Position numbers and translations under genes: made by a program. From Candidatus Saccharimonadota bacterium (GTDB lineage Bacteria > Patescibacteriota > Saccharimonadia > Saccharimonadales > UBA10212): a stretch of DNA of 46,274 nt. Under the pieces are notes generated by a model. It did no database searches. It was not told the origin of the DNA and saw only the letters and a list, made by a program, of their open reading frames with translations. The stretch spans positions 1 through 46,274 of the forward strand of contig JACRBB010000031.1 in the NCBI GenBank assembly GCA_016234585.1, in the 5' to 3' direction. This document shows, in pieces, positions 1-46,274 of the stretch; positions within the stretch are counted from its first letter, which is position 1; every line of letters begins with the position of its first letter.

Positions 1-222
1 AAGACCATCTTGGAGTTGCTGCCAGGGCTTAATCCGGCGCGCTAAATCAGCTTCGCGCTTGCTGGTCACCTGGGCTTTTTTGTTATCGGCCCAAAAGTCG
101 GATTTAGCCATGTTGGCACGAAGCTCATCAAGCTCAGACTTTAGTTTGCTTAAATCAAGGCGAGCGTAAACCGCGTTGATTTCACCTTTAAGATGGGCGA
201 CCTGCGCCTTGAGTTGATCCAT
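1..222 (-). CDS. prfB: Peptide chain release factor 2, N-terminal fragment (runs off the window start)
   Basis: Hand translation of the minus strand from ATG (CAT at 220-222) gives MDQLKAQVAHLKGEINAVYARLDLSKLKSELDELRANMAKSDFWADNKKAQVTSKREADLARRIKPWQQLQDGL, open to position 1. This fits the RF2 N-terminal helical domain pattern (DFW.D..KAQ...KRE). RF1 is encoded separately at 33437-34495. Linkage to secA is common. Confidence 0.6.
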   Translation of the reverse strand, partial: MDQLKAQVAHLKGEINAVYARLDLSKLKSELDELRANMAKSDFWADNKKAQVTSKREADLARRIKPWQQLQDGL

Positions 223-241
223 ATTAAAAGTATACCTGCTT

Positions 242-1534
242 TCAGACGTCCCAGAGCGGACGGGTGAGTTCGTAGAGTTGGTCGGCGAGAACTTGGCGGC
301 TTTTGCTGGCACTTAAAACTCCAAGAGCGCTGATATTATCACTGAACATCCGCTGCGAGACTTTTTGGATGCGAGCGGCCGTAACGGCGTTAATCCTTTC
401 GGGGATGGCATGGTAATCATTGATGGTATCATCGAAATAATAGCGGCCGGCGTAACCGGATACCGTACCGCCAACGGTCTGGCCGCTGCGCTGGTGACGC
501 CCCAGCAAATATTGCTTAGCGGCGTTTAAATCGTCCGAGCTGATATCACCGGCCTTAGCCCTTTGGAGTTCTCTGATCATAATCTCAAAAAGCGGTGGCG
601 CGTTCTTGACCATAACCTGAGCGCCAAACCACCAACCCGTATAATTCCTGGCTATATCCAGCCCCGAATCCATGGAGTAGACCAGGCCACGCTCGCGGGC
701 CTCACCCAAAATCCGTGAGTGCAGCGTAGCTGTAAGCATTGTGTTAACCATTTCCAGGGCGTCCATTTCAGGATCGGAAAAGCGTGTCATAGCAAAAGTA
801 TTCAAGCCAAAATACATATTTTTAACGGATGAACGGACGATAAATACCGGTTTATCCAAGTTGGCCGGTTCTTCAACCGGAAGTTCAAAACGAGAGCGGC
901 CTTTAGGCAGTTTAACCGATTCCAAGATACGCTTGAGCTGACTATGCCGACCTTTTAAGTCGCCGGCGATTATGAACCTCATGTTGGTAGTAATATGAGT
1001 TTTTTTGTAATGGTCTATCAAATCCTGGCGTTTGACGTTCTTCATTTGCCGCAGGCGTTCACGGTCGGTCATAGATAATAGCCCTTGGGTTTCGTTGACG
1101 GTCGTAGCCAAGGTTCTGAAGTGATTATTAGACCTCGAGTTTAACTCATCTTTGACATTACCGTATTCGGCAATAAATTCTTCGCGTAGAAACAACGGTT
1201 TAGCCACCGCCAGTAGTAGTAGTTCTAAAATACGCTGCCATTCAAAATCGGCACATTCAGCTTCGTAGGTGATACTGATGGTGCCGGTTGAGGCGTTGGT
1301 ATAGGCGCCGTTTTTTTCAAACTCCGCCTGAAACACCCGGGCTTTTTTGTATTTCTCATTAGCGCCCAACACCACATGCTCCATCAGATGTGGTACTTCC
1401 CACTTTTGACGCGGCACCAAGTATTCACCGGCCCTGAAGCTAAATTCATAATCCATGACCGTGGCCCCAGGCACATCAATGAACAGCCCTCGAGCGCCGT
1501 TTTTAAGCTGTACTTCCGTTACGCTGTGTTTCAA
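242..1534 (-). CDS. M16 (pitrilysin/insulinase) family zinc peptidase
   Basis: 430-aa ORF with the inverted zinc-binding motif HxxEH, present as HLMEH (…WEVPHLMEHVVLGANEKY…). Length fits the two-lobed M16 fold. Confidence 0.75.
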   Translation of the reverse strand: MKHSVTEVQLKNGARGLFIDVPGATVMDYEFSFRAGEYLVPRQKWEVPHLMEHVVLGANEKYKKARVFQAEFEKNGAYTNASTGTISITYEAECADFEWQRILELLLLAVAKPLFLREEFIAEYGNVKDELNSRSNNHFRTLATTVNETQGLLSMTDRERLRQMKNVKRQDLIDHYKKTHITTNMRFIIAGDLKGRHSQLKRILESVKLPKGRSRFELPVEEPANLDKPVFIVRSSVKNMYFGLNTFAMTRFSDPEMDALEMVNTMLTATLHSRILGEARERGLVYSMDSGLDIARNYTGWWFGAQVMVKNAPPLFEIMIRELQRAKAGDISSDDLNAAKQYLLGRHQRSGQTVGGTVSGYAGRYYFDDTINDYHAIPERINAVTAARIQKVSQRMFSDNISALGVLSASKSRQVLADQLYELTRPLWDV

Positions 1535-1536
1535 GG

Positions 1537-4152
1537 TTATTTTTTCTTCTTTCGCTTGGCGGGTTTTTTGCGTTGGCGTTCGGCTTTGCGGGCTTTTTTT
1601 CGAGCCGCTTTGAGCTTGGCTTCTTTGGCTTCGTCTTCGCGTTGAGGTGTGAAGTCGGTCTCTTTATATTCGTCGGCGCTTAGGATTTGGCTGGCATTCT
1701 CAACTGAGCCTCGGGCGGCACGGGTCAATTCGGTCTCTACCGCCCGGTCCATATCATCTTCGTCCAATGGCTGGGCGTGCATGATTGCTCTTACTATTTC
1801 ATGTCTCAATGTGGCCTGCATATCGTCAAACAATCTTTGGCCTTGGCGACGATACTCAACCAACGGGTCGCGTTGGCCAACAGATATCCAATGGATGCCC
1901 TGGCGCAGATGGTCCATATTCTCCAGATGCTGCATCCAGAGGTTGTCCAATACTTGTAAATAAATGTCACGTTCTACTTTACGCATCACATCATCGCCAA
2001 AAGCTTTTTCTTGGCTTGTGTAGTGGCCGTTAGCGGCTTTATTTAGGGCATCTTCAAACTTATCGGCAGCTGTATCGAAAAGTTTATCTAAAGTCGGCTC
2101 GTCAACCGGGAAAACTTCTGTAAGAATCGACTCGTAAGTATCACTGGTTGATTCGGGATGAACCACTAAAGCCCGACATTCTTCTTCGATGAACTTACGG
2201 ATTCTGGGACTGATGTCGCCGGACTTTAGGATTTCACGGCGCATGATGTAAATAGCCCGACGGTGACGGTTCATGACGTCGTCGTACTGCACAACGTTTT
2301 TACGTTGGTCGAAGTTAAAACCCTCAACCTTTTTCTGAGCACCTTCTAGGCTGCGGCTAATCATCCGGCTTTCTATGGGGGTTTTATCGTCTACTTTTAG
2401 TCTGTCCATAATGCTGGCAATTCGGTCACCGCCGTAAATTCGCATAAGGTCATCCTCGCAGGACACGTAAAACTGGGTGACGCCCGGGTCGCCTTGGCGG
2501 CCGGCGCGGCCCCGCAACTGGTTGTCGATACGCCGGGACTCATGGCGCTCGGTACCCAGAACAAACAGACCGCCAAGTTCCTTGACTCCCTCGCCAAGCA
2601 CAATGTCGGTACCACGCCCGGCAATATTGGTAGCCAGCGTTACCGCGCCTTTATGACCAGCTTTAGCTACGATAGCCGCTTCGCGTTCGTTGTTTTTTGC
2701 GTTTAGAATCTGATGCGGCACGTTCGAGCTTTTTAACATTGACGATAGCACTTCGTTTTTCTCGATGCTGACCGTACCCAGCAATACCGGCTGGCCTTTT
2801 TTATGAAGTTCTTTTACCTCGGCGGCAATGGCTCGCATCTTACCGTTCTCGGTTTTGTATATCCGGTCCGGTAAATCTTGACGTACGAGCTTACGGTTAG
2901 CTGGTACTTCCACTACGTTCAGCTTGTAAATTTGATGGAACTCTTCGCTTTCGGTCATGGCCGTTCCAGTCATGCCGGCTAACTTGTTATATAAACGGAA
3001 GTAGTTCTGGAAAGAGATGGTCGCCAGAGTCATGGATTCTTCCTGAACCTCCACGCCCTCTTTAGCCTCGATAGCCTGGTGCAAACCCTCGTTGTAACGC
3101 CGACCGCGTAGCAACCGGCCAGTAAAGTCGTCGACTATGACAATCTCGCCGTCAGTTGTAACCACGTAGTCTTTGTCGCGCTTGAATAAGGTCTGGGCGC
3201 GCAAGGCTTGCTCTAGGTGGTAAATAGTCCTTAGGTTTTCGGTAGCGTAAAGATTACCGATACCCAGTATCTTTTCTACCTCCTCAACGCCGGTATCGGT
3301 CAGGATTACACTGCGACGTTTCTCGTCTTTTTCATAGTGTTCGGTCTCTTTAAGCGGGCGGACAACTTTGGCGAATTGCAGATAAGCTGCCCCGCTGGCG
3401 GTAGCTGGCGCGCTGATAATTAGCGGTGTGCGGGCTTCGTCAATCAAAATGGAGTCTACCTCGTCCACGATAGCGTAGTGCAGGTCGCGTTGCCGCAATT
3501 GGTCTTCTTCGCGGACCATGTTGTCGCGCAGGTAATCAAAACCGTACTCGTTGTTGGTGCCATAGGTGATGTCGGCGCCGTAAGCCTCTTGGCGAGTGGC
3601 TGGTTTTAGGTGGTGCATGCGCTCGTCAAAGTGTTCCTTATTCTCATAGGCAGCGTCATATATATAAGACTGGTCGGGGATGATAACACCTACGCTCAAA
3701 CCTAAAAAGTCATAAATCTGGGCCATCCAACCGGCATCGCGCTGAGCCAGGTAGTCGTTTACGGTTACCACATGCGCGCCCTTGCCCTCTAGGGCGTTCA
3801 GGTAAATCGGCAAAGTGGCTACCAGGGTCTTACCTTCACCGGTTTTCATCTCGGCCACGTTGCCTTCGTGCAGTACCATTCCACCAATCAGCTGCACATC
3901 GAAGTGACGCTGTTTCAGCGTTCGGGTGGCTGCTTCTTTAACCACCGCGAAAGCATCGGGTAAAATTTTATCCAGACTATTACCGTCGGCCAGCCTTTTT
4001 TTAAGCACGTTAGTCTGGTCCTTAAGCTTGGCGTCAGACATTTTTTTATACTTATCCGCCAGCGCATTGACTTGTTTGACACGTTTTCGCAGCCGCTTGA
4101 TAGTAGCGGCTTGCGGGTCGCCCAAAACTTTTTTCAAAAACTTAGTGTTCAT
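1537..4152 (-). CDS. secA: Preprotein translocase ATPase SecA
   Basis: 871 aa. Contains Walker A MKTGEGKT, VDEVDSILIDEARTPLIIS and GTERHESRRIDNQLRGRAGRQGDPG. The C-terminal tail is Lys-rich and lacks the Cys/His zinc motif. Confidence 0.97.
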   Translation of the reverse strand: MNTKFLKKVLGDPQAATIKRLRKRVKQVNALADKYKKMSDAKLKDQTNVLKKRLADGNSLDKILPDAFAVVKEAATRTLKQRHFDVQLIGGMVLHEGNVAEMKTGEGKTLVATLPIYLNALEGKGAHVVTVNDYLAQRDAGWMAQIYDFLGLSVGVIIPDQSYIYDAAYENKEHFDERMHHLKPATRQEAYGADITYGTNNEYGFDYLRDNMVREEDQLRQRDLHYAIVDEVDSILIDEARTPLIISAPATASGAAYLQFAKVVRPLKETEHYEKDEKRRSVILTDTGVEEVEKILGIGNLYATENLRTIYHLEQALRAQTLFKRDKDYVVTTDGEIVIVDDFTGRLLRGRRYNEGLHQAIEAKEGVEVQEESMTLATISFQNYFRLYNKLAGMTGTAMTESEEFHQIYKLNVVEVPANRKLVRQDLPDRIYKTENGKMRAIAAEVKELHKKGQPVLLGTVSIEKNEVLSSMLKSSNVPHQILNAKNNEREAAIVAKAGHKGAVTLATNIAGRGTDIVLGEGVKELGGLFVLGTERHESRRIDNQLRGRAGRQGDPGVTQFYVSCEDDLMRIYGGDRIASIMDRLKVDDKTPIESRMISRSLEGAQKKVEGFNFDQRKNVVQYDDVMNRHRRAIYIMRREILKSGDISPRIRKFIEEECRALVVHPESTSDTYESILTEVFPVDEPTLDKLFDTAADKFEDALNKAANGHYTSQEKAFGDDVMRKVERDIYLQVLDNLWMQHLENMDHLRQGIHWISVGQRDPLVEYRRQGQRLFDDMQATLRHEIVRAIMHAQPLDEDDMDRAVETELTRAARGSVENASQILSADEYKETDFTPQREDEAKEAKLKAARKKARKAERQRKKPAKRKKKK

Positions 4153-4269
4153 AATTCAAATAGTCCAAGTGGTCGGACAGTATAATCTCCTAGAATTTGT
4201 CTGCTCTTTAATCTGCAAAGCTAACTTATATTTTATCCTAAAACCGGTGTGAAAGCTAAGGATAACCTA

Positions 4270-5565
4270 CTAAATTGTTTCCTGATTGCCCATGTAGGGC
4301 CTTAGAACTTCCGGAATTTTAATATTACCATCAGCGATCTGGTAGTTTTCTATGATGGCAACCATTGTGCGGCCCATAGCAAAAGCTGTGGCATCGTTGG
4401 TATGGACAAGCTTTGTGCCCTCTGTTGTTTTTACACGGGTGTTCATGCCACGGGCCTGGAAGTCAGTAATAAAATCAGCCGTGTGAGTCTCCACATATTT
4501 ATTTTGGCCCGGGAGCCAGGTATTTATGTCCATACCACGGGCATTAGGAAAACCAATGTCCGCCGTACACTTGTTAAGAAGCTGATAAGGCAATTTGAGT
4601 TGTTGCATCAAGTACTCCTGCACGGCCACCATAAAGTGGTGCTCTTTCAGGCCGTCTTCCGGCTTGGTAAAGCTTTCCATCTCCAGCTTATCGAACTGAT
4701 GTTGCCGGATTATACCCTCCATGTCTTTGCCGTAGGTACCAGCTTCACGACGAAAAGCAGTGGTGTAACCGACATACCTAAGCGGCATCTCAGAATCGTC
4801 CAAAATTTCGTTTAGGTACATCGGTGCCAGGGTGTGTTCGGCGCTGGCATTCAGCCAAAGATCATCATCTTCGAGTTTATAGGTCTGCTCTTCTTTGTTG
4901 AGCCGGCCGGTTGCTTGGTACACCTCCGTGCGCGCTACTGCAGGCGGCAGCACCGGAACAAAGGCTTTAGATACAATATCAAGCCCGGCATCCTGAATAA
5001 TTTTTTTAACCGTTTCCTGACTAGTTAAGACGTCCAGACCGAACTGGATTATGGCGAACTGTAGTTTTACCAAATCGCCTTTTATGTAAGCAAAGCGGCT
5101 GCCGGCCACTTTGGCCGCCCGTTCTTTATCAATCAGTCCCCGACTCTCGGCAATCTGCCAGTGGGTCTTTGGTTCAAAATCAAACTTTGGCTTTTCGCCC
5201 CACTCTTTGGTAACTACGTTTTCGGCTTCGGACGCTCCAACTGGAACATCATCACTCGGCACATTAGGCACGGCATTTAACTGTTTTTCAAATTCCTCTT
5301 CCAGGGGTTTTAACCGGGCTTCACAATCGGTTAAGTGATCTTTTAGGTGCTTTCCTTTTTCTACCATCTCCGGTAAGGGTTTTTGACCTTTGGCTTGTTC
5401 GGCCAGTTCATTACGCTGGGCCCGAACCGTTTCTATATCGGCCAGCATCTCCCGCCGCCTCTTATCCAGCTCCAAAAGTTTCGGGATATCAACCTCGTAG
5501 CCCTTTTGTTTGGACTTCTCGGCAACCAGCTCGGCATTCTCCCGGATAAAACGGATATCTAGCAT
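4270..5565 (-). CDS. serS: Seryl-tRNA synthetase
   Basis: 431 aa. N-terminal coiled-coil arm, then class II core motifs (TTAFRREAGTYG, GRTMVAIIENYQ). Confidence 0.93.
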   Translation of the reverse strand: MLDIRFIRENAELVAEKSKQKGYEVDIPKLLELDKRRREMLADIETVRAQRNELAEQAKGQKPLPEMVEKGKHLKDHLTDCEARLKPLEEEFEKQLNAVPNVPSDDVPVGASEAENVVTKEWGEKPKFDFEPKTHWQIAESRGLIDKERAAKVAGSRFAYIKGDLVKLQFAIIQFGLDVLTSQETVKKIIQDAGLDIVSKAFVPVLPPAVARTEVYQATGRLNKEEQTYKLEDDDLWLNASAEHTLAPMYLNEILDDSEMPLRYVGYTTAFRREAGTYGKDMEGIIRQHQFDKLEMESFTKPEDGLKEHHFMVAVQEYLMQQLKLPYQLLNKCTADIGFPNARGMDINTWLPGQNKYVETHTADFITDFQARGMNTRVKTTEGTKLVHTNDATAFAMGRTMVAIIENYQIADGNIKIPEVLRPYMGNQETI

Positions 5566-5611
5566 GACTTACATTATATCTATTAAGATCAAAATTGTTA
5601 TCATTAATTAG

Positions 5612-6139
5612 ATGGATATAGCTAAGACATATAAAATCTGCCCACGCTGCGGCAACAGGTTTAAACAAAAATCTACGCATTTGCAATGTCAAAGCTGCGG
5701 CCTGAGTCTTTACTTAAATCCTAAACCTACAACCACAGTAGTCATGGTCAATAAAAGTGGTGAATACCTACTGGTCGAGAGAGCCGTTGAACCAGCCAAG
5801 GGTTACTGGGATTTTCCGGGTGGATTCGTAGAAGAAAATGAAATTTTTGAAGAGAACGCTCGACGTGAAATGAAAGAAGAGTTAGGTATAGAGCTTGGCA
5901 AGTTAACTTACATAGGTTCGATAACAGCCCCTTATTTGTTTCAGGGTGTTATTTATCCAGCTCTATCGGTTATTTTTATAACTGAGCTGCTTAAAGGCAC
6001 GACACTTAAACCAGACGACGATGTGGCCAGTTACGCTATGTTTGCACCCGACAAGCTGCCGCTTGATAAATTAGCTTTCCCAGAAATAAAAAATACACTT
6101 GAACTAGTAGCCAAATACCTAAAAAATCATAAAATTTAG
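5612..6139 (+). CDS. NUDIX hydrolase with N-terminal zinc ribbon
   Basis: CPRCG…CQSCG zinc ribbon, followed by the Nudix box GGFVEENEIFEENARREMKEELGI (Gx5Ex7REUxEExGU). Confidence 0.85.
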   Translation: MDIAKTYKICPRCGNRFKQKSTHLQCQSCGLSLYLNPKPTTTVVMVNKSGEYLLVERAVEPAKGYWDFPGGFVEENEIFEENARREMKEELGIELGKLTYIGSITAPYLFQGVIYPALSVIFITELLKGTTLKPDDDVASYAMFAPDKLPLDKLAFPEIKNTLELVAKYLKNHKI

Positions 6140-6156
6140 CTAAAAGCTATAGAATA

Positions 6157-6930
6157 TTAGCGCTTTCGCTTCCTGTTTCGCAACGAAGTAATGGTCAGCT
6201 CGGTACGGGACCTGGCATAGGCACAGTATTCGCAGTCGGCGGCCTCTTTGGGCATATCGTCGGACTCCAGACAATCCTTAATCTTCCGCAACGTCGGTTC
6301 CACCCATTTATCACTGCCCTTGTACGGAAAAACGTTGGTTCTAAATTCTACCTTATTAAAGAAGCCCTCGCCTTTGGCGATACCATTGGCATAAACAAAG
6401 TAGCCGGTGTCGCTGACTTTGTGGCCTTCACCCCTAAGCAACCATTGGTAAACTTCCATTTGCCGTCGGTAAGCATCGTGCCACTTGGAGTCTTCCAAAT
6501 CAGTAATTTCTTTGTTTTTAGCGGTGGCCTTGTAGTCTACCACAACCAGTTCGCCCTTGGGTGTCTCCCAAACGTCGTCCACCCCGCCAAAGATCAAAAA
6601 ATTGGTCGGTTTATGAAGGTGTTGCACTCCAGTAAACGTGTGGCGCCATCTGTTTAGGTGAGCGTGTTTGAACGGCTTGGCGTCTATTTTAAATTCTATC
6701 TGCCAGGGGTGCTGCTGGCCTTTTTCGCGGTAAGTATCAAACTCTGTTTTAAGCAGTTCGTCCACAGCGCTGTTGATCAAAAACGGTGGCATGCTGGGCT
6801 GGCCAATGCCAAGCCGTCTATCCAGCCAGAAACATCTGGAACACCTTATAAAGTTCTCTATCTTGCTGCGGCTTAGTTTGTACGCAGTTTTTTGGCCGGG
6901 CTGATAGCTCGGCGATCTCTCATATGCCAT
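6157..6930 (-). CDS. PD-(D/E)XK nuclease, Cas4/RecB-like with Cys cluster
   Basis: VVVDYKATAK (D-x-K core). N-terminal CSRC plus C-terminal C-x13-C-x2-C (DCLES…ADCEYCAY), as in Cas4-type Fe-S nucleases. Confidence 0.6.
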   Translation of the reverse strand: MAYERSPSYQPGQKTAYKLSRSKIENFIRCSRCFWLDRRLGIGQPSMPPFLINSAVDELLKTEFDTYREKGQQHPWQIEFKIDAKPFKHAHLNRWRHTFTGVQHLHKPTNFLIFGGVDDVWETPKGELVVVDYKATAKNKEITDLEDSKWHDAYRRQMEVYQWLLRGEGHKVSDTGYFVYANGIAKGEGFFNKVEFRTNVFPYKGSDKWVEPTLRKIKDCLESDDMPKEAADCEYCAYARSRTELTITSLRNRKRKR

Positions 6931-6957
6931 TACTGTCTATTGTAGCAGTACCGGTTG

Positions 6958-7512
6958 CTACAGGCTTATTGAAGGAGTATCGGTCTGTGAAGACGACCCA
7001 CTGTTATCCAGGCATTTATAGTAAGCATCCAGTGATGTGTAGTCTAGGCAATTTGAACTATCGGATATGTAAGGTTTTACGGTCTGACAGTTTTGACCTT
7101 TTTTGTGAGTGTAGAGCATATAGCTATCAAAATAGTCACCCTGCGTATCACCGGGAGCACTACCCCTCCCCGTTGTTGAATCCGAACCGTACAAAGCCCC
7201 GGTGAATAAGGACGCCCAGCCTGCGTCATAACCGTCACTAGCCCCTGAGAAAGTGGCACAAAGTTTATATTTACTGGAACTTAGCTTTGTGTAAGTTATA
7301 GTGCTTGGCACGTCTTTGATACCAGCGGCAGCTAAGTCACTAGGGATAGTATTTTTTTGACTTATGTAATTGTCTAGCTTGGTTGATATCGACCCGGCTT
7401 TATCAAGAGTATCCTTATCTGTCTTGGCACTTTTGGCTTGACTTAGAGTTATAACTAGCAGGCCAATGGCTCCGAACATCAAAAGCATCAAGCCGATGTA
7501 ATATTTTTTCAT
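6958..7512 (-). CDS. Hypothetical membrane-anchored/secreted protein (4 Cys in the C-terminal half)
   Basis: N-terminal hydrophobic anchor MKKYYIGLMLLMFGAIGLLVITL. No recognised domain. Tight spacing to the upstream gene on the same strand. Confidence 0.6.
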   Translation of the reverse strand: MKKYYIGLMLLMFGAIGLLVITLSQAKSAKTDKDTLDKAGSISTKLDNYISQKNTIPSDLAAAGIKDVPSTITYTKLSSSKYKLCATFSGASDGYDAGWASLFTGALYGSDSTTGRGSAPGDTQGDYFDSYMLYTHKKGQNCQTVKPYISDSSNCLDYTSLDAYYKCLDNSGSSSQTDTPSISL

Positions 7513-7530
7513 AATCTACAGTTTAGATTA

Positions 7531-8172
7531 CTAATTCTTACCCTTCATAGCGCGGTGCTCGTCAAACCAATAGTATGCCAGTACCCCACCGGCGATAATT
7601 AAAACTACAGCCAGATCGGCAATGGTTTTACCGACAGACGTATCCGAGTTACCGCTAACTTTTCGCAAAACAATATAAGCGAATACAGACAAATTGATAA
7701 GGCACGTCACAAAGGCCAGTAACTGCGTGATTTGCGACCACCTACGCTTTGACGGATCCACTCTCAGGGACGGGTTGGATAACTCAGCGCTGCGTAGTCT
7801 TATGAAAAGTAGTCCGAAAATCGGCAAAGAAGTTATTAAGGCTGACACCGGCGCTATTAGAAGATCGAAGGACGTGCCGGAGTTAATTAGGTTGAGTAAC
7901 GCCCAGGCCATCGCCGCGGCTGACGTCCAAAGAGCTATAGTCATCATGGCGTATTCCACGCCGTGAATGCTAAGTACCTTGACTACTGGAACCGGCAAAC
8001 TAGTGTCCGAGGTACCAAGCCTTGGCTCTAGTTTTTCAGTTGGCTCAACTGCCTCTGGTGGCAAAGGTGGTGACCAGGCCGGGTTAGAATGGGTCTGAAA
8101 CTGATGCGGCTGCGGCGCGAGTGATGGGTCGGGCGCAGAACTGATTGGTTGATATGGATCATTTGGTGGCAT
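7531..8172 (-). CDS. Hypothetical multi-pass membrane protein with Pro-rich N-terminus
   Basis: 213 aa. About 60 aa of Pro-rich N-terminus, followed by about 4 hydrophobic segments. No recognised family. Confidence 0.6.
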   Translation of the reverse strand: MPPNDPYQPISSAPDPSLAPQPHQFQTHSNPAWSPPLPPEAVEPTEKLEPRLGTSDTSLPVPVVKVLSIHGVEYAMMTIALWTSAAAMAWALLNLINSGTSFDLLIAPVSALITSLPIFGLLFIRLRSAELSNPSLRVDPSKRRWSQITQLLAFVTCLINLSVFAYIVLRKVSGNSDTSVGKTIADLAVVLIIAGGVLAYYWFDEHRAMKGKN

Positions 8173-8247
8173 AATTTGATACCCTGCCCTTATTACTTTA
8201 GCTGGATATTAGCATAAGCGCTAAGCAAAAACAAAGAACTTTTTAAG

Positions 8248-8352
8248 CTAACCGGCTAACCACACGGCCAGAGCTGAAACCGCTGCTAAAAATATCGCGA
8301 TAACTATGACTATGATTGAAACACTTTTGGGAGTCGGTTGCGGTTTTGGCAT
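8248..8352 (-). CDS. Candidate 34-aa single-pass membrane micropeptide (not in the ORF track)
   Basis: Hand translation gives MPKPQPTPKSVSIIVIVIAIFLAAVSALAVWLAG*. The ATG lies 4 nt after the heliorhodopsin stop. GAGG (CCTC at 8363-8366 on the + strand) sits about 10 nt upstream of the ATG. Confidence 0.4.
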   Translation of the reverse strand: MPKPQPTPKSVSIIVIVIAIFLAAVSALAVWLAG

Positions 8353-8356
8353 AAGT

Positions 8357-9190
8357 TTAAGGCCTCAAGCTGCCAGCGAATATTTGCCAAGCCAAAGCGC
8401 TTTTGGCAACCAGGCTTAGGATGATATAAACTCGCTCGCCGTATAAATAATTGCTCCAACGGCCGACTTTTTTGTACTGCAGGTACATATTAATCGCAAA
8501 ACTACTGAATAAAATGAACAGGCTGCCATAAATAAAGTACACAAAAGTTGGTATGCCACTGCCATAAATAACCGCGTCTTTTACATAAACGGCCACTACC
8601 AGCCACGGGATTATACCGGCCAGGATTCCCAGCAAGTAACTTAGCCAGCTGGTCTTTTTGGTGGTCTGATTGTGGACTTCCATGACAAGACCCAACAGAC
8701 TCATCACAGCCACCAGACCAAAAATCATAAACAGGCTGGAAAAATCAAAGATACCCGACAGCAATCCAATGCCAACCATCATGGTACTGGCTGAAAAAGC
8801 GTATTCTATCCAGCGGGCCCGATTAATTCCTATCCGCAAGTCTTTTACATATTTCTTGTAATAGTTATTCGCTACCAACCAATGGGCGATGGCGCTTATG
8901 AAGAAAAAGGCCGCGACTAAGTAGGCCAGCTTAAGGTCGAACAAATGATGGGTGGCGCTGACCAAAACCGGATGCCCAACTGCTTCGCTGGCAAGTTTGT
9001 CTTGAGTCAGGTAGCTAGTGGTTATGGGTTCTATACCGCGGGCCGGGTCGGCCAAAATTAAAACCGCTACACCTTGTAAGGCGTGCAAAGCGGCCGCGGC
9101 CAAGTTCATTTTGCGCAAGTTGACGTAGGTTATTTTTGGACCGGTAAAATCTTTTAAAGAAAATCGATTTTTAGTTGCTGACATGGCCAA
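8357..9190 (-). CDS. Heliorhodopsin (7-TM retinal protein, inverted topology family)
   Basis: The C-terminal stretch RWSNYLYGERVYIILSLVAKSALAWQIFAGSL is nearly identical to heliorhodopsin 48C12 as I recall it (KWSNYLRGERAYIVLSLVAKSALAWQIFSGTL). Schiff-base Lys is present (K263 in LVAKSAL). Counterion Glu is present (E129 in RWIEYAFSAS). Both conserved His are present (H36 in AALHALQ, H103 in AIAHWLV). Confidence 0.88.
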   Translation of the reverse strand: MAMSATKNRFSLKDFTGPKITYVNLRKMNLAAAALHALQGVAVLILADPARGIEPITTSYLTQDKLASEAVGHPVLVSATHHLFDLKLAYLVAAFFFISAIAHWLVANNYYKKYVKDLRIGINRARWIEYAFSASTMMVGIGLLSGIFDFSSLFMIFGLVAVMSLLGLVMEVHNQTTKKTSWLSYLLGILAGIIPWLVVAVYVKDAVIYGSGIPTFVYFIYGSLFILFSSFAINMYLQYKKVGRWSNYLYGERVYIILSLVAKSALAWQIFAGSLRP

Positions 9191-9209
9191 ATCATATCAT
9201 AAAACTTAA

Positions 9210-9587
9210 CTATTTCTTGCGTTCCAGGTGGTGAATACGTTTATGATCAAGCCCGTAGTAATGGGCGACTTCGTGCCAGATGGTGTGACGGATCTGCTCT
9301 TTGGCTTCAGAAATTGACGAGCTGATAGCTAGGATAGGATTTTTAAAAATCGTAATTTTATCGGGCAGTAGTTTGGTTGCGCCGCTCCTGCCCGGCAGCG
9401 GAACACCCTCGTATAAACCAAATAATGTCTGGTTGCAAGCCAAGCCAAGTTCGAGCCGCTGTTTAGGCGTGGGAAAGTCCTCCACTATGAACGCCACATT
9501 CTGCAAATGCTTCTGATAAAGTGGTGGGATAGCATCAATGCCATCGCTCACCATCTGCTCAAATTGCTGGTCGCTAACTTTTAACAC
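9210..9587 (-). CDS. Small zincin-like metallopeptidase family protein (Zincin_1/DUF1025-like)
   Basis: 125 aa with an HExxH motif near the C-terminus (TIWHEVAHYYGLDH). Confidence 0.65.
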   Translation of the reverse strand: MLKVSDQQFEQMVSDGIDAIPPLYQKHLQNVAFIVEDFPTPKQRLELGLACNQTLFGLYEGVPLPGRSGATKLLPDKITIFKNPILAISSSISEAKEQIRHTIWHEVAHYYGLDHKRIHHLERKK

Positions 9588-9633
9588 TGTTTTGCCATTA
9601 TAGCGTGTCAGCGCTTGGTAAACACCAATTAAA

Positions 9634-10833
9634 TTAGGCAGCTACGAACGTTAGAGCGTAACCGGTCTTACCGGCTCGGCCGGCTCGGCCAATGCGGTGG
9701 CTGTAGTCGTCGTAAGTCTTGGGCACATCAAAATTAATCACATGAGTGATATCAGTCACATCTATGCCGCGAGCGGCTACATCGGTCGCCACCAACACGC
9801 TAACTCGGCCCTCACGGAAGCCATCCAAAGCACGTTGGCGTTGCCCCTGGCTTTTGCCGCCGTGCAAAGCATCGGCCTTAAAACCGCGGGCTACCAGCTC
9901 TTTGGCTAGTCGCTCCACACCGTACTTGGTATCGCCAAAAATCAGTGTCTTACCGATTCTCTCGCCGATTAGTACATCATGCAAACGGTCTAGTTTTTCT
10001 GTCTTACCGTCGTAAGCCACAATGTCCTGGTGGACGTTGTCACTGGTGTCACCGGCTTTTACGTTGATAGTTATGGCGTCGTGCGTGAACGTTTTAATTA
10101 GGTCGTTGACTCCGGGGCTTAAAGTCGCTGAAAAGAAGAACGACTGGCGGTTAGCCGGAAGCAGATCCAGCAAAAAACGTACATCTGGCAAAAAGCCCAT
10201 ATCCAACATGCGGTCTACCTCGTCCAGTACCACCATCGTGCAGCCGCTAAGTCGCAATGTGCCCTGGCCTACATGATCCTTAATACGGCCCGGCGTGCCG
10301 ATTATGATGCGCGGGTGATTTTTTAGAGCGTTAACCTGGCGGCCCATAGGCAACCCGCCAATCAGCAGCGCGCCGGATAGTCCGCTGTTTTTAGCGAACT
10401 GCCGGCACTGTTCTTCAATCTGGATAGCCAGTTCGCGGGTCGGCGCGATAATCAGACCCATAGCATCCCGGTCGTGCAGCAATTTATTGAGTATCGGCAG
10501 AGCGAACGCGGCCGTCTTACCAGTACCGGTATTAGCTACGCCCACAACGTCTTTGCCTTCTAGGCCTAAGGCGATGGTCTTATCTTGGATTTCGGAAGGG
10601 CTTTTGTAGCCTTTAATGGCCACATTACTTTTTAAAATCGGGTGGATAGCAAAATCATTGAAGCTGTGTTGCGATTTATAATCGCTAACTAGCGCCGGGT
10701 TGGCTGTTTTAACAAAACGACTAGGGTGAATGGTTTGCTTAACTCCCCGGTTTCTGCCGCTTGAGCGGGTATTGGGGCTAAAATGGCGCGTGCCTGGGCG
10801 ACGCGGACCATGGTTGCGTGAATTTTGGTGCAT
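9634..10833 (-). CDS. DEAD-box ATP-dependent RNA helicase
   Basis: Motif I ANTGTGKTAAF, motif II as DEVD (VLDEVDRMLDMGF), SAT, ARGIDV and HRIGRAGRAG. Basic Arg/Gly-rich N-terminus. Confidence 0.92.
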   Translation of the reverse strand: MHQNSRNHGPRRPGTRHFSPNTRSSGRNRGVKQTIHPSRFVKTANPALVSDYKSQHSFNDFAIHPILKSNVAIKGYKSPSEIQDKTIALGLEGKDVVGVANTGTGKTAAFALPILNKLLHDRDAMGLIIAPTRELAIQIEEQCRQFAKNSGLSGALLIGGLPMGRQVNALKNHPRIIIGTPGRIKDHVGQGTLRLSGCTMVVLDEVDRMLDMGFLPDVRFLLDLLPANRQSFFFSATLSPGVNDLIKTFTHDAITINVKAGDTSDNVHQDIVAYDGKTEKLDRLHDVLIGERIGKTLIFGDTKYGVERLAKELVARGFKADALHGGKSQGQRQRALDGFREGRVSVLVATDVAARGIDVTDITHVINFDVPKTYDDYSHRIGRAGRAGKTGYALTFVAA

Positions 10834-10933
10834 AAAAAAGAATCCTTTGGTTTATTTGATTTAACTCGTTGCCTCGTAATGAAGCCTGGGTTAAACGGTC
10901 AATAAACCTGGATTCATCTCGAACAATGTGTTT

Positions 10934-10963
10934 ATTGTAGCATAAGCCTTATTTTTTGTCCAA
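10934..10963 (-). promoter_or_regulatory. Putative sigma70-type promoter for the DEAD-box helicase gene
   Basis: The minus strand reads TTGGAC, an 18-nt spacer, then TACAAT, about 100 nt upstream of the helicase ATG. This implies a long 5' UTR. Confidence 0.35.
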
Positions 10964-11052
10964 TTAAAAGACCGGGTAGTGGCTTTTGACGATATCGGAG
11001 CATACCGACTTTAAGCTTTCATCCAAATTATCGCAAAGTTGAACAGAATATA

Positions 11053-11550
11053 TTAAACCGCCTGGTACGGTACGTGGCACATGCCACGGCCCGTCCGCTC
11101 AGTGTACTTTTGGTGATAATCCTCCGCCGGCCAAAAAGTACCGGCAGGCTCCAGGGTTGTGACAATTGGTTTTTTAAATTGGCCCGAGCTGTTTAACTCG
11201 TCAATCATCTTTTGTGCGACCTTTTTTTGATTCTCATCGGCATAAAAAATAGCCGAGCGATAACTGTCACCGATATCCGGGCCTTGGCGATTCAGTTGCG
11301 TGGGGTCATGCATTCTAAAAAACTGCTTTAGAAGCGTCTCGTAATTGATTATCTTAGAGTCGTAAGTGATTTGGACGGCCTCGGCGTGGCCGGTTGTATG
11401 TGTACAGACGGCTTCATAGCTGGGGTGGTCAACATGTCCGCCCGTATAGCCCACAACTGTTTTTATAACGCCGGGCACTTGGTCAAAATAGTACTGTACT
11501 CCCCAAAAACAGCCGGCGGCAAAAATTGCGGTTCGTATATTACTGTCCAT
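11053..11550 (-). CDS. msrA: Peptide-methionine (S)-S-oxide reductase
   Basis: GCFWG active-site motif (FAAGCFWGVQYYF). 165 aa. Confidence 0.93.
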   Translation of the reverse strand: MDSNIRTAIFAAGCFWGVQYYFDQVPGVIKTVVGYTGGHVDHPSYEAVCTHTTGHAEAVQITYDSKIINYETLLKQFFRMHDPTQLNRQGPDIGDSYRSAIFYADENQKKVAQKMIDELNSSGQFKKPIVTTLEPAGTFWPAEDYHQKYTERTGRGMCHVPYQAV

Positions 11551-11551
11551 A

Positions 11552-12355
11552 CTACGAACTTATTAAATCACGGCGTCTGAAAGCAATCCAAGACACCACA
11601 CCGCACAAAGCGATTACGCCCACTATAAATAACATGTTGAGCCAATTATAGTTGCCCTCCAGTATTTCAGCCGGGTGATAATAAGCAAACGGGAAAACTT
11701 TGCTTGGCCCGCTAAGCCACGACACGTTACTAGCCAGCGAAGTCAGCAGGTAGCCGGCTAGTGCGACCAGCGAAGACAGACCTACGCTGGCTACTCGGGC
11801 GCTACGCCCAAGCATAGTAATCATAAAGGCCACTGAGCCAAAACTAATAGCCAAAACGGTCGAAGCAACACCAGCCAGCATGATATTACCAAAGGGTATC
11901 GGCAGGTCCACTAACTTAGACATGACGGCCGTCGCCAGCCCGCCAACCAGACCAACCACAGCAATAATAAATATGCCGGTAACCGCCTTGGCGGCCATAA
12001 GTCTACTGCGTGAAATCGGCCTGCTAAGCAACAACTCCAATGTGCCTTCCCTCTCCTCGCGCCCAACCAGTGATGCCCCCGCGCCGATGGCCAAGATACC
12101 AAGCAACATCGGCATCAGTAGGTAAAATACCTGACCACTCAGATAGCCGACCGGTGAAAAGAAGTCGCCAGTATCAGAAAATAAAGCGATGGCGCTATCT
12201 GAAAGGCTGGAAAAAGATTTTTCCAGCTCCGCCGCTTGGTCACGGATGGACGGATAGAACGCCAGTTCAAGTACAACGTAGGCGATAATCCCCAGTATCC
12301 ACCATAAAATCGAAAGCCGACGGGCCTGAACCGTCCACTTAATAATCGGCTTCAT
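11552..12355 (-). CDS. ABC-2 type transporter permease
   Basis: 267 aa with about 6 hydrophobic segments. Start overlaps the stop of the upstream ABC ATPase by 4 nt. Confidence 0.75.
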   Translation of the reverse strand: MKPIIKWTVQARRLSILWWILGIIAYVVLELAFYPSIRDQAAELEKSFSSLSDSAIALFSDTGDFFSPVGYLSGQVFYLLMPMLLGILAIGAGASLVGREEREGTLELLLSRPISRSRLMAAKAVTGIFIIAVVGLVGGLATAVMSKLVDLPIPFGNIMLAGVASTVLAISFGSVAFMITMLGRSARVASVGLSSLVALAGYLLTSLASNVSWLSGPSKVFPFAYYHPAEILEGNYNWLNMLFIVGVIALCGVVSWIAFRRRDLISS

Positions 12356-13260
12356 CTTTTACTCCCCTTGTAAAAACGCAAGAACTCTTCTTCGAGGTTA
12401 ATACCCCGGCTATCCAGACTAAGCACTCCGTGGTGAGCCAAAACAGTGAAAAGAGGGCTGAGGTCACCCCTTATATGAACACTCACGTGGCTGGGACTGT
12501 TAGAAGTTACTTGAGTGTGTTTTAGCTTTTTAAGTTCAAGGAGTGGCGCTTCAGCAGCAAAAGTCACATCAAAAGTTTGTACCGCGGTTTTAGAAAGATC
12601 GGCAATTGTTACTTCGGATATTAACTGCCCGTCACGGATAAAGCCTACTCGGTCGCACATTTTTTGCACTTCGGCTAGGTTGTGGCTGCTTATAAAAAAT
12701 GTTGTTCCTTTGGCTTTGGTGCTTTTTACCAGCTCGTAAAACGCTTCTTGCATCAATGGGTCCAGACCCCCGGTCGGCTCGTCCAAAATTAAGACTTCCG
12801 GTTCGTGCATCAGGGCCTGGATAAGACCGATTTTTTGGCGGTTACCTTTGGAAAGAGTGTCGATGCGCCGGCTCAAATTAGCCTGGAAAATTTTAGCCAA
12901 CTCCTGTTGATAGCTTGCCCGTTTTGGAGGCTGTAGCTCGGATAGGTACCTCAAAAACTGATGGCCGGTCATTTTGGGGTAAAGCTCTACATCACCGGCT
13001 AAGTAGCCTACCTGTCGCTTTATAGCGACTGATTCGGTCACGATATCACGCCCGGCGATTTTACCACCGCCGCTGGTCGGCTGGATAAAATTCATCAGAA
13101 GCCGGATAGTTGTTGATTTACCGGCGCCATTCGGGCCCAAAAAACCGTAAACTTCGCCGGGATTAATCTTAAGATTAAGGTCCTTTATGGCAAAATTACT
13201 GGCGCCTGGGTAACGTTTACTTAGTTTGCTAACCTCGATTACTGGTAAGTTATCGGCCAT
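12352..13260 (-). CDS. ABC transporter ATP-binding protein
   Basis: Walker A GPNGAGKST, signature LSKGNRQK, Walker B VLILDEPT. Confidence 0.93.
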   Translation of the reverse strand: MADNLPVIEVSKLSKRYPGASNFAIKDLNLKINPGEVYGFLGPNGAGKSTTIRLLMNFIQPTSGGGKIAGRDIVTESVAIKRQVGYLAGDVELYPKMTGHQFLRYLSELQPPKRASYQQELAKIFQANLSRRIDTLSKGNRQKIGLIQALMHEPEVLILDEPTGGLDPLMQEAFYELVKSTKAKGTTFFISSHNLAEVQKMCDRVGFIRDGQLISEVTIADLSKTAVQTFDVTFAAEAPLLELKKLKHTQVTSNSPSHVSVHIRGDLSPLFTVLAHHGVLSLDSRGINLEEEFLRFYKGSKR

Positions 13261-13319
13261 TCTAAATCAATTATAAGCTTTTTTAGTCCGTCGCGCGACG
13301 TATTTTGGCCCGACCATTC

Positions 13320-13904
13320 CTATATATTTATTCTCGAAACGAAGGGACTCCCATTAATATAAAACCGCCAGGGCATGTCGGTCGCGTATTTTATACCGAC
13401 GCGCGGACTGGCAATAATATCTTTGGCCTTTAACTCGCTGTCGGGAGGTTCTAGCCAAATACTTAACCTGCTAAGTTTTTCTCCTGACAATGACGTGTTC
13501 TTAATTCCAAGGGCTTGGGTTAACTTTGCCGGTCCGTTGGCAAGACCTTTTATATCTGTTATACCCCGGTTTTTCCGCATAATGTCTAGGCCTTCCAGAG
13601 GTTCAGCCGCCCGCAGCAACACTGCCTCTCCCCTGCCCGCCTGACCGGTCACGATATTGACGCAGTAATGCATGCCATAAGTAAAATAGACATATAATAC
13701 GCCACCGGCTTCGAACATCGGCGCCGTGCGTTTAGTCATTCCTCTATAGCTATGGCTGGCTGGATCATCTTGATGGTAGGCCTCGGTCTCGACAATCTTC
13801 AGTTTCAGTATCCCGCTGGGTGTTTTGCGGTACAAAAAGCAGCCCAAAAGCAGCGGAGCCGCCTCAATGGAACTTTTTGTTAATATTTCCTGTATCTTCA
13901 TCAA
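13320..13904 (-). CDS. mpg: DNA-3-methyladenine glycosylase (AAG/Mpg family)
   Basis: ETEAYHQDDPASHSYRGMTKRTAPMF…YVYFTYGMHYCVN, typical of the Mpg family. Confidence 0.88.
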   Translation of the reverse strand: MMKIQEILTKSSIEAAPLLLGCFLYRKTPSGILKLKIVETEAYHQDDPASHSYRGMTKRTAPMFEAGGVLYVYFTYGMHYCVNIVTGQAGRGEAVLLRAAEPLEGLDIMRKNRGITDIKGLANGPAKLTQALGIKNTSLSGEKLSRLSIWLEPPDSELKAKDIIASPRVGIKYATDMPWRFYINGSPFVSRINI

Positions 13905-14040
13905 GTGGATTTACGCTACATATTTCTTGCTTGGATGCAGTACAAGGCGACAGCGAAGCGCGGACTGAGCTGTATTTAACATACAGCGATGGAGCACTGG
14001 AACTGGCAACGCCGTAATGCGCCAAGAAAGAAGTATGTGC

Positions 14041-15570
14041 CTAGGCTTCAAGACGAAGACGTTTAACCAACCAATCGCGCGGCAAGATAGACAAAAACCA
14101 GCCCGCCCGCGGCCCTGATTCCTGGCCGATAAGCGCCCTGTATAACGGCTCGAATATTTCCTTGGGCTGCAGACCAAATTCGTCTTTCAAGTCGTAAATG
14201 GTTTTATGGAACCATTCACCATCGGCGTCGTTTGGAGCCGCGGCAATTTCATCTGCCAATCTTACCAGGTAAGCCCTCTCTGTTTCACTGAATCCAGCCG
14301 CTTCAACTGACTTGGCCAGCTCAAATTTAACCTCGTCGGGGGCCCATTTTTGGAGCCATTGCTCAATAAATACCAGCTGTTTTTCAATGATAGCTTTTTG
14401 TGATTCTTCAATCGGTCTTTCTTCTGTACGCCCGATTATTTCTAAAGTCTTGGCCGGGTCTTTCAGAGCAGCCTGGTAACTGGACACTAGGTGAGAAAAC
14501 GGAACACTGCTAACAGTCGATTGAATACCATGGCCGGAAAGCTCGATAAGCTGCTCATCGGCCTTTGTCTTTTCGGTCTTAGCAAGAAGTTCAGCGTATT
14601 CATCTATCAGTCGGACTACTCCTCCCTGGGGATCAAAAAATAGCTGTTTTGCTGGCGGATAACGCAGGATAAAATACCGGGCTACCTCTGGGGGCAAAAC
14701 TGTTACAACTTCGCTCATCAAGATACCATTACCCTTGCTGGCGCTCATTTTTTTAGTATCACCGGCGCGATTTACAAAGTCGTAAGGTATTGGCAGTGGC
14801 GCTGGCGCGTCAAAGACTTCTTTCATCAGCGCAGCCCCGGTGTCATAGCTACCGCCTTTGGTACCGTGGTCGCGGCCAAACGGTTCAACGTTCACGCCCA
14901 TCAGCCACCAGCGCGACGGCCAATCCAGCCGCCAGTTCAGCTTAACTTCACCAGCGCTATAATCAGTGACTTGTTCCGCGTCACTGGGGTCTAGATAGGT
15001 AATTTTTTTAGCGGCTACGTCTATCGATACAAAGCGACGGTTTTTTAAGTAGCCATCCTCATTAACCTGAATTGGCGCCCAGTCTTTTTCCAGCTGGCGG
15101 CCAGATACTTCCTCGAGCACCTTGCGGACTTTAGGTAAGTCTTGCAGGGTTTTTTCAATTGCCTTTGTGAAAAACCCGGCACGGTACCTTTCATGGCTAC
15201 GAATTACATCAATTTCAATTCCCAATTTAGCTACGCTATCTAAAAAATCCTTAAGAGCATAATCGGCATAGGACTGACCAGAGCCGTCTGGAGCTGGCAT
15301 ATCACAAAGCGGCTTACCCAAGTATTTCTCATATCCAGGTGGCAGGCCAGCCGGTACTTTTCTAAAGCCGTCCAGATCGTCTACGAAATGTATGTGGCGA
15401 GCCTGATGCCCCCGCCGCTGAAGCTCTAACTTGACGGCGTCACAAGTGATAATCTCCCGTAAATACCCCATGTGATAGCTGCCCGAAGGCGAGATACCGG
15501 ATTCAATAATAATCTCGCCCTGCGGATGGCGGGCGATAATCTCATCAATAATTTTATTCAACCACTGCAT
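14041..15570 (-). CDS. lysK: Lysyl-tRNA synthetase, class I type
   Basis: SPSGSYHMGYLRE (HIGH-like) and KMSASKG (KMSKS-like). The 509-aa length and architecture fit class I LysRS, not the class II LysS. Confidence 0.88.
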   Translation of the reverse strand: MQWLNKIIDEIIARHPQGEIIIESGISPSGSYHMGYLREIITCDAVKLELQRRGHQARHIHFVDDLDGFRKVPAGLPPGYEKYLGKPLCDMPAPDGSGQSYADYALKDFLDSVAKLGIEIDVIRSHERYRAGFFTKAIEKTLQDLPKVRKVLEEVSGRQLEKDWAPIQVNEDGYLKNRRFVSIDVAAKKITYLDPSDAEQVTDYSAGEVKLNWRLDWPSRWWLMGVNVEPFGRDHGTKGGSYDTGAALMKEVFDAPAPLPIPYDFVNRAGDTKKMSASKGNGILMSEVVTVLPPEVARYFILRYPPAKQLFFDPQGGVVRLIDEYAELLAKTEKTKADEQLIELSGHGIQSTVSSVPFSHLVSSYQAALKDPAKTLEIIGRTEERPIEESQKAIIEKQLVFIEQWLQKWAPDEVKFELAKSVEAAGFSETERAYLVRLADEIAAAPNDADGEWFHKTIYDLKDEFGLQPKEIFEPLYRALIGQESGPRAGWFLSILPRDWLVKRLRLEA

Positions 15571-15614
15571 AGCTATAGGTTACAGGTTTTAGGCTACAGT
15601 ATAAAATAGAATCT

Positions 15615-16061
15615 CTAGGAGATGTCGGCGATTTTGTAAGTGATATCTTTGATTTTTACGCTATCACCTTCTTTTTTACCAAGCAGAGCCTGGCCGATGG
15701 GTGACTCGTCGCTGACTTTGCCGTGCAACGGATCGGCCTCTATGGTTCCTACCACCTGAAATTCTTTGGTAGCGCCGTTGGCTTTAAGTTTCACGGAAGA
15801 ACCAAGCTGGACTTTGTTGTCCCCTCGGGGTTTTTTAATAACTTGGGCATTCTGTAAGATGTGCTCTACTTCGCTGATGCGAGCCTCCAGGCGGTCCTGC
15901 TCTTCGCGGGCGGTCTGGTACTCGGCATTCTCGCTTAAATCACCCAGCTCACGGGCCGATTTGATACGCTCGGCCACCGGACCTCGCTCGGCTATTAATG
16001 CAGCCTGCTCTGTCTTGAGCTCATCAATACCGGCTTGGGTTAAATGGAATAATTTCTTCAT
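15615..16061 (-). CDS. greA: Transcription elongation factor GreA
   Basis: N-terminal coiled coil with GDLSENAEY. 148 aa. Confidence 0.93.
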   Translation of the reverse strand: MKKLFHLTQAGIDELKTEQAALIAERGPVAERIKSARELGDLSENAEYQTAREEQDRLEARISEVEHILQNAQVIKKPRGDNKVQLGSSVKLKANGATKEFQVVGTIEADPLHGKVSDESPIGQALLGKKEGDSVKIKDITYKIADIS

Positions 16062-16146
16062 GACTACTTAATACCTATCGAACTTAACTAACGCTTATCT
16101 GTTTATCTGGGGAGTTACCCCTGAAAGCCGATTAATTATAGCAACC

Positions 16147-17406
16147 CTACTGGCTGTTGGCTATAGTTTCGACCAGTTTATCGAGCCTGACTAACTGCGT
16201 GTCATCAGAGGTGCGTTTTTTAAGCTCGGCGGAGCCCTCTTGCAGAGTTTTTTGGCTGATTACTAACCGGATTGGCGAGCCCATAAGGTCGGCGTCGGCG
16301 AACATTTCGCCGGCACTCGCGTCTCGCCGGTCATCATATAATACTTTAACGCCCGCCCCTGTCAACTCATTATAGGCTTTTTCGGCAGTCTCTAAGGCGT
16401 TTTGGGCATCACCCAATCTGGCAAGATAGACCGTGAACGGGGCTATCGACTCTGGCCAAATCAAGCCTTTACCGTCATTTAACAACTCAGCAATGGTGCC
16501 CATAGCGCGGCTGATACCTATCCCGTAACAACCCATAATTAGATTTACTGATTTACCGTGCTCGTCAACTGCCTTAAGTCCAAATGGCTCCGAGAACTTA
16601 GTCCCTAGGTTAAAGATATTTCCAACTTCAATTGCTTTAACTTCCTCTAGCTCATTGCGTACAAGTCCTAAATCTTTGATGACTTCGTCGTTAAGTACTT
16701 CTTTGTTAATCGCTACTTTCTTTTTGCGGTCTAGGTAGATAGTGTCTTCACCGGCCTCTGAAAGTGTTTGGAATTCATGGCTATATTTGCTAAAACTGCC
16801 TCCGCTGGCAGAGGTTATGAAGGTTTTATCGCCAATACCCAGACGTTCAAAAATTTTTTGATAGGCTAGCTTAGCTTTTTCGTAAAAAGCCTTGTGCTGG
16901 TCTTCGGAAATTGCGTATGAATACATATCTTTCATTAAAAATTCGCGTCCTCGCATCAAACCGCTTTTGGACCGCAGTTCGTTTCTGAATTTCGTTTGTA
17001 TTTGATATGGGGCGATTGGTAAGTCCTTATAAGAATTTATGAAATTTTTAAGAAGCGGTGATAAATTCTCTTCGTGGGAAAAACCAAGACCAAGCTCCGT
17101 ACCATTAACCAGTTTCGTCTTAAACCAATCGTCAACAACCTTGTCATCCCAACGTCCGGTTTTTTCGTAACGTTCCTTAACTTGTAACGCTGGCATTAGA
17201 ATTTCCTGGCCACCAATCGCATCCATTTCCTCGCGAACAATGTTCGCTATGTTGGTCAGGATACGCAGGCCCAGTGGCAAAAAAGTGTAAACTCCAGCCA
17301 TTTCTTTGTGCACATAACCCGCCCGGATTAAAAGCTGAGCGTTGCGGGCCGTTTCATCAGCCGGCGCGTCACGCCTTGTCTTTACAAATAGTTGGCTTCT
17401 TCTCAT
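16147..17406 (-). CDS. proS: Prolyl-tRNA synthetase, bacterial-type N-terminus but short (no large INS editing insertion)
   Basis: MRRSQLFVKTRRDAPADE…LLIRAGYVHK…GVYTFLPLG matches the bacterial ProRS N-terminus. At 419 aa it is too short to hold the ~180-aa INS domain. Confidence 0.88.
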   Translation of the reverse strand: MRRSQLFVKTRRDAPADETARNAQLLIRAGYVHKEMAGVYTFLPLGLRILTNIANIVREEMDAIGGQEILMPALQVKERYEKTGRWDDKVVDDWFKTKLVNGTELGLGFSHEENLSPLLKNFINSYKDLPIAPYQIQTKFRNELRSKSGLMRGREFLMKDMYSYAISEDQHKAFYEKAKLAYQKIFERLGIGDKTFITSASGGSFSKYSHEFQTLSEAGEDTIYLDRKKKVAINKEVLNDEVIKDLGLVRNELEEVKAIEVGNIFNLGTKFSEPFGLKAVDEHGKSVNLIMGCYGIGISRAMGTIAELLNDGKGLIWPESIAPFTVYLARLGDAQNALETAEKAYNELTGAGVKVLYDDRRDASAGEMFADADLMGSPIRLVISQKTLQEGSAELKKRTSDDTQLVRLDKLVETIANSQ

Positions 17407-17416
17407 CTTATGCCTA

Positions 17417-18241
17417 TCATTCTACATTGTCTTGGGGCTTTGCCACAAAATGAGTTCCAATTTCTCCGTTCATGGCCCTTTGGATCGCATCCTCTTCCCA
17501 ACCATTGGCCACCCACATGTCAATACCAGCGTTGGTTAGCAACTCTGCGGCCGCCAGTTTTGAGTTCATACCGCCGTTACTAATTTCACGGGAATCATCA
17601 TCTACTAGATGCCGTACCAGGTCTACGTCATTCACTCTAGCTACTCTAGTAGAAGGATCCCTTTTGTCGATACATAGTCCTGGTGAAGTTGAAAGAACCA
17701 CCAGTCCAACCAATCTACCGAACATACTAGACTCTTTGATAGCTACCCCTAGAGAGGCCGCCAATAAATCATTATCGCCAAAAGCGATTTCTTCATGCGT
17801 AACAGCATCGTTTTCGTTAATTATCGGCAAATCACCATGATAGAGCATGGTATAAATAGTTTTTAGAGCCTCTTCCCTTTCGCGGGTGTTTTCATCCAGC
17901 TCACGCCGCGTTAAAAGCATTCCGCCAATCACTCTTTCTTCAAGGTGCCTATCCCAAATGCTTAGCAGATGCAGCCAACCAATACAGGCCAGTCGTTGAA
18001 GCTCGGGCATTTGCGTAGTCTTACTGGGGCGATCCTCAAGTCCAACCCTTGACATACCCGCTCTAATGCCGCCGGAGGTCACAAAAATCGGGTCAAGCGG
18101 ATTAACCTTCCTTTCCGGTAAATCAATAAGTTGTTTTCCGATAACCTGAAAATTCCTGTGTGAATTTTGGGTTTGGCCGTTTTCTCCCCACAACACGTCA
18201 CTGCCCGCCTTAATTATTAAGTTGTCTTTTAGTTTCTTCAT
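17417..18241 (-). CDS. proB: Glutamate 5-kinase (amino-acid kinase fold, no PUA domain)
   Basis: VTSGGIRAG, MLLTRRELDE, PIINENDAV…FGDNDLLAA and GGMNSKLAAA match ProB signature blocks. 274 aa. Confidence 0.8.
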   Translation of the reverse strand: MKKLKDNLIIKAGSDVLWGENGQTQNSHRNFQVIGKQLIDLPERKVNPLDPIFVTSGGIRAGMSRVGLEDRPSKTTQMPELQRLACIGWLHLLSIWDRHLEERVIGGMLLTRRELDENTREREEALKTIYTMLYHGDLPIINENDAVTHEEIAFGDNDLLAASLGVAIKESSMFGRLVGLVVLSTSPGLCIDKRDPSTRVARVNDVDLVRHLVDDDSREISNGGMNSKLAAAELLTNAGIDMWVANGWEEDAIQRAMNGEIGTHFVAKPQDNVE

Positions 18242-18491
18242 ACTTAGCCTTCCGAGTTATCACAGATTATAAGCATAAAAAATGCTCCTTTGTCGGAGCC
18301 TTCTGTGGTTTTATTAATTTTAGTTGAATTATAAGATACTCCGACTGTCAAATAGGCATCGGGGTGGGCAAAGTTGAAAATATGGTTTGATATCTCATCT
18401 TGGCGAATATTATAACAGCTTTTTAGCGTAGCTGCCTATTTTTGGCAGCAGTTCAAAACCATTGCACAACTTGAGAGAGCTAGGTTCCTAC

Positions 18492-19289
18492 TCACTTGAA
18501 GTGGACACCAAAAGCGATAAGATTATTTAGCATATGTATCAGCATGCCGGCATAAAGCGCGCCGGTTTTTTCACGCAAGTAAACCAGCACCACCGATAAC
18601 AAAAATGTATCCAGCGCTGCCGCCCAAAGTAGCGGCGCTCCGTCCCCGAACTGCAGGTGGGCAGCTCCAAATATAAGACTTGTAGCCAGCAAAGCTGGTA
18701 AGAATTTTAGGCGCGAACGTAAACCAGAGTACAGATAACCGCGCACCAGCACCTCCTCGCCCAGCGGCGGCAAGATTACCAATGCTACGAAGGCTAATAC
18801 TTGGTCGAGCGATGTATTGAGAGCCTGGAAACCGACATCCTGTTTTTGGTCGGTGTTTAAGGCCGGAATCAGCGCCGTTATAACCATCACTACTATAATT
18901 AAAACGACGTAAAACGCCCCGAATCCCAACAGGCCCTTTTTTATATCTTTCCAAGCCGGAGCCCGCCCTAAACCGATTGAGGCTAGCCCCAACCCCCGGC
19001 CGCGTAAAGCCAACCACACCATAGAAACAGCTATTGCTTCAGCAATTAAAACGTAAACGAACTCCAGCGGGGTCGACCCGTCAAGAACATGGACCTCGGT
19101 TCCAGGATGCGCGATACCTACAGTAATTCCAACCAACAGTGCCGCCACCAGCTGGCTAACGATAAAAATCAAGACGGTGGTTGCAATTACTTTGACTGGG
19201 CCACCAAAATTCTTTGGCGGTTTGTTTAGCGATTTTTGCTTACCTTTTAGACGGCGCCAAAAGGGCTTTTTAGAAGAATCGTCTGACAT
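18492..19289 (-). CDS. CPBP family intramembrane glutamic endopeptidase (CAAX protease-like)
   Basis: EEVLVRGYLYS, FGAAHL and HMLNN motifs in a multi-TM protein. Confidence 0.85.
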   Translation of the reverse strand: MSDDSSKKPFWRRLKGKQKSLNKPPKNFGGPVKVIATTVLIFIVSQLVAALLVGITVGIAHPGTEVHVLDGSTPLEFVYVLIAEAIAVSMVWLALRGRGLGLASIGLGRAPAWKDIKKGLLGFGAFYVVLIIVVMVITALIPALNTDQKQDVGFQALNTSLDQVLAFVALVILPPLGEEVLVRGYLYSGLRSRLKFLPALLATSLIFGAAHLQFGDGAPLLWAAALDTFLLSVVLVYLREKTGALYAGMLIHMLNNLIAFGVHFK

Positions 19290-20454
19290 CTACGATTGTA
19301 ATTAGAGCAAAAAGCGTCAGCAGCACCGCCATGCCAGTACCGTGAATGCGTTCTTCGGCGGCGGCGCTTAACGGATGCTTGAAAAGACGAGAAAGCCACA
19401 TTACAAACAGGCGTCCACCGTCCAAGGCCGGGATTGGCAACACGTTCATCAACGCTAGGGTTAAAGAGATTATGGCAATCACCATCAGCACAAAACTAAG
19501 CCCTAAGCTACCGCCGTCCCACAGCACAGCCACAATAGCTACCGGCCCACCAACCTGAGAAGTCGCCTGTTCCTGCCCATTAGAGCGGGCCGTGTGATTG
19601 CCGGTCAGACCGCCGGCAATCAGTGAACCCAACCCGGACAAGGCGTGCCCCAGCCCCTGGAATGTCAAAACCACCAATTGTTTTGTCAGTCCTACGGCCA
19701 CAATCGGCGCGCTCCAAGTTGAACGCTGCAATGTCAAGTTAGTGGGTACTACGCCTAAGTAGCCTTTCGGGTTATTCGTTTTACTGCTGGCCTCAACTTC
19801 GGCTTTGCTAAGCAACGCGACGTTTTTTTGGACCACCTGCCCTTTATGTTTATAAGTAACCGTTACAGTTTGGCCACCAAAATATGTTGTGGCGTCATGC
19901 AGTTGCTCGGTAGTGCTAACTGCCCTGGTTTGGCTGGAGTTACTAATTTTTTGGATAACGTCCAGCGAATTTAAGCCGATTTTTGAGGCTGGTGAACCTG
20001 GGTCAACGTAACCGGCGCGGACTTCTTGTCGAACAATCTTTGTGTCGCTTTTGACGGTAAACTGGTCCTGGCCAACGGCATCAGTCGTCAAAATCTTTGG
20101 GATGCCAACTGCCGCCAAAATAGTTAGCAGCACCAGGCCGGCAATTAGGTTCATGGTCACTCCGGCCAGCATAATCTTGCTTTTTGCCCAGGTGCTGGCG
20201 GCGCCAAAACTGCCTTTACTGGTATCGCTGTCGTGTTCGCCCTTTAGTTTCACAAAACCGCCCAAAGGCAGCCAGTTCAGGCTCAAAATCATGCCGTCTT
20301 TGCGTTTTTTACCCCAAGCTCTTGGCGGGAAGCCCAGGCCAAATTCTTCAACCTTCACGCCGTTGCGGCGAGCCACGATGTAGTGGCCCCACTCATGAAC
20401 CAGCACAAGGCCCACAAATAAAATAAATCCCAGTACAGAAATAGCAATTTGCAT
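19270..20454 (-). CDS. rseP: RIP site-2 metalloprotease RseP (M50 family)
   Basis: HEWGHY (HExxH) in TM1, a central PDZ-like region, and NVLPIPALDGG near the C-terminus. Confidence 0.92.
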   Translation of the reverse strand: MQIAISVLGFILFVGLVLVHEWGHYIVARRNGVKVEEFGLGFPPRAWGKKRKDGMILSLNWLPLGGFVKLKGEHDSDTSKGSFGAASTWAKSKIMLAGVTMNLIAGLVLLTILAAVGIPKILTTDAVGQDQFTVKSDTKIVRQEVRAGYVDPGSPASKIGLNSLDVIQKISNSSQTRAVSTTEQLHDATTYFGGQTVTVTYKHKGQVVQKNVALLSKAEVEASSKTNNPKGYLGVVPTNLTLQRSTWSAPIVAVGLTKQLVVLTFQGLGHALSGLGSLIAGGLTGNHTARSNGQEQATSQVGGPVAIVAVLWDGGSLGLSFVLMVIAIISLTLALMNVLPIPALDGGRLFVMWLSRLFKHPLSAAAEERIHGTGMAVLLTLFALITIVDVRRFF

Positions 20455-20534
20455 ACAAAAACCATTATAGCCTAAAGCCCGTGGGAGTTCATTTTTAAAG
20501 CAACAGGATTTTTATACAACTTAACCATAAGCAA

Positions 20535-20563
20535 TTGCAATAATTACAAATTTAATTTATAGT
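20535..20563 (+). promoter_or_regulatory. Putative sigma70-type promoter upstream of the GC-rich cslA-glxA-like operon
   Basis: TTGCAA (20535-20540), a 17-nt spacer, then TATAGT (20558-20563), in AT-rich backbone-like sequence. A 7-bp inverted repeat follows: TACACCT (20576-20582) and AGGTGTA (20600-20606). Confidence 0.4.
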
Positions 20564-20643
20564 AATCATTTGTGTTACACCTGAGAAGATGAGTTTTATA
20601 GGTGTAGCGTGCTCGTTCAAAATTCGAGTTCCAAAAGGGAGGT

Positions 20644-22407
20644 GTGGGCTTGTCCCGCAAACCGCCAAACCGCAACTATGCCACACTGATCGGCCCCCTG
20701 ACCAAGCCACCCAGTAGGGATATGCCCTACCGGGTGCAGTACAAGAAGATGCCCACCAGTGGTGGCTTCGGCGACACCCTGATTACCCGAATCCTGGGAA
20801 TCGGCGTGCCACTGACGATGGCCTACGTCATCTACCTGCTTTTCCGGCCGGAAAACTGGCCTGTGGGTACGATGGGCAAGGTCATCACCGGCTTCGGGCT
20901 GGCCATCGCCCTGATGACGACCCTGGAGGTCTTCGCAGTTGGCCGGGCATCGCGTCTGGCCAAGTGTCCCATTCCGGTCGAACCGCAGAAGGGACATCGC
21001 GTCTGTTTCTTTACCTGCTTCGTGCCCTCCTCAGAGGACATTCACAGGCTGGAAGAGACGCTGCTGGGCATGCTCGCCCAGACGTACCATCAGATCGGAG
21101 TGGTACACATCTACGTCCTGGACGAAGGCGATTCGGATGAAGTCAAGGCACTCTGCCACAAGTTGGGTGTCGGGCACTTCAGCCGCAAGAATCGCTCCTT
21201 CCACGCCATGAGCGCGTTCAAGAACAAGTTCATGCTCCGGACCAAGTATGGCAACATCAACAGCTTCATCGCTTGGCTGAACAACGAGGACCTGCACTTC
21301 GACTTCTTCGCCGGAGTCGACTGCGACCACATCCCCAAGCCGGTATTCATCGAGAGGATGATCGGCTGGTTCCGTGATGGGAACGTGGGAGCAGTCGTGG
21401 GACCACAGACGTACGAGAACGCGTCCCCGAGCAACGCCCTTTACAGCCTGGTGGCGCGATTCGCAGAGTCGTGCCAGTTCATCTTCCACAGCGTGCTGCA
21501 GCCGGCCGGCAATCGTGCCGGATCGCCGCTGTTCGTGGGAACGAACTTCATGATCCGGGCCAGTGCCCTGAAGCAAATCGATGGCATCCAGCCGTCGGTT
21601 ACCGAAGACGCACTGACCAGTCTGGCTCTCAGCACGGCCGGCTGGAAGATCGTCTGCACTCTGGACGAACTCGCGGTGGGGCTTGGGCCTGCCACCTGGC
21701 GTGACATGTTCAAGCAGCAGCACCGCTGGAGCCTGGGCACGAATCAGATCGTGTTCCATCAGCCACGCCTGTTCCTTGGGCTTGGTTGGCGGCGCTTCTG
21801 GCACTACACGCTGATGATGAGCTACTACCCCACGGTGGCAGCCATCTTCATCCTGGGAGTGTCCAGCTGTGTCCTGTACAGCACCACCGGTACGGCCGGT
21901 CTGCGTGTGCCAATCCTCACGTGGGGAGCGCTGTACTTCGACATCCTGCTGGCCCAGATCTTCCTGTTCACCTGGAACAGGCGGCACAACGTCAGCTCCA
22001 TGGAGCCTCCGAACTCCTCGGGCTTCAGCGGACTGTTGATGGCCAGCATGTGTGCGCCCATCTACCTCGTGGCCTTCTTCCAGGCCTGGAAAGATCCGAA
22101 CAAGAACTCCAACTTCAACATCACGCCCAAGGGCAAGAAGGTCGTCAAGGACAACCTGTTGGTGTTCACAAACCACTTGATCTGGTCGGCTGTGCTGGCC
22201 GGATCGATCGCTACGGCATTCGTTTCGGGCCACACCAGCCCGTTCATGCTGATCTGGCAGTTCGTGACTCTCGGCGTCTGCGTCGGGCCGTTGGTCATCT
22301 GGCAAATCGACGCCAGAAGGAAGCATCCCAACCCATCCGGCAACCTCGAGGCACAGACCTACACCGTTCCCGACGGTGTAGGCGAAAGGGCCTCGCAGAG
22401 CATTTAG
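20644..22407 (+). CDS. cslA: Processive GT2 beta-glycan synthase, cellulose-synthase-like (CslA-like), no PilZ domain
   Basis: GT2 processive motifs are in order: VLDEGDSDE, GVDCDH (DxD), TEDALTS (TED), QQHRWSLG (QxxRW). N- and C-terminal TM bundles are present. The SD AAGGGAGG ends 1 nt before the GTG at 20644, so the in-frame TTG at 20650 is the more likely start. The segment is GC-rich. Confidence 0.85.
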   Translation: MGLSRKPPNRNYATLIGPLTKPPSRDMPYRVQYKKMPTSGGFGDTLITRILGIGVPLTMAYVIYLLFRPENWPVGTMGKVITGFGLAIALMTTLEVFAVGRASRLAKCPIPVEPQKGHRVCFFTCFVPSSEDIHRLEETLLGMLAQTYHQIGVVHIYVLDEGDSDEVKALCHKLGVGHFSRKNRSFHAMSAFKNKFMLRTKYGNINSFIAWLNNEDLHFDFFAGVDCDHIPKPVFIERMIGWFRDGNVGAVVGPQTYENASPSNALYSLVARFAESCQFIFHSVLQPAGNRAGSPLFVGTNFMIRASALKQIDGIQPSVTEDALTSLALSTAGWKIVCTLDELAVGLGPATWRDMFKQQHRWSLGTNQIVFHQPRLFLGLGWRRFWHYTLMMSYYPTVAAIFILGVSSCVLYSTTGTAGLRVPILTWGALYFDILLAQIFLFTWNRRHNVSSMEPPNSSGFSGLLMASMCAPIYLVAFFQAWKDPNKNSNFNITPKGKKVVKDNLLVFTNHLIWSAVLAGSIATAFVSGHTSPFMLIWQFVTLGVCVGPLVIWQIDARRKHPNPSGNLEAQTYTVPDGVGERASQSI

Positions 22408-22413
22408 AAGGAG

Positions 22414-24432
22414 GTGAAAACCTTGAGTGATGTAGTTTTGAGTGACGAGAGATCAGATCGCTCAACCAGGAGCGGGTCGTTCTGGCGGTGGTTCCTGATC
22501 ATGATCGCCATGATTTCGGCGGTCATGATGGCGGGCTACATAACCATCTGGGCTAACCTCGGTCGCGAACCTATCGCAGCCGCCCAGCACGGATGGCATG
22601 AGCACGTCATCAACAGCCACAGCTACACGGTCAAAAACGGCCAGTGGAACACCCCGGATCAGCCGGCTAGCCAAAAGCTAGACGACATCCATACCGCCCT
22701 GCTGAAGACCGGAAAGGTCTTCATGCTAGCGGGAAGCGGCAACAACATCAACCACTCCCACCACGAGGTCTACCAGGCCGGCATCTATGACCCGGAAACG
22801 GGTCAGACCAAGGTCCTGCGCATTCCGAACGATATGTTCTGCGCCGGCATCACCACGCTCAGCGACGGACAGTTGCTGATCGCTGGCGGCACTTCGCACT
22901 ACGAGGTGCTAAAGACCGAGGTCCAGTACGCCGGTGGCGTCATGACCATCAAGAACGAGTCGCCCGACAGCGGCACGTTCGTTCTGCCCAAGGGAACCGA
23001 GCTACGTTCACCCGGTGGCAGGTTGTACCGAACCCGGGACAGCCTTCGGGTTGACCCAGCCACCAAACAAGTGGGTCCCCGGGGAGCAGTTACGATTACG
23101 GCTTCCTCGCAGGACACGTGGGTGGATGCGGAGGCGAAAGGCGCGTCCTCGGTTTCGACCGACACGCACATCACCTACACCGTCGTTAGCGGGCTTCCCC
23201 CGGAAATTCAGTCCAACAACGTCTACGGCGTGTCTTCTTCTACCGGCCTGACGCTCGACAAGCAGGAGTTCGCGGGAGCGAGCTTCAGCTACCTGTTCGA
23301 CCCCTCGGTCGAGCAATTCACCAAGGTCGACAACCTGAAGTTCGCCCGGTGGTATCCAACCACCATCACCCTGCCCAGCGGTCGGGTTCTGGCGATTTCG
23401 GGACTGGACCAGTTTGGCCGGATCCTGCAGGGCTTCAACGAGGTATACGACCAGGTGACGCAGAAGTGGACGCTTCTGCCTCACACCAAGCTCTTCCCCA
23501 CCTACCCGGCAATGTTCGTTACCGAAAGGCCCAATACCCTGCTCTACACCGGCGGCAGCGCCGGTTACGGCAGCGACAAGATCGGCCGATCACCGGGACT
23601 CTGGAATTGGCAGACCAACGCCTTCCAAGCAATTCCCGGTTTGCGTGACAGCAACATGACGGAGACCAGTGATTCGCTTCTGCTGCCTCCGGCTAACGCC
23701 CAGCGCTACATGATCGCCGGTGGTGGTGGGGTGGGTAACTCCGAGAAGTCCACAAGCAGGACCGACATCGTCGACCTGAAGGATTCTCACCCACGCTTCA
23801 CTCCGGGTCCCGATCTGCTGACGAAGCTGCGGTACATGATTGGCACAATCCTACCGGACAACACCGTGCTCTTCAGCGGTGGCACCGCCGGTTATCGTGC
23901 CAACGGCAACAGTTACACGCACATGGCCGCCATCTACGACCCGGCCACGAACATAATGCGGCGGGTAGCTGACTCGCGCATCGGCCGCACATACCACAGC
24001 TCGGCAGTTCTGCTGCCGGACGGCTCAGTCTTCACAGCCGGCGGCGACCCGTTGTACAGCGACGCTGCCGGTAAAATCCCCGGCAGTTTCGAGCAGCGGA
24101 TCGAGATCTACAAGCCGCCCTACATGTTCCAGGGAGAAAGGCCGGTCATCATCGACGGTCCCAGCGAACTGGTGCGTGGGCAGTCTGCGGAGCTGTCGGT
24201 CTCAGCAGACCAAAAGATCACGGGTGCGCGCCTGCTTCGGCTGGGCGTCTCCACCCACACCACGGATAACGCCCAGCGTTCTGTCGAGCTGAAAATTCAG
24301 CATGACGGGACAGGAAAGCTCGGCGTCACCCTGCCCAAGAGCGGCAGATTGCTCATGGGCGGTTGGTACATGTTGTTCGTGTCCAACCAGGACGGTGTGC
24401 CTTCAGTGGCACGCATGGTCCACGTTGCGTAG
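22414..24432 (+). CDS. glxA: Membrane-anchored radical copper oxidase, galactose/glyoxal-oxidase-like (GlxA-like), kelch propeller plus DUF1929-like C-terminal domain
   Basis: N-terminal TM anchor (FWRWFLIMIAMISAVMMAGYITIW). All galactose-oxidase cofactor and ligand positions are recognisable: Cys in MFCAGITTLSDGQ, Tyr in ARWYPTTITLPSGR, Tyr-His in RTYHSSAVLLPDGSVF, His in STHTTDNAQR. The SD GAAGGAGG overlaps the GTG at 22414, so the in-frame TTG at 22423 is the likely start. Confidence 0.85.
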   Translation: MKTLSDVVLSDERSDRSTRSGSFWRWFLIMIAMISAVMMAGYITIWANLGREPIAAAQHGWHEHVINSHSYTVKNGQWNTPDQPASQKLDDIHTALLKTGKVFMLAGSGNNINHSHHEVYQAGIYDPETGQTKVLRIPNDMFCAGITTLSDGQLLIAGGTSHYEVLKTEVQYAGGVMTIKNESPDSGTFVLPKGTELRSPGGRLYRTRDSLRVDPATKQVGPRGAVTITASSQDTWVDAEAKGASSVSTDTHITYTVVSGLPPEIQSNNVYGVSSSTGLTLDKQEFAGASFSYLFDPSVEQFTKVDNLKFARWYPTTITLPSGRVLAISGLDQFGRILQGFNEVYDQVTQKWTLLPHTKLFPTYPAMFVTERPNTLLYTGGSAGYGSDKIGRSPGLWNWQTNAFQAIPGLRDSNMTETSDSLLLPPANAQRYMIAGGGGVGNSEKSTSRTDIVDLKDSHPRFTPGPDLLTKLRYMIGTILPDNTVLFSGGTAGYRANGNSYTHMAAIYDPATNIMRRVADSRIGRTYHSSAVLLPDGSVFTAGGDPLYSDAAGKIPGSFEQRIEIYKPPYMFQGERPVIIDGPSELVRGQSAELSVSADQKITGARLLRLGVSTHTTDNAQRSVELKIQHDGTGKLGVTLPKSGRLLMGGWYMLFVSNQDGVPSVARMVHVA

Positions 24433-24457
24433 CGTCCGATAAGGACATGCGCGGCAA

Positions 24458-24492
24458 GCACCCCCAAGCCATGATGGCGAGGGGGTGTTTTA
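24458..24492 (+). terminator. Rho-independent terminator after the glxA-like gene
   Basis: CACCCCC (24459-24465) pairs with GGGGGTG (24481-24487). There is an inner GCCA/TGGC stem. TTTT follows at 24488-24491. Confidence 0.6.
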
Positions 24493-24532
24493 AATTTATC
24501 AAAGGTAATTTTGGACTCATTATAAAAGCACC

Positions 24533-24583
24533 CCCGGTGCGAACGGCCATCCATGGCCACTCGCACTCGGGGGTTATCCGGTC
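24533..24583 (-). terminator. Rho-independent terminator after the GH6 gene (potentially bidirectional)
   Basis: 12-bp stem with one bulge: CCCCCGGTGCGA (24541-24552) pairs with TCGCACTCGGGGG (24571-24583). There is an inner GGCCAT/ATGGCC stem. On the minus strand it is followed by TGCTTTTAT. Confidence 0.55.
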
Positions 24584-24592
24584 CCATATGCT

Positions 24593-25573
24593 TTAGGATC
24601 CGGTTAGCTGGCTAGCCAGCTTCGGCGACCAGACACCTGCCGGCTGGCTGATGCCGTGGCAAACACCATCACTATCCCCGGGCTGTTTCACCCAGAGATA
24701 GGCGTCAACCAATGGTTGGTTGGTGCGGGTAGTCGGGCTGTCGCCCAACTTCTGCCCCGGCTGATTGCACCAGGGCTTACCGTCGTTGACCGGTGTTGGC
24801 CCAGCACCGTTCCGACTGGTGTCGATCACGAAGTGCTTGCCACCAAGCCGCTTGCTCACGGCCGTACCGTAGCGAATGCTGCGTGACGTGGTCTCGTAGT
24901 TCGCCACATTCAAGGCGAACCCGTCGGCCTCTGCCACACCGGCCTGCTTAAGTGCGTTCGCCAGCTGGGACGGATCGTCGATCCATCCAGCGTTACCCGC
25001 GTCGATGTAGACGTAGGCGTTGGACGCTCTCTTGAGCTTGCCGACCGCATAGGCCAGTAAGCTAAGATGCGCGTTGGCGTCCGTGCTGTGGCAGGCCTGA
25101 ATGGTCTGTGCCAGAGCATCCGGCTCCAGGATGATCACAACCGGGTCGTTGTTACTCATACCGACCGCGAATCGACGGATCCATGCGCGGTAGGCCGCCG
25201 GACTGGCTGCCCCTCCGGCCGATGACCCGCCGCAATCCCGGTCCGGGATATTGTAGGCCACCAGCACAGGCAGCTTGCCAAATGCCGCGACCGACTGAAC
25301 GTACTCGGCGATATCAGCCTCGAGGTACGGGTCCTTTCCGAACCACAGAGCTGACGGCTGACTGCCGATCACCTCGCGCTCCTTTGGCGTGCCGTGTGTC
25401 TGCCCATGATTTTGCGGGTCGACATACAGCTCGTAGCTGTTCAGTGGATTCGACGCGCCACTGGCACTCCTAGCGGTGGACGAACCGGAACCACCACAAC
25501 CAACAACGATCAGCGCGGTGGCGGCCATCGCCGCCACCATGGCAGCGATTGTTAGCCGTCGTACATAACTCAT
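24593..25573 (-). CDS. cslZ: Glycoside hydrolase family 6 beta-1,4-glucanase, lipoprotein (CslZ-like)
   Basis: Lipobox LIVVGC after a hydrophobic signal. GH6 blocks are present: YNIPDRDCGG, IILEPDALA, YIDAGNAGW, FALNVANY, VIDTSRNG, WCN and LWVKQPGDSDG. The segment is GC-rich. Confidence 0.88.
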   Translation of the reverse strand: MSYVRRLTIAAMVAAMAATALIVVGCGGSGSSTARSASGASNPLNSYELYVDPQNHGQTHGTPKEREVIGSQPSALWFGKDPYLEADIAEYVQSVAAFGKLPVLVAYNIPDRDCGGSSAGGAASPAAYRAWIRRFAVGMSNNDPVVIILEPDALAQTIQACHSTDANAHLSLLAYAVGKLKRASNAYVYIDAGNAGWIDDPSQLANALKQAGVAEADGFALNVANYETTSRSIRYGTAVSKRLGGKHFVIDTSRNGAGPTPVNDGKPWCNQPGQKLGDSPTTRTNQPLVDAYLWVKQPGDSDGVCHGISQPAGVWSPKLASQLTGS

Positions 25574-25634
25574 CAGACCTCACTTCGGTAGATGACGTGG
25601 GAGACTCGTTACATGCTAATTATATAATAATTAC

Positions 25635-25663
25635 ACTATATACACAATAGAGCTGAAGGTAAA
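25635..25663 (-). promoter_or_regulatory. Putative promoter for the GH6 gene
   Basis: The minus strand reads TTTACC, a 17-nt spacer, then TATAGT, in the AT-rich 95-nt gap between the frr stop and the GH6 start. Read-through from frr is equally possible. Confidence 0.3.
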
Positions 25664-25668
25664 TAACT

Positions 25669-26232
25669 TTAGACTGTAGTAATTTCTTGTTCTTTAGTTC
25701 TAACAAGATTGTCGACTTCATTTTTCTGGCCAGCCAGTAGTTCTTCAATTTGTTTTTTAAAACGTTCTAGGTCATCTTTACCAATCGACTTGTCTTTTTC
25801 GGCGGCTTCGGCGCGCCGCAGCATCTCATGGCGGATCTGGCGGGCGCTTATCATGCATTCTTCGGCTTTTTGGTTCAAGATTTTAACCATTGCCGCGCGA
25901 GACTCTGTGGTTAGCGGCGGAATTTGGATGCGCACTACCCGCCCATCGTCGGCCGGATTCAGTCCCAGAGCCTCGTTACCACGAATAGCATCACTGATAG
26001 CCTTCAGGTTACTGGGATCGAATGGAGTAATTTGTAATAAAGTGGCTTCCGGCGCGGTTATGGTGGCTGTTCCCTTAAGGGGCATTTCCTGCCCATAAAC
26101 CTCTACCTTAACATTGTCCAGCATACCCGGGTGGGCCCGGCCAGTACGGATTTTTTTAAGCTCTTCCTTAAAATGCTCCAATACGGCTTGCAATTTTGTT
26201 TTAGCTTGGTTTATTTCTTGATTCACATCCAT
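25669..26232 (-). CDS. frr: Ribosome recycling factor
   Basis: 187 aa with IRTGRAHPGMLDNVKVEVYG…LGLNPADDGRVVRIQIPPLTTESR. Backbone-like composition. Confidence 0.95.
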   Translation of the reverse strand: MDVNQEINQAKTKLQAVLEHFKEELKKIRTGRAHPGMLDNVKVEVYGQEMPLKGTATITAPEATLLQITPFDPSNLKAISDAIRGNEALGLNPADDGRVVRIQIPPLTTESRAAMVKILNQKAEECMISARQIRHEMLRRAEAAEKDKSIGKDDLERFKKQIEELLAGQKNEVDNLVRTKEQEITTV

Positions 26233-26271
26233 GAGCTATAAGTTCTTTTTAACTGATTATATTGTACCTCA

Positions 26272-26300
26272 TTGTTAATGATCAGTTTTTATTGTATAAT
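26272..26300 (+). promoter_or_regulatory. Putative sigma70-type promoter (extended -10) for the two small membrane protein genes
   Basis: TTGTTA (26272-26277), a 17-nt spacer, then TGTTATAAT-type -10 (TATAAT at 26295-26300). Confidence 0.4.
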
Positions 26301-26328
26301 TAATTTATTCGATGTCCTTCTAAAAGGG

Positions 26329-26499
26329 ATGGTCGTGTACATTTTATTTCTACTTTTTGGGATGAACACTGCTGCGGTAGGCGCAGCGCTTTACTTGCAG
26401 CTGGTCAGGAAAAACCCTGCACGCCCACTCCTTATTGCCCTGGCAATAGGTATGTGTGCTTTGGGGGGCATATTGATCGGAATTTCCATATTCTCGTGA
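26329..26499 (+). CDS. Small hydrophobic protein (56 aa, 2 predicted TM)
   Basis: The tracked ORF 26272-26499 would begin inside the promoter. The in-frame ATG at 26329, preceded by AAAGGGA, gives MVVYILFLLFGMNTAAVGAALYLQLVRKNPARPLLIALAIGMCALGGILIGISIFS. Confidence 0.45.
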   Translation: MVVYILFLLFGMNTAAVGAALYLQLVRKNPARPLLIALAIGMCALGGILIGISIFS

Positions 26500-26519
26500 G
26501 TTAAAGGAGTGCAAGCAGA

Positions 26520-26780
26520 GTGCTTGAAATACTGATCTCTCTATTGGCATACGTTATTGCATTCGTTATAGCCCATAAGGCTCACAAGCATCTACAAGAT
26601 GAGCCAATACTCCTCAAGATGTGGGCTGTAGCCCTATTCACGCTGGTAGTTGGTGTATTTATAGGAGTAGTTATTCCTATATTTGCCTACGCTGTCTCGG
26701 TCTTGCCGCTACCATCACCAGCAATGGCCATCGTGATAGCGAGTCTGCTTCCCAACCACAGGCAAATTCCACCTCGTTAG
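26520..26780 (+). CDS. Small hydrophobic protein (86 aa, ~3 predicted TM)
   Basis: GTG start preceded by AAAGGAG about 10 nt upstream. Strongly hydrophobic sequence. No recognised family. Confidence 0.5.
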   Translation: MLEILISLLAYVIAFVIAHKAHKHLQDEPILLKMWAVALFTLVVGVFIGVVIPIFAYAVSVLPLPSPAMAIVIASLLPNHRQIPPR

Positions 26781-26880
26781 GATACTAGGTTGTTATGGTA
26801 TTGATAACCATGGCAAACCCTAGCGAGGTAGTAAAAGTAATAAGTATTCGAACCTGCGGGTTGAGCCCAACTCCCCGTCT

Positions 26881-26906
26881 GCACCAGATAGAAGCTGGTG
26901 CTTTTC
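26881..26906 (+). terminator. Rho-independent terminator after the small membrane protein pair
   Basis: GCACCAG (26881-26887), a 7-nt loop, CTGGTGC (26895-26901), then TTTTC. Confidence 0.5.
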
Positions 26907-27014
26907 AATTATTTGTTCAACCAATACATCGTCATTTTAAGTCAAAAATATGTTATAATATGTACTGATCTACACCCGTAGATACCTTAAAAATCTGCAA
27001 CGAAATGGGATGAT

Positions 27015-27623
27015 ATGCCCAGGTGGGCTAAATTGGTCTTAGGGGCGGCGCTTACGTGCACGTGCTTTTTCTTGCCTTTGACACTGGTGTTGGGATCGGC
27101 AGAGAACCTGCCGCCGCCTATCCCTCACCATCCCGGCGGACATTGCACCGAGGGGGCAACGACCCCCTACCTGGTCCACATCAAGACTCCAAGCAGTGCT
27201 AGTGTGGACATCTCCAACGGCCACTTTGAGGGGAAGTGCAATCCGGCCATCGTCCTGTACCAGGTGCACTTCATGCTGGAATACGTGCCAAAGGTCCCGG
27301 ACACCGCCGGTGGCTGGGTGACGCTGAAGTACGCGATCTGTGAAAGCGCCTACTTGGACCCACCCAAGGTCACAGGCGGACTTGCCTGCCACGACCTCAG
27401 CCCCAACTTCGACGCCCCTATCCACATGAAGATCACACTGACTGCGAAGTGTGTCAAACGGCACAAGAAGTCCGCAGTAGATCTGAGGTTGTGGCGAACT
27501 CGATACTGGACAACGGCATATAACGCCCATGGCGGCGAAGCCAACTCCAGGGTCATCGACCATGATGAGATCCTCCCGTGCGTCCCCAAAAATGTACCGG
27601 GAGTCGACCCAAGCCGCCGCTAG
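27015..27623 (+). CDS. Hypothetical secreted Cys-rich protein (GC-rich gene)
   Basis: Signal-like N-terminus MPRWAKLVLGAALTCTCFFLPLTLVLGSA and 6 Cys in the mature part. No recognised domain. The antisense shadow ORF 27039-27563 is typical of GC3-rich coding DNA. Confidence 0.6.
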   Translation: MPRWAKLVLGAALTCTCFFLPLTLVLGSAENLPPPIPHHPGGHCTEGATTPYLVHIKTPSSASVDISNGHFEGKCNPAIVLYQVHFMLEYVPKVPDTAGGWVTLKYAICESAYLDPPKVTGGLACHDLSPNFDAPIHMKITLTAKCVKRHKKSAVDLRLWRTRYWTTAYNAHGGEANSRVIDHDEILPCVPKNVPGVDPSRR

Positions 27624-27724
27624 AGGTTTAATCGTGCCGACACTGTTTCCGTGATTTCACAATCGCGGGCGGTGTCGGTACGAGTTCTTTTGTTGCAGTA
27701 AGGTGAGCTATAAAGCTCCTCCTG

Positions 27725-27755
27725 CGCCAATCTGCACGGATTGGCGTATTTTTTA
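27725..27755 (+). terminator. Rho-independent terminator after the 202-aa gene
   Basis: CGCCAATC (27725-27732), a 6-nt loop, GATTGGCG (27739-27746), then TATTTTTTAT. Confidence 0.65.
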
Positions 27756-27793
27756 TGATTATAAAGTGTGATTTAAATGATTATAAGTTTAAG

Positions 27794-27829
27794 GCTCCCG
27801 CCTCCGGCCGAAGCCGGAGGACGGGGAGC
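27794..27829 (-). terminator. GC-rich hairpin after the 399-aa gene (weak U-tract)
   Basis: CCTCCGGC (27801-27808), tetraloop CGAA, GCCGGAGG (27813-27820). The stem extends further with bulges. On the minus strand it is followed by TTAAACTTATAAT. Confidence 0.4.
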
Positions 27830-27856
27830 AGTTGTCATGAATGATGGTGTTGGCGC

Positions 27857-29056
27857 CTAGCGAAAGGGCGTGTGCCGGACCTGGAAGGCCGGGAACCAGA
27901 CCCGGATGCCGTTGCTGCGCAGCGTCGCCAGTGCGGTACCGGTGTACACGTCGGTGCCGTCGGCCTTGGGAATCGTGAAGCCCACCCAGGCGCAGTACAC
28001 GGCTGTGGCACTCCGAACAGTGCACTGCCTGACATCCAGGCCACGTGCACCGGAGTACTGCCGCCTGACGGCCTTCTTGATGGCCGTCTTGGCCTTGGCC
28101 ACCGTTAGCGTGCCGGCGTTGACCCTCACCAGGATCACCTGGTTGGGGTTGGCGTGGTACTCCTGGAGCAACGGGTCCACCGTCGTACCGTCATCTGGCG
28201 GCGCGTCGCCCAGGGGATCCGGAGCGGCCGAGCTGTCGTCGCGCGCCAGGATGTCCTTGACGCTCATGAAGAGCGTGAAGGGCCGAACGCCCCGGTCGGT
28301 CTGAACGGCATCGACGCTCACCCTCAGGTACGTGGCGTTAGCCGCCGGCGTGACCGGCGTGAGCGTGTAGCAGTGGTACGCGTCCAGCGTGACCGGCACG
28401 TAGCTGTAGGCCTTGGCCATGCCGGGGACCATCAGGTCGGGGTCCTCGGAGTCACTGTAGAGCACCGCTCCGTTGATCGAAACCGTCGCTGGCAGCGACG
28501 AGTCGAAGCAGAAGTTCGCGCCGATCCCACGATGGGGACCGAGCACGGTGTACGGCTGGAGCTGGATCTTGCCACCGAAGGCGGAAACGACACCATCTCC
28601 GTTGGCATCGTGCGCCACCGTCGACGAGCCGACACCAGCACCACCCGGAGTCGCGCCGGACGGCACCGTGGTGGAACCACAGCTGCCCGGCTTGACATCG
28701 GCCTTGACCCAGGGGAACTTCGCGTGGCGGTAGACCATCTTGCCGACATACGTCGGCCCGTTGATCACCACCTTGAAGCTGCCCTTGAGGCTGCCGATCA
28801 GCGTGCCCTTAATGGGCAGCTGACGATGGATATAGTGGCCGGTGTAGACACCACGCTGCGTGAACAGCGGCGTGGAAGCCGGCAGGCAGAAGCTCTGCCC
28901 ACGGACTACGGCCGCCTGGGACTGCGAAGACGAACTGACCACGATGGGCTCAGCCGTCTTGAGAGCACCAGAAGGTGCCGACACACCGACCGCGAACGGT
29001 GCCGTGGCCAAGGCCATCGCACCGGCGGTCAGTACCAGCGTATTGCGGAGCCCCAT
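27857..29056 (-). CDS. Hypothetical secreted protein (GC-rich gene, actinobacterial-style signal peptide)
   Basis: 399 aa with signal MGLRNTLVLTAGAMALATAPFAVGVSA and 6 Cys. RBS GGAAGGGGG lies upstream. No recognised domain. The antisense shadow ORF 28154-29131 is consistent with high GC3. Confidence 0.65.
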   Translation of the reverse strand: MGLRNTLVLTAGAMALATAPFAVGVSAPSGALKTAEPIVVSSSSQSQAAVVRGQSFCLPASTPLFTQRGVYTGHYIHRQLPIKGTLIGSLKGSFKVVINGPTYVGKMVYRHAKFPWVKADVKPGSCGSTTVPSGATPGGAGVGSSTVAHDANGDGVVSAFGGKIQLQPYTVLGPHRGIGANFCFDSSLPATVSINGAVLYSDSEDPDLMVPGMAKAYSYVPVTLDAYHCYTLTPVTPAANATYLRVSVDAVQTDRGVRPFTLFMSVKDILARDDSSAAPDPLGDAPPDDGTTVDPLLQEYHANPNQVILVRVNAGTLTVAKAKTAIKKAVRRQYSGARGLDVRQCTVRSATAVYCAWVGFTIPKADGTDVYTGTALATLRSNGIRVWFPAFQVRHTPFR

Positions 29057-29295
29057 TGGGACCCCCTTCCATTGTTAGGAGGCAGAATACTAGTCATCCA
29101 TGACTTTTTAACGAACTCGTCCGAAAAGTAAGAGGCAGCTATAAGCCGCCCCTCATAAAACATCGGACATTAACTACTATAATACAATAATTAAGCTAAT
29201 AAGTCCACCAGCTCTTGATGCTATTGCCATATTATTATATAATTTTCTAATCGTCGATGAGTCACATCGGCACGTACTCCGGGAGGAGATCAAAA

Positions 29296-29412
29296 ATGAG
29301 CCCAAACTGGGTAAATATCCTGGGTTGGACGTTTGCGGAAGCCCTTCTGCTATTACTGGTCTTTATGGTGGCCGCCGGTAGAAATAACTGCTTTTTCATA
29401 AATTCAAATTAG
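29296..29412 (+). CDS. Candidate 38-aa membrane micropeptide (not in the ORF track)
   Basis: Strong SD GGGAGGAG (29281-29288) lies 7 nt upstream of the ATG. Translation is MSPNWVNILGWTFAEALLLLLVFMVAAGRNNCFFINSN*. Confidence 0.4.
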   Translation: MSPNWVNILGWTFAEALLLLLVFMVAAGRNNCFFINSN

Positions 29413-29440
29413 AGCTTAACAGATTAGAGAAGTTCCCTGT

Positions 29441-29477
29441 AAAGAAAAGAGCCTACGCCGTTATTGGCGAAGGCTCT
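29441..29477 (-). terminator. Rho-independent terminator after the 93-aa gene
   Basis: AGAGCCTaCGCC (29448-29459), loop GTTATT, GGCGaAGGCTCT (29466-29477), with one A-A mismatch. On the minus strand it is followed by TTTTCTTT. Confidence 0.55.
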
Positions 29478-29505
29478 GTTCCCTATATCCGCCTAGCGAG
29501 TGCTT

Positions 29506-29787
29506 CTAGGCCAACGAAGTCGTGCGGTCCGGCAATTTCTGCCTATCGAACTTCCTGTTGGCCTTGTCGACTTCGGCCTCAAGCTTGGTGCGGATAGTTG
29601 CGAGGGAAGCGACCTGCTGCGGGTCATCGGTCGCCTCGATACTGGCGACGATCCACCAATAGGCCTCGTTTACGACGACGTACCGGTGTTCGGTCATGTC
29701 GTTGCGGCTAAAGTACGCGCCGATGAGGCTGCCGACACATACCGTGCCGAGGGCAATTAGAAAAATCACAACCACGATCACGGTCAT
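29506..29787 (-). CDS. Hypothetical small membrane-anchored protein (GC-rich gene)
   Basis: 93 aa with N-terminal TM MTVIVVVIFLIALGTVCVGSLIGAYF, then a charged helical tail. AAGGAG lies 6 nt upstream of the ATG. Confidence 0.55.
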   Translation of the reverse strand: MTVIVVVIFLIALGTVCVGSLIGAYFSRNDMTEHRYVVVNEAYWWIVASIEATDDPQQVASLATIRTKLEAEVDKANRKFDRQKLPDRTTSLA

Positions 29788-29873
29788 GCCAAGTCTCCTT
29801 GCATACTAACTTGTAGGGAGCAAGCCGTCTAGGTAAACCTCAAAGATCACTCCGAGCTGTCTAGACTTAATTT

Positions 29874-29902
29874 ATTATATACTTTTTGGTTATTTTTGTC
29901 TA
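29874..29902 (-). promoter_or_regulatory. Putative sigma70-type promoter for the 93-aa gene
   Basis: The minus strand reads TAGACA, a 17-nt spacer, then TATAAT. Confidence 0.35.
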
Positions 29903-30086
29903 GATCTAACATTCGGGTTCGGACATCTGCCGAGCCCTGATTAGATGTTGTTTAAAAGAGGCGTCCTTGGGTGCGAGAGTTGTTTAACGAGTAAATATGC
30001 CACTGGCATATTTAGGAGGAGTTCTAGAGCAAGCCTGTTTTAAAGCAACAGCTACTCACGGTGAGGCTGCAGTCCGAGAGCTTTTG

Positions 30087-30112
30087 CATACTTTTGGCGG
30101 TCCAAAAGTATG
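30087..30112 (-). terminator. Perfect 11-bp hairpin directly abutting the tsf stop codon (no clear U-tract)
   Basis: CATACTTTTGG (30087-30097), a 4-nt loop, CCAAAAGTATG (30102-30112). Confidence 0.35.
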
Positions 30113-30712
30113 TTAGTTGACTTCACCAAGGGCAAAGCGGGAAAAACGGCGTACCACGATGTTTTCACCGAGTTTGGCCACGTGCTCTTTCACATATTCA
30201 CCAATGACTTGGTCTGGGTTTTTAATAAACGGCTGCTCCAGTAAGCACTTCTCGGCAAAGTGTTTCTTTACCATTCCGTCAACTATCTGAGCAATCATGT
30301 TATCGGGCTTGCCTTCTGATTTAGCCTTTTCGCTGAATTCAGCCTCGGCTGCTTTGCGGACATCGGCCGGAATGTCGTCGACACTCACAAACTCTGGAGC
30401 GGCAGCGGCAATGTGCATGGCAATATCTTTTACCAGCTCTTTAAATTCGTCCGTCTTAGCCACAAAATCAGTCTCACAGTTAACTTCTACAATTACACCG
30501 ATCCGGCCATCGTGTACATAACTGCCAACCAGCCCTGCCCTGGCCTCGCGCTCAGCGCGCTTATCGGCTTTGGTCAGCCCTTTTTTACGCATCGCGGCTA
30601 AGGCTTTATCAAAGTCCCCGCCGGCTTCTACCAAGGCTTGTTTGGCGTCGGTTATGCCCACGCCGGTAAGCCCGCGCAGACGCTTGATTTCCTCGATTGA
30701 TACTTCGCTCAT
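30113..30712 (-). CDS. tsf: Translation elongation factor Ts (short form)
   Basis: N-terminal UBA-like IKRLRGLTGVGITDAKQALVEAGGDFDKALAAMRKKG. 199 aa. Lies immediately downstream of rpsB. Confidence 0.95.
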   Translation of the reverse strand: MSEVSIEEIKRLRGLTGVGITDAKQALVEAGGDFDKALAAMRKKGLTKADKRAEREARAGLVGSYVHDGRIGVIVEVNCETDFVAKTDEFKELVKDIAMHIAAAAPEFVSVDDIPADVRKAAEAEFSEKAKSEGKPDNMIAQIVDGMVKKHFAEKCLLEQPFIKNPDQVIGEYVKEHVAKLGENIVVRRFSRFALGEVN

Positions 30713-30715
30713 TTT

Positions 30716-31513
30716 TTATCCTATTCCCTTCACAGCTTCAACCGGGGGCTCGACCGGAGTTGCGGGGGTTTTAGTTTCGGCTGCTTTATCTTTATCTGCG
30801 GGCTTGGCCGACGCCGACTTTGCGGCTCTAGCCTTACCTGCCAAAATGGCCTTTTCTACGTAGCTTAAAATCAGACTGATGGTTTTGGTGGCGTCGTCGT
30901 TACAAGGAATCGGGTAATCGGCTAGGGTGGGATCAACATTGGTGTCAATTAGCGCTACCACTGGGATGCCAAGTTTTTTGGCTTCGCGTACAGCGTTTAT
31001 ATCCTCTAGTACGTCAATCACTAAAACCGCGCCGGGTTTGGCAGCCATCTCTTTGATACCACCATACATCTGGTTCATGGCTTCAATTTCTTCTTCGTAA
31101 CGCTGGACTTCCAACTTATTGTATTTAGCGGCCAGTTCGCCGGAAGCCATCCGGTTTTCTAAGTCTTTCAGGTATTTGATGCGCCCACCAATGGTGTTTT
31201 GGTTGGTCAACATACCGCCCAGCCATCGCTCGGAAACGTAAGGCATACTTGTTGTTTCAGCCGTAGACTTTATGATGTCTTTGGCCTGGCGCTTGGTGCT
31301 TACCAGCAACACCTGCTTGCCAGCGGCGGCTGTGTCGGTCAAAAAAGCCAAAGCCTTTTGCAGGCCTTCAACCGTCTTGGTTAAATCTATGATGTGGTTT
31401 CCATCGCGTTTGCTATGGATATTGGGGGCCATTTTTGGGTGCCAGCGGCTAGCTTTGTGCCCAAAGTGCGCGCCGGATTCCAACAGTTGTTTGATGTCTA
31501 CATCTGTAGCCAT
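30716..31513 (-). CDS. rpsB: 30S ribosomal protein S2
   Basis: LLESGAHFGHKASRWHPKM…ERWLGGMLTN. C-terminal Ala/Lys/Pro-rich extension. Confidence 0.96.
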   Translation of the reverse strand: MATDVDIKQLLESGAHFGHKASRWHPKMAPNIHSKRDGNHIIDLTKTVEGLQKALAFLTDTAAAGKQVLLVSTKRQAKDIIKSTAETTSMPYVSERWLGGMLTNQNTIGGRIKYLKDLENRMASGELAAKYNKLEVQRYEEEIEAMNQMYGGIKEMAAKPGAVLVIDVLEDINAVREAKKLGIPVVALIDTNVDPTLADYPIPCNDDATKTISLILSYVEKAILAGKARAAKSASAKPADKDKAAETKTPATPVEPPVEAVKGIG

Positions 31514-31685
31514 TGATTACTAATCCTTCCTCTTCGTTTGGGCTTACCCGCGGAGCTCTGCACGAACTACCGCTGGGAGGATTCACACCCAAACTGCTTA
31601 ATTAATTGTACCTACACAATACCCCTGTTTCTATATTTTTGCAACAGATACAATTATTGATATAAATAATGTTTTATTATAAAAT

Positions 31686-32066
31686 ATGTATTATATGTCC
31701 TCTCGAAGAATGCCCGGTATAGAATTAACTCCCGAATTAGCTCAACGTACAGCCGAGTTATTTGTTAATACCCCAGATGGAGAAGTTATTGAGCAACCAT
31801 TTGGCGGAGGGTCACCCATTGTCTATCCCTACCTCATACAAGAAGCCGCGTTCGACATAATCAGAAACCTGGGAGCTACTGAAGTCGATGGCACCATTCA
31901 AGAGGACAGGTTAGCTTTATCGGTATCTGTAAATGGCCTAGCGACAATGGCCAGACAGTACGCACCCAACTGGCGCGAAATTAACGCCAAACGAGCGCAA
32001 GCTGCCCGTAAGCGTAAAAGCCTGCTAACCGACCAGTTTTATGAGCAGTTGACCCCAGAGGGGTAA
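31686..32066 (+). CDS. Hypothetical protein
   Basis: 126-aa ORF in an otherwise empty gap, divergent from rpsB. No recognised motif. The start is uncertain (ATG at 31686 or 31695). Confidence 0.45.
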   Translation: MYYMSSRRMPGIELTPELAQRTAELFVNTPDGEVIEQPFGGGSPIVYPYLIQEAAFDIIRNLGATEVDGTIQEDRLALSVSVNGLATMARQYAPNWREINAKRAQAARKRKSLLTDQFYEQLTPEG

Positions 32067-32089
32067 AGGGGTTATAATAACTTGAACTT

Positions 32090-32443
32090 ATGAAGAAGAA
32101 TATACATCCCCAAAACTACCGTCCGGTTGTCTTTCAGGACCTGAACGACAACACTACTTTTGTTACCCGCTCAACGGTTGACACCGAAGAAAAGGTAACC
32201 GTTGACGGTGTTGAATACCCGTTGGTAAAAGTCCACATTTCCAGCTCCAGCCATCCTTTCTTTACCGGCGAGGAGCGCATTGTTGATGTTGAAGGCCGCG
32301 TAGATAAATTCAAAGCCCGCCGAGAAGCCGCCAAAAAAGCTCAAGACGCCCGTGTTGCCGCTAAACCCAAAGTTAGAAAAAGCGAAACCAAGTCCGGCGC
32401 CCAGAAACTTGGTACGCCTCAAGTCAAAACTGCTAAAAAATAA
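32090..32443 (+). CDS. rpmE: 50S ribosomal protein L31, type B (no CxxC), with Lys-rich C-terminal extension
   Basis: MKKNIHPQNYRPVVFQD…SSSHPFFTG…VDKFKAR. The zinc-binding Cys pairs are absent. Confidence 0.9.
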   Translation: MKKNIHPQNYRPVVFQDLNDNTTFVTRSTVDTEEKVTVDGVEYPLVKVHISSSSHPFFTGEERIVDVEGRVDKFKARREAAKKAQDARVAAKPKVRKSETKSGAQKLGTPQVKTAKK

Positions 32444-32449
32444 ATTCCG

Positions 32450-33355
32450 CTATTTGACCTTTTCGAAAACCATGCGTTGATGAGTCATGATTTCTCTTTC
32501 AAAGCACAGTCGGTTGCAGCCATACCGTAGTGATGTTATCTGGTACCTAAAGTCTTTGTCGCGTGCATAACGTGGCGCCAGCTTTACCATAAATATAAAT
32601 TTTCTAAGACTCGGCTTTTTCCAGGCGCGGCCCCATTCTTTCATGGTCTGGATGTAATCTAAGCGACCATTATTCTCGGATACCAGCTTAAAATACGGTT
32701 TTGCGCACTTTTCAATTTGACCTATGTTTGAAGGAAGCCAACTGCCTGGGTAAAACTTCTCGATATGGCCTAAAATCCATGAATCAGACAGTTTTTTAGC
32801 ATTAACATCTATGTCATTTACATTCGGGACCGATTTACCCCAAAGCATAGTCTGTAAATATAATTTTCCGCCCTTATCCAAAGAGTCTGAGCATAACTTG
32901 AAAAAATCCCTATAAATCTCTTCTTGTTTGCCAGCTTTATATTCATCGATACTACAAAAATGCTCAAAGGCACCAACACTTACTACCCCATCCACCTTGC
33001 CCACATCTTTTGGATCTACGTCTTTCCAGTCTTTGACCAACACGTTCAGACCATCGGCTTTACAGGCCCTGGCCTGCGCCGGTGAAAGTGTAAAACCGAT
33101 ACCTTTGCCGCCATGTTTCGCCGCTTCGTATAAAACCGGTCCCCAGCCGCAGCCTATATCCATAATCTTGCTTCCGGGTTTTAGCTTAATGCTATCCAGG
33201 ATAAAATCATGTTTTTTCTGTTGCGCCTGGTCCAGTGTTAGCGAAAAGTCCCCATTATACATAGCGCCAGTAATGTCAGCATGGTCCCCCAGACTGACTC
33301 GAAAAATATCATCCATATAGTCATAGGTTCGTTCTATTTCATTTTGCGTCGCCAT
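32450..33355 (-). CDS. SAM-dependent methyltransferase, cyclopropane-fatty-acyl-phospholipid synthase-like
   Basis: Motif I IMDIGCGWGPVLYEAAKHGG. Length and layout fit the CMAS family. Confidence 0.7.
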   Translation of the reverse strand: MATQNEIERTYDYMDDIFRVSLGDHADITGAMYNGDFSLTLDQAQQKKHDFILDSIKLKPGSKIMDIGCGWGPVLYEAAKHGGKGIGFTLSPAQARACKADGLNVLVKDWKDVDPKDVGKVDGVVSVGAFEHFCSIDEYKAGKQEEIYRDFFKLCSDSLDKGGKLYLQTMLWGKSVPNVNDIDVNAKKLSDSWILGHIEKFYPGSWLPSNIGQIEKCAKPYFKLVSENNGRLDYIQTMKEWGRAWKKPSLRKFIFMVKLAPRYARDKDFRYQITSLRYGCNRLCFEREIMTHQRMVFEKVK

Positions 33356-33436
33356 TCACAGCATTATGTCACATAGCCAATAAATAGCGCGACCTGGGCA
33401 TTTAGAGCAGTTTTTTATACACTAGTAAGGAGAGAT

Positions 33437-34495
33437 ATGAATAATCAAGAGCAAAATTTACGCGCCGAGTACCAACAGCTGCAGTCCGAGTTGCAGCACC
33501 CTGATGTATTTGGCCGCAGTAACTATCCGGCTATGGCCAAGCGCCAAGGCGAGCTGGCTAAAATTATCAGTCTGTTTGACGAGAAAAACCGACTCAATAC
33601 TCAGTTAGCCGAGACCAAGAAAATGGCCGATGGCGGTGACGCCGAGTTGGCCGAACTTGCTAAAACGGAAGTCGCGCAACTGGAACAAAACATTGCCGGG
33701 ACCGAGGCCGCCCTAAATGAGGCCCTAATCCCCAAAGATCCTAACGATGAGCGAAACGCCGTGGTAGAAATCCGGGCAGCAGCCGGCGGCGACGAATCCA
33801 GCCTGTTTGCCGGCGAACTTTACCGCATGTATTCACGTTGGTGCGAGAAACATGGCTTAAAAACCGAGTTGATTAACGAAAACCCATCTGAAGCCGGCGG
33901 CTTTAAAGAAATAGTCTTTATGGTTCGTGGAAACGAGGCTTATCGGCTGCTTAAATTCGAGGCCGGAGTGCACCGAGTGCAACGCGTACCGGCCACCGAA
34001 AGCCAAGGCCGCATCCACACCAGCACCGTAACTGTGGCGGTACTGCCAGAGGCCGAGGAAACAGATGTCCAAATTAACCCCGATGAACTGAGGATTGACG
34101 TGTTTAGAAGCGGCGGCAACGGCGGCCAGAGTGTAAACACCACCGACTCCGCTGTCCGTATCACTCACCTGCCAACCGGTGTAGTAGTGACCTGCCAGGA
34201 CGAAAAAAGCCAGATAAAAAATAAAGATAAAGCCATGGGCGTGCTCCGCTCGCGCCTGCTGCAAATGAAAATAGACGAAGAACAAAAGCAGTTAACCGAC
34301 GCCCGAAAGGCCCTGATTGGCAGCGGTGACCGCAGTGAGAAAATCCGCACCTACAACTATCCCCAGGACCGCATAACCGACCACCGCATCAACTATTCCC
34401 GGAGCAACCTGCCCGGCGCCCTGGACGGCGACATCGACGACATCATAGATAAACTCCACGACTACGAACATCAACTTATTGAAAATGAAGGTTGA
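33437..34495 (+). CDS. prfA: Peptide chain release factor 1
   Basis: PxT tripeptide ([13 protein letters not shown]) and GGQ ([11 protein letters not shown]). Confidence 0.96.
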
Positions 34496-35300
34496 TGAGT
34501 GGCTCAAACGAGCAACAAAAACGTTAAAAAATAACGGCATCGGGACAGCGCGGTTAGACGCACTTGTTTTATTGGAAGACACGATGCGCCATGACCGTGG
34601 TTGGTTGTTAGCCCATCCGGAATTTGAGTTAAATAGTTCGCAACTTAAAAAACTGGACCATCAAATTAAAAGCCGAGCCAAGCACGAGCCGCTGGCTTAC
34701 ATCCGCGGCAAGACTGAGTTTTACGGCCGGGAGTTCAAGGTAAACAAAGATGTTTTAGAGCCCCGCCCCGAGTCCGAAACCATGATTGAGCTGCTTAAAA
34801 AGCTGCCCTTGCCCAAAAAGTTGTTGATTGCCGATATCGGTACCGGTTCTGGCGCATTAGCGATTATGGCCAAGCTCGAGATGCCTGACAGCGGAGTTTT
34901 AGCCACGGATATCGACCTAAAATGTTTAGCGATAGCTAAACACAACGCCCAAAAACTTGGGGCGGATGTTAAGTTTTTTAAAGGTAACTTACTTGAGCCT
35001 GTCTACTCCCTACTCGCCACTCCCTACGTCCTACTATGCAACTTGCCATACGTTCCCGACAATTACCAGCTAAACTCCGCCGCCATGAATGAGCCTAAAA
35101 TCGCCATCTTTGGCGGCCCCGACGGTCTGGACCTATATCGCCGTCTTTTCGAGCAAATAGATTCTATGCCAGCCAAACCAAAATATATTCTTACCGAGAG
35201 CTTGCCACCCCAACATAAAAAACTGGCCAAAGTCGCCAAAAAACACGACTACAAACTTGCACAAACCACCGACTTCATCCAAGTCTTCAAAAATACTTAA
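34479..35300 (+). CDS. prmC: Release factor glutamine methyltransferase PrmC/HemK
   Basis: Overlaps the prfA stop by 17 nt. Contains SAM motif [13 protein letters not shown] and NPPY-type NLPYV. Confidence 0.88.
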
Positions 35301-35317
35301 CTAATCAAGTAACTGTC

Positions 35318-35551
35318 CTATGGGTTGCGTCTGGCGCGCTCAGCTTTTGTCGCTGCTGCGAATCCAGCCCCGCTAGGTCTGACGATAATCTCCCCAGGGT
35401 CTTCCACGCCCCGTGCTGGTTCTGATTGAGTCGGTTCGGTAAAGCGCATGTCCTGAGCAGTAGGATTAGTGTAAATTACCGCACCAAGCTCATCTTGAGA
35501 CCCAGTTTGCCTGTCCGGTATTAACTTAGAATATAAATCTTTCTCTATCAT
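35318..35551 (-). CDS. Hypothetical small protein
   Basis: 77-aa ORF 40 nt downstream of htrA on the same strand. No motif recognised. Confidence 0.35.
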   Translation of the reverse strand: MIEKDLYSKLIPDRQTGSQDELGAVIYTNPTAQDMRFTEPTQSEPARGVEDPGEIIVRPSGAGFAAATKAERARRNP

Positions 35552-35591
35552 ATCTGTAAAAGTATACCTTACCTATAAAGAGTCAGCGAAC

Positions 35592-36914
35592 CTAGGACTG
35601 GGGGGCGGCTTCTAGGGTCGCCTTAACCGTTATGGTCTTACCATCCCGAACTACCGTTAGAGTCACGGTGTCTCCAACCCTGAAGCGGCTCAGAGCGCTG
35701 GTCAGGCTAGTCTTATCGTCTATGGATATATTGTTTAATTTGGTGATGATGTCCTTTTCTTTCAGGCCGGCTTTGCTGGCCGGACTGCCCGAAATTACAG
35801 ATTCCTGACCATCGCTGGGCGGCGCAATGTACGCCCCACGCTTGACGCTCAAGTTGTATTGATAAGCAATATCGTCGGTCAGTGAAATGTAGCGCACGCC
35901 CAGATACGGCTGCAGCAGCTGGCCTTTATCTAGCACACTGGTTATTAGCCCCTTAAGATCGTTGATTGGTATTGAAAAACCGATATTTTGGGCATCGCCG
36001 GCGATAGCCGTATTGATACCGATTACCTCGCCGTTGATATTTACCAGCGGACCGCCAGAATTACCCTGGTTGATGGCAGCGTCGGTTTGGAACAGATCAG
36101 TCAAGTTTTCGCTAGAGCCACTGCTACCAGAGCCGTCCCCGGCGGTTACGTCACGTCCGTAACCAGAAATTATGCCACTGGTAACCGTGTTTTGGAACTG
36201 ACCCAAGGCATTGCCGATAGCAACTACTTTGTCGCCCACCTGTACCTTGGAAGAATCACCTAGCGTAACTGGGGTTATTTTTTTGCCCTTCAGATCGGTT
36301 ATTTGCAGAAATGCCACATCTAGTGAACTGTTATCGCTGGTACGGCCAAGTACTTTTACGCCTTTATAAAGGGTCCCGTCGGCCAAGGTAACATCGACAC
36401 TGCTGCTACCGCTAGGCACGACATGGCGGTTGGTAACAATGATGCCATCGGAGCTGATAATAAAACCGGTGCCGGCGCTTTCTTGGCTTTGGGTCTGGCC
36501 GCCGGAAAAACCAAATATGTCGGGCGCCGCCGTAACCTGACTTTGTACGTCTATGGACACCACGCTTTGGCCAACGTCTTTAGCGATTTGTGATATTAGC
36601 TGGCTTTCATTAGAGATATATTGCTGCTTGGCGGCCTTGGTGGTGGAAGGCGTACTATTATTCTGGATAGCATAAGCCAGCCAACCGCCGCCAAAACCCA
36701 CCAGCAGACAAGCCAGTAGTAGAGTCACAACCCGAAGCGGCAGCTTGCCTCTCAAGCCCTTAGCTTTTTTGACAATCGTGTTCTTATTATTAAAATGCGG
36801 CAAGCCAGAGGAAGTCCTGCCCGTAGAAAAGCTGGACAGTCCAGGCTCTGCCTCGGGTTCGAGAGTCGACTTGCCAGCTCGGTTTTTAGAATCGTTTTCC
36901 ATCTTATACCCCAT
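35592..36914 (-). CDS. htrA: HtrA/DegP-type serine protease with PDZ domain, membrane-anchored
   Basis: TNRHVV (His), GNSGGPL (Ser) and a C-terminal PDZ-like region. N-terminal TM LRVVTLLLACLLVGFGGGWLAYA. Confidence 0.9.
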   Translation of the reverse strand: MGYKMENDSKNRAGKSTLEPEAEPGLSSFSTGRTSSGLPHFNNKNTIVKKAKGLRGKLPLRVVTLLLACLLVGFGGGWLAYAIQNNSTPSTTKAAKQQYISNESQLISQIAKDVGQSVVSIDVQSQVTAAPDIFGFSGGQTQSQESAGTGFIISSDGIIVTNRHVVPSGSSSVDVTLADGTLYKGVKVLGRTSDNSSLDVAFLQITDLKGKKITPVTLGDSSKVQVGDKVVAIGNALGQFQNTVTSGIISGYGRDVTAGDGSGSSGSSENLTDLFQTDAAINQGNSGGPLVNINGEVIGINTAIAGDAQNIGFSIPINDLKGLITSVLDKGQLLQPYLGVRYISLTDDIAYQYNLSVKRGAYIAPPSDGQESVISGSPASKAGLKEKDIITKLNNISIDDKTSLTSALSRFRVGDTVTLTVVRDGKTITVKATLEAAPQS

Positions 36915-36965
36915 TATTACACGGCCTATCTGAACGATAGCTGAAGAGCCCTGGCCCCCGTCGTC

Positions 36966-37730
36966 TTAAACCGTAACGCCCGTCCAGTCCGATAAAACCA
37001 CCACGATTAATAATATAGCGAACATAATCGCCAGCAGCTGCCGCTGTAGTAGCGCCGTCAACCGCTCGTGGGAATCCAAGTAATAAAGCGCCCCCAGACC
37101 GTAACCCACAGTGGTCAAAATAACGATTATCTGGGCAACCGTGCCATAAAACAGCAACCAATGCCCCAGCACAAAAGCCAGGCCGGCGGCAAAATAAGCC
37201 CAAACGTGAGCCAGCAGCGCCGTGTGAGGCTCCTCGAAACTGGTTAAAAAGTGTCTGGCTGCCAGGTCAGCCACCAACCAGGTGCCGGCCACCAAAGCTA
37301 CCAGCGACGTATCACCGAACTTCAGATACAAAACCGCCAGACCGGCCAGCTGGGCCAACATTGCTTGAATTGAAACGCTAAGCACGTCGGAGCGAGGCTT
37401 AAGCCAAATTAACCAAATGCCATAGATAGTTGTCCAGAAAAGCTGCCACCACTGTATGGACGTATTAGCCATAAACAGCACAAGCGCCACTGATACTAAG
37501 ATATCGGCGCTGCTGGCAATTAGATTGGCGGGCCAATAACGGGGACGAACTGCGAACATCCGCCATTTACTAAGCAGCACTAGTACAATGGCCAGACTTA
37601 CAAAATCAATTCGGACCAGTATATAGATAATAAGCGGCAACAAAAACATCGCCACGATATGACGAAAATGCGCGAACCCGCGGGTAGGCTTAACGATTTT
37701 GGTAAATTTAGTTGGAAGTCGACGAGGCAT
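36966..37730 (-). CDS. Hypothetical polytopic membrane protein
   Basis: 254 aa with about 7 hydrophobic segments. Start overlaps the LCP gene stop by 23 nt, which implies an operon. Confidence 0.6.
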   Translation of the reverse strand: MPRRLPTKFTKIVKPTRGFAHFRHIVAMFLLPLIIYILVRIDFVSLAIVLVLLSKWRMFAVRPRYWPANLIASSADILVSVALVLFMANTSIQWWQLFWTTIYGIWLIWLKPRSDVLSVSIQAMLAQLAGLAVLYLKFGDTSLVALVAGTWLVADLAARHFLTSFEEPHTALLAHVWAYFAAGLAFVLGHWLLFYGTVAQIIVILTTVGYGLGALYYLDSHERLTALLQRQLLAIMFAILLIVVVLSDWTGVTV

Positions 37731-39366
37731 CTTTACCTAAGATTATAACAAACTGAGTCCCTACCGGCGGTGTCAGACCGGTACCGGCCGGCATACTGGT
37801 GACGGCTGAGGTATTGTAACGCCTCTCTAAGTAATTACGGGTGTACTTGTTGGCGCCTTTGCTTAGATCCACTACCACGGTCTTGGCGGGGTTGGTAGCG
37901 GTTGGCAAACTGGCTGTTGTAGTCACGTTATAACCAACCGATTTAAGCGTGTTGGTCTGAGTGGTTGCCAGACCGGCGGTGCTGGTGGCGTTATAAACGG
38001 CTACAGAGGCATTCTCTTTGGCTAAGAAGCTGTCGCGCAAAGCCTTGTGAACGTAATCCTGGATAGCGTCATAAGTAAAGAGTCCCTCTTTGGGAGCAAG
38101 CGTGGAAACGCCCGGAATATTACCGTTTACCAGCAGGTTGCTTGGCGGTGTGACTAGATCGAGTGACTTAATATTAGACGATTGAACCTCTGATATCTCT
38201 TTATATAGACACTTAATGCTGCCGCTATCAAAATCGGTGTAAACGTTGTTGCCTAACCCGTCCAGAAGCTGTGAAATCCTGATCGGATTGGTGAAAGTTC
38301 CGGCCGAAAGCGCTTTATCGCGGATGGCGACTATCAATGACCTCTGCCGTTCGGCTCTATCAAAATCACCCCTGGTGCTGGTGTGGCGTGAGCGCGCGAA
38401 GTAAAGGGCCCGGGTACCATCAAAATGTTGCGGACCCGACTGAACATCCAAAGTGTAGTGTTGGCTGGTGTTCTCTACCCAAAGGACTTCGTGGACGGCT
38501 TCGTCTTTGGGCACATTTATATCTACCCCGCCAAGCGCGTTAACGATGTCTTGGAAGGCCTTAAAGTTAACCAAGGCGTTGTAATGAATGGGGATGCCCA
38601 AAATCGCTTCCAGGGTTTGGTCGGCCGATTTTATGCCGTCGTTACGCTTCTGATTAATGTCGGTCGACTTGGAGCTGGTCTTGCCAAAATAGTAAGCTTC
38701 GTTGATTTTGCGCGAGCCATCACCCGGGATTTTAACCCACAGATCACGGGGCACGCTAAGAAGACCCAACTTCTTATTCACCGGGTCAAGGCTGGCAATC
38801 ATGATGGTATCTGTTAAATCGGGCGCTTCGTGTCCATCGCCGCCAATACCCAGAAGCAGGATATTAACCCGGCTGTCGCCTTCGGTCTTCAATTGGTCAA
38901 CCGGCACGTTGCCATCACAGACGGCCGGAGCCTGGCCACCGCCGGAAAGCACTTGTTTTTGGGTGTGATAAACCTTATAGCCAAGATAAGCCGCACCACA
39001 CAGCAGCGCTACTCCTATCAGCAACGCGCCACGCTTTAAGACTTTTCTAAGCCTAGGATGTTTATGATGTTTAGTCCCCAGATGACGATTTTTACGGGAC
39101 TTATCGCCTTGGTCGTCTAAAACTATCGGTTCGTTAAGAATAGCTTCGTCATCTGGTAGTTCGTTCAGACTCCCAGAGGTAGACTGGCGGATCGGGTGAA
39201 AGCCCTCTTCGCGTCGGACTAGTGAATCCAGGCTGGGAGTAGCCACGCCGCGATCAGGCTGGTAAGAGCGATGCGTGGGGACTCCAAGACGGCGTCCATC
39301 GGACACCATTCCATCTATAGAGGCCGGCCTTTTTGGCCCCTGAAACTTCTTATGTTCGCGCATCAC
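37708..39366 (-). CDS. LytR-CpsA-Psr (LCP) family cell-envelope phosphotransferase with LytR_C-like C-terminal domain
   Basis: TM anchor followed by the LCP core (NILLLGIGGDG…DTIMIASLD…SVPRDLWV…INEAYYFG). Confidence 0.85.
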   Translation of the reverse strand: MMREHKKFQGPKRPASIDGMVSDGRRLGVPTHRSYQPDRGVATPSLDSLVRREEGFHPIRQSTSGSLNELPDDEAILNEPIVLDDQGDKSRKNRHLGTKHHKHPRLRKVLKRGALLIGVALLCGAAYLGYKVYHTQKQVLSGGGQAPAVCDGNVPVDQLKTEGDSRVNILLLGIGGDGHEAPDLTDTIMIASLDPVNKKLGLLSVPRDLWVKIPGDGSRKINEAYYFGKTSSKSTDINQKRNDGIKSADQTLEAILGIPIHYNALVNFKAFQDIVNALGGVDINVPKDEAVHEVLWVENTSQHYTLDVQSGPQHFDGTRALYFARSRHTSTRGDFDRAERQRSLIVAIRDKALSAGTFTNPIRISQLLDGLGNNVYTDFDSGSIKCLYKEISEVQSSNIKSLDLVTPPSNLLVNGNIPGVSTLAPKEGLFTYDAIQDYVHKALRDSFLAKENASVAVYNATSTAGLATTQTNTLKSVGYNVTTTASLPTATNPAKTVVVDLSKGANKYTRNYLERRYNTSAVTSMPAGTGLTPPVGTQFVIILGKDASSTSN

Positions 39367-39454
39367 GTAACGTCCAGTATATCATTACGAACCGCCCTAG
39401 TAATACGTAAAAGCTTGTGCATAATAATCACTTAGAGGATATAATAAGACACTA

Positions 39455-40258
39455 ATGGATCCAAACCAAAGAGATAATCAACTGTCCCCAGCCCCGGGGC
39501 CGGCCCCTCAACAGCAGCCCGTCGGCAGTAATGAGCCACCTGCTAGCAGCCACCCCATGACGGGCCCGGTCAGCAAGATCTACCCCGATTTAGGTTCTCT
39601 TAACGGCTCTGCGGCCGCATCGGCCGCACCATCTGGCAGCGATAACAGCCCCTCGGCCAACCACCGCTCTAAACCACGCCGACGTGAAGGCTGGAAATCA
39701 GTATTCTCCACGGTACTACTATTTATATTGGCGCCGGTTATTGCCCTATCAATCACAGCTTTTGCTTTTCAGTCATATCAAGTCGACGGCCAAAGCATGG
39801 AGACCACTCTACAAAACGGCGACCGCTTGATAGTCAATAAATCTCCTCGTACTTTGTCAAGAATCACTCACCACGCTTACGTACCCAAGCGCGGAAGTAT
39901 TATAATTTTCAACCAAGCCGGTCTGTTTGACTCTGGTGGAAACCAGGAAAAACAACTTATTAAGCGGGTTATTGGCTTACCGGGCGAACGCGTGGTGGTT
40001 AGTGATGGCCAAGTTACCGTATATAACGACGAGCATCCCAACGGCTACAATCCGGATAAAACCGGACAGTACTCAATTACCGCCTCAACTACGCCAGGCA
40101 ATGTGGACGTAATCTTACGGCCCGGCGAAATATTTGTTTGCGGCGACAACCGAACCAATTCTGAGGATTCACGTTTTTTTGGCCCAGTAAGTTTGGACCA
40201 GGTAGTTGGAAAACTTTTATACAGAGTTATGCCAATTAACAAAGCTCATAAGTTTTAA
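39455..40258 (+). CDS. lepB: Signal peptidase I
   Basis: Catalytic Ser box GQSMETTL, Lys box KRVIGLPGERV, and GDNRTNSEDSR. Pro/Ser-rich N-terminus before the TM anchor. Confidence 0.92.
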   Translation: MDPNQRDNQLSPAPGPAPQQQPVGSNEPPASSHPMTGPVSKIYPDLGSLNGSAAASAAPSGSDNSPSANHRSKPRRREGWKSVFSTVLLFILAPVIALSITAFAFQSYQVDGQSMETTLQNGDRLIVNKSPRTLSRITHHAYVPKRGSIIIFNQAGLFDSGGNQEKQLIKRVIGLPGERVVVSDGQVTVYNDEHPNGYNPDKTGQYSITASTTPGNVDVILRPGEIFVCGDNRTNSEDSRFFGPVSLDQVVGKLLYRVMPINKAHKF

Positions 40259-40293
40259 ATATTTATTGAACTAATTTTTCATTCGGTTTAATT

Positions 40294-41154
40294 TCAGTTA
40301 TTTTGTAATTCGCGGGCTAGTCTGTCCAGCTCTGACTCGTCTTTAAAGCCAATAATAAGCTGGCCGCCCTTTGCCGTATATTTAATTTTTACTGTCGTTT
40401 TGAGTTTTTTACTTATACTCTTGGTCATCTCGGTTTCACTGGCTGTCCGGCCGGTGGCCTTGGCCGAGCTGGCGCCTTTCTTAGCAGCGACCACGAATTG
40501 TTCGGCTTGGCGAACGGTCCAATTGTTATCTAAAATACAACGTAATAATTCTTCCTGTTTTGCTTCATTGCCCTTCAGAGCCAGAATCGCCCTGGCGTGA
40601 CCTTCACTAATTTTTCCATCTGATAGAGCCTGTCTGGCATTTTCTGGCAGCTGCAGCAAGCGGGTCAGATTGCTAAGAGTACTGGTGGCCTTGCCAAGTT
40701 TTGAGGCAATCTGTTCCAATGTTAAGTTAAATTGATGCTGTAATCTATACACCGATAATGCTTGCTCCAATGGCGACAAGTCCACACGCTGAATATTTTC
40801 AATAAGCGATAGTTCAACTTCTTCAAGCTCTTTAAGGCTCCTGACTATAGCCGGTATAGCTTGTAGCTCCGCGGCTTGAGCGGCTCGCCAACGTCGTTCG
40901 CCAGCTACAATTCTATAGCTAGAGCCGTCCCGAACAACAATTATTGGTTGCAACACGCCGTGCTGTTTTACCGATAACGCTAACTCGTTAAGCGCCAGGC
41001 TGTCAAACTCACGGCGCGGTTGCTCCGGATTGGGTCTTATATCCTGGATAAGTATTTTTTGCACCCGATTTTTATCTTCTTCTAAAATGCTCGGATCCAA
41101 ATCCGTGGGCATCAAAATGTCAAAACCTCTTCCTAGACCTGTGTTCTTAGCCAT
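40294..41154 (-). CDS. parB: Chromosome partitioning protein ParB
   Basis: GERRWRAA box and an HTH region. The start was moved from the tracked 41241 to the internal ATG at 41154 (MAKNTGLGRGFDILMP, the typical ParB N-terminus). This gives an 8-nt overlap with the parA stop instead of 95 nt. Confidence 0.88.
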   Translation of the reverse strand: MAKNTGLGRGFDILMPTDLDPSILEEDKNRVQKILIQDIRPNPEQPRREFDSLALNELALSVKQHGVLQPIIVVRDGSSYRIVAGERRWRAAQAAELQAIPAIVRSLKELEEVELSLIENIQRVDLSPLEQALSVYRLQHQFNLTLEQIASKLGKATSTLSNLTRLLQLPENARQALSDGKISEGHARAILALKGNEAKQEELLRCILDNNWTVRQAEQFVVAAKKGASSAKATGRTASETEMTKSISKKLKTTVKIKYTAKGGQLIIGFKDESELDRLARELQNN

Positions 41155-41911
41155 ATAGTCTTTTCTCCAATTCTCTAGATAATGCTTTGTAGGCTCTGGC
41201 GCCCTTACTCCATTTATCATGCTCCGAGATAGTCTTGCCAAAACTTGGTGCTTCGGCTAACCGGACATTGCGCGGAATAACTGTTTTAAACACTTTGGAA
41301 CCAAAATGTTTATCCAATTCTTGTTTTACTTGTTCAGATAACGAGGTCCGGCTGTCGTACATGGTCATAACCACACCCAGTACATTAAGGCTGGGGTTCA
41401 GGGCTTGGCGGACTTGTTGGGTCACGCTGAGCAACTGGCTCAGGCCCTCCAAAGCGTAATATTCGGTTTGGACCGGTATCAGCACGTCGCTGGCAGCTGT
41501 CAAAGCGTTGATGCTCAGCAGCCCGAGTGATGGCGGGCAATCTATTAGGATAATGTCATAGTCCAGAGCATTAAGAATATTCTTGAGCTGTTGTTCACGG
41601 TTCATAACGCTTACCAACTCAACCTCAGCAGCTGCCAGCTGGGCGTTGGCCGGCAACAAAAATAGCCCGTGTGTAGTCACTTCGCGGATGACGTCTGTAG
41701 CTTGCGCGCGGGAAAACAGCACGTCGTACAATGTTGAGTCTAATGTCTGCTTATCCACCCCCAAGCCACTGGTAGTATTGCCCTGAGGGTCCAAATCTAC
41801 CACCAAAACACGCTTGTTGGCATGAGCTAAAAATGCCGCCAGGTTAATAGTAGTGGTAGTCTTGCCAACCCCGCCCTTTTGATTCAGTACCGCAATTATA
41901 TGTTTGGCCAT
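41147..41911 (-). CDS. parA: Chromosome partitioning ATPase ParA/Soj
   Basis: Deviant Walker A NQKGGVGKTTTT. 254 aa. Confidence 0.93.
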   Translation of the reverse strand: MAKHIIAVLNQKGGVGKTTTTINLAAFLAHANKRVLVVDLDPQGNTTSGLGVDKQTLDSTLYDVLFSRAQATDVIREVTTHGLFLLPANAQLAAAEVELVSVMNREQQLKNILNALDYDIILIDCPPSLGLLSINALTAASDVLIPVQTEYYALEGLSQLLSVTQQVRQALNPSLNVLGVVMTMYDSRTSLSEQVKQELDKHFGSKVFKTVIPRNVRLAEAPSFGKTISEHDKWSKGARAYKALSRELEKRLYG

Positions 41912-42005
41912 ATTTGTTTAACGATTCCCTCTTCTTCTACCCTTAATCCTACCATGTTCAAAGCAGATAGAAAAAGCCAAATCGGTAGTTTATCAGGTCA
42001 GACCG

Positions 42006-45000
42006 CTACTGTTGGACCAGGTAGTCGAACTGTAGATTGGCTGGGGCTGGCCCGGAAAGGTTGATCTTGAACTGCTGCGGAGTTTTGACGACCCAATATC
42101 TGAGGTTGCCGACATCTGAAGTAGCCGTTACCACCACAAATGGAGCGCTTGCGTAAGGCTTGGCAAAGCTGTAGGTGATACCGTTTTGGCCTGTCAAAAT
42201 AGTAACCGTACCAGCGGTGTCGGAGTTACCAATTACGTGTCCTTTTAGTGTAATATTGCCATTAAAGGTGGAGTCACCGTTTACTGTCAGGTTCGTAGCC
42301 GCCAGTTTGCCGACGTTAATATCCATGGCTATACCGCTGTCACCTTGCAAGTCACAGATGTTAAAGTACTGCTGGGTTTGCACAAATATAGTTATGCTAT
42401 CGATGTTATCGCCGGTGTGATTTTCAAGCGCGCGGCCGACAATCATTCCGCCAGACTGGGCCTTTACGCCTACTCCGTCGGTGTCAGATATGGTAATTGG
42501 GTCACCTATGTTTATATCGCCCTTCACTTTAAGCGGCACTTTACCAGCTAGTGCAATTAACTTCTTATCGTCAGATGGATGTTCGTAATCTCTTAATGCC
42601 AGACCGGGTTTGGTAGAAACCACACCTAGCAGGTTAGGTCTGTCGCCAGGAGCGGCCCGCTTAAGTTTGCCGGTAGCGGTGTTAAGGGCTACGATTTCGC
42701 CAGGCTGTAAGCTATTATCTTCTACAGAGTATTCCTCGGCAAGGTCAAAGTTGCTGATAGAGAAGGTCTTGCCATAGTAATTGGCAGCATAAATATCATT
42801 AAAGTAGTTGGTTACGCTACCAATGTTCGAACCGCCTGTTATAGAACCGCCTGTGGTTTGGCTACAAGCCGGGTTAGCACACTTAACTACCCTAAGATTT
42901 AAGTCGGAACCAAAGCTATCATATTCAGAAATAAGCGGCAGCCCATCAGCCGCTACAACAAGCGAGCTATAGTTTCCGTATACAGGCGAACCAGCATCTA
43001 CATCCACAGTGGTTAATGTATTGCCAGTGGAACAAGAGGCATTACCACACTTGGCGACCCTCAAACTGCTATTCGTTGAATCTTTGTAGGAAATCACCGG
43101 GTAGCCATCCTGGCCCAGGGCAAGTGAGGTATAAGCTCCAACATTGGCAACCGAGCTATCAACAATTGTGAGAGTTGGAGTGCCCGTGCAGCCAGTATTC
43201 AAACACTTGGCCACTTTCATTCCGACCGTTCCCGTTCCCTGTTGGTAAGCAATAACCGGGTAACCGTCGGTGCCGATGGCCATTGTGGAATATGCACCGT
43301 CATCCTGAGCCGTATCAAGGCTAACAGGTGTAGCAAAGGATGAACACGAGAGATTATTACACTTAACAAACTTAAGATCTAGGCCCGTAGCATAGTAGTA
43401 AGATATTACGGGGTAGCCGTCGGTGCCGATAGCAATCGACGTGTCTTGGCCGGTTGTGTTAGTAGTATCCAGTGCTGTAGCTGTGTCGCTGGTTGAACAA
43501 GTAGCATTAGTACAGTGTTTTACATATAGGTCACCACCCGTGGCGTAGTAGTAAGATATTACCGCAAAGCCATCTATGCCGATGGCAATGGATGTATATT
43601 GGCCGGTGTTGTTAGCACCCTGGCTATCCAACGTAGTTGTGGTGTTACCAGATGTGCAATCCGCATTACCACATTTTATAACCTTAAGCGCGGTGTTAGT
43701 TATATCGTAGTAAGAGATTATTGGGAAACCATCTGGCGCAATAGCCATAGAGCTGTACTGCCCAACGTCACCGCCTGTATCCGGTGAGGTTGTGGTTGCA
43801 GAGGTACAGGCAGCGTTACTACAGTGAGCAACCTTTAGGTCGTGATTGGTGTTGTCGTAATAAGATATTACGCCCAAGCCATCACCGCCGATTTTTATTT
43901 CAGTATCTATACCAACGTCACCGGTCGTGTCTACGTTTGTAGCTGTTTGGCTGGTAGCCCCACCCGTGGGAGCCGCGAAGGCTAAGATGTTGCCACCAAC
44001 AAATAGGTTGTTGCTGTTAGTAGTACCTATATATACACTGCCGCTAGCTGCCGCTTGGATAGATACAGCCCCCGCCCCATTACCCCCCTGAATAGTAGTA
44101 GTATGGGCGGCCGCACCGATACTACCTATGGTTATGCCGACAGTCCCGGTGGTAGTGCCGCCATCGCCTATGTGAATAGTCTTAGTGGTGCTGGCACCTG
44201 GCACACCCGTGCCCAGGTTTAATACCAAGCCACCGGAGGTAGTGGTGGTGCCACCACCTAGAGTGATGGTTTGGGTGGCGGCAGTTAAGTTACCAGAACC
44301 GATACTTATAGTGTTATTAGCGGTAGTGGCTTGACCAATCGTGATAGTACCACTGGCCGCGCCGGTACCACCTAGGGTGATAGTGCCAGAGTTAGTGCCA
44401 CTAGTGTTATTAATACTGACATTGTCTGAATTGGTAGTGGAGCCAGCAGCGCCTATATTTATAGTGTTTGCTGTTGAGCCTGTTTGACTACCAATTGTAA
44501 TCGTGCCGGCATTCCCAGCTTGTATGGCTATAGCACTAGCTCCTGTACCACCTTGGATAGTTGTAGCTGATGTACCAAGCAAGTTGCCTACGGTCAAGGC
44601 GGTTGTAGAGGAAGCGGTAGCATTGTTACCTATACTAATTGTTTGGGCAACCGCTCCAGTGGTATTACCAATTTGGACTGTCGAGGCTATGCCAGTATTA
44701 CCAACTGAGACTGTTGCCCCTGAGGTATCTACAGATAGGTAGGTATTTCCGGCAACATTCATAACCTGGAAACTACTACTGGAATCGGCAGCGTTTTGGA
44801 ATAAGGCCGCCCCGCTAAACGTCGCAGAGCCACCGGCGTGAAGGGTGTCTTGGACTGTTAACGATCCAGAGTTATCAATGGCTTGGGTATCAACCGACAA
44901 CTCATCAAAGTAGGTTACGTCCGTTTCCGAACCGTTATGTGAGCCAATGGAAAAGCGGTTGGGGTTAGTAGTAGTGGCCAGGGTATCCACTGAACCACTG

Positions 45001-46274
45001 GTAGACGGAGTACCGTCGTCAACTGTCAACTGACAGCTACCTGTATTACTTACCACAACTTTTATCTCGATCTTATGCCATGATCCGGTGCTTAGGGCGC
45101 CACCAGTTACGCAGTCACCACCTGCGCCACCGGTTAGGGGAGCTGAGTAAACAGCAATGTTACCGCCAGCTTGGCGGTAAGCAGTTATCTCAGAGGCAGC
45201 AAAGCCATCGGTGCTATTGTACAGGCTGAATAAAGTGACTTTGGTACTTGTAGATGCAATATTTACATAACCCCTGGCGTACATGGTGGCCGCGCCAGAT
45301 ATATTCTTTTCCCTGTATGCAAAACTTGCCGTTGGGTTTACTTTTGCCGAATAGCCGCCAGCGAATACGGTTGCCGTGTCTATGCTTGAGGTACCGACCG
45401 TAGCATTCCACAATCCATAAGTACCGGTTTCGAAATTATCGCTAAAGGCTCGATTGCCCGTGACTGAACCAACTGCCAGTCTTCCGCTGAAAACTCCTTG
45501 ATTGACGGTATCTACACCAAGGTAATTTGTACCAGCTGCGTTCTGGACTTGGAAGGCAGTGGTGGAGTTGGTTTGGTTCCTAAAGGCAGTGGCGCCGCCG
45601 TCGGCAATATCCAAAACATTTTGTGAAGTAGCCGTAGTGTCGGTAACCCTAAATAAGCTGCCAGTACTTCCTGTGCCACTAACAGCTAAAAGAGCGGCTG
45701 GATCGGACCCGCTAGCCGTGCCAATACCTACATTTTGATTAGTACCCAAAACAATTGCCCGGCCATTATTAATGTCTATTACCCCCTGGCCAGTATTCTC
45801 TTGCCAAAAACCAAATCCAGAGGTATCAAGGCTGCCAAAAGTATTATTATTTATCAGCAAGGCATAGGAATTTCTGTCGGGTGAAGTTAATTTTAATACA
45901 TCTGCTGTTTGGCCAGTTGTGCCTTGGATAGTTGCCACTACACTACTGCTGCTGGCCGATTGGATATTGAAGTTGGCGTTACTCTGGGTAGACGTCCCAT
46001 TCTGTATGTAGCTACCGGAACCACTAGATGCAGCATAGCCAGTACAGACAGAGCCTGTGGAACAAAGCGTGCCATTCTCGGCAGGTAGGTTAAGGGTGTA
46101 GGCGGTACTGGATGGGCTTAGGGGCACCAGGCTTATGGAGCCGGTTTGGGCAGTAAAGTTAAACTTAAGATTACCGGTTACACCAGATGCACCCGAGTTG
46201 CCTAAACTTACAATGCCACCAGAAGTATCGGCAGTTAGAACGTTCTTGCCAGCGGCGTTTTGGATCTGGAAGGC
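42006..46274 (-). CDS. Giant secreted/surface protein with tail-fibre-like architecture, 5'-truncated by the window end
   Basis: The tracked ORF starts at a GTG at 46127. Hand translation shows the frame stays open to 46274 (AFQIQNAAGKNVLTADTSGG…), and 4269 nt is 1423 codons. The motif FQ[VI][QM]N[AV]AG.N.L..DT recurs at least 3 times. The protein also has a LamG-like insert, a Gly/Thr-rich region, 7 Cys-pair blades and a Peptidase_G2-like C-terminal region. Confidence 0.85.
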   Translation of the reverse strand, partial: AFQIQNAAGKNVLTADTSGGIVSLGNSGASGVTGNLKFNFTAQTGSISLVPLSPSSTAYTLNLPAENGTLCSTGSVCTGYAASSGSGSYIQNGTSTQSNANFNIQSASSSSVVATIQGTTGQTADVLKLTSPDRNSYALLINNNTFGSLDTSGFGFWQENTGQGVIDINNGRAIVLGTNQNVGIGTASGSDPAALLAVSGTGSTGSLFRVTDTTATSQNVLDIADGGATAFRNQTNSTTAFQVQNAAGTNYLGVDTVNQGVFSGRLAVGSVTGNRAFSDNFETGTYGLWNATVGTSSIDTATVFAGGYSAKVNPTASFAYREKNISGAATMYARGYVNIASTSTKVTLFSLYNSTDGFAASEITAYRQAGGNIAVYSAPLTGGAGGDCVTGGALSTGSWHKIEIKVVVSNTGSCQLTVDDGTPSTSGSVDTLATTTNPNRFSIGSHNGSETDVTYFDELSVDTQAIDNSGSLTVQDTLHAGGSATFSGAALFQNAADSSSSFQVMNVAGNTYLSVDTSGATVSVGNTGIASTVQIGNTTGAVAQTISIGNNATASSTTALTVGNLLGTSATTIQGGTGASAIAIQAGNAGTITIGSQTGSTANTINIGAAGSTTNSDNVSINNTSGTNSGTITLGGTGAASGTITIGQATTANNTISIGSGNLTAATQTITLGGGTTTTSGGLVLNLGTGVPGASTTKTIHIGDGGTTTGTVGITIGSIGAAAHTTTIQGGNGAGAVSIQAAASGSVYIGTTNSNNLFVGGNILAFAAPTGGATSQTATNVDTTGDVGIDTEIKIGGDGLGVISYYDNTNHDLKVAHCSNAACTSATTTSPDTGGDVGQYSSMAIAPDGFPIISYYDITNTALKVIKCGNADCTSGNTTTTLDSQGANNTGQYTSIAIGIDGFAVISYYYATGGDLYVKHCTNATCSTSDTATALDTTNTTGQDTSIAIGTDGYPVISYYYATGLDLKFVKCNNLSCSSFATPVSLDTAQDDGAYSTMAIGTDGYPVIAYQQGTGTVGMKVAKCLNTGCTGTPTLTIVDSSVANVGAYTSLALGQDGYPVISYKDSTNSSLRVAKCGNASCSTGNTLTTVDVDAGSPVYGNYSSLVVAADGLPLISEYDSFGSDLNLRVVKCANPACSQTTGGSITGGSNIGSVTNYFNDIYAANYYGKTFSISNFDLAEEYSVEDNSLQPGEIVALNTATGKLKRAAPGDRPNLLGVVSTKPGLALRDYEHPSDDKKLIALAGKVPLKVKGDINIGDPITISDTDGVGVKAQSGGMIVGRALENHTGDNIDSITIFVQTQQYFNICDLQGDSGIAMDINVGKLAATNLTVNGDSTFNGNITLKGHVIGNSDTAGTVTILTGQNGITYSFAKPYASAPFVVVTATSDVGNLRYWVVKTPQQFKINLSGPAPANLQFDYLVQQ
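42858..43931 (-). repeat. Seven tandem ~50-aa protein repeats (putative 7-bladed propeller) inside the giant protein
   Basis: Repeat consensus D..G..G.Y[ST]S[IM]AIG.DG[FY]PVISYY…DLKV.KC.N..C. It covers aa 733-1090 of the tracked ORF. The copies have diverged at the nucleotide level. Confidence 0.75.

Follow-up and report, generated by a model that had tools for sequence, protein, structure and literature searches.

An intact heliorhodopsin gene at a fixed chromosomal slot in groundwater Saccharibacteria

What would a light receptor do for a bacterium recovered from groundwater, and from where would it obtain its chromophore? The locus that raises these questions is a heliorhodopsin (HeR) gene (8357..9190, (-) strand) on contig JACRBB010000031.1 of Candidatus Saccharimonadota bacterium (assembly GCA_016234585.1). 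We analyzed a 46,274-nucleotide stretch of this contig (the window), represented by 44 non-overlapping ORFs, each 70 aa or longer. The contig's sequencing run is a groundwater metagenome, and a light-driven role for HeR is thus not self-evident in the habitat from which it came. A first-pass annotation, made from the sequence alone, had named the protein, listed its photochemical residues and hinted that neighboring genes tie it to light or oxidative stress.

The gene is a genuine, intact and full-length heliorhodopsin. The ORF comprises 277 codons from a TTG at 9190 to a TAA stop at 8357-8359, includes the stretch that had been singled out as the C-terminal helix (LSLVAKSALAWQIF), and is recovered without differences in a second assembly of the same groundwater run. 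An in-frame ATG at 9184, two codons downstream of the TTG, is the more likely start; it yields a protein of 275 aa, the called length of a 95%-identical homologue (P0001). Residue numbers given here count from the TTG, and numbering from the ATG is lower by 2 (K263 becomes K261). No RNA genes were recovered by tRNA and Rfam scans of the 46-kb window, and no RNA runs containing the HeR gene were found.

Family assignment, taken alone, is near certain. The protein matches Pfam PF18761 (Heliorhodopsin; E 3.2e-85, 285.8 bits against a cut-off of 26.7, profile positions 1-242 of 242) and the NCBIfam equivalog NF038020 ‘heliorhodopsin HeR’ (294.5 bits against a cut-off of 100, positions 1-244 of 244), both far above threshold, as a profile search was expected to find if the first-pass naming was right. 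Among solved structures it matches the archaeal heliorhodopsin TaHeR (6is6, E 2.8e-65) and 48C12 (6su3, E 6e-47). An AF2 model (pTM 0.72) contains seven long helices, in agreement with the seven-helix protein first described, at 9053-9127, 8870-8929, 8759-8821, 8660-8743, 8564-8647, 8471-8548 and 8366-8449 (all (-) strand). The ten best PDB matches to this model in Foldseek are all heliorhodopsins, either TaHeR or 48C12 (E 3e-12 to 5e-9; TM-scores 0.67-0.80 across both normalisations), while type-1 rhodopsins appear only from E 2e-4 at 9-16% identity, the best of them at E 2e-4 and 12%. The fold is thus nearer to solved heliorhodopsins than to type-1 rhodopsins. A Pfam match to MauE (E 0.0017, 19 bits, cut-off 27) was discarded as hydrophobic-helix noise. 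Loops on the N-terminal side of the model carry 12 K+R, versus 4 on the other side, and by the positive-inside rule the N-terminus is predicted to lie inside and the C-terminus outside, the orientation proposed at first pass.

The residues on which heliorhodopsin photochemistry depends were placed by a phmmer alignment to 6su3 (48C12), and their codons were checked. K263 (codon AAA, 8402..8404, (-) strand), the predicted retinal Schiff-base lysine, corresponds to K241 of 48C12 and K238 of TaHeR; E129 of the RWIEY motif (GAA, 8804..8806, (-)), the predicted Schiff-base counterion, corresponds to E107 of 48C12; H36 (CAC, 9083..9085, (-)) and H103 (CAT, 8882..8884, (-)) correspond to its H23 and H80. 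All four had been named from the sequence and all four align exactly, with lysine and glutamate in register rather than shifted. S259 (8414-8416, (-)), equivalent to S237 of 48C12, begins the SxxxK motif of helix 7, which reads S259-L-V-A-K263; among CPR heliorhodopsins no motif is commoner than SLVAK, which has also been reported in Saccharimonadia (Chiriac et al. 2022, Microbiome, PMC9166423). Conservation across the clade is nearly complete (Lys, Glu and each His in 81/82 sequences, Ser in 82/82), and the Schiff-base lysine, the counterion and both histidines are strictly conserved in the sub-lineage to which the window belongs. Of 13 structurally important residues of 48C12 listed by Kovalev 2020 (PMC7049168), 12 are identical in HeR, and the only differing position, Q213, is occupied by M, a variant that the same study describes as frequent.

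HeR is probably inherited vertically at one fixed chromosomal slot. The best 80 related loci belong almost entirely to Saccharibacteria MAGs, heliorhodopsin genes are also carried by the closed Saccharibacteria chromosomes OZ246413.1 and OY969420.1, and the backbone ProRS-GreA-LysRS...HeR...PD-(D/E)XK-SerRS-HPF-SecA is present in 59 of the 69 loci that have enough flanking sequence. In L084 and L086, heliorhodopsins only 35-46% identical are likewise found within this backbone, with MsrA upstream of them; the full slot, between Zincin_1 and PD-(D/E)XK, is seen in L084, and the contig of L086 ends inside the HeR gene. Look-ups anchored on MsrA also recovered the ProRS-GreA-LysRS-...-MsrA backbone without HeR (L082, L083, L085), with the slot of L085 reading Zincin_1-[YggT]-PD-(D/E)XK. 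The recurrence of a single slot in at least 59 species-level genomes, along with relatives that have the backbone and lack HeR, points to an ancient gene that was passed on vertically and lost repeatedly.

The host is a groundwater Candidatus Saccharibacteria (Saccharimonadia). Heliorhodopsins are reported to be restricted to monoderms (Bulzu 2021), a restriction also invoked in the first-pass annotation, and on indirect evidence the host fits it: the window encodes LytR-CpsA-Psr, none of its ORFs (46 kb) matched outer-membrane families, and a sortase gene lies beside HeR in 16 related loci.

Carotenoid and retinal families (BCD/Blh, SQS_PSY, phytoene desaturase, lycopene cyclase) had no Pfam match among the 44 window ORFs, in keeping with the earlier statement that crtEBIY and blh are not visible here, and a type-1 rhodopsin was likewise absent from this set. 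In the flanks of the 81 related loci, none of the 25 families listed is a carotenoid or retinal family, which excludes recurrent families and not single occurrences; among 116 genes without other classification that lie no more than four genes from HeR, no family recurred in more than two members, and 127 families beyond those listed had a single member each. We considered a 213-aa membrane protein (7531-8172) as a cryptic retinal-forming enzyme and rejected it, given only a sub-threshold match to DUF5671; it is found in 4 loci, together with a 184-aa neighbor, at varying positions. Rhodopsin-bearing Saccharibacteria lack blh, and retinal auxotrophy has been published for them (Jaffe 2022, PMC9296517); that paper, citing Shihoya 2019, describes how heliorhodopsin rapidly takes up retinal via an opening in the apoprotein. 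By analogy, the reduced-genome monoderm studied here probably needs external retinal.

We consider it likely that the protein is a canonical, vertically inherited heliorhodopsin that uses external retinal and modulates a partner protein in response to light. The seven-helix apoprotein would insert with its N-terminus in the cytoplasm, as sequence match, fold match and charge bias predict. All-trans-retinal may then bind K263 as a protonated Schiff base stabilized by E129 as counterion, with H36 and H103 putatively part of a proton-accepting cluster. The organism would make no retinal of its own and, as suggested by publications on TaHeR and Saccharibacteria, would draw the chromophore from its host or surroundings; entry is expected through a lateral opening lined by Y185, G192, F228 and A232. 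If HeR behaves like characterized heliorhodopsins, light would cause isomerization and a long-lived intermediate with no net ion transport. The work of Pushkarev in 2018 and of Shihoya in 2019 reportedly found no ion transport by 48C12 and TaHeR. Activated HeR would, again by the example of characterized members, modulate a partner protein that is not identifiable from the neighborhood; none of the partner types linked to other heliorhodopsins (histidine kinase, glutamine synthetase, photolyase, MerR, multidrug ABC) lies beside HeR in the window.

A compatible addition to this mechanism is a second chromophore. A 2025 preprint (bioRxiv 10.1101/2025.11.27.691015) proposes that most heliorhodopsins use a xanthophyll as an antenna, and HeR might accordingly hold an external xanthophyll that harvests light at the lateral fenestration. 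The site, as defined in that preprint, maps to Y185, I189, G192, F228, S229 and A232 (8495..8638, (-) strand; placed by residue mapping and clade frequencies), equivalent in order to F162, C166, G169, F206, N207 and A210 of 48C12. The opposing aromatics Y185 and F228, the correlated glycine G192 and the small A232 are all retained, these site-defining positions are conserved in 80 or more of the 82 clade sequences, and the host is a monoderm reliant on external lipids and pigments. However, position 166 should be non-bulky, and here the cysteine that predominates in the clade is replaced by I189 (Ile in 3/82); the usual asparagine, said to position the carotenoid, is replaced by S229. Carotenoids are also likely scarce in aquifers, and the preprint rests on structure comparison and docking, with no carotenoid-bound heliorhodopsin. 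Occupancy of the site by an antenna pigment therefore seems unlikely for this protein.

The habitat invites another explanation, in which HeR works independently of light in dark aquifers, for example by binding retinoids or carotenoids or as a structural protein of the membrane, or persists as a relic. The groundwater label of the run, the occurrence of a relative with 87% identity (L002) in 20 or more runs from groundwater or aquifers, and the lack of a retinal source encoded in the window are in its favor. However, HeR has a dN/dS of 0.06 relative to the 95% and 87% relatives, comparable to LysRS (0.057-0.067) and GreA (0.051-0.066). Purifying selection on HeR is thus as strong as on tRNA synthetase genes despite the aphotic source, and at this housekeeping level the gene is therefore not a relic. 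The retention of lysine, counterion and both histidines across nearly the whole clade is what selection on retinal photochemistry predicts, and members of the same clade are found in lakes, rivers, soils and wastewater as well. Also, groundwater is often sampled at wells, springs and geyser outflows, and its cells may pass through lit or surface-connected water. We regard a role apart from light as improbable, and the light-modulated receptor with external retinal as the better account; a constrained and intact photoreceptor gene in aquifer populations raises the question of where these cells meet light and get retinal.

Directly following HeR, the window contains a micro-ORF of 34 codons (MPKPQPTPKSVSIIVIVIAIFLAAVSALAVWLAG; 8248..8352, (-) strand) with one predicted TM helix. 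The HeR stop and the ATG of the micro-ORF are 4 nt apart, and the micro-ORF is probably translated from the HeR transcript. It occurs at the same place in three related loci (L001, 85% identity; L002, 79%; L005, same architecture), whereas in the other 77 loci HeR is not followed by it. Substitutions fall largely at third codon positions (10/16, 12/20 and 11/18), and dN/dS is 0.13-0.21. An exhaustive search of 1.84 billion proteins returned a single representative of the micro-peptide (P0361, 79%, 34 aa). The product is a candidate small membrane partner of HeR. That HeR and this micro-protein form, in the groundwater sub-lineage, a two-gene unit under strong purifying selection, with the micro-protein as membrane partner or transducer, is a long shot in our estimation. 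If true, such a unit could mean a sunlight-independent role, e.g., sensing or binding host-derived retinoids, or alternatively a reaction to light that is very brief or weak. A lineage-specific micro-protein gene coupled to HeR also offers a cheap candidate for a first interaction partner in CPR bacteria.

Genes adjacent to HeR are Zincin_1, a DEAD-box helicase, the 34-aa micro-ORF and the 213-aa membrane protein of no known family. The Zincin_1 gene (PF06262, E 2.7e-25; 9210..9587, (-) strand) encodes a small metallopeptidase-like protein; its stop codon precedes the HeR start by 19-25 nt, and the two genes probably share a transcription unit. Zincin_1 is in the backbone of 18/81 loci and is present without HeR in L083 and L085. 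A CshA/RhlE-like DEAD-box RNA helicase (Pfam DEAD and Helicase_C; NCBIfam CshA-like score under the equivalog cut-off; 9634..10833, (-)) lies 46 nt upstream of Zincin_1 and is the probable first gene of the unit. The best promoter-like match in the region lies some 100 nt ahead of the helicase gene and is a sigma-70-like site identified by consensus only (TGGACA-17-TACAAT, extended TG, 10/12; 10934..10962, (-)). Between 6900 and 11700 we counted 8 promoter-like sites, no excess over shuffled sequences (7.1 +/- 2.9), and terminator-like sites were not above shuffles either, so the case for an operon depends chiefly on how short the intergenic gaps are. MsrA (peptide methionine sulfoxide reductase; PF01625, E 3e-67; 11053..11550, (-)) lies 219 nt from the start of the helicase gene. 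An ABC-2 transporter pair, itself a backbone element, lies 2.4 kb upstream, three genes from HeR; a light-modulated ABC transporter of the OcHeR-OmrDE type was considered and rejected, as the pair is not adjacent and is present in L082 and L085, which lack HeR.

MsrA and the helicase are present as the first-pass annotation had named them, and the proposal that HeR forms a light or oxidative-stress module with one or both can be weighed on their distribution. The idea draws on an earlier proposal for heliorhodopsins (Bulzu 2021; Chiriac 2022, PMC9166423), on the tight spacing and upstream promoter-like site of the helicase-Zincin_1-HeR group, and on MsrA lying within six genes upstream of HeR, on the same strand, in 34/59 backbone loci (directly upstream in 10). 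Yet the helicase neighbors HeR in only 3/81 loci, an opposite-strand gene, mostly a sortase, is interposed between MsrA and HeR in 14 loci and rules out their co-transcription there, and MsrA is close to only 1 of the 10 heliorhodopsin genes found outside the backbone. MsrA is near HeR because the backbone fixes its position, which is the same in the HeR-less L082, L083 and L085; we do not consider it part of a HeR module but a context gene of the housekeeping backbone. Our literature search also found no paper that pairs heliorhodopsin with methionine sulfoxide reductase. The stress link suggested by the neighbors is thus not supported, and a module of this kind is very unlikely. This serves as a warning that neighborhood-based guesses at function, those involving MsrA especially, are confounded by synteny in the Saccharibacteria phylum.

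The least credible alternative is that HeR transports ions, as a light-gated channel or a pump for protons resembling V2HeR3 of viruses. Proton transport is reported for some viral heliorhodopsins (PMC11109279, PMC12873467), but these transporters fall in subfamily 2, a mostly viral group that is the most divergent of all and has no fenestration site. HeR retains this site, and its nearest matches are TaHeR (44% identity) and 48C12 (38%), both reportedly without ion transport.

Much of what the canonical reading of HeR implies has precedent. Heliorhodopsins in Saccharimonadia, their SLVAK motif and speculation on oxidative stress are already described (Chiriac et al. 2022, PMC9166423), as are the absence of blh and the uptake of external retinal in Saccharibacteria (PMC9296517), and the family assignment itself matters little, given that the NCBI pipeline would name the protein automatically (NF038020). 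The new points are small: a single conserved slot, a dN/dS of 0.06 despite an aphotic source, and a micro-ORF specific to a sub-lineage.

Among known systems, the Saccharibacteria type-1 rhodopsins (SacR; DTS-motif proton pumps, Jaffe et al. 2022, PMC9296517) come from the same phylum and share with HeR a probable need for external all-trans-retinal and the notion that retinal is taken up via an opening in the apoprotein; they differ in family, in their opposite membrane orientation and in pumping. OcHeR, which binds and modulates the multidrug ABC transporter OmrDE when activated by light, illustrates what is likely a general mode of action (PMC11109279). That study describes ten groups of heliorhodopsin neighbors, including glutamine synthetase, photolyase, MerR, TerC and ABC transporters; in contrast to those partner operons, none of the ten classes is adjacent to HeR in the window, and the ABC-2 pair, unlike OmrDE, is not a heterodimeric multidrug exporter.

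The founding member of the family, 48C12 (actinobacterial fosmid; 6SU3, 6SU4, 6UH3), matches HeR at E 6e-47 and 36-38% identity, with all five photochemical residues in register. Compared with 48C12, HeR has a longer AB loop and N-terminus, and carries Tyr for F162, Ile for C166, Ser for N207 and Met for Q213. TaHeR (Thermoplasmatales archaeon SG8-52-1; 6IS6, 7U55, 7CLJ) is the best solved relative (~44% identity, TM-score 0.72-0.80). Its H23, H82, E108, S234 and K238 have identical equivalents in HeR, the first fenestration aromatic is tyrosine in both (TaHeR Y164 = Y185), and its C-terminal helix is nearly identical (YIILSLVAKSALAWQ). The owner of TaHeR is also described as lacking retinal synthesis (Jaffe 2022, PMC9296517, citing Shihoya 2019). 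Differences from TaHeR include the host (archaeal versus bacterial here), a longer N-terminus (residue 25 of HeR aligns to chain residue 18), a helix 1-2 loop that is ~8 residues longer, and, in the fenestration, I189 for Cys and S229 for Asn204.

The closest comparison is with the heliorhodopsins of Saccharimonadia themselves (Chiriac et al. 2022, PMC9166423), which share family, host class and the SLVAK motif. HeR has 56-95% identity to hundreds of these proteins. The conserved slot is shared too, as is the lack of a retinal pathway nearby. Nothing essential sets HeR apart from them; the sub-lineage represented in the window comes from groundwater rather than lakes, and adds the 34-aa micro-ORF.

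An open reading frame of 277 codons with a TTG start lies at 8357-9190 (-), where the first-pass annotation had placed a heliorhodopsin, and the identification is borne out by profile HMM searches. The encoded protein (HeR; residues numbered from the TTG) matches Pfam PF18761 (Heliorhodopsin) over the entire profile (positions 1-242 of 242; E 3.2e-85, 285.8 bits, cut-off 26.7) and the NCBI equivalog NF038020 'heliorhodopsin HeR' at 294.5 bits (cut-off 100); at the level of sequence profiles, a match of this strength is well outside what chance would produce. The C-terminal string LSLVAKSALAWQIF, described earlier as a hallmark of the family, is present. An in-frame ATG at 9184, two codons downstream of the TTG, would give a protein of 275 aa, the length called elsewhere for a homologue with 95% identity (P0001). 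The HeR region is identical in a second assembly of the same public run (depth ~5-7x).

Among solved structures, those closest in sequence are TaHeR (6is6; E 2.8e-65) and 48C12 (6su3; E 6e-47). Transfer of the alignment to 48C12, with codons checked in the window DNA, places H36, H103, E129, S259 and K263 in register with H23, H80, E107, S237 and K241, respectively, which upholds the earlier assignment of the Schiff-base Lys (K263), the counterion (E129) and both conserved His. Kovalev et al. 2020 (PMC7049168) named 13 structurally important residues in 48C12; 12 are identical in HeR, and the exception (Q213, M235 in HeR) is a substitution that these authors describe as a frequent variant. Seven long helices are seen in an AlphaFold2 model based on 28 clade sequences (pTM 0.72, mean pLDDT 73), and heliorhodopsins make up all ten of its best fold matches in the PDB (E 3e-12 to 5e-9); type-1 rhodopsins, with which the protein might have grouped, appear only from E 2e-4 on, at 9-16% identity. 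The model loops carry 12 Lys+Arg on the N-terminal side vs. 4 on the opposite side, and the positive-inside rule therefore predicts an inverted orientation with the N-terminus inside. HeR has all of the defining features of the family that apply to sequence and model, each of which was tested.

The window is a complete contig of 46,274 bp, and the run it comes from is labelled groundwater metagenome. The contig encodes bacterial housekeeping proteins (SecA, SerRS, class-I LysRS, ProRS, GreA, RRF, EF-Ts, S2, RF1, PrmC, ParAB), together with Gram-positive-type envelope functions such as LytR-CpsA-Psr; restriction of heliorhodopsins to monoderms was established by Bulzu 2021. HeR has 6,410 database relatives at E ≤1e-20, and the named top relatives are assigned to Candidatus Saccharibacteria, Saccharimonadales or Patescibacteria. 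With one genome scanned per species, 515 genomes encode a relative, and the best 80 of these are nearly all MAGs of Saccharibacteria. By HeR, the closest genome (87%) is Saccharibacteria bacterium CG10_big_fil_rev_8_21_14_0_10_47_8, whose locus recurs in at least 20 groundwater/aquifer runs.

Values of dN/dS for HeR are 0.064 against the 95% relative and 0.062 against the 87% relative, within the range of the comparison genes LysRS, GreA, PD-(D/E)XK and MsrA (0.03-0.09). Each of the Schiff-base Lys, the counterion Glu and the two His is retained in 81 of 82 clade sequences, the sole exception being the second of two tandem copies in one locus (L021). Given the low dN/dS and these conserved residues, HeR is strongly constrained in a lineage sampled from aquifers. 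The tandem genes of L021 lie at 10001-10798 and 10861-11781; in the second copy (306 aa), a lysine-less HeR paralogue, Arg replaces the Schiff-base Lys, Asp replaces the counterion Glu and both His are lost.

None of the 44 non-overlapping ORFs of the window matches a Pfam family for carotenoid synthesis, retinal formation or type-1 rhodopsin, confirming the reported absence of carotenoid and retinal genes from the window. Among 116 otherwise unclassified genes within four genes of HeR in 81 related loci, no family is shared by more than two, and the 25 families listed include no carotenoid-related one; with single-gene families mostly undisplayed, this excludes only a recurrent HeR neighbour resembling the retinal-forming gene blh. 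The window-level absence agrees with Jaffe et al. 2022 (PMC9296517), who reported rhodopsin-bearing Saccharibacteria without blh, the use of heliorhodopsin by organisms without retinal synthesis, and rapid retinal binding via an opening of the apoprotein. Residues lining this opening in solved heliorhodopsins are mostly kept in HeR (Y185, G192, F228, A232), with differences at two positions (I189 for Cys, S229 for Asn).

The observed sequence, fold, residue register, charge bias, selection and window-level pathway absence fit a canonical heliorhodopsin as the most likely mode of action. On the evidence of the cited papers and of relatives already characterised, HeR would insert with the N-terminus inside and form a pigment by binding all-trans-retinal from outside at K263, with E129 as counterion. 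Light would isomerise the retinal and start a photocycle, probably without transport, leading to a long-lived signalling state that would modulate a partner protein, which the neighbourhood does not reveal. A carotenoid antenna added to HeR is compatible with this canonical mode, its published basis being docking only. A light-independent role in the dark is a less likely alternative; we read the constraint on HeR as continued selection for retinal photochemistry.

The first-pass annotation had noted that the neighbouring msrA and DEAD-box helicase genes fit, without proving, proposed links of heliorhodopsins to light or oxidative stress. A stress module of HeR with MsrA or the helicase is disfavoured by our controls. 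Clustering of the ORFs called in the window and in the fetched loci revealed a backbone of ProRS - GreA - LysRS - [ABC transporter] - [DUF427] - [MsrA] - [sortase, opposite strand] - HeR, continuing as [HAD / TrmA-like / RsmE] - PD-(D/E)XK - SerRS - HPF - SecA - M16 peptidase, in 59 of the 69 loci that have five or more ORFs upstream. The helicase adjoins the HeR region in just 3 of 81 loci, and Zincin_1 neighbours HeR in 18 of 81. Of the 59 backbone loci, 34 have MsrA close to HeR (directly upstream in 10; an opposite-strand gene intervenes in 14 loci), as does only 1 of the 10 others. Using the window MsrA as query, we picked six long contigs irrespective of HeR (L082-L087); MsrA keeps its position after ProRS-GreA-LysRS in all six, and three (L082, L083, L085) have no HeR. 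In L085 the slot from Zincin_1 to PD-(D/E)XK is present and HeR is absent from it. L084 has a divergent HeR (9609-10400, 35% identity) filling the slot between Zincin_1 and PD-(D/E)XK, downstream of MsrA; L086 also has one downstream of MsrA in the backbone (10391-11029, 46% identity), where the contig stops inside the gene, and L087 stops before the slot can be judged. Because MsrA keeps its place in contigs without HeR, its proximity is a property of the backbone and no evidence for functional pairing. A literature search found no HeR-MsrA pairing, Bulzu 2021 makes no mention of methionine, and none of the ten heliorhodopsin partner classes catalogued in PMC11109279 adjoins HeR in the window. 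Viral-type ion transport by HeR is likewise disfavoured, as its subfamily speaks against it.

The MsrA proteins flanking the divergent HeR of L084 and L086 are 73-74% identical, vs. only 35% and 46% for HeR, reflecting either fast HeR divergence or replacement in place. In L002, the locus of the 87% relative and the closest at species level, the MsrA frame at the expected position (6809-7081) has only 85-90 codons, perhaps through gene truncation or misassembly. The LysRS slot upstream of HeR (14041-15570 (-) in the window) holds a class-I enzyme in the window, L001 (the locus of the 95% relative), L007 and others, and a class-II enzyme in L010, L017, L019 and others; two unrelated LysRS types are swapped in place among Saccharibacteria. 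Two genes without family assignment lie at 6958-8172 (-), encoding a 213-aa membrane protein (Pro-rich N-terminus, sub-threshold DUF5671 match) and a 184-aa protein with a single N-terminal helix. Four loci (window, L002, L036, L048) carry the pair, at positions that vary with respect to HeR; L001 lacks it, which suggests a small cassette that is mobile or variable.

A micro-ORF of 34 codons (8248-8352 (-)) begins with an ATG 4 nt past the HeR stop and encodes a Pro-rich N-terminus followed by one hydrophobic helix. It is kept at the same site in L001 (10833-10937), L002 (10807-10911) and L005 (~4536-4646), with products of 34-36 aa, whereas the other 77 HeR genes are not followed by it. The copies differ mostly at third codon positions (dN/dS 0.13-0.21), and an exhaustive search of 1.84 billion representatives returned one relative, likewise of 34 aa. 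The micro-ORF looks like a genuine micro-protein gene that is specific to this lineage and translated from the transcript of HeR.

Elsewhere in the window, G+C rises to 0.56-0.59 at 20600-25600 vs. ~0.47-0.49 around it. Genes in this stretch are arranged as in the cslA-glxA-cslZ cluster of Streptomyces: a cellulose-synthase-type glycosyltransferase of family 2 (20644-22407), a radical copper oxidase resembling GlxA (22414-24432) and, on the minus strand, a GH6 glycoside hydrolase (24593-25573). Self-matches aside, the GlxA-like protein has its best relatives at just ~50% identity, and those named are Actinobacteria (Solirubrobacterales, Actinoplanes, Streptomyces, Pseudonocardia). The island appears to have been acquired laterally from Actinobacteria, the phylum from which known Saccharibacteria hosts come. 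A 1,373-aa ORF adjoining ParAB (42006-46127 (-)) has no Pfam match at E ≤0.1.

HeR is a further member of the already described Saccharimonadia heliorhodopsins, of which Chiriac et al. 2022 counted 80, with SLVAK as a common motif and a speculated link to oxidative stress. To this group we add, modestly, a conserved HeR slot with HeR-less counterparts, an aquifer origin combined with strong constraint on HeR, a coupled micro-ORF and, from the case of HeR and MsrA, a warning that synteny confounds guesses of function from neighbours.

Follow-up and report, generated by a model that had tools for sequence, protein, structure and literature searches.

Two spacers flanking frr as likely insertion and replacement hot spots in a Saccharimonadales locus

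Here we present an analysis of a Saccharimonadales (CPR/Patescibacteria) metagenomic contig, examined as one stretch of 46,274 nucleotides (the window), in which the two short gaps on either side of frr are filled: block A occupies positions 20455–25668 and block B positions 26233–30112. The two spacers flanking frr are likely to be hot spots of insertion and replacement, block A having been gained recently and block B being a cassette whose alleles are swapped. Judged by its predicted proteins, block A is a complete and intact CslA–GlxA–CslZ module for cellulose synthesis, of the actinobacterial type. Block B encodes predicted membrane and secreted proteins that differ sharply from those found at the same site in sister strains.

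Results

Gene order and empty sites

About 170 related loci, designated here by L numbers, share the order prfA–L31–rpsB–tsf–frr–rseP–CAAX–proS–greA–lysS. An earlier interpretation made from the DNA without database searches (the sequence-only reading) had named and placed rpsB, tsf, frr, rseP, cslA, glxA and cslZ in the window, and domain and profile searches agreed with it in every case (Table 1). It had also called for a synteny comparison with related genomes, and this uncovered the empty sites. Both are empty in L166 and L170, where tsf and frr are separated by 38 and 80 bp and frr and rseP by 74–76 bp. In L171 and L173, which are closest to the window in frr and rseP, these two genes are adjacent, and among L166, L170, L171 and L173, all at 82–91% nucleotide identity to the window, the frr–rseP distance is 60–95 bp.

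Table 1. Features of the locus, in order of position
Feature	Coordinates	Strand	Evidence or remark
rseP, site-2 protease; conserved left anchor of block A	19270–20454	-	Pfam Peptidase_M50, E 1.9e-41
Left junction spacer of block A, AT-rich	20455–20643		GC 0.33 (GC count)
Exact 14-nt direct repeat TTTTAAAGCAACAG, left copy	20493–20506	+	39 nt from rseP start codon
cslA-like GT2 cellulose synthase	20644–22407	+	Pfam Glyco_trans_2_3, 3.8e-17; NCBIfam CelA, 1.5e-27
glxA, radical copper oxidase with N-terminal membrane anchor	22414–24432	+	NCBIfam NF052501, Pfam, PDB 4unm
cslZ-like GH6 glucanase, predicted lipoprotein, convergent with glxA	24593–25573	-	Pfam Glyco_hydro_6, 1.6e-67
Right junction spacer of block A, AT-rich	25574–25668		GC 0.36 (GC count)
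frr, native core gene stranded between blocks A and B	25669–26232	-	Pfam RRF, 1.3e-51
tm75 and tm86, two small membrane-protein ORFs	26272–26499 and 26520–26780	+	Homologues at same position in L164, L165, L171
orf202, secreted Cys-rich orphan protein	27015–27623	+	Match in L164, without family hits
Near-identical recombination patch: orf399 C-terminal domain and its 3' spacer	27781–28181	-	Identity to L164, L165
orf399, secreted two-domain protein	27857–29056	-	Hypervariable beta-rich N-domain, conserved C-domain
Window-only segment adjoining tsf stop codon	29214–30112		Missing from L164 and L165
38-aa membrane-peptide ORF	29297–29412	+	Within window-only segment
orf93	29506–29787	-	GC3 0.78; within window-only segment
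Exact 14-nt direct repeat TTTTAAAGCAACAG, right copy	30038–30051	+	62 nt from tsf stop codon
tsf–rpsB, conserved right anchor of block B	30113–31513 (tsf 30113–30712, rpsB 30716–31513)	-	Pfam EF_TS for tsf

In nucleotides rseP is 90–91% identical to L166 and L171, with the alignment stopping at 20456. The frr gene has a GC3 of 0.46, and its product shares 93% identity with L171 and 85–87% with L166–L170 and L173. On the opposite side the rpsB/tsf region has 91.8% nucleotide identity to L164 (proteins 96–98% for rpsB and 97% for tsf; dS 0.31 and 0.36), in an alignment that begins exactly at the tsf stop codon, 30113, where identity collapses.

The tsf–frr gap of other loci holds unrelated cargo, including PLD-like proteins, a CDP-alcohol phosphatidyltransferase and an HD-domain protein, and several of these cargo genes have a GC3 of 0.84–0.94; the same site thus carries different or diverged cargo in related strains and is empty in others. 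Soil, rhizosphere and groundwater are the sources of the relatives' metagenomes.

Domain searches at the locus bear out the reported absence of pyrH, uppS and cdsA, and the order pyrH–frr–uppS–cdsA, which had been taken as the expected one, is not ancestral in Saccharimonadales. Among the loci whose gaps were examined, none has pyrH or cdsA at the site, and uppS (alone or together with a polyprenyl synthase) is all that is carried between frr and rseP, and this in more distant relatives only. Judged from this distribution, the absence of pyrH and cdsA is a trait of the clade and not a result of the insertions. Elsewhere in the window, positions 17417–18241 encode a proB-like amino-acid kinase, not pyrH.

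Base composition

The GC steps at the block borders, previously estimated by hand, are real in a computed profile: GC is about 0.43–0.52 in the backbone, 0.60 at 21.0–25.5 kb, 0.43–0.45 at 25.5–27.0 kb and 0.57–0.65 at 27.0–29.0 kb. Per gene, backbone GC3 is 0.508 ± 0.055 (range 0.36–0.60, n = 36 genes), from which six island genes depart with z = 3.7–6.0 (cslA 0.82, glxA 0.77, GH6 0.71, orf202 0.73, orf399 0.83, orf93 0.78). Third codon positions in the blocks had been described as almost all G/C; they are raised in the island genes, but the true figure is 71–83%. The antisense shadow ORFs of 431, 325 and 174 aa also exist, and are the sole antisense ORFs of more than 150 aa listed in the 15–35 kb stretch. 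The spacers flanking block A have a GC of 0.33–0.36, compared with 0.68–0.72 between the genes of the actinobacterial-type loci L081 and L082.

Block A

Translation of cslA probably starts at the TTG at 20650, which a GGGAGG ribosome-binding site precedes by 7 nt. Its product carries the GT2 signature of a cellulose-synthase-like membrane protein (D,D,D and Q(Q/R)xRW), and is 36–37% identical to the products of the cslA genes of L081–L083. Its GT2 core aligns with that of BcsA (PDB 4hg6, 5ej1), with the DxDH (as DCDH), TED and QxxRW (as QQHRW) motifs in register; unlike BcsA, to which the match is weak (E 1e-16), it has no PilZ domain by Pfam and no BcsB, its partner being the copper oxidase GlxA. 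The glxA gene starts 7 nt after the cslA stop (a 6-nt gap), making the two a coupled pair. GlxA scores 742.5 bits against NF052501, just under the equivalog cut-off of 800, and contains the GlxA beta-barrel (PF21110) and GO-like_E_set (PF09118) domains. The alignment to 4unm (E 1.5e-162) shows its active-site residues Cys, Trp-Tyr, Tyr-His and His in matching positions and conserved; we take these to be Cys121, Trp288-Tyr289, Tyr501-His502 and His589. The translated GH6 protein has a signal peptide ending in ...VVGC and GH6 as its sole Pfam domain, keeps the DRDCG motif, and has 1uoz/1up0 ('putative cellulase') as its top solved structure (E 4e-57).

In Streptomyces, cslA–glxA is likewise followed by an oppositely oriented cslZ (PMC9040799), and CslA and GlxA suffice for cellulose synthesis in vitro (PMC11022532). 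All three components of that hyphal-tip system (SCO2836–2838; PMC11022532, PMC9040799, PMC4736821) are shared by the window: a GT2 synthase without detected PilZ that keeps TED and QxxRW, a GlxA that is anchored in the membrane and has the beta-barrel domain as well as the Cys/Tyr/His residues of the copper site, and a GH6 lipoprotein in which no carbohydrate-binding module was detected, with cslA and glxA coupled and cslZ on the opposite strand. The differences are that the host is a Patescibacterium rather than a filamentous actinobacterium, that the Csl/Glx proteins are just 36–52% identical to actinobacterial ones, that block A has a GC of 0.60 as opposed to 0.66–0.72 in actinobacterial-type loci, and that the module lies between frr and rseP, with no LpmP (AA10 monooxygenase), SCO2833–2835, Sco copper chaperone or DtpA peroxidase encoded nearby or elsewhere in the 46-kb window.

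None of the approximately 170 related loci contains cslA, glxA or the GH6 gene, and block A is known from a single metagenomic contig. The closest non-self match to GlxA among 5.8 billion proteins is 52% identical. All named proteins among the top matches are actinobacterial (Solirubrobacterales, Actinoplanes, Streptomyces, Cryptosporangium, Pseudonocardia); the window GlxA is 45–51% identical to them, and they are 48–58% identical to each other across orders. Block A therefore looks like a recent, lineage-specific horizontal gain whose direct donor looks to have been an unsampled lineage. The taxonomic distribution of the family points to an actinobacterial donor phylum, no match being closer than 52%.

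The left spacer of block A loses its similarity to the 74–76 bp spacers of L166, L170 and L171 at 2 nt past the rseP start codon. It contains a TATAAT box 9 nt upstream of that codon and, at 20535–20563, a promoter-like TTGCAA-17-TATAGT for cslA; a promoter-like TTTACC-17-TATAGT for the GH6 gene lies at 25663–25635 on the minus strand. The module would thus sit behind AT-rich, native-style promoter-like sites, and because its catalytic motifs are also intact, its genes are probably expressed.

Block B

Block B is a different case. Its genes are present in the same order in L164, with 37–51% protein identity to those of the window and a dS of 0.7–1.4 per gene, rising to 1.8 within segments, as against 0.31–0.36 in the backbone. 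Homologous genes with similar GC occupy the same site in the sister strains (L164; L165 and L171), and a fourth, very divergent allele is probably carried by L173. The earlier view of both blocks as insertions is thus upheld for block A, while block B, with homologues at the same site in L164 and in L165 and L171, is not a unique insertion. Between L164 and L165 divergence in block B is ordinary (dS ~0.25), the two belonging to the same allele class.

The tiny hydrophobic tm75 and tm86 ORFs, singled out before as a low-GC pair, do have native composition (GC3 0.44–0.47). By tblastn their aligned parts are 42–45% identical in protein to L164, L165 and L171 (44% for that of tm75), and a full-length codon alignment of tm86 with L164 gives 37% and a dS of 1.44. 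With tm86 at 37–42% identity to L164, their sequences place them in the variable cassette and not in the backbone. The orf202 product, without Pfam, NCBIfam or PHROG matches, is 47% identical by tblastn to L164 3459–4058(-) (46% in the codon alignment, dS 1.2), and an 896-bp indel in L165 takes out exactly this gene.

The two domains of orf399 have diverged to very different degrees. Residues 31–290 of the N-domain are 25–40% identical in protein to L164 (dS 0.8–1.6), while codons 291–399 have a dS of 0.024, compared with 0.31–0.36 for rpsB and tsf against the same locus; nucleotide identity over the recombination patch is 93.5% to L164 and 85.5% to L165. The C-domain consists of one helix and four strands and is the only part in which the AlphaFold model is confident (pLDDT 83–92); the model has no fold match at E 0.001 or better. 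Just two close homologues of orf399 were found among 5.8e9 proteins, P0122 (L164) and P0123 (L165), and a profile search of 1.84e9 representative proteins returned five distant members of the N-domain.

Next to tsf, L164 has its matches to window positions 29213 and 30113 just 8 bp apart, and L165 likewise lacks the intervening segment, which in the window has promoter-like sites at 29215–29243(+) and 29902–29874(-); orf93, within it, has no family matches. Since the sister genes have diverged extremely far and the strains differ in which whole genes they carry, block B is, on these alignments, a multi-allelic hypervariable replacement cassette, older than block A. No actinobacterial homologues of block B genes were found, so the donor proposed for block A does not explain the high GC of block B.

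Discussion

The borders of the blocks had been described as free of integrase, transposase, tRNA and clear att repeats, and we agree. No integrase, recombinase or transposase domain occurs in any ORF scanned in the window, which also has no tRNA or tmRNA by ARAGORN, no Rfam match and no competence genes. It has been worth considering, but is unlikely, that a site-specific mobile element (a phage, ICE or integron-like cassette), with an integrase since lost or lying outside the island, brought in block A. The one att-like candidate, which would be the relic of that element's attachment site, is the TTTTAAAGCAACAG pair, an exact repeat just inside both outer borders (20493, 30038) that occurs in 0 of the 172 loci searched. 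The pair nevertheless brackets block A, the native frr and block B jointly and neither block alone, and is near chance expectation, with ~0.3 such pairs expected in 12.6 kb with AT-rich spacers (an estimate from region and repeat length). The window encodes no phage-like gene. Block B DNA matched no phage and orf399 no plasmid, and the plasmid matches of GlxA reach at most 42.5% identity.

The diversity of block B might instead have been made in place, by hypermutation or by very strong positive selection. CPR genomes commonly carry diversity-generating retroelements, and in block B the variable part does not extend beyond exposed regions of secreted proteins, next to a conserved domain. We regard this as improbable, however, as no ORF scanned in the window has a reverse transcriptase domain and the 19.0–31.6 kb region has no template/variable repeat pair. 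Moreover, synonymous sites are saturated (dS 0.8–1.8), beyond the non-synonymous ones, the variable stretch exceeds 750 bp and is accompanied by whole-gene indels, and continuous hypermutation would not leave L164 and L165 in one allele class at so low a dS.

An assembly or binning chimera, in which co-occurring GC-rich actinobacterial fragments were joined into a Saccharimonadales contig, would account for the abrupt GC jumps, for block A being on one contig and for the GlxA cluster having a single member, and among the related public MAG contigs several show evident mis-binning. It is nonetheless very unlikely: four joins would be needed, each restoring perfect core synteny and strand; the GC-rich genes lie in AT-rich spacers (GC 0.33–0.48) and not in the 0.68–0.72 intergenic DNA of actinobacterial-type loci; the orf399–tsf junction is independently reproduced in two other samples, L164 (JGI) and L165 (Logan); and no sequenced protein is more than 52% identical to those of block A, leaving the records without a plausible co-assembled donor. 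Equally implausible is an ancestral arrangement lost repeatedly in relatives, which the diverged copies of block B genes in three or four related strains and the lack of any database sequence close to block A would suit, because the absence of block A from ~170 loci, among them both the nearest relatives and two outgroups (L166, L170), would demand dozens of independent precise deletions, island GC3 (0.71–0.83) has not relaxed to the genome's 0.51, and the frr–rseP spacers of the nearest relatives are short (31–150 bp) and hold no gene remnants.

We therefore return to insertion and replacement at the two spacers. Because the borders have no mobility genes, tRNA or convincing repeats, the mechanism of entry can only be inferred; most likely, foreign DNA would have been taken up and then recombined at the flanking core genes, at first illegitimately and later by homology. 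The block B alleles of exported proteins (two membrane, one Cys-rich, one two-domain) would be far older than the strains that carry them, and would be exchanged by homologous recombination anchored in tsf, frr and the conserved C-terminal domain, with further gene-sized indels arising within the block.

Replacement-type flexible genomic islands and hypervariable surface loci (O-antigen, capsule, glycosylation) lie between conserved core genes. Block B resembles them in its fixed core-gene position, in combining ~92% identical backbones with synonymously saturated alleles, and in its sharp breaks at core-gene borders, internal recombination patches and atypical composition. It is unlike them in that its cargo of ~3–4 kb comprises a few orphan secreted or membrane proteins, not sugar-biosynthesis genes, and that its host is a CPR bacterium whose cultured relatives live attached to host cells. 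For block A a parallel is the arginine deiminase system, a horizontally acquired adaptive module of mammal-associated Saccharibacteria (PMC8764695). Both are multi-gene modules gained by a Saccharibacteria lineage and proposed to shape the relationship with the host; pathway, habitat and likely donor phylum are different, and the gain of block A is a single-strain one known from sequence.

Conclusions

The bacterium is presumably a soil-dwelling parasite with a small genome like that of its relatives, and attachment to a host cell, the way of life of cultured Saccharibacteria, is probable for it too. Block A is predicted to lay down beta-1,4-glucan on its surface, and the blocks may have a role in host attachment. 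A more specific scenario, which we offer as speculation with the odds against it, is that captured hyphal-tip cellulose machinery, of a kind typical of filamentous Actinobacteria (the likely hosts), builds or imitates host glucan for attachment or concealment while block B sets host specificity at the level of the strain, in which case the frr hot spot would be a compact host-interaction locus.

Composition and conserved gene order

The backbone of the window encodes a class-I lysyl-tRNA synthetase, a short ProRS, a 199-aa EF-Ts, SecA, an LCP-family protein and a heliorhodopsin, and the best matches for frr, tsf, rpsB and rseP lie on contigs nearly all labelled Saccharimonadales or Saccharibacteria. 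A heliorhodopsin gene is also found nearby in L170, a relative in which both insertion sites are empty. The sequence-only reading had proposed that an rpsB-tsf-frr-rseP neighbourhood is split by two compositionally odd blocks (blocks A and B in the first table), and its gene identities in the rpsB-rseP region agree with ours. The compositional steps were borne out by two measures. The sliding GC profile runs at about 0.43-0.52 in the backbone, reaches 0.60 at 21.0-25.5 kb, returns to 0.43-0.45 across frr and two small ORFs, and is up again to 0.57-0.65 at 27-29 kb. GC3 averages 0.508 ± 0.055 in 36 backbone genes (maximum 0.60), whereas six genes are outliers with z = 3.7-6.0 against the backbone: cslA (0.82), glxA (0.77) and the GH6 gene (0.71) in block A, and orf202 (0.73), orf399 (0.83) and orf93 (0.78) in block B. 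The long antisense ORFs noted earlier (431, 325 and 174 aa) do exist and occur only opposite GC3-rich genes, as is expected where third positions avoid A/T. The window contains no tRNA and its scanned ORFs no integrase or transposase domain; Rfam gave no match over the whole window.

To place the blocks in context, the window proteins were searched by tblastn against 163 loci around frr homologues from GTDB genomes and JGI metagenomes. These loci display a near-invariant order of prfA(-), L31(-), rpsB, tsf, frr, rseP, CAAX protease, proS, greA-like and lysS, and none contains a match to cslA, glxA, GH6, orf202, orf399, orf93, tm75 or tm86. An exact-protein look-up with frr found nothing on record, and scans with frr gave closest relatives that are only 72% (GTDB genomes) and 71% (JGI metagenomes) identical, all without both blocks. 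Closer relatives were obtained by protein homology search with frr. Among them, L166-L169 (frr protein 87% identical; 82-91% nucleotide identity across 20 kb) and L170 have the compact layout tsf-(38/80 bp)-frr-(74-76 bp)-rseP, and frr and rseP also adjoin in L171 (frr protein 93%, rseP 90.9% nucleotide identity; 76-bp gap) and L173 (frr protein 86%). Empty sites thus exist, and such compact gaps in close relatives indicate that both blocks were added to a core that was ancestrally compact. Even the nearest known relatives lack block A.

The sequence-only reading had also remarked that pyrH, uppS and cdsA are absent from their expected positions. Their absence stands, but the expectation does not: neither pyrH nor cdsA was found at this locus in any relative examined, and uppS is present only in distant ones. 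In distant Saccharimonadales loci the frr-rseP gap carries a ~230-aa undecaprenyl-diphosphate synthase, in some with a ~360-aa polyprenyl synthase, and it measures 31-150 bp in the clade closest to the window. The absence is a feature of the lineage and not a consequence of the insertions. The amino-acid kinase gene at 17417-18241 was considered as the missing pyrH and rejected, as it scores proB-like. Four public MAG contigs (L002, L033, L039 and L055), with full Saccharimonadales synteny and frr proteins 56-66% identical, were submitted as parts of Binatia, Burkholderiaceae, Limnocylindria and Babeliales MAGs, which points to mis-binning in public genomes.

Positions of the blocks and of associated features
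Feature	Locus	Position (strand)	Remarks
Heliorhodopsin gene	window	8357-9190 (-)	Pfam PF18761, E 3e-85
Amino-acid kinase gene	window	17417-18241 (-)	proB-like; inserted between CAAX protease gene and proS
Block A	window	20455-25668	cslA, glxA, GH6/cslZ; between rseP and frr
14-nt direct repeat, copy 1	window	20493-20506	TTTTAAAGCAACAG
Block B	window	26233-30112	tm75, tm86, orf202, orf399, orf93, 38-aa ORF; between frr and tsf
orf399 C-terminal domain and 3' spacer	window	27781-28181	93.5% nucleotide identity to L164
Segment unique to this strain, lacking from L164	window	29214-30112	899 bp; orf93 and 38-aa membrane-peptide ORF
Promoter-like site of 38-aa ORF	window	29215-29243
38-aa hydrophobic peptide ORF	window	29297-29412 (+)	strong GGGAGGAG ribosome-binding site
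14-nt direct repeat, copy 2	window	30038-30051	TTTTAAAGCAACAG
rpsB-L31 gap	window	31535-32046
Orphan ORF in rpsB-L31 gap	window	31686-32066
SAM methyltransferase gene	window	32450-33355 (-)	GC 0.43; between L31 gene and prfA
1373-aa ORF	window	42006-46127 (-)	no Pfam match; GC2 (0.53) above GC1 (0.48)
GC3-rich membrane-protein gene in tsf-frr gap	L001	1753-2448
GC3-rich membrane-protein gene in tsf-frr gap	L006	3259-3747
GC3-rich membrane-protein gene in tsf-frr gap	L008	8929-9567
GC3-rich membrane-protein gene in tsf-frr gap	L092	3950-4366
Partial ORF directly upstream of frr	L173	1-582

A cellulose synthase module in block A

The three genes of block A, which is known from one contig, match the Streptomyces cslA-glxA-cslZ system. 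In Streptomyces, CslA and GlxA are enough for cellulose synthesis in vitro (PMC11022532), and CslZ is a membrane-tethered lipoprotein that aids glucan deposition at the cell surface (PMC9040799). When aligned to BcsA, the cslA-like GT2 synthase has its DxDH, TED and QxxRW motifs intact. The glxA start lies 7 nt past the cslA stop, and GlxA combines a hydrophobic anchor at the N-terminus with the GlxA-specific beta-barrel domain; its copper-site and cross-link residues are conserved. The GH6 gene, convergent with glxA, encodes a signal peptide of lipoprotein type and retains the catalytic DRDCG motif. The module is complete, apparently functional and of actinobacterial type.

The best GlxA match among 5.8 billion proteins is 52% identical, the named proteins among the top matches are all actinobacterial, and the protein cluster containing the window sequence has a single member on a single contig. 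Representatives of five actinobacterial groups share 45-51% identity with the window GlxA and, across orders, 48-58% with each other; the window protein is thus about as far from each group as the groups are from one another. The closest loci, L081-L083 (GC 0.66-0.69), have these three genes as well, but GH6 is placed upstream and is divergent. A plasmid search with GlxA gave a Streptomyces megaplasmid as its only full-length match (42.5% identity), and the full-text literature searched held no paper on GlxA in a relevant Saccharibacteria context.

Block A is bounded by AT-rich spacers (GC 0.33 and 0.36), whereas equivalent intergenic DNA in L081 and L082 has a GC of 0.68-0.72. Sigma-70-like hexamers precede cslA and GH6 in these spacers, which suggests that the genes may be wired to native promoters. 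On the rseP side, similarity to the relatives' frr-rseP spacers is gone 2 nt beyond the rseP start codon; reading the sequence there, a TATAAT box lies 9 nt upstream of that codon, in the place where relatives have a TATACT box.

Because block A is absent from relatives with a backbone dS of only ~0.3, its arrival is taken to be recent. Its GC3 of 0.71-0.82, compared with 0.83-0.93 in L081 and L082, would fit partial amelioration of a high-GC import. So short a time since arrival cannot explain 50% protein divergence, which points to an unsampled lineage as the direct donor.

Diverged alleles of secreted-protein genes in block B

The whole protein collection contains just two close homologues of orf399, both adjoining tsf. 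In L164, a JGI locus whose rpsB and tsf proteins are 96-98% and 97% identical to those of the window, tsf is followed by the orf399 homologue and then, on the opposite strand, by the orf202, tm86 and tm75 homologues, in the order and orientation of the window. The second homologue is on L165 (Logan), which shares a 198-nt overlap of 100% identity with L171; combined, they read rseP-frr-tm75'-tm86'-orf399'-tsf, and this strain is without orf202 (an exact 896-bp indel) and also without block A.

Alignment of the window with L164 revealed an abrupt mosaic. Nucleotide identity is 91.8% across rpsB-tsf and stops exactly at the tsf stop codon (30113). It is 79% over the orf399 signal peptide and promoter, undetectable by nucleotide alignment over ~750 bp of the N-domain and high again over the C-terminal domain; onward to frr there are only scattered segments of 74-87%. 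The codon-based dS pattern (second table) indicates that strains hold discrete, anciently diverged allele classes of one cassette. At least one recent gene-conversion patch joins the window and L164 lineages, along with gene-sized indels.

Codon-based comparison of core genes and block B genes between strains
Gene or region	Comparison	dS	Protein identity
rpsB	window vs L164	0.31	96%
tsf	window vs L164	0.36	97%
orf399 N-domain, residues 31-290	window vs L164	0.84-1.64	25-40%
orf399 C-domain, residues 291-399	window vs L164	0.024	90%
orf202	window vs L164	1.2	46%
tm86	window vs L164	1.4	37%
orf399	L164 vs L165	about 0.25 throughout	86%

A profile search with the orf399 N-domain against 1.84 billion representative proteins yielded five distant members, which are secreted, 289-330 aa long and share conserved Cys and DxNxDG motifs. 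One is on a 44-kb contig that also encodes ComEC, sortase and RuvABC, and no member has an actinobacterial context. The partial ORF of L173 (hhalign to the orf399 family, E 3e-6 and 5e-5) is, by sequence comparison, probably a fourth deep allele at the same site. An origin of block B from the actinobacterial source of block A was considered and is unsupported, as its only relatives are in Saccharimonadales-like contexts.

Neither Pfam nor PHROGs matched orf202, orf399, orf93, tm75 or tm86, NCBIfam matched neither orf202 nor orf399, and no match was found for block B DNA in phages or for orf399 in plasmids. Structure prediction for orf399 gave a pLDDT of 37 with a 3-sequence alignment; with eight sequences only the C-terminal domain, one helix and four strands, was confident (pLDDT 83-92), and Foldseek against the PDB gave only non-specific beta-sandwich matches (E > 1e-3, TM < 0.2). 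We infer that the block B genes encode predicted exported surface proteins under diversifying or frequency-dependent selection. Elsewhere in the window, the 1373-aa ORF may encode a large surface protein.

A hot spot around frr and neighbouring variable sites

The tsf-frr spacer of other relatives measures between 6 bp and 2.8 kb, and its cargo is unrelated: two PLD-like proteins in L002, an HD-domain protein in L054, a CDP-alcohol phosphatidyltransferase in L008 (by Pfam; the L001 gene is similar by sequence inspection) and assorted orphans elsewhere. Cargo GC3 is 0.84-0.94 in L001, L006, L008, L092 and L093, well above the backbone. GC-rich accessory genes are recurrent at this site across the clade.

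Variation was also observed nearby. The methyltransferase gene next to prfA resembles cyclopropane fatty-acid/mycolic-acid synthases and is in none of the related loci examined, L166 having a 66-bp spacer there; it is a third strain-specific insertion, of low GC. In L166-L169 the slot of the amino-acid kinase also contains an amino-acid-kinase gene, with weak 26-28% matches only in L046 and L129 and none in other relatives, including L170. The rpsB-L31 gap, with one orphan ORF in the window, extends to ~2.3 kb in L166, where it encodes a fatty-acid desaturase, a protein like the RNA-polymerase-alpha C-terminal domain and another ORF; it adds one more variable site to this neighbourhood.

Proposed entry and exchange of the blocks

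The most economical route for both blocks has two steps. Foreign DNA would first be caught in a short spacer by illegitimate recombination, and would then spread or be replaced among strains by homologous recombination, with tsf, frr, rseP and the conserved orf399 C-domain serving as arms. Direct evidence for the second step comes from the abrupt loss of identity at the tsf stop codon and from the patch of minimal dS. Natural competence is known in cultured Saccharibacteria and may have had a role in DNA entry; the window contains no competence gene.

The blocks are unlikely to be an assembly chimera, which would take four synteny-restoring joins: AT-rich spacers with sigma-70-like hexamers argue against such joining, and the orf399-tsf junction was independently confirmed in two other samples. 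A decayed integrative element is quite improbable. Neither block has a mobility gene, tRNA or convincing att site, and a search for att-site repeats gave only short chance-level ones, except for one direct repeat of 14 nt, exact in both copies and situated just within the two outer borders, the sole support for such an element. This repeat brackets both blocks plus the native frr and is absent from 172 related loci; with a chance expectation for such pairs of ~0.3 by our estimate, it may be a chance repeat or what is left of an attachment site. That the blocks are ancient, inherited vertically and lost repeatedly is contradicted by the absence of block A from ~170 loci and by GC3 values that are still high. 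As the cause of block B variation, hypermutation or a diversity-generating retroelement is contradicted by saturated synonymous sites, by the indels, and by the finding of no reverse transcriptase domain in the scanned ORFs and no template repeat in 19.0-31.6 kb. Block B thus bears the signature of a replacement-type hypervariable locus kept by recombination rather than mutated in place.

Conclusions

Horizontal gene gain and flexible islands are already known in CPR bacteria and elsewhere (e.g. PMC8764695). What is new is an actinobacteria-type CslA-GlxA-CslZ module within a Saccharimonadales genome, and an adjoining deep-allele cassette of secreted proteins at a hot spot with universal core genes on either side. 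With their highly conserved flanks, the tsf-frr and frr-rseP spacers make this hot spot easy to survey in metagenomes.

Saccharibacteria have tiny genomes, and cultured members live attached to Actinobacteria. To our knowledge, how they recognise and hold a host is largely unknown, above all in uncultured soil lineages. Read from sequence, the two blocks, block A from its one contig, generate hypotheses of host attachment. Block B indicates that secreted proteins of Saccharimonadales can exist as deep alleles exchanged among near-identical strains, a pattern commonly associated with pressure from hosts, phages or immunity. The block A module is a concrete, testable candidate for a surface polymer in host interaction, and hints at the identity of the host or of the DNA source.

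Follow-up and report, generated by a model that had tools for sequence, protein, structure and literature searches.

The closest described counterpart of the locus analysed here is the cslA-glxA-cslZ gene set of Streptomyces (SCO2836-2838 / SLI_3187-3189), whose accessory context comprises LpmP (an AA10 LPMO) and SCO2833-2835 upstream, and in which Sco and DtpA mature GlxA. Purified S. lividans CslA-GlxA synthesises cellulose in vitro (PMC11022532), and the lipoprotein CslZ, together with LpmP, enables glycan deposition outside the peptidoglycan (PMC9040799). BcsA-BcsB (R. sphaeroides 4HG6 and E. coli 7LBY) shares the same GT2 core and motifs with the CslA described below (E about 1e-16), but the latter lacks PilZ and BcsB and would depend instead on a copper radical oxidase.

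The window, i.e. the whole stretch of 46,274 nucleotides that was analysed, carries the same three protein families as the Streptomyces locus, in the same order and orientation. Also shared are the tight coupling of cslA and glxA (a 6-nt gap in the window), a CslA without PilZ, a CslZ lipobox, and a GlxA with an N-terminal TM anchor, a beta-barrel insert, and the full set of copper and cross-link residues. In contrast to the Streptomyces locus, the leaders in the window are AT-rich, GlxA falls under the equivalog cut-off, and the bearer is not a tip-growing actinomycete but a Saccharibacterium, ultrasmall and non-filamentous. The window proteins are only 35-46% identical to those of Streptomyces and branch as sisters to an uncultured lineage of 72-73% GC, which contradicts the specifically Streptomyces-type designation given in an earlier, sequence-only reading of this DNA. 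The window contains an intact cslA-glxA-cslZ-type module of ~5.2 kb. We consider it probable that this module has a single foreign origin and forms a flexible island in the frr-rseP spacer. The features of the region are as follows.

19270..20454, minus strand: rseP (site-2 protease), native left flank (Pfam Peptidase_M50)
20455..20489, no strand: left remnant of the native frr-rseP spacer (aligns with the L001/L002 spacer)
20490..20643, plus strand: AT-rich cslA leader, 31% GC (GC, sequence, and promoter scan)
20644..22407, plus strand: cslA-like gene for a predicted processive beta-glycan synthase of family GT2 (587 aa with the GTG start at 20644)
22414..24432, plus strand: glxA-like gene for a predicted membrane-anchored radical copper oxidase (Pfam, 4UNM alignment, and TM prediction)
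24433..24592, no strand: convergent intergenic region with terminator-like hairpins (sequence and terminator scan)
24593..25573, minus strand: cslZ-like gene for a GH6 beta-1,4-glucanase, predicted lipoprotein (Pfam, 1UOZ alignment, and lipobox)
25574..25668, minus strand: AT-rich cslZ leader, 36% GC, with a sigma-70-like site at 25663-25635
25669..26232, minus strand: frr (ribosome recycling factor), native right flank (Pfam RRF)
26233..30112, no strand: variable frr-tsf region, same hotspot, outside the csl module (GC and relatives)

Genomic backbone and nucleotide composition

The proteins of the window are exact matches to NCBI MBI5906888-916, where they are labelled 'Candidatus Saccharibacteria bacterium', and the small-genome, CPR/Saccharimonadia-like backbone that had been proposed is borne out by these labels. 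A class I LysRS, a heliorhodopsin, and other typical genes are present on the backbone. The GC content of the island is about 60% and that of the backbone about 48% (flanks, ~0.47); along the window, values of 0.55-0.61 extend over 20.5-25.5 kb. The GC3 of the island genes is 0.71-0.82 vs 0.51 +/- 0.05 in 31 backbone ORFs. This composition profile, which the sequence-only reading had suggested, marks the module as foreign to the backbone in both GC and GC3. In its GC1/2/3 profile, the island resembles a module that is native in a genome of roughly 58% GC. Because modules of the cslA-glxA-cslZ type are native in an organism of roughly 58% GC and are also found on a 46% GC contig, high GC is not inherent to the family. 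The high GC3 is hard to reconcile with an old acquisition, given a sister copy (see below) that is 52% identical and a profile like that of native genes at ~58% GC.

Gene products of the module

CslA matches GT2 families in Pfam (Glyco_trans_2_3 at E=3.8e-17) and gives no Pfam match to PilZ. Its catalytic motifs comprise the D in LDEGD160, DCD226-228, TED320-322, and QQHRW358-362, in agreement with the synthase originally proposed from these motifs; its translation also contains a gating-loop-like FNITPK. Seven hydrophobic segments (2+5) are predicted to be TM segments, and the top PDB match is BcsA 4HG6 (E=1.7e-16), aligned through the catalytic core. The GTG start at 20644 is preceded by a GGGAGG ribosome-binding site (20637-20642), from which an in-frame TTG at 20650 has the better spacing. 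The NCBI start (557 aa) excludes a conserved N-terminal CslA motif that is common to P0136, L092, and L093 (see below), the last two of which carry the window's N-terminal motif Y..L.GPL...PYRV. In the leader, a sigma-70-like site (20535-20563) is suitably positioned, yet its match count is not above chance, and an Rfam search of the leader gave no match.

The glxA gene starts 6 nt past the cslA stop on the same strand. GlxA contains the beta-barrel domain PF21110 (E=2.6e-17) and the GO-like E-set domain PF09118 (E=8.4e-20), has one TM segment at its N-terminus (residues 23-41), and aligns end to end (residues 60-671; E=1.5e-162) with 4UNM, the GlxA of S. lividans. The membrane anchor, Kelch propeller, beta-barrel insert, and E-set domain typical of GlxA are thereby all accounted for. 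The FCAG Cys, the ARWYPT Trp-Tyr, the GRTYHS Tyr-His, and the STHTTD His are all aligned to 4UNM, in which the copper and cross-link residues are Cys121, Trp288-Tyr289, Tyr501-His502, and His589. The corresponding window residues (C143, W313, Y314, Y527, H528, and H615) occupy invariant columns among 16 sequences, and thus the claim that every radical-copper position is recognizable stands. The match to the NCBIfam equivalog NF052501 covers model positions 31-644 of 645 (E=3.5e-223), with a score of 742.5 bits, which misses the cut-off of 800 bits. Judged from these alignments, the window GlxA is a divergent but full-length member of the GlxA family.

The cslZ gene is convergent to cslA-glxA. 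Its product matches Glyco_hydro_6 (PF01341; E=1.6e-67), conserves DRDC, EPDAL, and PGDSDG in comparison with M. tuberculosis Cel6 (1UOZ), as expected for a GH6 fold with its catalytic Asp residues, and has a lipoprotein-type signal peptide (VVGC lipobox, Cys26), all of which confirms the earlier assignment as a convergent GH6 glucanase with a lipobox. In the intergenic region, a CACCCCC...GGGGGTG hairpin followed by Ts was read by eye after glxA, and downstream of cslZ the terminator scan placed a hairpin on the minus strand (24540-24528).

CslA, GlxA, and CslZ retain 85 of 97, 73 of 77, and 51 of 55 family-invariant columns, respectively. Retention of 88-95% of these positions fits continued purifying selection, and together with the three intact ORFs and the full catalytic motifs it argues against decaying cargo. 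A related possibility is that the module does not make a glycan for its bearer and serves to attack, or anchor to, an apical cellulose-like glycan of the host. Several observations would suit non-biosynthetic use or decay: the His adjoining the cross-link Cys, at least 95% conserved in the family, is replaced by Ile in the window GlxA, which also lies below the equivalog cut-off, and the ORFs scanned in the window include none for the lpmP/SCO2833-2835 neighbours, Sco, DtpA (DyP), or LPMO-like proteins, as the sequence-only reading had already stated for Sco and DtpA. These accessory genes do not, strictly speaking, define the module. The CslA synthase, which would be superfluous for pure degradation, is kept in both Saccharibacteria copies (see below), and we regard non-biosynthetic use or decay as very unlikely.

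By analogy with the Streptomyces system, the product is probably a beta-1,4-glucan. The AT-rich leader would direct co-transcription of cslA and glxA; CslA, with its seven TM segments, would polymerize UDP-glucose into beta-1,4-glucan in partnership with membrane-anchored GlxA and its complete Cys-Tyr radical copper site; and the lipoprotein CslZ may trim the glucan or aid its passage across the wall. With the resulting surface glycan, the epibiont could adhere to a matrix or its host.

Insertion site and neighbouring variability

Relatives that lack the island and are 91-94% identical to the window at the amino acid level are collinear with it at 18489-20456 and 25669-26232. The rseP product of the window is 97-98% identical to those of the island-less L001, L002, and L095. 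The island is absent in three congeneric genomes, and the frr-rseP distance in L001, L002-L007, and L095/L096 is 64-74 bp. The uninterrupted spacer in the three congeners indicates a patchy distribution. The left remnant in the window matches the initial ~30 nt of the native spacer (64-74 bp in L001/L002), and the final ~25 nt of the cslZ leader are similar to the right end of this spacer.

A second copy of the module was found on a 23,064-bp Saccharibacteria-type contig from another sample (JGI 3300048101), where it adjoins rseP in the same orientation; the gene order is DEAD-MsrA-ABC-LysRS(I)-GreA-ProRS-Rce1-RseP followed by cslA, glxA, and GH6. Its CslA (P0136; 620 aa) is 52% identical to that of the window, its GlxA is 686 aa long, and the GH6 protein is 326 aa long in both. 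The rseP-cslA gaps are 177 and 189 nt in the JGI contig and the window, respectively. The absence of the second genome from the 90% protein clusters suggests that it is less closely related to the window than the island-less genomes are. Acquisition is not unique to the window lineage. Since a sister copy occupies that site too, either the module was acquired before this lineage arose or the island is passed between Saccharibacteria.

The sharp composition change at both island ends, and the finding of the exact island proteins on one contig only, could point to an actinobacterial fragment misjoined into a Saccharibacteria contig during assembly or binning, which the sequence-only reading had considered. 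Such a chimera is extremely improbable: synteny with Saccharibacteria genes resumes on either side, spacer remnants are present at both junctions, the leaders are AT-rich, and an independent assembly from the other sample shows the same rseP adjacency.

In relatives, frr is directly adjacent to rseP, whereas in the window it sits between two GC-rich inserts, the second of which (27015-29056; GC 0.59-0.66) encodes two secreted proteins. In L002, tsf and frr lie 39 bp apart, and L095 has other content there; in several lineages, the surroundings of frr are variable and GC-rich on either side. The ProRS of L001 is 72% identical, where those of other lineages are 94-95% identical, and recombination is therefore visible in the region. 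No tRNA gene was found as an insertion target, no terminal direct or inverted repeats were found at the island, and no integrase-like ORF is present among the window ORFs. Only one plasmid copy of the module, on a Streptomyces megaplasmid, and no phage copies were found. We infer that the island spreads by gain and loss, with homologous recombination taking place in the conserved genes on either side of it.

Relatives and origin of the module

All named protein matches and the best 80 genome loci belong to Actinomycetota, and cslA, glxA, and cslZ occur together in most of these 80 loci, in accordance with the gene content, order, and orientation first claimed for the module. Identities to named Actinomycetota genomes are 35-43% for CslA, 43-51% for GlxA, and 44-51% for CslZ; GlxA identity between Streptomyces and Actinoplanes is itself only 48%. 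The named family members favour the view that the proteins are allied to Actinobacteria and not to the backbone lineage.

Uncultured high-GC cslA-glxA pairs (proteins P0137-P0139 and P0290) were found, among them those on contigs L092 (DRR350542) and L093 (SRR7704213). Compared with the window, these have a GC content of 72-73% and GC3 of 0.91-0.95, with identities of 42-46% for CslA and 46-50% for GlxA. Their GlxA proteins are shorter (623-625 aa), PF21110 is absent from the L092 contig record, and no GH6 gene was seen adjacent to cslA-glxA in L092. In the NJ tree of CslA, the window and P0136 form a pair with bootstrap 100/100, and the group of this pair with P0137-P0139 also has 100/100; P0137 and P0139 are located on 72-73% GC contigs. 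The outgroup-rooted NJ tree of GlxA, in which the family node has bootstrap 100, places the window within this family and joins it to the high-GC clade of L092/P0290 at bootstrap 77; its deeper nodes are weak. These uncultured 72-73% GC contigs are the nearest non-Saccharibacteria relatives. The data support horizontal transfer of the module from an Actinomycetota-type lineage of high GC.

The sequence-only reading went further and proposed transfer from host to epibiont. Its horizontal and Actinomycetota-type components stand, but recent or direct transfer is not supported, and the data point to no particular donor or host. Direct acquisition of the whole module from a present actinobacterial, Streptomyces-like host would be in keeping with the absence of the island from three congeners with an intact spacer, with its hardly ameliorated GC3, and with the order of cslA-glxA and convergent cslZ seen in Streptomyces and Actinoplanes loci. 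The best non-Saccharibacteria identities among 5.8 billion proteins, however, are only 42-52%, so that a recent transfer of this kind is not demonstrable; the best 80 loci of the genome scan reach at most 51%, and a close relative was not found in the JGI metagenome scan. The low identity of the Streptomyces proteins, the sister copy at the same site in a second Saccharibacteria contig, and the AT-rich leaders, in contrast to high-GC donors, also speak against it, and we consider it quite unlikely.

The Saccharibacteria copies appear to have one origin, because their CslA proteins are sisters and they occupy the same site. Two separate imports into the window and P0136 lineages, from related ~60% GC donors into the same frr hotspot, are an unlikely alternative: the GC1/2/3 profile, like that of the native 58% GC module, suggests a short residence, the regions on both sides of frr vary and are rich in GC in several lineages, and the two CslA proteins are only 52% identical, but the candidate donor is unsampled, a site-specific hotspot is unmarked by any integrase, tRNA gene, or direct or inverted repeats, and the two contigs agree in orientation, GH6 length, and near-equal rseP-cslA gap. 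A single foreign origin, with later gain and loss, thus remains our preferred reading.

Biological significance

To our knowledge, the attachment of Saccharibacteria and other CPR epibionts to their hosts is little understood. The window carries a complete and, by prediction, apparently functional actinobacterial-type exopolysaccharide machine in a reduced genome, at one locus in two divergent Saccharibacteria. Because the module is shared with a second Saccharibacteria contig, some of these epibionts may produce a sticky surface glycan of their own. No report of such a Saccharibacteria module was found in the open-access literature that was searched, consistent with the earlier suggestion that the transfer was undescribed. 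There is little evidence that genes flow from hosts to CPR epibionts. Evidence of lateral transfer was lacking between experimentally profiled epibiont-host pairs in the study of Jaffe et al. 2021 (PMC8406219).

The range of the CslA-GlxA cellulose synthase now extends past filamentous Actinomycetota, which invites one to ask how GlxA matures in the absence of the Sco/DtpA pathway of Streptomyces. The module can be tested as a candidate adhesion or matrix factor and is a marker with which gene exchange between Saccharibacteria and high-GC bacteria can be traced. We tentatively suggest, as a possibility that is attractive but doubtful, that some environmental Saccharibacteria maintain, on a flexible island, a cellulose synthase dependent on a copper radical oxidase and captured from high-GC, host-type neighbours, and that a host-like beta-1,4-glucan coat glues them to actinobacterial hyphae or disguises them there. 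If so, it would be the first machine for adhesion by surface polysaccharide to be assigned to a CPR epibiont, and the epibiont would have taken up the tip-glycan system of its host clade.

The csl genes and their products

ORF calling recovered the three ORFs of the sequence-only reading at the places where it had put them in the window:

20644-22407, + strand, cslA-like GT2 synthase (ORF 1, 587 aa)
22414-24432, + strand, glxA-like radical copper oxidase (ORF 2, 672 aa)
24593-25573, - strand, cslZ-like GH6 enzyme (ORF 3, 326 aa)

The Pfam matches of CslA are GT2 families, with no PilZ domain among them, and its closest solved structures are BcsA cellulose synthases (E about 1e-16). The protein contains the motifs LDEGD160, DCD226-228, TED320-322, and QQHRW358-362, and 2+5 hydrophobic segments are predicted. 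GlxA matches PF21110 (GlxA beta-barrel) and the galactose-oxidase E-set domain, has one N-terminal transmembrane segment, and aligns end to end with the Streptomyces lividans GlxA structure 4UNM (E=1.5e-162). This alignment puts the cross-link Cys (FCAG), Trp-Tyr (ARWYPT), Tyr-His (GRTYHS), and His (STHTTD) in register with 4UNM, and all of these cofactor and cross-link residues are invariant across an alignment of 16 sequences. CslZ is a GH6 enzyme (Pfam, E=1.6e-67) that keeps the catalytic regions DRDC, EPDAL, and PGDSDG when compared with Mycobacterium tuberculosis Cel6, and its signal peptide terminates in a VVGC lipobox. In alignments built without the window sequences, the window retains 73 of 77 invariant columns in GlxA, 85 of 97 in CslA, and 51 of 55 in GH6. 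Since most family-invariant columns are retained, all three genes are intact and appear to be under constraint. Relative to the Streptomyces cslA-glxA-cslZ locus, the window module is divergent but complete; it lacks the accessory neighbourhood, and its GlxA scores 742.5 bits (E=3.5e-223) with the NCBI GlxA equivalog model, under the 800-bit cut-off.

At residue 146 of GlxA (window 22849-22851), the window has Ile in place of a His that comes after the cross-link Cys (FCxGH) and is at least 95% conserved among 149 GlxA sequences. The NCBI start calls (CslA, 557 aa; GlxA, 640 aa) are apparently too far downstream (window 20644-20735 and 22414-22510): the CslA call drops a conserved N-terminal motif, Y..L.GPL...PYRV, common to P0136 (CslA of a second Saccharibacteria-type contig) and to the uncultured high-GC relatives L092 and L093, and the GlxA call truncates the transmembrane anchor.

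Composition and genomic backbone

The sliding GC content of the window is 0.55-0.61 over 20.5-25.5 kb, versus about 0.47 on both sides. The GC3 values of cslA, glxA, and cslZ are 0.82, 0.77, and 0.71, respectively, compared with 0.51 +/- 0.05 for the backbone (31 ORFs) and 0.80-0.98 for actinobacterial GlxA genes. The backbone proteins are identical to MBI5906888-916, which NCBI labels 'Candidatus Saccharibacteria bacterium', and the gene set (SecA, SerRS, heliorhodopsin, class I LysRS, GreA, ProRS, RseP, Frr, Tsf, S2, RF1, HtrA, LCP, and ParAB) is typical of Saccharibacteria. The heliorhodopsin gene lies at 8357-9190 on the - strand (Pfam E=3.2e-85), and the related contigs L002 and L004 carry one at the matching place. 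A variable spot concerning membrane lipids is occupied in the window by a methyltransferase gene of the cyclopropane-fatty-acid/mycolic-acid synthase family (32450-33355, - strand, E=5e-39) and in L002 by a fatty-acid desaturase gene (6567-7760). A 1373-aa ORF at 42006-46127 (- strand) has no Pfam match and shows an unusual profile, with GC2 (0.53) exceeding both GC1 (0.48) and GC3 (0.45).

Insertion between rseP and frr

Contigs of close Saccharibacteria that lack the island were reached via the 90% clusters of RseP and represent three separate lineages (L001/L091, L002-L007, and L095/L096), sharing 91-94% amino acid and 86-88% nucleotide identity with the window over seven shared genes. In all three, frr adjoins rseP with a spacing of 64-74 bp. 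The window is collinear with these relatives up to position 20456 and again from 25669, and both ends of the native spacer can still be aligned, over ~35 nt following the start of rseP and ~25 nt preceding the stop of frr. Because both spacer ends flank the insert, the island (5.2 kb) lies inside the frr-rseP spacer. The same module next to rseP is found in an independent assembly, the 23,064-bp JGI 3300048101 contig, in which genes for a DEAD helicase, MsrA, an ABC protein, MPG, class I LysRS, GreA, ProRS, Rce1, and RseP are followed by a csl module (cslA, 620 aa; glxA, 686 aa; convergent GH6 gene, 326 aa); rseP and cslA are 177 nt apart there versus 189 nt in the window. The sequence-only reading had named an assembly chimera as an outcome that would overturn it. 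Two-sided synteny, the spacer remnants, and the independent contig rule this out, since a chimera would not rejoin the same genome in register, and the JGI contig settles the insertion as real.

No tRNA genes were found in the window, and no integrase and no terminal direct or inverted repeats at the island; site-specific integration was rejected for want of tRNA genes and terminal repeats. Phage carriage of the module was likewise rejected, as no viral contig encoding a GlxA relative was found. Plasmid carriage was rejected too, a single full-length plasmid-borne GlxA being found, on a 737-kb Streptomyces plasmid (42.5% identity). The outward-facing leaders are AT-rich (31% GC for cslA and 36% for cslZ). 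Each leader contains one of just two sigma-70-like matches in the region, placed correctly upstream of cslA and of cslZ; their total is not above chance. No Rfam match to a riboswitch or other RNA was obtained in the cslA leader or the rest of the window.

The far side of frr is also variable:

26233-30112, frr-tsf variable region, with a second GC-rich insert (27015-29056, GC 0.59-0.66)
27015-27623, + strand, ORF in this region
27857-29056, - strand, ORF in this region

This insert encodes two secreted proteins, neither with a Pfam or NCBIfam match; one of them (399 aa) has just two homologues among 5.8 billion proteins. Overall identity to its counterpart in the sister contig L091 (region 2054-3854) is 47%, whereas a stretch of ~400 nt covering the last ~110 codons of the gene and the downstream flank shares 93.5% nucleotide identity with L091, which suggests a mosaic, hypervariable surface protein. 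The GC-rich region is present in diverged form in L091/L001 (65% GC); at the same position, L095 holds different genes (57% GC) and L002 has only 39 bp.

Relatives and origin

In 5.8 billion proteins, the closest non-self match to the window GlxA is 52% identical, and the named matches are all Actinomycetota (Solirubrobacterales, Actinoplanes, Streptomyces, Cryptosporangium, and Pseudonocardia). When one genome per GTDB species was scanned, 421 relatives emerged; the best 80 are all Actinomycetota (41-51% identity). In most of these best 80 loci, cslA lies beside glxA with an adjacent GH6 gene, and identities to the window are 35-43% for CslA, 43-51% for GlxA, and 44-51% for CslZ. The window proteins have diverged about as far as actinobacterial orders have from one another: GlxA of Streptomyces and that of Actinoplanes share 48% identity. 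No closer relatives of the window GlxA were found in JGI metagenomes, and a metagenome scan queried with P0136 gave only an unrelated match (28%). A HMMER search of 1.84 billion representatives provided outgroups and low-GC members of the GlxA family; the 686-aa GlxA of the JGI contig is absent from its best 150 matches.

The CslA search was more informative, ranking P0136 first (52%), followed by the uncultured high-GC relatives P0137-P0139 (42-46%); P0137 and P0139 come from contigs of 72-73% GC with glxA overlapping or adjacent. In the neighbour-joining tree of CslA, the window and P0136 pair at bootstrap 100/100, as does this pair with P0137-P0139. For the GlxA tree, also neighbour-joining, eight non-GlxA copper oxidases taken from the exhaustive representative search served as outgroup; the tree recovers the family at bootstrap 100 with the window inside and groups the window with the high-GC lineage L092/P0290 (bootstrap 77). 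Its deeper nodes are weak. The tree of CslZ has poor resolution and carries little information. The CslA and GlxA trees agree: the Saccharibacteria copies appear to share one origin inside the Actinomycetota-type family, with an uncultured high-GC lineage as their nearest kin. Direct host-to-epibiont transfer from a Streptomyces-like host, as first proposed, is not supported: no plausible direct donor was found among the 5.8 billion proteins, GTDB-species genomes, and JGI metagenomes searched, and nothing points to Streptomyces in particular as the source.

The GlxA family is not confined to high-GC genomes. A GH6-cslA-glxA module on L098 (3976-9017) has flanks of equal GC and is native to an organism of roughly 58% GC, and contig L097, at 46% GC, bears a GlxA gene; in composition, and possibly in taxonomy, the family thus extends beyond the high-GC filamentous Actinomycetota. 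P0300 lies in a non-Saccharibacteria context of roughly 58% GC, and P0294, a low-GC representative, stands alone on a 2-kb contig with no gene context.

History of the island

The island is present in the window, absent in three lineages, and present at the same site in the JGI contig. Proteins of the island-less lineages fall in the 90% clusters for RseP, the ABC ATPase, the DEAD helicase, GreA, and ProRS; those of the second island-bearing contig do not, which probably puts its genome farther from the window than the island-less lineages. The distribution could reflect an old insertion with later loss, movement of the island among Saccharibacteria through homologous recombination in the conserved flanks, or two imports into one hotspot. 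A flexible genomic island, combining the first two, is favoured because the two contigs agree in insertion site, orientation, gap length, and GH6 length, site-specific machinery is not present, and gene replacement is visible nearby. The ProRS gene of L001 (2744-4003) encodes a protein only 72% identical to those of the window (16147-17406), L002, and L095, whereas these three are mutually 94-95% identical. With neighbouring genes at 93-98% identity, the gene seems to have been replaced, by recombination or transfer, within a conserved block. In a scan for recombination tracts, nucleotide identity in rseP showed no drop toward the junction and frr was uniformly more diverged.

Set against the flexible-island explanation is composition. 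The island has the GC1/2/3 profile of native genes in a genome with roughly 58% GC, as if recently imported, yet its only close relative is 52% identical. Since the far side of frr is also variable and GC-rich, a lastingly high GC may characterise accessory DNA at this hotspot, and would then be no measure of age.

Proposed function and significance

In Streptomyces, the glycan made by this system supports attachment and pellet formation. Because the sequence features required for the CslA and GlxA activities are all present and 6 nt separate the two genes, a CslA-GlxA synthase would be expected to extrude a beta-1,4-glucan, by analogy with that system. CslZ would trim the glucan or aid its passage through the wall; the Streptomyces CslZ has been described as a GH6 lipoprotein tethered to the membrane, which acts with the LPMO LpmP in getting the glycan to the wall exterior (PMC9040799). 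A role in adhesion or in a matrix is the obvious hypothesis for the epibiont. In the open-access literature, we found no paper tying Saccharibacteria, Patescibacteria, or CPR to GlxA or radical copper oxidases, and no report of a cellulose synthase of their own. With the second Saccharibacteria contig, the module is not unique to the window genome; it represents a known machine of foreign origin, found twice in an unexpected, genome-reduced phylum.

Follow-up and report, generated by a model that had tools for sequence, protein, structure and literature searches.

The minus strand at the edge of a 46,274-nucleotide window (the whole stretch of DNA analysed) encodes a giant protein of Saccharibacteria. 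This protein is probably exported, either staying on the cell surface or being secreted, and probably binds glycans as a fibre-like molecule. An adhesin role, with attachment to a host, is plausible, and the protein is a good candidate for a fibre that grips host-cell surface sugars. Its features, with residue numbers counted from the window edge, are as follows:

42006..46274, minus strand: giant-protein open reading frame, 1,422 codons and a stop, N-terminus beyond the window edge
45450..46274, minus strand: N-proximal stalk modules (aa 1-275), from a motif scan; common to relatives
44865..45449, minus strand: concanavalin-A-like jelly roll (aa 276-470), Cip1- and polysaccharide-lyase-like by family profile
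43965..44864, minus strand: Gly/Thr/Ala/Ile-rich short-repeat region (aa 471-770), from composition and repeat; starts with a third module of the FQ type, FQVMNVAG
42840..43964, minus strand: seven-bladed beta-propeller (aa 771-1145), one C-x4-C pair per blade (AlphaFold2, Foldseek)
42345..42839, minus strand: putative phage tail-spike-type C-terminal assembly domain (aa 1146-1310; folded core ~aa 1175-1305) (PHROG, Foldseek, BFVD, tblastn)
42729..42746, minus strand: motif D1177-L-A-E-E-Y, preceded by F1176, counterpart of the gp12 auto-cleavage site S691|D692-F-A-E-Y-F
42009..42344, minus strand: linker (aa 1311 to ~1349) and terminal beta-sandwich (aa ~1350-1422), H-type-lectin-like, ending in FDYLVQQ (AlphaFold2, Foldseek)

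The gene, its locus and its export

Translation of 42006-46274 gave a single frame without an internal stop, open at the window edge as an earlier note on this DNA had described it. In an independent assembly (L002), the frame is likewise uninterrupted: the orthologue P0002 has 1,667 aa and 87% identity, and the gene order is identical. Where computable (the synonymous sites of the jelly roll are saturated), dN/dS between the two genes is 0.025 to 0.10, which marks the long frame as a genuine gene kept by purifying selection. The GTG at 46127 in the ORF-tool list is merely the first possible start within the window. The note had also placed the gene next to parAB in an episymbiont-like genome, and both points held. 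The next genes downstream, on the minus strand as well, are those of ParA (41147-41911) and ParB (40294-41241), and the best 80 ParA relatives are all from Saccharibacteria or Saccharimonadales MAGs. The neighbours L21, ParA, ParB, signal peptidase, LCP and HtrA keep their order in two other genomes. The lineage is of groundwater type.

For the N-terminus and signal sequence, missing from the window, relatives give a guide. P0002 starts with MLKRIYTRVHAPARGKAR-LLGLFVVLAGAATVITAF-PTHQANA|A, a Sec-type signal peptide, and its relatives (the best 40 of 66 inspected) likewise open with a charged n-region and a hydrophobic core followed by a site of AxA type. The N-terminal domain of P0002 is common to all 66 retrieved relatives; in the best 40 inspected it follows the signal-like segment directly, with few exceptions. 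A hydrophobic N-terminal segment is also present in 86 of 107 relatives of the propeller. As the window lacks the N-terminus, export is deduced from these relatives, and the missing part very probably carries a signal peptide. Moreover, a long upstream part may be missing, since the first 80 window residues align with internal positions 52-1270 of relatives, mostly 474-1270. No wall-anchoring signal was found in the window protein, which has neither an LPXTG motif nor a C-terminal membrane segment and ends in FDYLVQQ.

Stalk and lectin-type modules

A motif scan placed the recurring FQ(V/I)QNAAG modules noted earlier at aa 2, 241 and 502. A degenerate version, NFNIQSAS, was seen at aa 102, and the cysteines at aa 71 and 77 make up a C-x5-C pair. 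The N-proximal region (aa 1-275) is common to 50 to 84 retrieved Saccharibacteria giant proteins and matches no Pfam family; the number of its modules differs between the window protein and the orthologue. The Gly/Thr/Ile-rich short repeats were likewise present, at aa 471-770 (T 20%, G 18%), where a hydrophobic-x-hydrophobic-G motif returns every ~13 residues. This region had no PDB or Pfam match, profile search included, and is presumed to form a beta-solenoid stalk.

Taken by themselves, the domains of the window protein all fall short of the curated Pfam and NCBIfam cut-offs; families were therefore assigned by fold or by profiles made from relatives, and all lectin assignments are at the fold or superfamily level. 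For the jelly roll, the earlier guess of a concanavalin- or LamG-like insert proved right in direction. A profile of 11 sequences, the window copy included, matched Cip1 of Hypocrea jecorina (3zyp) over its full length at E 9.5e-8, whereas the window copy alone stayed under the cut-off for Laminin_G_3 (E 0.0037). The range of 225-415 given earlier for this insert was numbered from the internal GTG, ~49 residues lower. The structural calcium ligands of Cip1, Glu7 and Asp206, align with an invariant E and D of the family (PMC3764139). Full-length match and invariant ligands are what the domain shares with Cip1 and the PL20/PL14-like jelly rolls of the ConA-like lectin/glucanase superfamily. In contrast to Cip1, the window domain sits inside a fibre-like protein as one of its modules, and the proposed cleft residues of Cip1 have no confident alignment to the window family.

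Exactly seven C-x4-C pairs, spaced ~51 residues apart between aa 818 and 1137, bear out the seven Cys-pair blades seen earlier, and the AlphaFold2 model (pLDDT 92.4, pTM 0.91) folds the region into 28 strands, i.e., seven blades of four. In Foldseek, its best matches were the Photorhabdus lectins PLL, PLL2-5 and PHL (E 5e-14 to 1e-11, TM 0.72-0.80), with which it shares seven four-stranded blades and near-identical repeats of ~50 residues at a sequence identity of 11 to 14%. The C-x4-C pair, invariant in every blade, sets the window propeller apart from these lectins, which are free, soluble proteins, whereas the window propeller is a single module of a giant protein. The NCBIfam model beta_propeller_lectin gave 15 bits against a cut-off of 200, and the propeller belongs to a large sequence family of its own, some members of which match Pfam DUF1936 weakly. 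Its near-identical blades suggest multivalent binding.

Several of these matches raise another reading, a secreted or surface enzyme that, like a phage tail-spike depolymerase, would cut polysaccharides of the host envelope or matrix for access or feeding. Pfam Polysacc_lyase was found in 10 of the 11 jelly-roll family members (CBM_4_9 in 5), and the second-rank fold matches of the propeller are enzymes, namely GH145 BT3686 (E 1e-11), PL42 rhamnose-glucuronate lyase, ulvan lyases and sialidases. Moreover, tail spikes with a C-terminal domain of the gp12 type, discussed below, are often depolymerases (PMC13317679). Cip1, the nearest solved relative of the jelly roll, resembles PL20 and PL14 lyases, and itself showed no convincing activity (PMC3764139). 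By both E-value and TM-score the top propeller matches are all lectins, seven near-identical blades would be typical of multivalent lectins rather than of enzymes with a single active site, and every curated enzyme family was unmatched at its cut-off. We thus consider a degrading enzyme unlikely and favor glycan binding.

A third lectin-type module closes the protein. The small terminal beta domain proposed earlier is present, its last 70 residues modelled by AlphaFold2 with a pLDDT of 93 to 98. Foldseek matched it to the Helix agglutinins 4q56 and 2ccv (TM 0.52-0.54, E 0.012-0.03) and to the Pam1 tailspike (7eea). The guess of an H-type lectin stood at the level of fold and of relatives, 7 of 12 family members matching Pfam H_lectin (best E 6.6e-5), but the window copy itself was unmatched. 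Like the agglutinins of Helix pomatia and Helix aspersa, the domain is a small beta-sandwich of ~75 residues; its resemblance to the C-terminal domain of the tail spike of cyanophage Pam1 is just as close, and the likeness is one of fold.

A C-terminal domain of phage type

Immediately after the propeller lies a domain that, by sequence and structural modelling, is homologous to the C-terminal auto-chaperone of the phi29 gp12 tail spike. It matched the PHROG family "tail fiber protein" (E 8.5e-8) and, in Foldseek, C-terminal fragments of gp12 (3suc, E 1.4e-4; 3gqh, E 1.8e-4, TM 0.58) as well as phage decoration proteins; its BFVD matches were "preneck appendage" and tail-fibre proteins (E 1e-11 to 1e-12). 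An hhalign comparison of the family alignment with gp12 residues 671-854 paired DLAEEY with the cleavage site S691|D692-F-A-E-Y-F, and of 26 family members at least 90% keep the D and E of the motif. The phage appendage-like region of the earlier note was thereby borne out, whereas the Peptidase_G2 profile proposed for recognizing it left the window copy unmatched in Pfam.

The likeness to the gp12 pre-neck appendage (MEROPS/Pfam Peptidase_G2) extends to the fold of aa ~1175-1305, to the motifs D-x-A-E-x-Y/F and G-V-(V/I)-S, which align with the cleavage site and the residues following it, and to a position C-terminal to a long, beta-rich and repeat-rich protein. Unlike gp12, the window gene is chromosomal and its product a predicted Sec-exported bacterial protein; ~110 residues, the lectin-like domain included, follow the domain, which is thus not the extreme C-terminus; and a Phe, in place of the Ser of gp12, precedes the Asp. 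Phages cleave the gp12-type domain away once assembly is complete and discard it. ATP, on which the cleavage of gp12 depends, is lacking outside the cell. Some relatives of the window protein have the domain internally (e.g., residues 1058-1214 of 1735 in P0007), a position that suits a structural module kept in the protein better than a chaperone that is cleaved off. The gp12 domain itself is a trimeric auto-chaperone required for folding (PMC13317679, PMC3357383).

Homology to phage virion proteins could also mean a true phage tail fibre, left by a prophage or phage remnant or belonging to a tailocin-like particle. The closest phage proteins, virion proteins of PA5oct-like and CP220-like phages, are ~32% identical by tblastn, and in this single domain only. 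No phage gene adjoins the giant gene, whose L21-to-HtrA neighbourhood is the same in two other genomes; P0002 has a Sec signal peptide, a feature foreign to virion proteins; and dS of the 3' part is close to that of the flanking chromosomal genes. A phage origin of this kind is highly improbable, and a bacterial surface or secreted protein remains our reading.

Family plan, mosaicism and proposed function

By comparison of relatives, the protein belongs to a very large family of modular giant proteins with both ends conserved and a variable middle. Behind a signal peptide comes an N-terminal domain of ~135 aa that is conserved, then a changing series of stalk repeats and sugar-binding or propeller modules, and finally a conserved C-terminal module. 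The last was found in ~50 retrieved relatives and, at E<=1e-3, in 34,363 cluster representatives. Middle domains in relatives include Kelch, CBM_4_9, LVIVD, YadA-head, beta-helix and Peptidase_S74; at this locus, the closest GTDB species combines Kelch, jelly-roll and propeller domains with the C-terminal module, and Saccharibacteria have several paralogues with differing binding modules.

Alleles at the conserved locus upstream of parAB are mosaic. Between close relatives, identity is 70% in the N-proximal modules and 72% in the jelly roll, compared to 91 to 96% in the propeller and C-terminus and 95 to 99% in flanking proteins (S26, 90%), and pS is near saturation in the 5' part (0.69-0.77) versus 0.21 to 0.47 in the flanks. 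The earlier note had read the layout as a fibre with a distal receptor-binding head and proposed comparing variability in the head domains. The parts it listed are there, but the C-terminal "head" is conserved and the N-proximal modules and jelly roll have diverged most. A distal head at the C-terminus is doubtful as stated, because the family conserves its C-terminal module, where variation would be expected in a tip that sets specificity, and because phages remove the gp12-type domain after assembly.

The size of the family and the strong conservation of the C-terminal part would also suit a general surface coat or fibril, with a role in the architecture of the envelope, in aggregation, in binding to particles or to a biofilm matrix, or as a phage shield or decoy, without specific host recognition. 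The neighbourhood of housekeeping and envelope-biogenesis genes points the same way, as does the propeller, whose more than 2,000 sequence relatives span many non-episymbiont phyla, Gammaproteobacteria and Nitrospirae included. Recognition of a variable external ligand nevertheless fits better with three modules of lectin type and with the mosaic turnover that the sugar-binding part shows between close relatives, and the paralogues carry different binding modules; we give a general coat a low probability.

For a glycan-binding fibre, the following course can be proposed. The protein would be exported via Sec, as the signal of P0002 suggests. By analogy with phage tail spikes, the C-terminal domain would align three chains and nucleate folding of the stalk from the C-terminal end, with self-cleavage at F1176|D1177 after assembly as a possible further step. 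The N-terminal domain, judging solely by conservation and position, may hold the fibre at the cell. The Cip1-like jelly roll, PLL-like propeller and H-lectin-like tip would then attach to polysaccharide of a second cell, the most plausible target being the envelope of a host bacterium, and multivalency would make the binding strong. Specificity might be retuned by swapping modules and whole 5' gene segments between alleles. The label "fibre" implies a trimer and an anchor, and this architecture is a prediction for the window protein.

Our literature search found no experimental study of this giant-protein family. The K1F endosialidase tail spike (endoNF) has a comparable layout, with a propeller per chain, a lectin-like beta domain, a beta stalk and a C-terminal intramolecular chaperone (PMC3357383). 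No sequence similarity to it was found in the window protein; its propeller is six-bladed and a sialidase, in contrast to the seven blades here, and its chaperone is of the Peptidase_S74 rather than the gp12 type. Epibiotic growth of a cultivated member of the Saccharibacteria requires surface proteins that bear glycan-binding domains (PMC10633639). These "adhesins" of Southlakia epibionticum, identified by Tn-seq, resemble the window protein in phylum, export, polysaccharide-binding domains and proposed host-glycan targets; they carry VCBS, dockerin and fibronectin-III domains (PMC10633639).

Open frame, gene context and constraint

Translation of the minus strand recovered 1422 codons in one open frame at 42006-46274, with its stop at 42006-42008 and the other end open at the window edge. 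The ORF tool gave 1373 aa because its start is the first GTG within the window; the residue numbers in the earlier note were counted from this internal GTG and are therefore ~49 lower than those used here. The giant ORF reaching the window edge and adjoining parAB, as that note described it, was borne out by translation and gene annotation, and every part that it had named was present in the translated frame. A motif scan located three FQ(I/V)QNAAG-type motifs (aa 2, 241, and 502) and one degenerate copy (aa 102). The jelly-roll-like insert spans aa 276 to 470 and the T/G/A/S/I-rich stretch aa 471 to 770, while exactly seven C-x4-C pairs lie at aa 818 to 1137 with a period of ~51 residues; a C-terminal region of ~280 residues follows them. 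No paralogue of the giant gene was found elsewhere in the window, and Rfam detected no RNA genes in it.

The next genes downstream, on the strand of the giant gene, encode ParA and ParB; beyond them come an S26 signal peptidase on the opposite strand, an LCP-family protein, a conserved protein of 254 aa, and an HtrA-like protease. This block follows the giant gene in three genomes and forms, beside the partition genes, a series of envelope- and secretion-related genes; its 254-aa protein is 99% conserved and has no Pfam family. The longest ParB frame (40294-41241), which opens with TTG and encodes 315 aa, shares 95 bases with the end of ParA (41147-41911). ParB of the orthologous locus is annotated with 285 aa, and the real ParB start in the window probably lies downstream of this TTG.

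Downstream block shared by three genomes
Window: 35592-41911
L002, an independent public assembly: 7128-13008
L003, the closest GTDB species locus: 4698-11254 (gene identities from ORF sizes only)

L002 encodes a 1667-aa protein with 87% identity in the order L21, giant gene, ParA, ParB, S26, LCP. Between the window and L002, dN/dS was 0.025 to 0.10 for every computable part of the giant gene, with synonymous sites saturated in the jelly roll, and 0.007 to 0.11 for the flanking genes. At the level of codon comparison, these values demonstrate purifying selection on the giant gene. The worry that the frame might be interrupted is answered, as far as sequence data allow, by the intact L002 orthologue and the low dN/dS.

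GTDB representative genomes were reached through a ParA scan, which returned 80 loci; the C-terminal protein used as a single query against these genomes found no close relative. Nearly all of the 80 loci are titled Candidatus Saccharibacteria or Saccharimonadales, the others being a few Patescibacteria group or "bacterium" entries and one Limnocylindria, and the best ParA match (92% identity) comes from a groundwater MAG of the Crystal-Geyser type. Nearly all relatives of the giant protein, too, are Saccharibacteria or Patescibacteria proteins, of 1000 to 2500 aa. Thus, the description of the genome as episymbiont-like is correct at the phylum level. Pieces related to the giant protein occur ≤10 kb from parA in 22 of the 80 loci. 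In ~10 other Saccharibacteria genomes (loci L017, L022, L031, L032, L035, L040, L041, L065, L069, and L075), parA is directly preceded by another large ORF of ~960 to 1015 aa whose similarity to the giant protein is undetectable, and this position seems to hold several kinds of large gene.

Domain folds and export signals

When searched directly against Pfam and NCBIfam, neither the whole giant protein nor any of eight segments gave a significant match above noise, and a PDB sequence search with the whole protein gave noise as well. Most domain identities needed profiles of relatives and structure prediction, which together established the folds and homologies described here. AlphaFold2 modeled the Cys-pair region at aa 771 to 1145 (61-sequence alignment; pLDDT 92.4, pTM 0.91, 28 strands) as a propeller of seven four-stranded blades. 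In Foldseek, the Photorhabdus lectins PLL, PLL2-5, and PHL ranked first (E 5e-14 to 1e-11; TM 0.72 to 0.80) and made up the top 19 PDB matches, followed by GH145, PL42, ulvan lyases, and sialidases; however, these lectins share only 11 to 14% sequence identity with the propeller, and the NCBIfam beta_propeller_lectin model (NF052348) scored 15.2 bits where 200 are required (E 0.0085). At E ≤ 1e-3, >2000 proteins from many phyla proved related in sequence to the propeller, most of them with an N-terminal hydrophobic segment, and no solved structure for the family was detectable by sequence search. This family (window 42840-43964; proteins P0122-P0240) extends to Gammaproteobacteria, Nitrospirae, Patescibacteria, and Aenigmarchaeota, and many of its members are joined to BNR_4 (PF15892) or weakly match DUF1936 (PF09151).

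For the jelly roll, a family profile built from 11 sequences matched the Cip1 core domain (3zyp) over its full length (E 9.5e-8; residues 3 to 216 of 218). The invariant E (in FE) and the C-terminal D (in DD/DE) of the family align with Glu7 and Asp206, the structural calcium ligands of Cip1 (PMC3764139), so that the family shares with the Cip1-like (PF21340)/ConA-like superfamily both a whole-domain match and the aligned calcium-site residues. The ConA/LamG-like insert claimed from the sequence therefore holds at the superfamily level through the family profile, but the window's own copy stays below the Pfam gathering scores of Laminin_G_3 (PF13385; 17.9 versus 27.6 bits) and of Polysacc_lyase (17.2 versus 29.9). 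A serious rival to a binding role is that the jelly roll or the propeller acts enzymatically, in a depolymerase-like manner: Polysacc_lyase (PF14099) matched 10 of the 11 jelly-roll members (best E 1.2e-8), with CBM_4_9 matching 5, and lyases and sialidases rank behind the lectins for the propeller. Cip1 itself is lyase-like, yet without convincing activity (PMC3764139).

The G/T-rich region carries a hydrophobic-x-hydrophobic-G motif every ~13 residues, a spacing that would fit a beta-solenoid. Its profile found no match in PDB or Pfam, and the N-proximal modules resembled nothing known. A trimeric autotransporter of the YadA type was rejected, as there is no barrel anchor and no YadA match and the C-terminus consists of soluble beta domains. 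One relative, P0038, carries a precomputed YadA-head hit.

The C-terminal module (aa 1146 to 1422) has phage affinities by several routes. PHROGs assigned aa 1150 to 1273 to a "tail fiber protein" family (E 8.5e-8), and AlphaFold2 (26-sequence alignment; pLDDT 83) resolved two confident beta domains. With the first of these, Foldseek returned phage decoration proteins and the C-terminal fragment of phi29 gp12 (3suc, E 1.4e-4; 3gqh, E 1.8e-4, TM 0.58 over 174 columns), BFVD returned "preneck appendage," Campylobacter phage tail-fiber, and Mtd-N proteins (E 1e-11 to 1e-12; 24 to 30% identity), and tblastn found PA5oct-like and CP220-like phage virion proteins at ~32% identity. By hhalign, the gp12 auto-cleavage site S691-DFAEYF aligned with F1176-DLAEEY, and GVISE aligned with GVVST. 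The D and E of this motif are ≥90% conserved among 26 family members and the residue preceding D is not conserved; the gp12 counterpart is S691/D692-F-A-E695, and the putative site in the giant protein is F1176/D1177. The Peptidase_G2-type appendage proposed earlier is thus supported by the gp12 fold and the aligned motif but not by the Pfam model, PF11962, which gave no match at E ≤ 1 to the window protein, whole or segmented, and matched 2 of 26 relatives (E 0.003). The homologue of this domain at the C-terminus in phi29 and in a marine podovirus forms a trimer, is needed for folding, and undergoes cleavage afterward (PMC13317679, PMC3357383, PMC4690869).

The terminal domain (last ~75 residues) matched the Helix agglutinins 4q56 and 2ccv in Foldseek (E 0.012 to 0.03) and, with similar quality, the C-terminal domain of the cyanophage Pam1 tail spike. 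The H-type lectin suspected there finds Pfam support in relatives, of which 7 of 12 matched H_lectin (PF09458; best E 6.6e-5), whereas the window's copy had no match at E ≤ 1 and its fold similarity to the agglutinins stays at TM 0.52 to 0.54. A contact-dependent toxin was discarded, the C-terminal domain not being toxin-like.

By inspection, the N-terminus of the orthologue from L002 shows a basic n-region, then a hydrophobic core of 18 residues and an A-N-A/A site, and leads into a ~135-aa domain that is present in 66 retrieved relatives. Among the best 40 of these 66, whose sequences were inspected, this domain follows a comparable signal-like segment ending in an AxA-type site, with few exceptions; judged in this way, export signals are present in relatives of the giant protein. 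A prophage or tailocin fiber was rejected on this signal peptide, the conserved chromosomal synteny, and the lack of phage neighbors. The first 80 residues of the giant protein align to internal positions 52 to 1270, mostly 474 to 1270, of relatives, which implies that at least one extra module, and possibly several hundred residues, lie beyond the window edge. The 56-base sequence at that edge had no exact match among metagenome contigs. Neither the N-proximal modules nor the N-terminal domain of the orthologue has a Pfam family. At the other end, which reads ...NLQFDYLVQQ*, a sortase-type C-terminus (LPXTG, hydrophobic segment, charged tail) is absent; since no wall anchor is detectable, the giant protein may be released instead of cell-bound.

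Family, mosaic evolution and candidate function

The C-terminal module stands at or near the end of ~50 retrieved giant proteins, and its profile recovered 34,363 cluster representatives with a threshold of E ≤ 1e-3, of which 5,840 also pass E ≤ 1e-30; most are proteins of 800 to 5000 aa. The N-terminal ~135-aa domain is likewise conserved across the family. The middle modules vary among relatives and include Kelch, CBM_4_9, LVIVD, beta-helix, YadA-head, Collar, and Peptidase_S74. At the same position in L003, where ParA is 92% identical, we found Kelch repeats, an FQIQNAAG module, the jelly roll (60% identity), the Cys-pair propeller (~40%), and the phage-like domain (64%), together with the terminal domain in a longer version.

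Comparison with the near-identical genome L002 divides the giant gene. The flanking proteins are 95 to 99% identical to those of the window (S26, 90%), and identity within the giant protein is 70% for the N-proximal modules and 72% for the jelly roll, 93% for the G/T-rich region, 91% for the propeller, and 94% and 96% for the two C-terminal domains. Synonymous differences approach saturation in the 5' part (pS 0.69 to 0.77) and are nearer the flank level (0.21 to 0.47) in the 3' part (0.45 to 0.61), so that the 5' part has a separate, older history. Judged from these substitution patterns, the divergence of the 5' part reflects allele or cassette exchange and not just relaxed constraint, and the giant gene has evolved as a mosaic. 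Within the propeller (window 42774-43073 and 43374-43673), divergence from the orthologue is uneven: protein identity is 100% for blades 4 and 5 and 84 to 86% for blades 1, 6, and 7, with DNA identity down to 72% in blades 6 and 7. Two 79-base DNA matches between blades (77% identity) suggest blade-to-blade exchange.

The C-terminal region had been taken for a distal, receptor-binding head. Instead, this region is the end conserved across the family and has as its phage homologue a domain that is discarded; the two C-terminal domains are far better conserved between the window and L002 than the jelly roll. Close relatives differ in the N-proximal modules and the jelly roll, and distant relatives differ also in propeller type; specificity, if it resides anywhere, is more likely to lie in these internal cassettes than at the extreme tip.

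Altogether, our data fit an exported, fiber-like, multivalent glycan-binding protein assembled with a phage tail-spike device, for which we infer trimerization, anchoring by the N-terminal domain, sugar binding, the host as target, and perhaps cleavage of the C-terminal piece. The fiber or adhesin interpretation of the earlier note is accordingly plausible and gains partial support from the domain folds and from the signals in relatives, but not in its C-terminal placement of the head. Among phage proteins, the closest analogue in architecture is the K1F endosialidase, in which a propeller and a lectin-like beta domain are combined with a beta-stalk and a C-terminal chaperone (PMC3357383).

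Epibiotic growth of Saccharibacteria, as studied in a cultivated member, requires exported proteins that carry glycan-binding domains (PMC10633639), and so far type IV pili, along with a few "adhesins," have been implicated in how episymbiotic Patescibacteria find and hold hosts (PMC10633639, PMC12206443). It is conceivable, if rather unlikely, that Saccharibacteria, and perhaps many ultrasmall symbionts, have co-opted a phage tail-spike module for cell-anchored trimeric "tail fibers" that recognize host surface glycans, with host range set and reset by swaps of lectin cassettes at a conserved parAB-adjacent locus. Recognition by such fibers would work as with phage receptor-binding proteins: the conserved C-terminal module would serve as the folding nucleus, possibly cleaving itself outside the cell, and specificity would come from the variable cassettes (jelly-roll, Kelch, and propeller).

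We found no paper on this protein family, which is very large and uncharacterized and joins known kinds of module in a combination not yet described experimentally. The giant gene offers a concrete, testable candidate for host attachment with a structural hypothesis for each domain, and its natural allele variants at one locus can be compared for host specificity. Because the C-terminal module marks >34,000 representatives, working out one member would annotate many giant metagenome proteins, and it would exemplify the cellular use of a phage tail-spike folding device for an exported protein.

A high-GC island in the window

The segment at 20644-25573 is a high-GC island, with a GC content of 0.56 to 0.59 compared to 0.45 to 0.51 in most of the remaining window, and carries three genes.

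Genes of the high-GC island
20644-22407, plus strand: GT2 glycosyltransferase
22414-24432, plus strand: GlxA-like radical copper oxidase (GlxA beta-barrel, galactose-oxidase E-set, and Kelch hits)
24593-25573, minus strand: GH6 glycoside hydrolase

We take this trio to correspond to the cslA-glxA-cslZ glycan-deposition cluster of Streptomyces. Actinobacteria are the hosts of cultivated Saccharibacteria, and the raised GC content suggests that the island was acquired from Actinobacteria.
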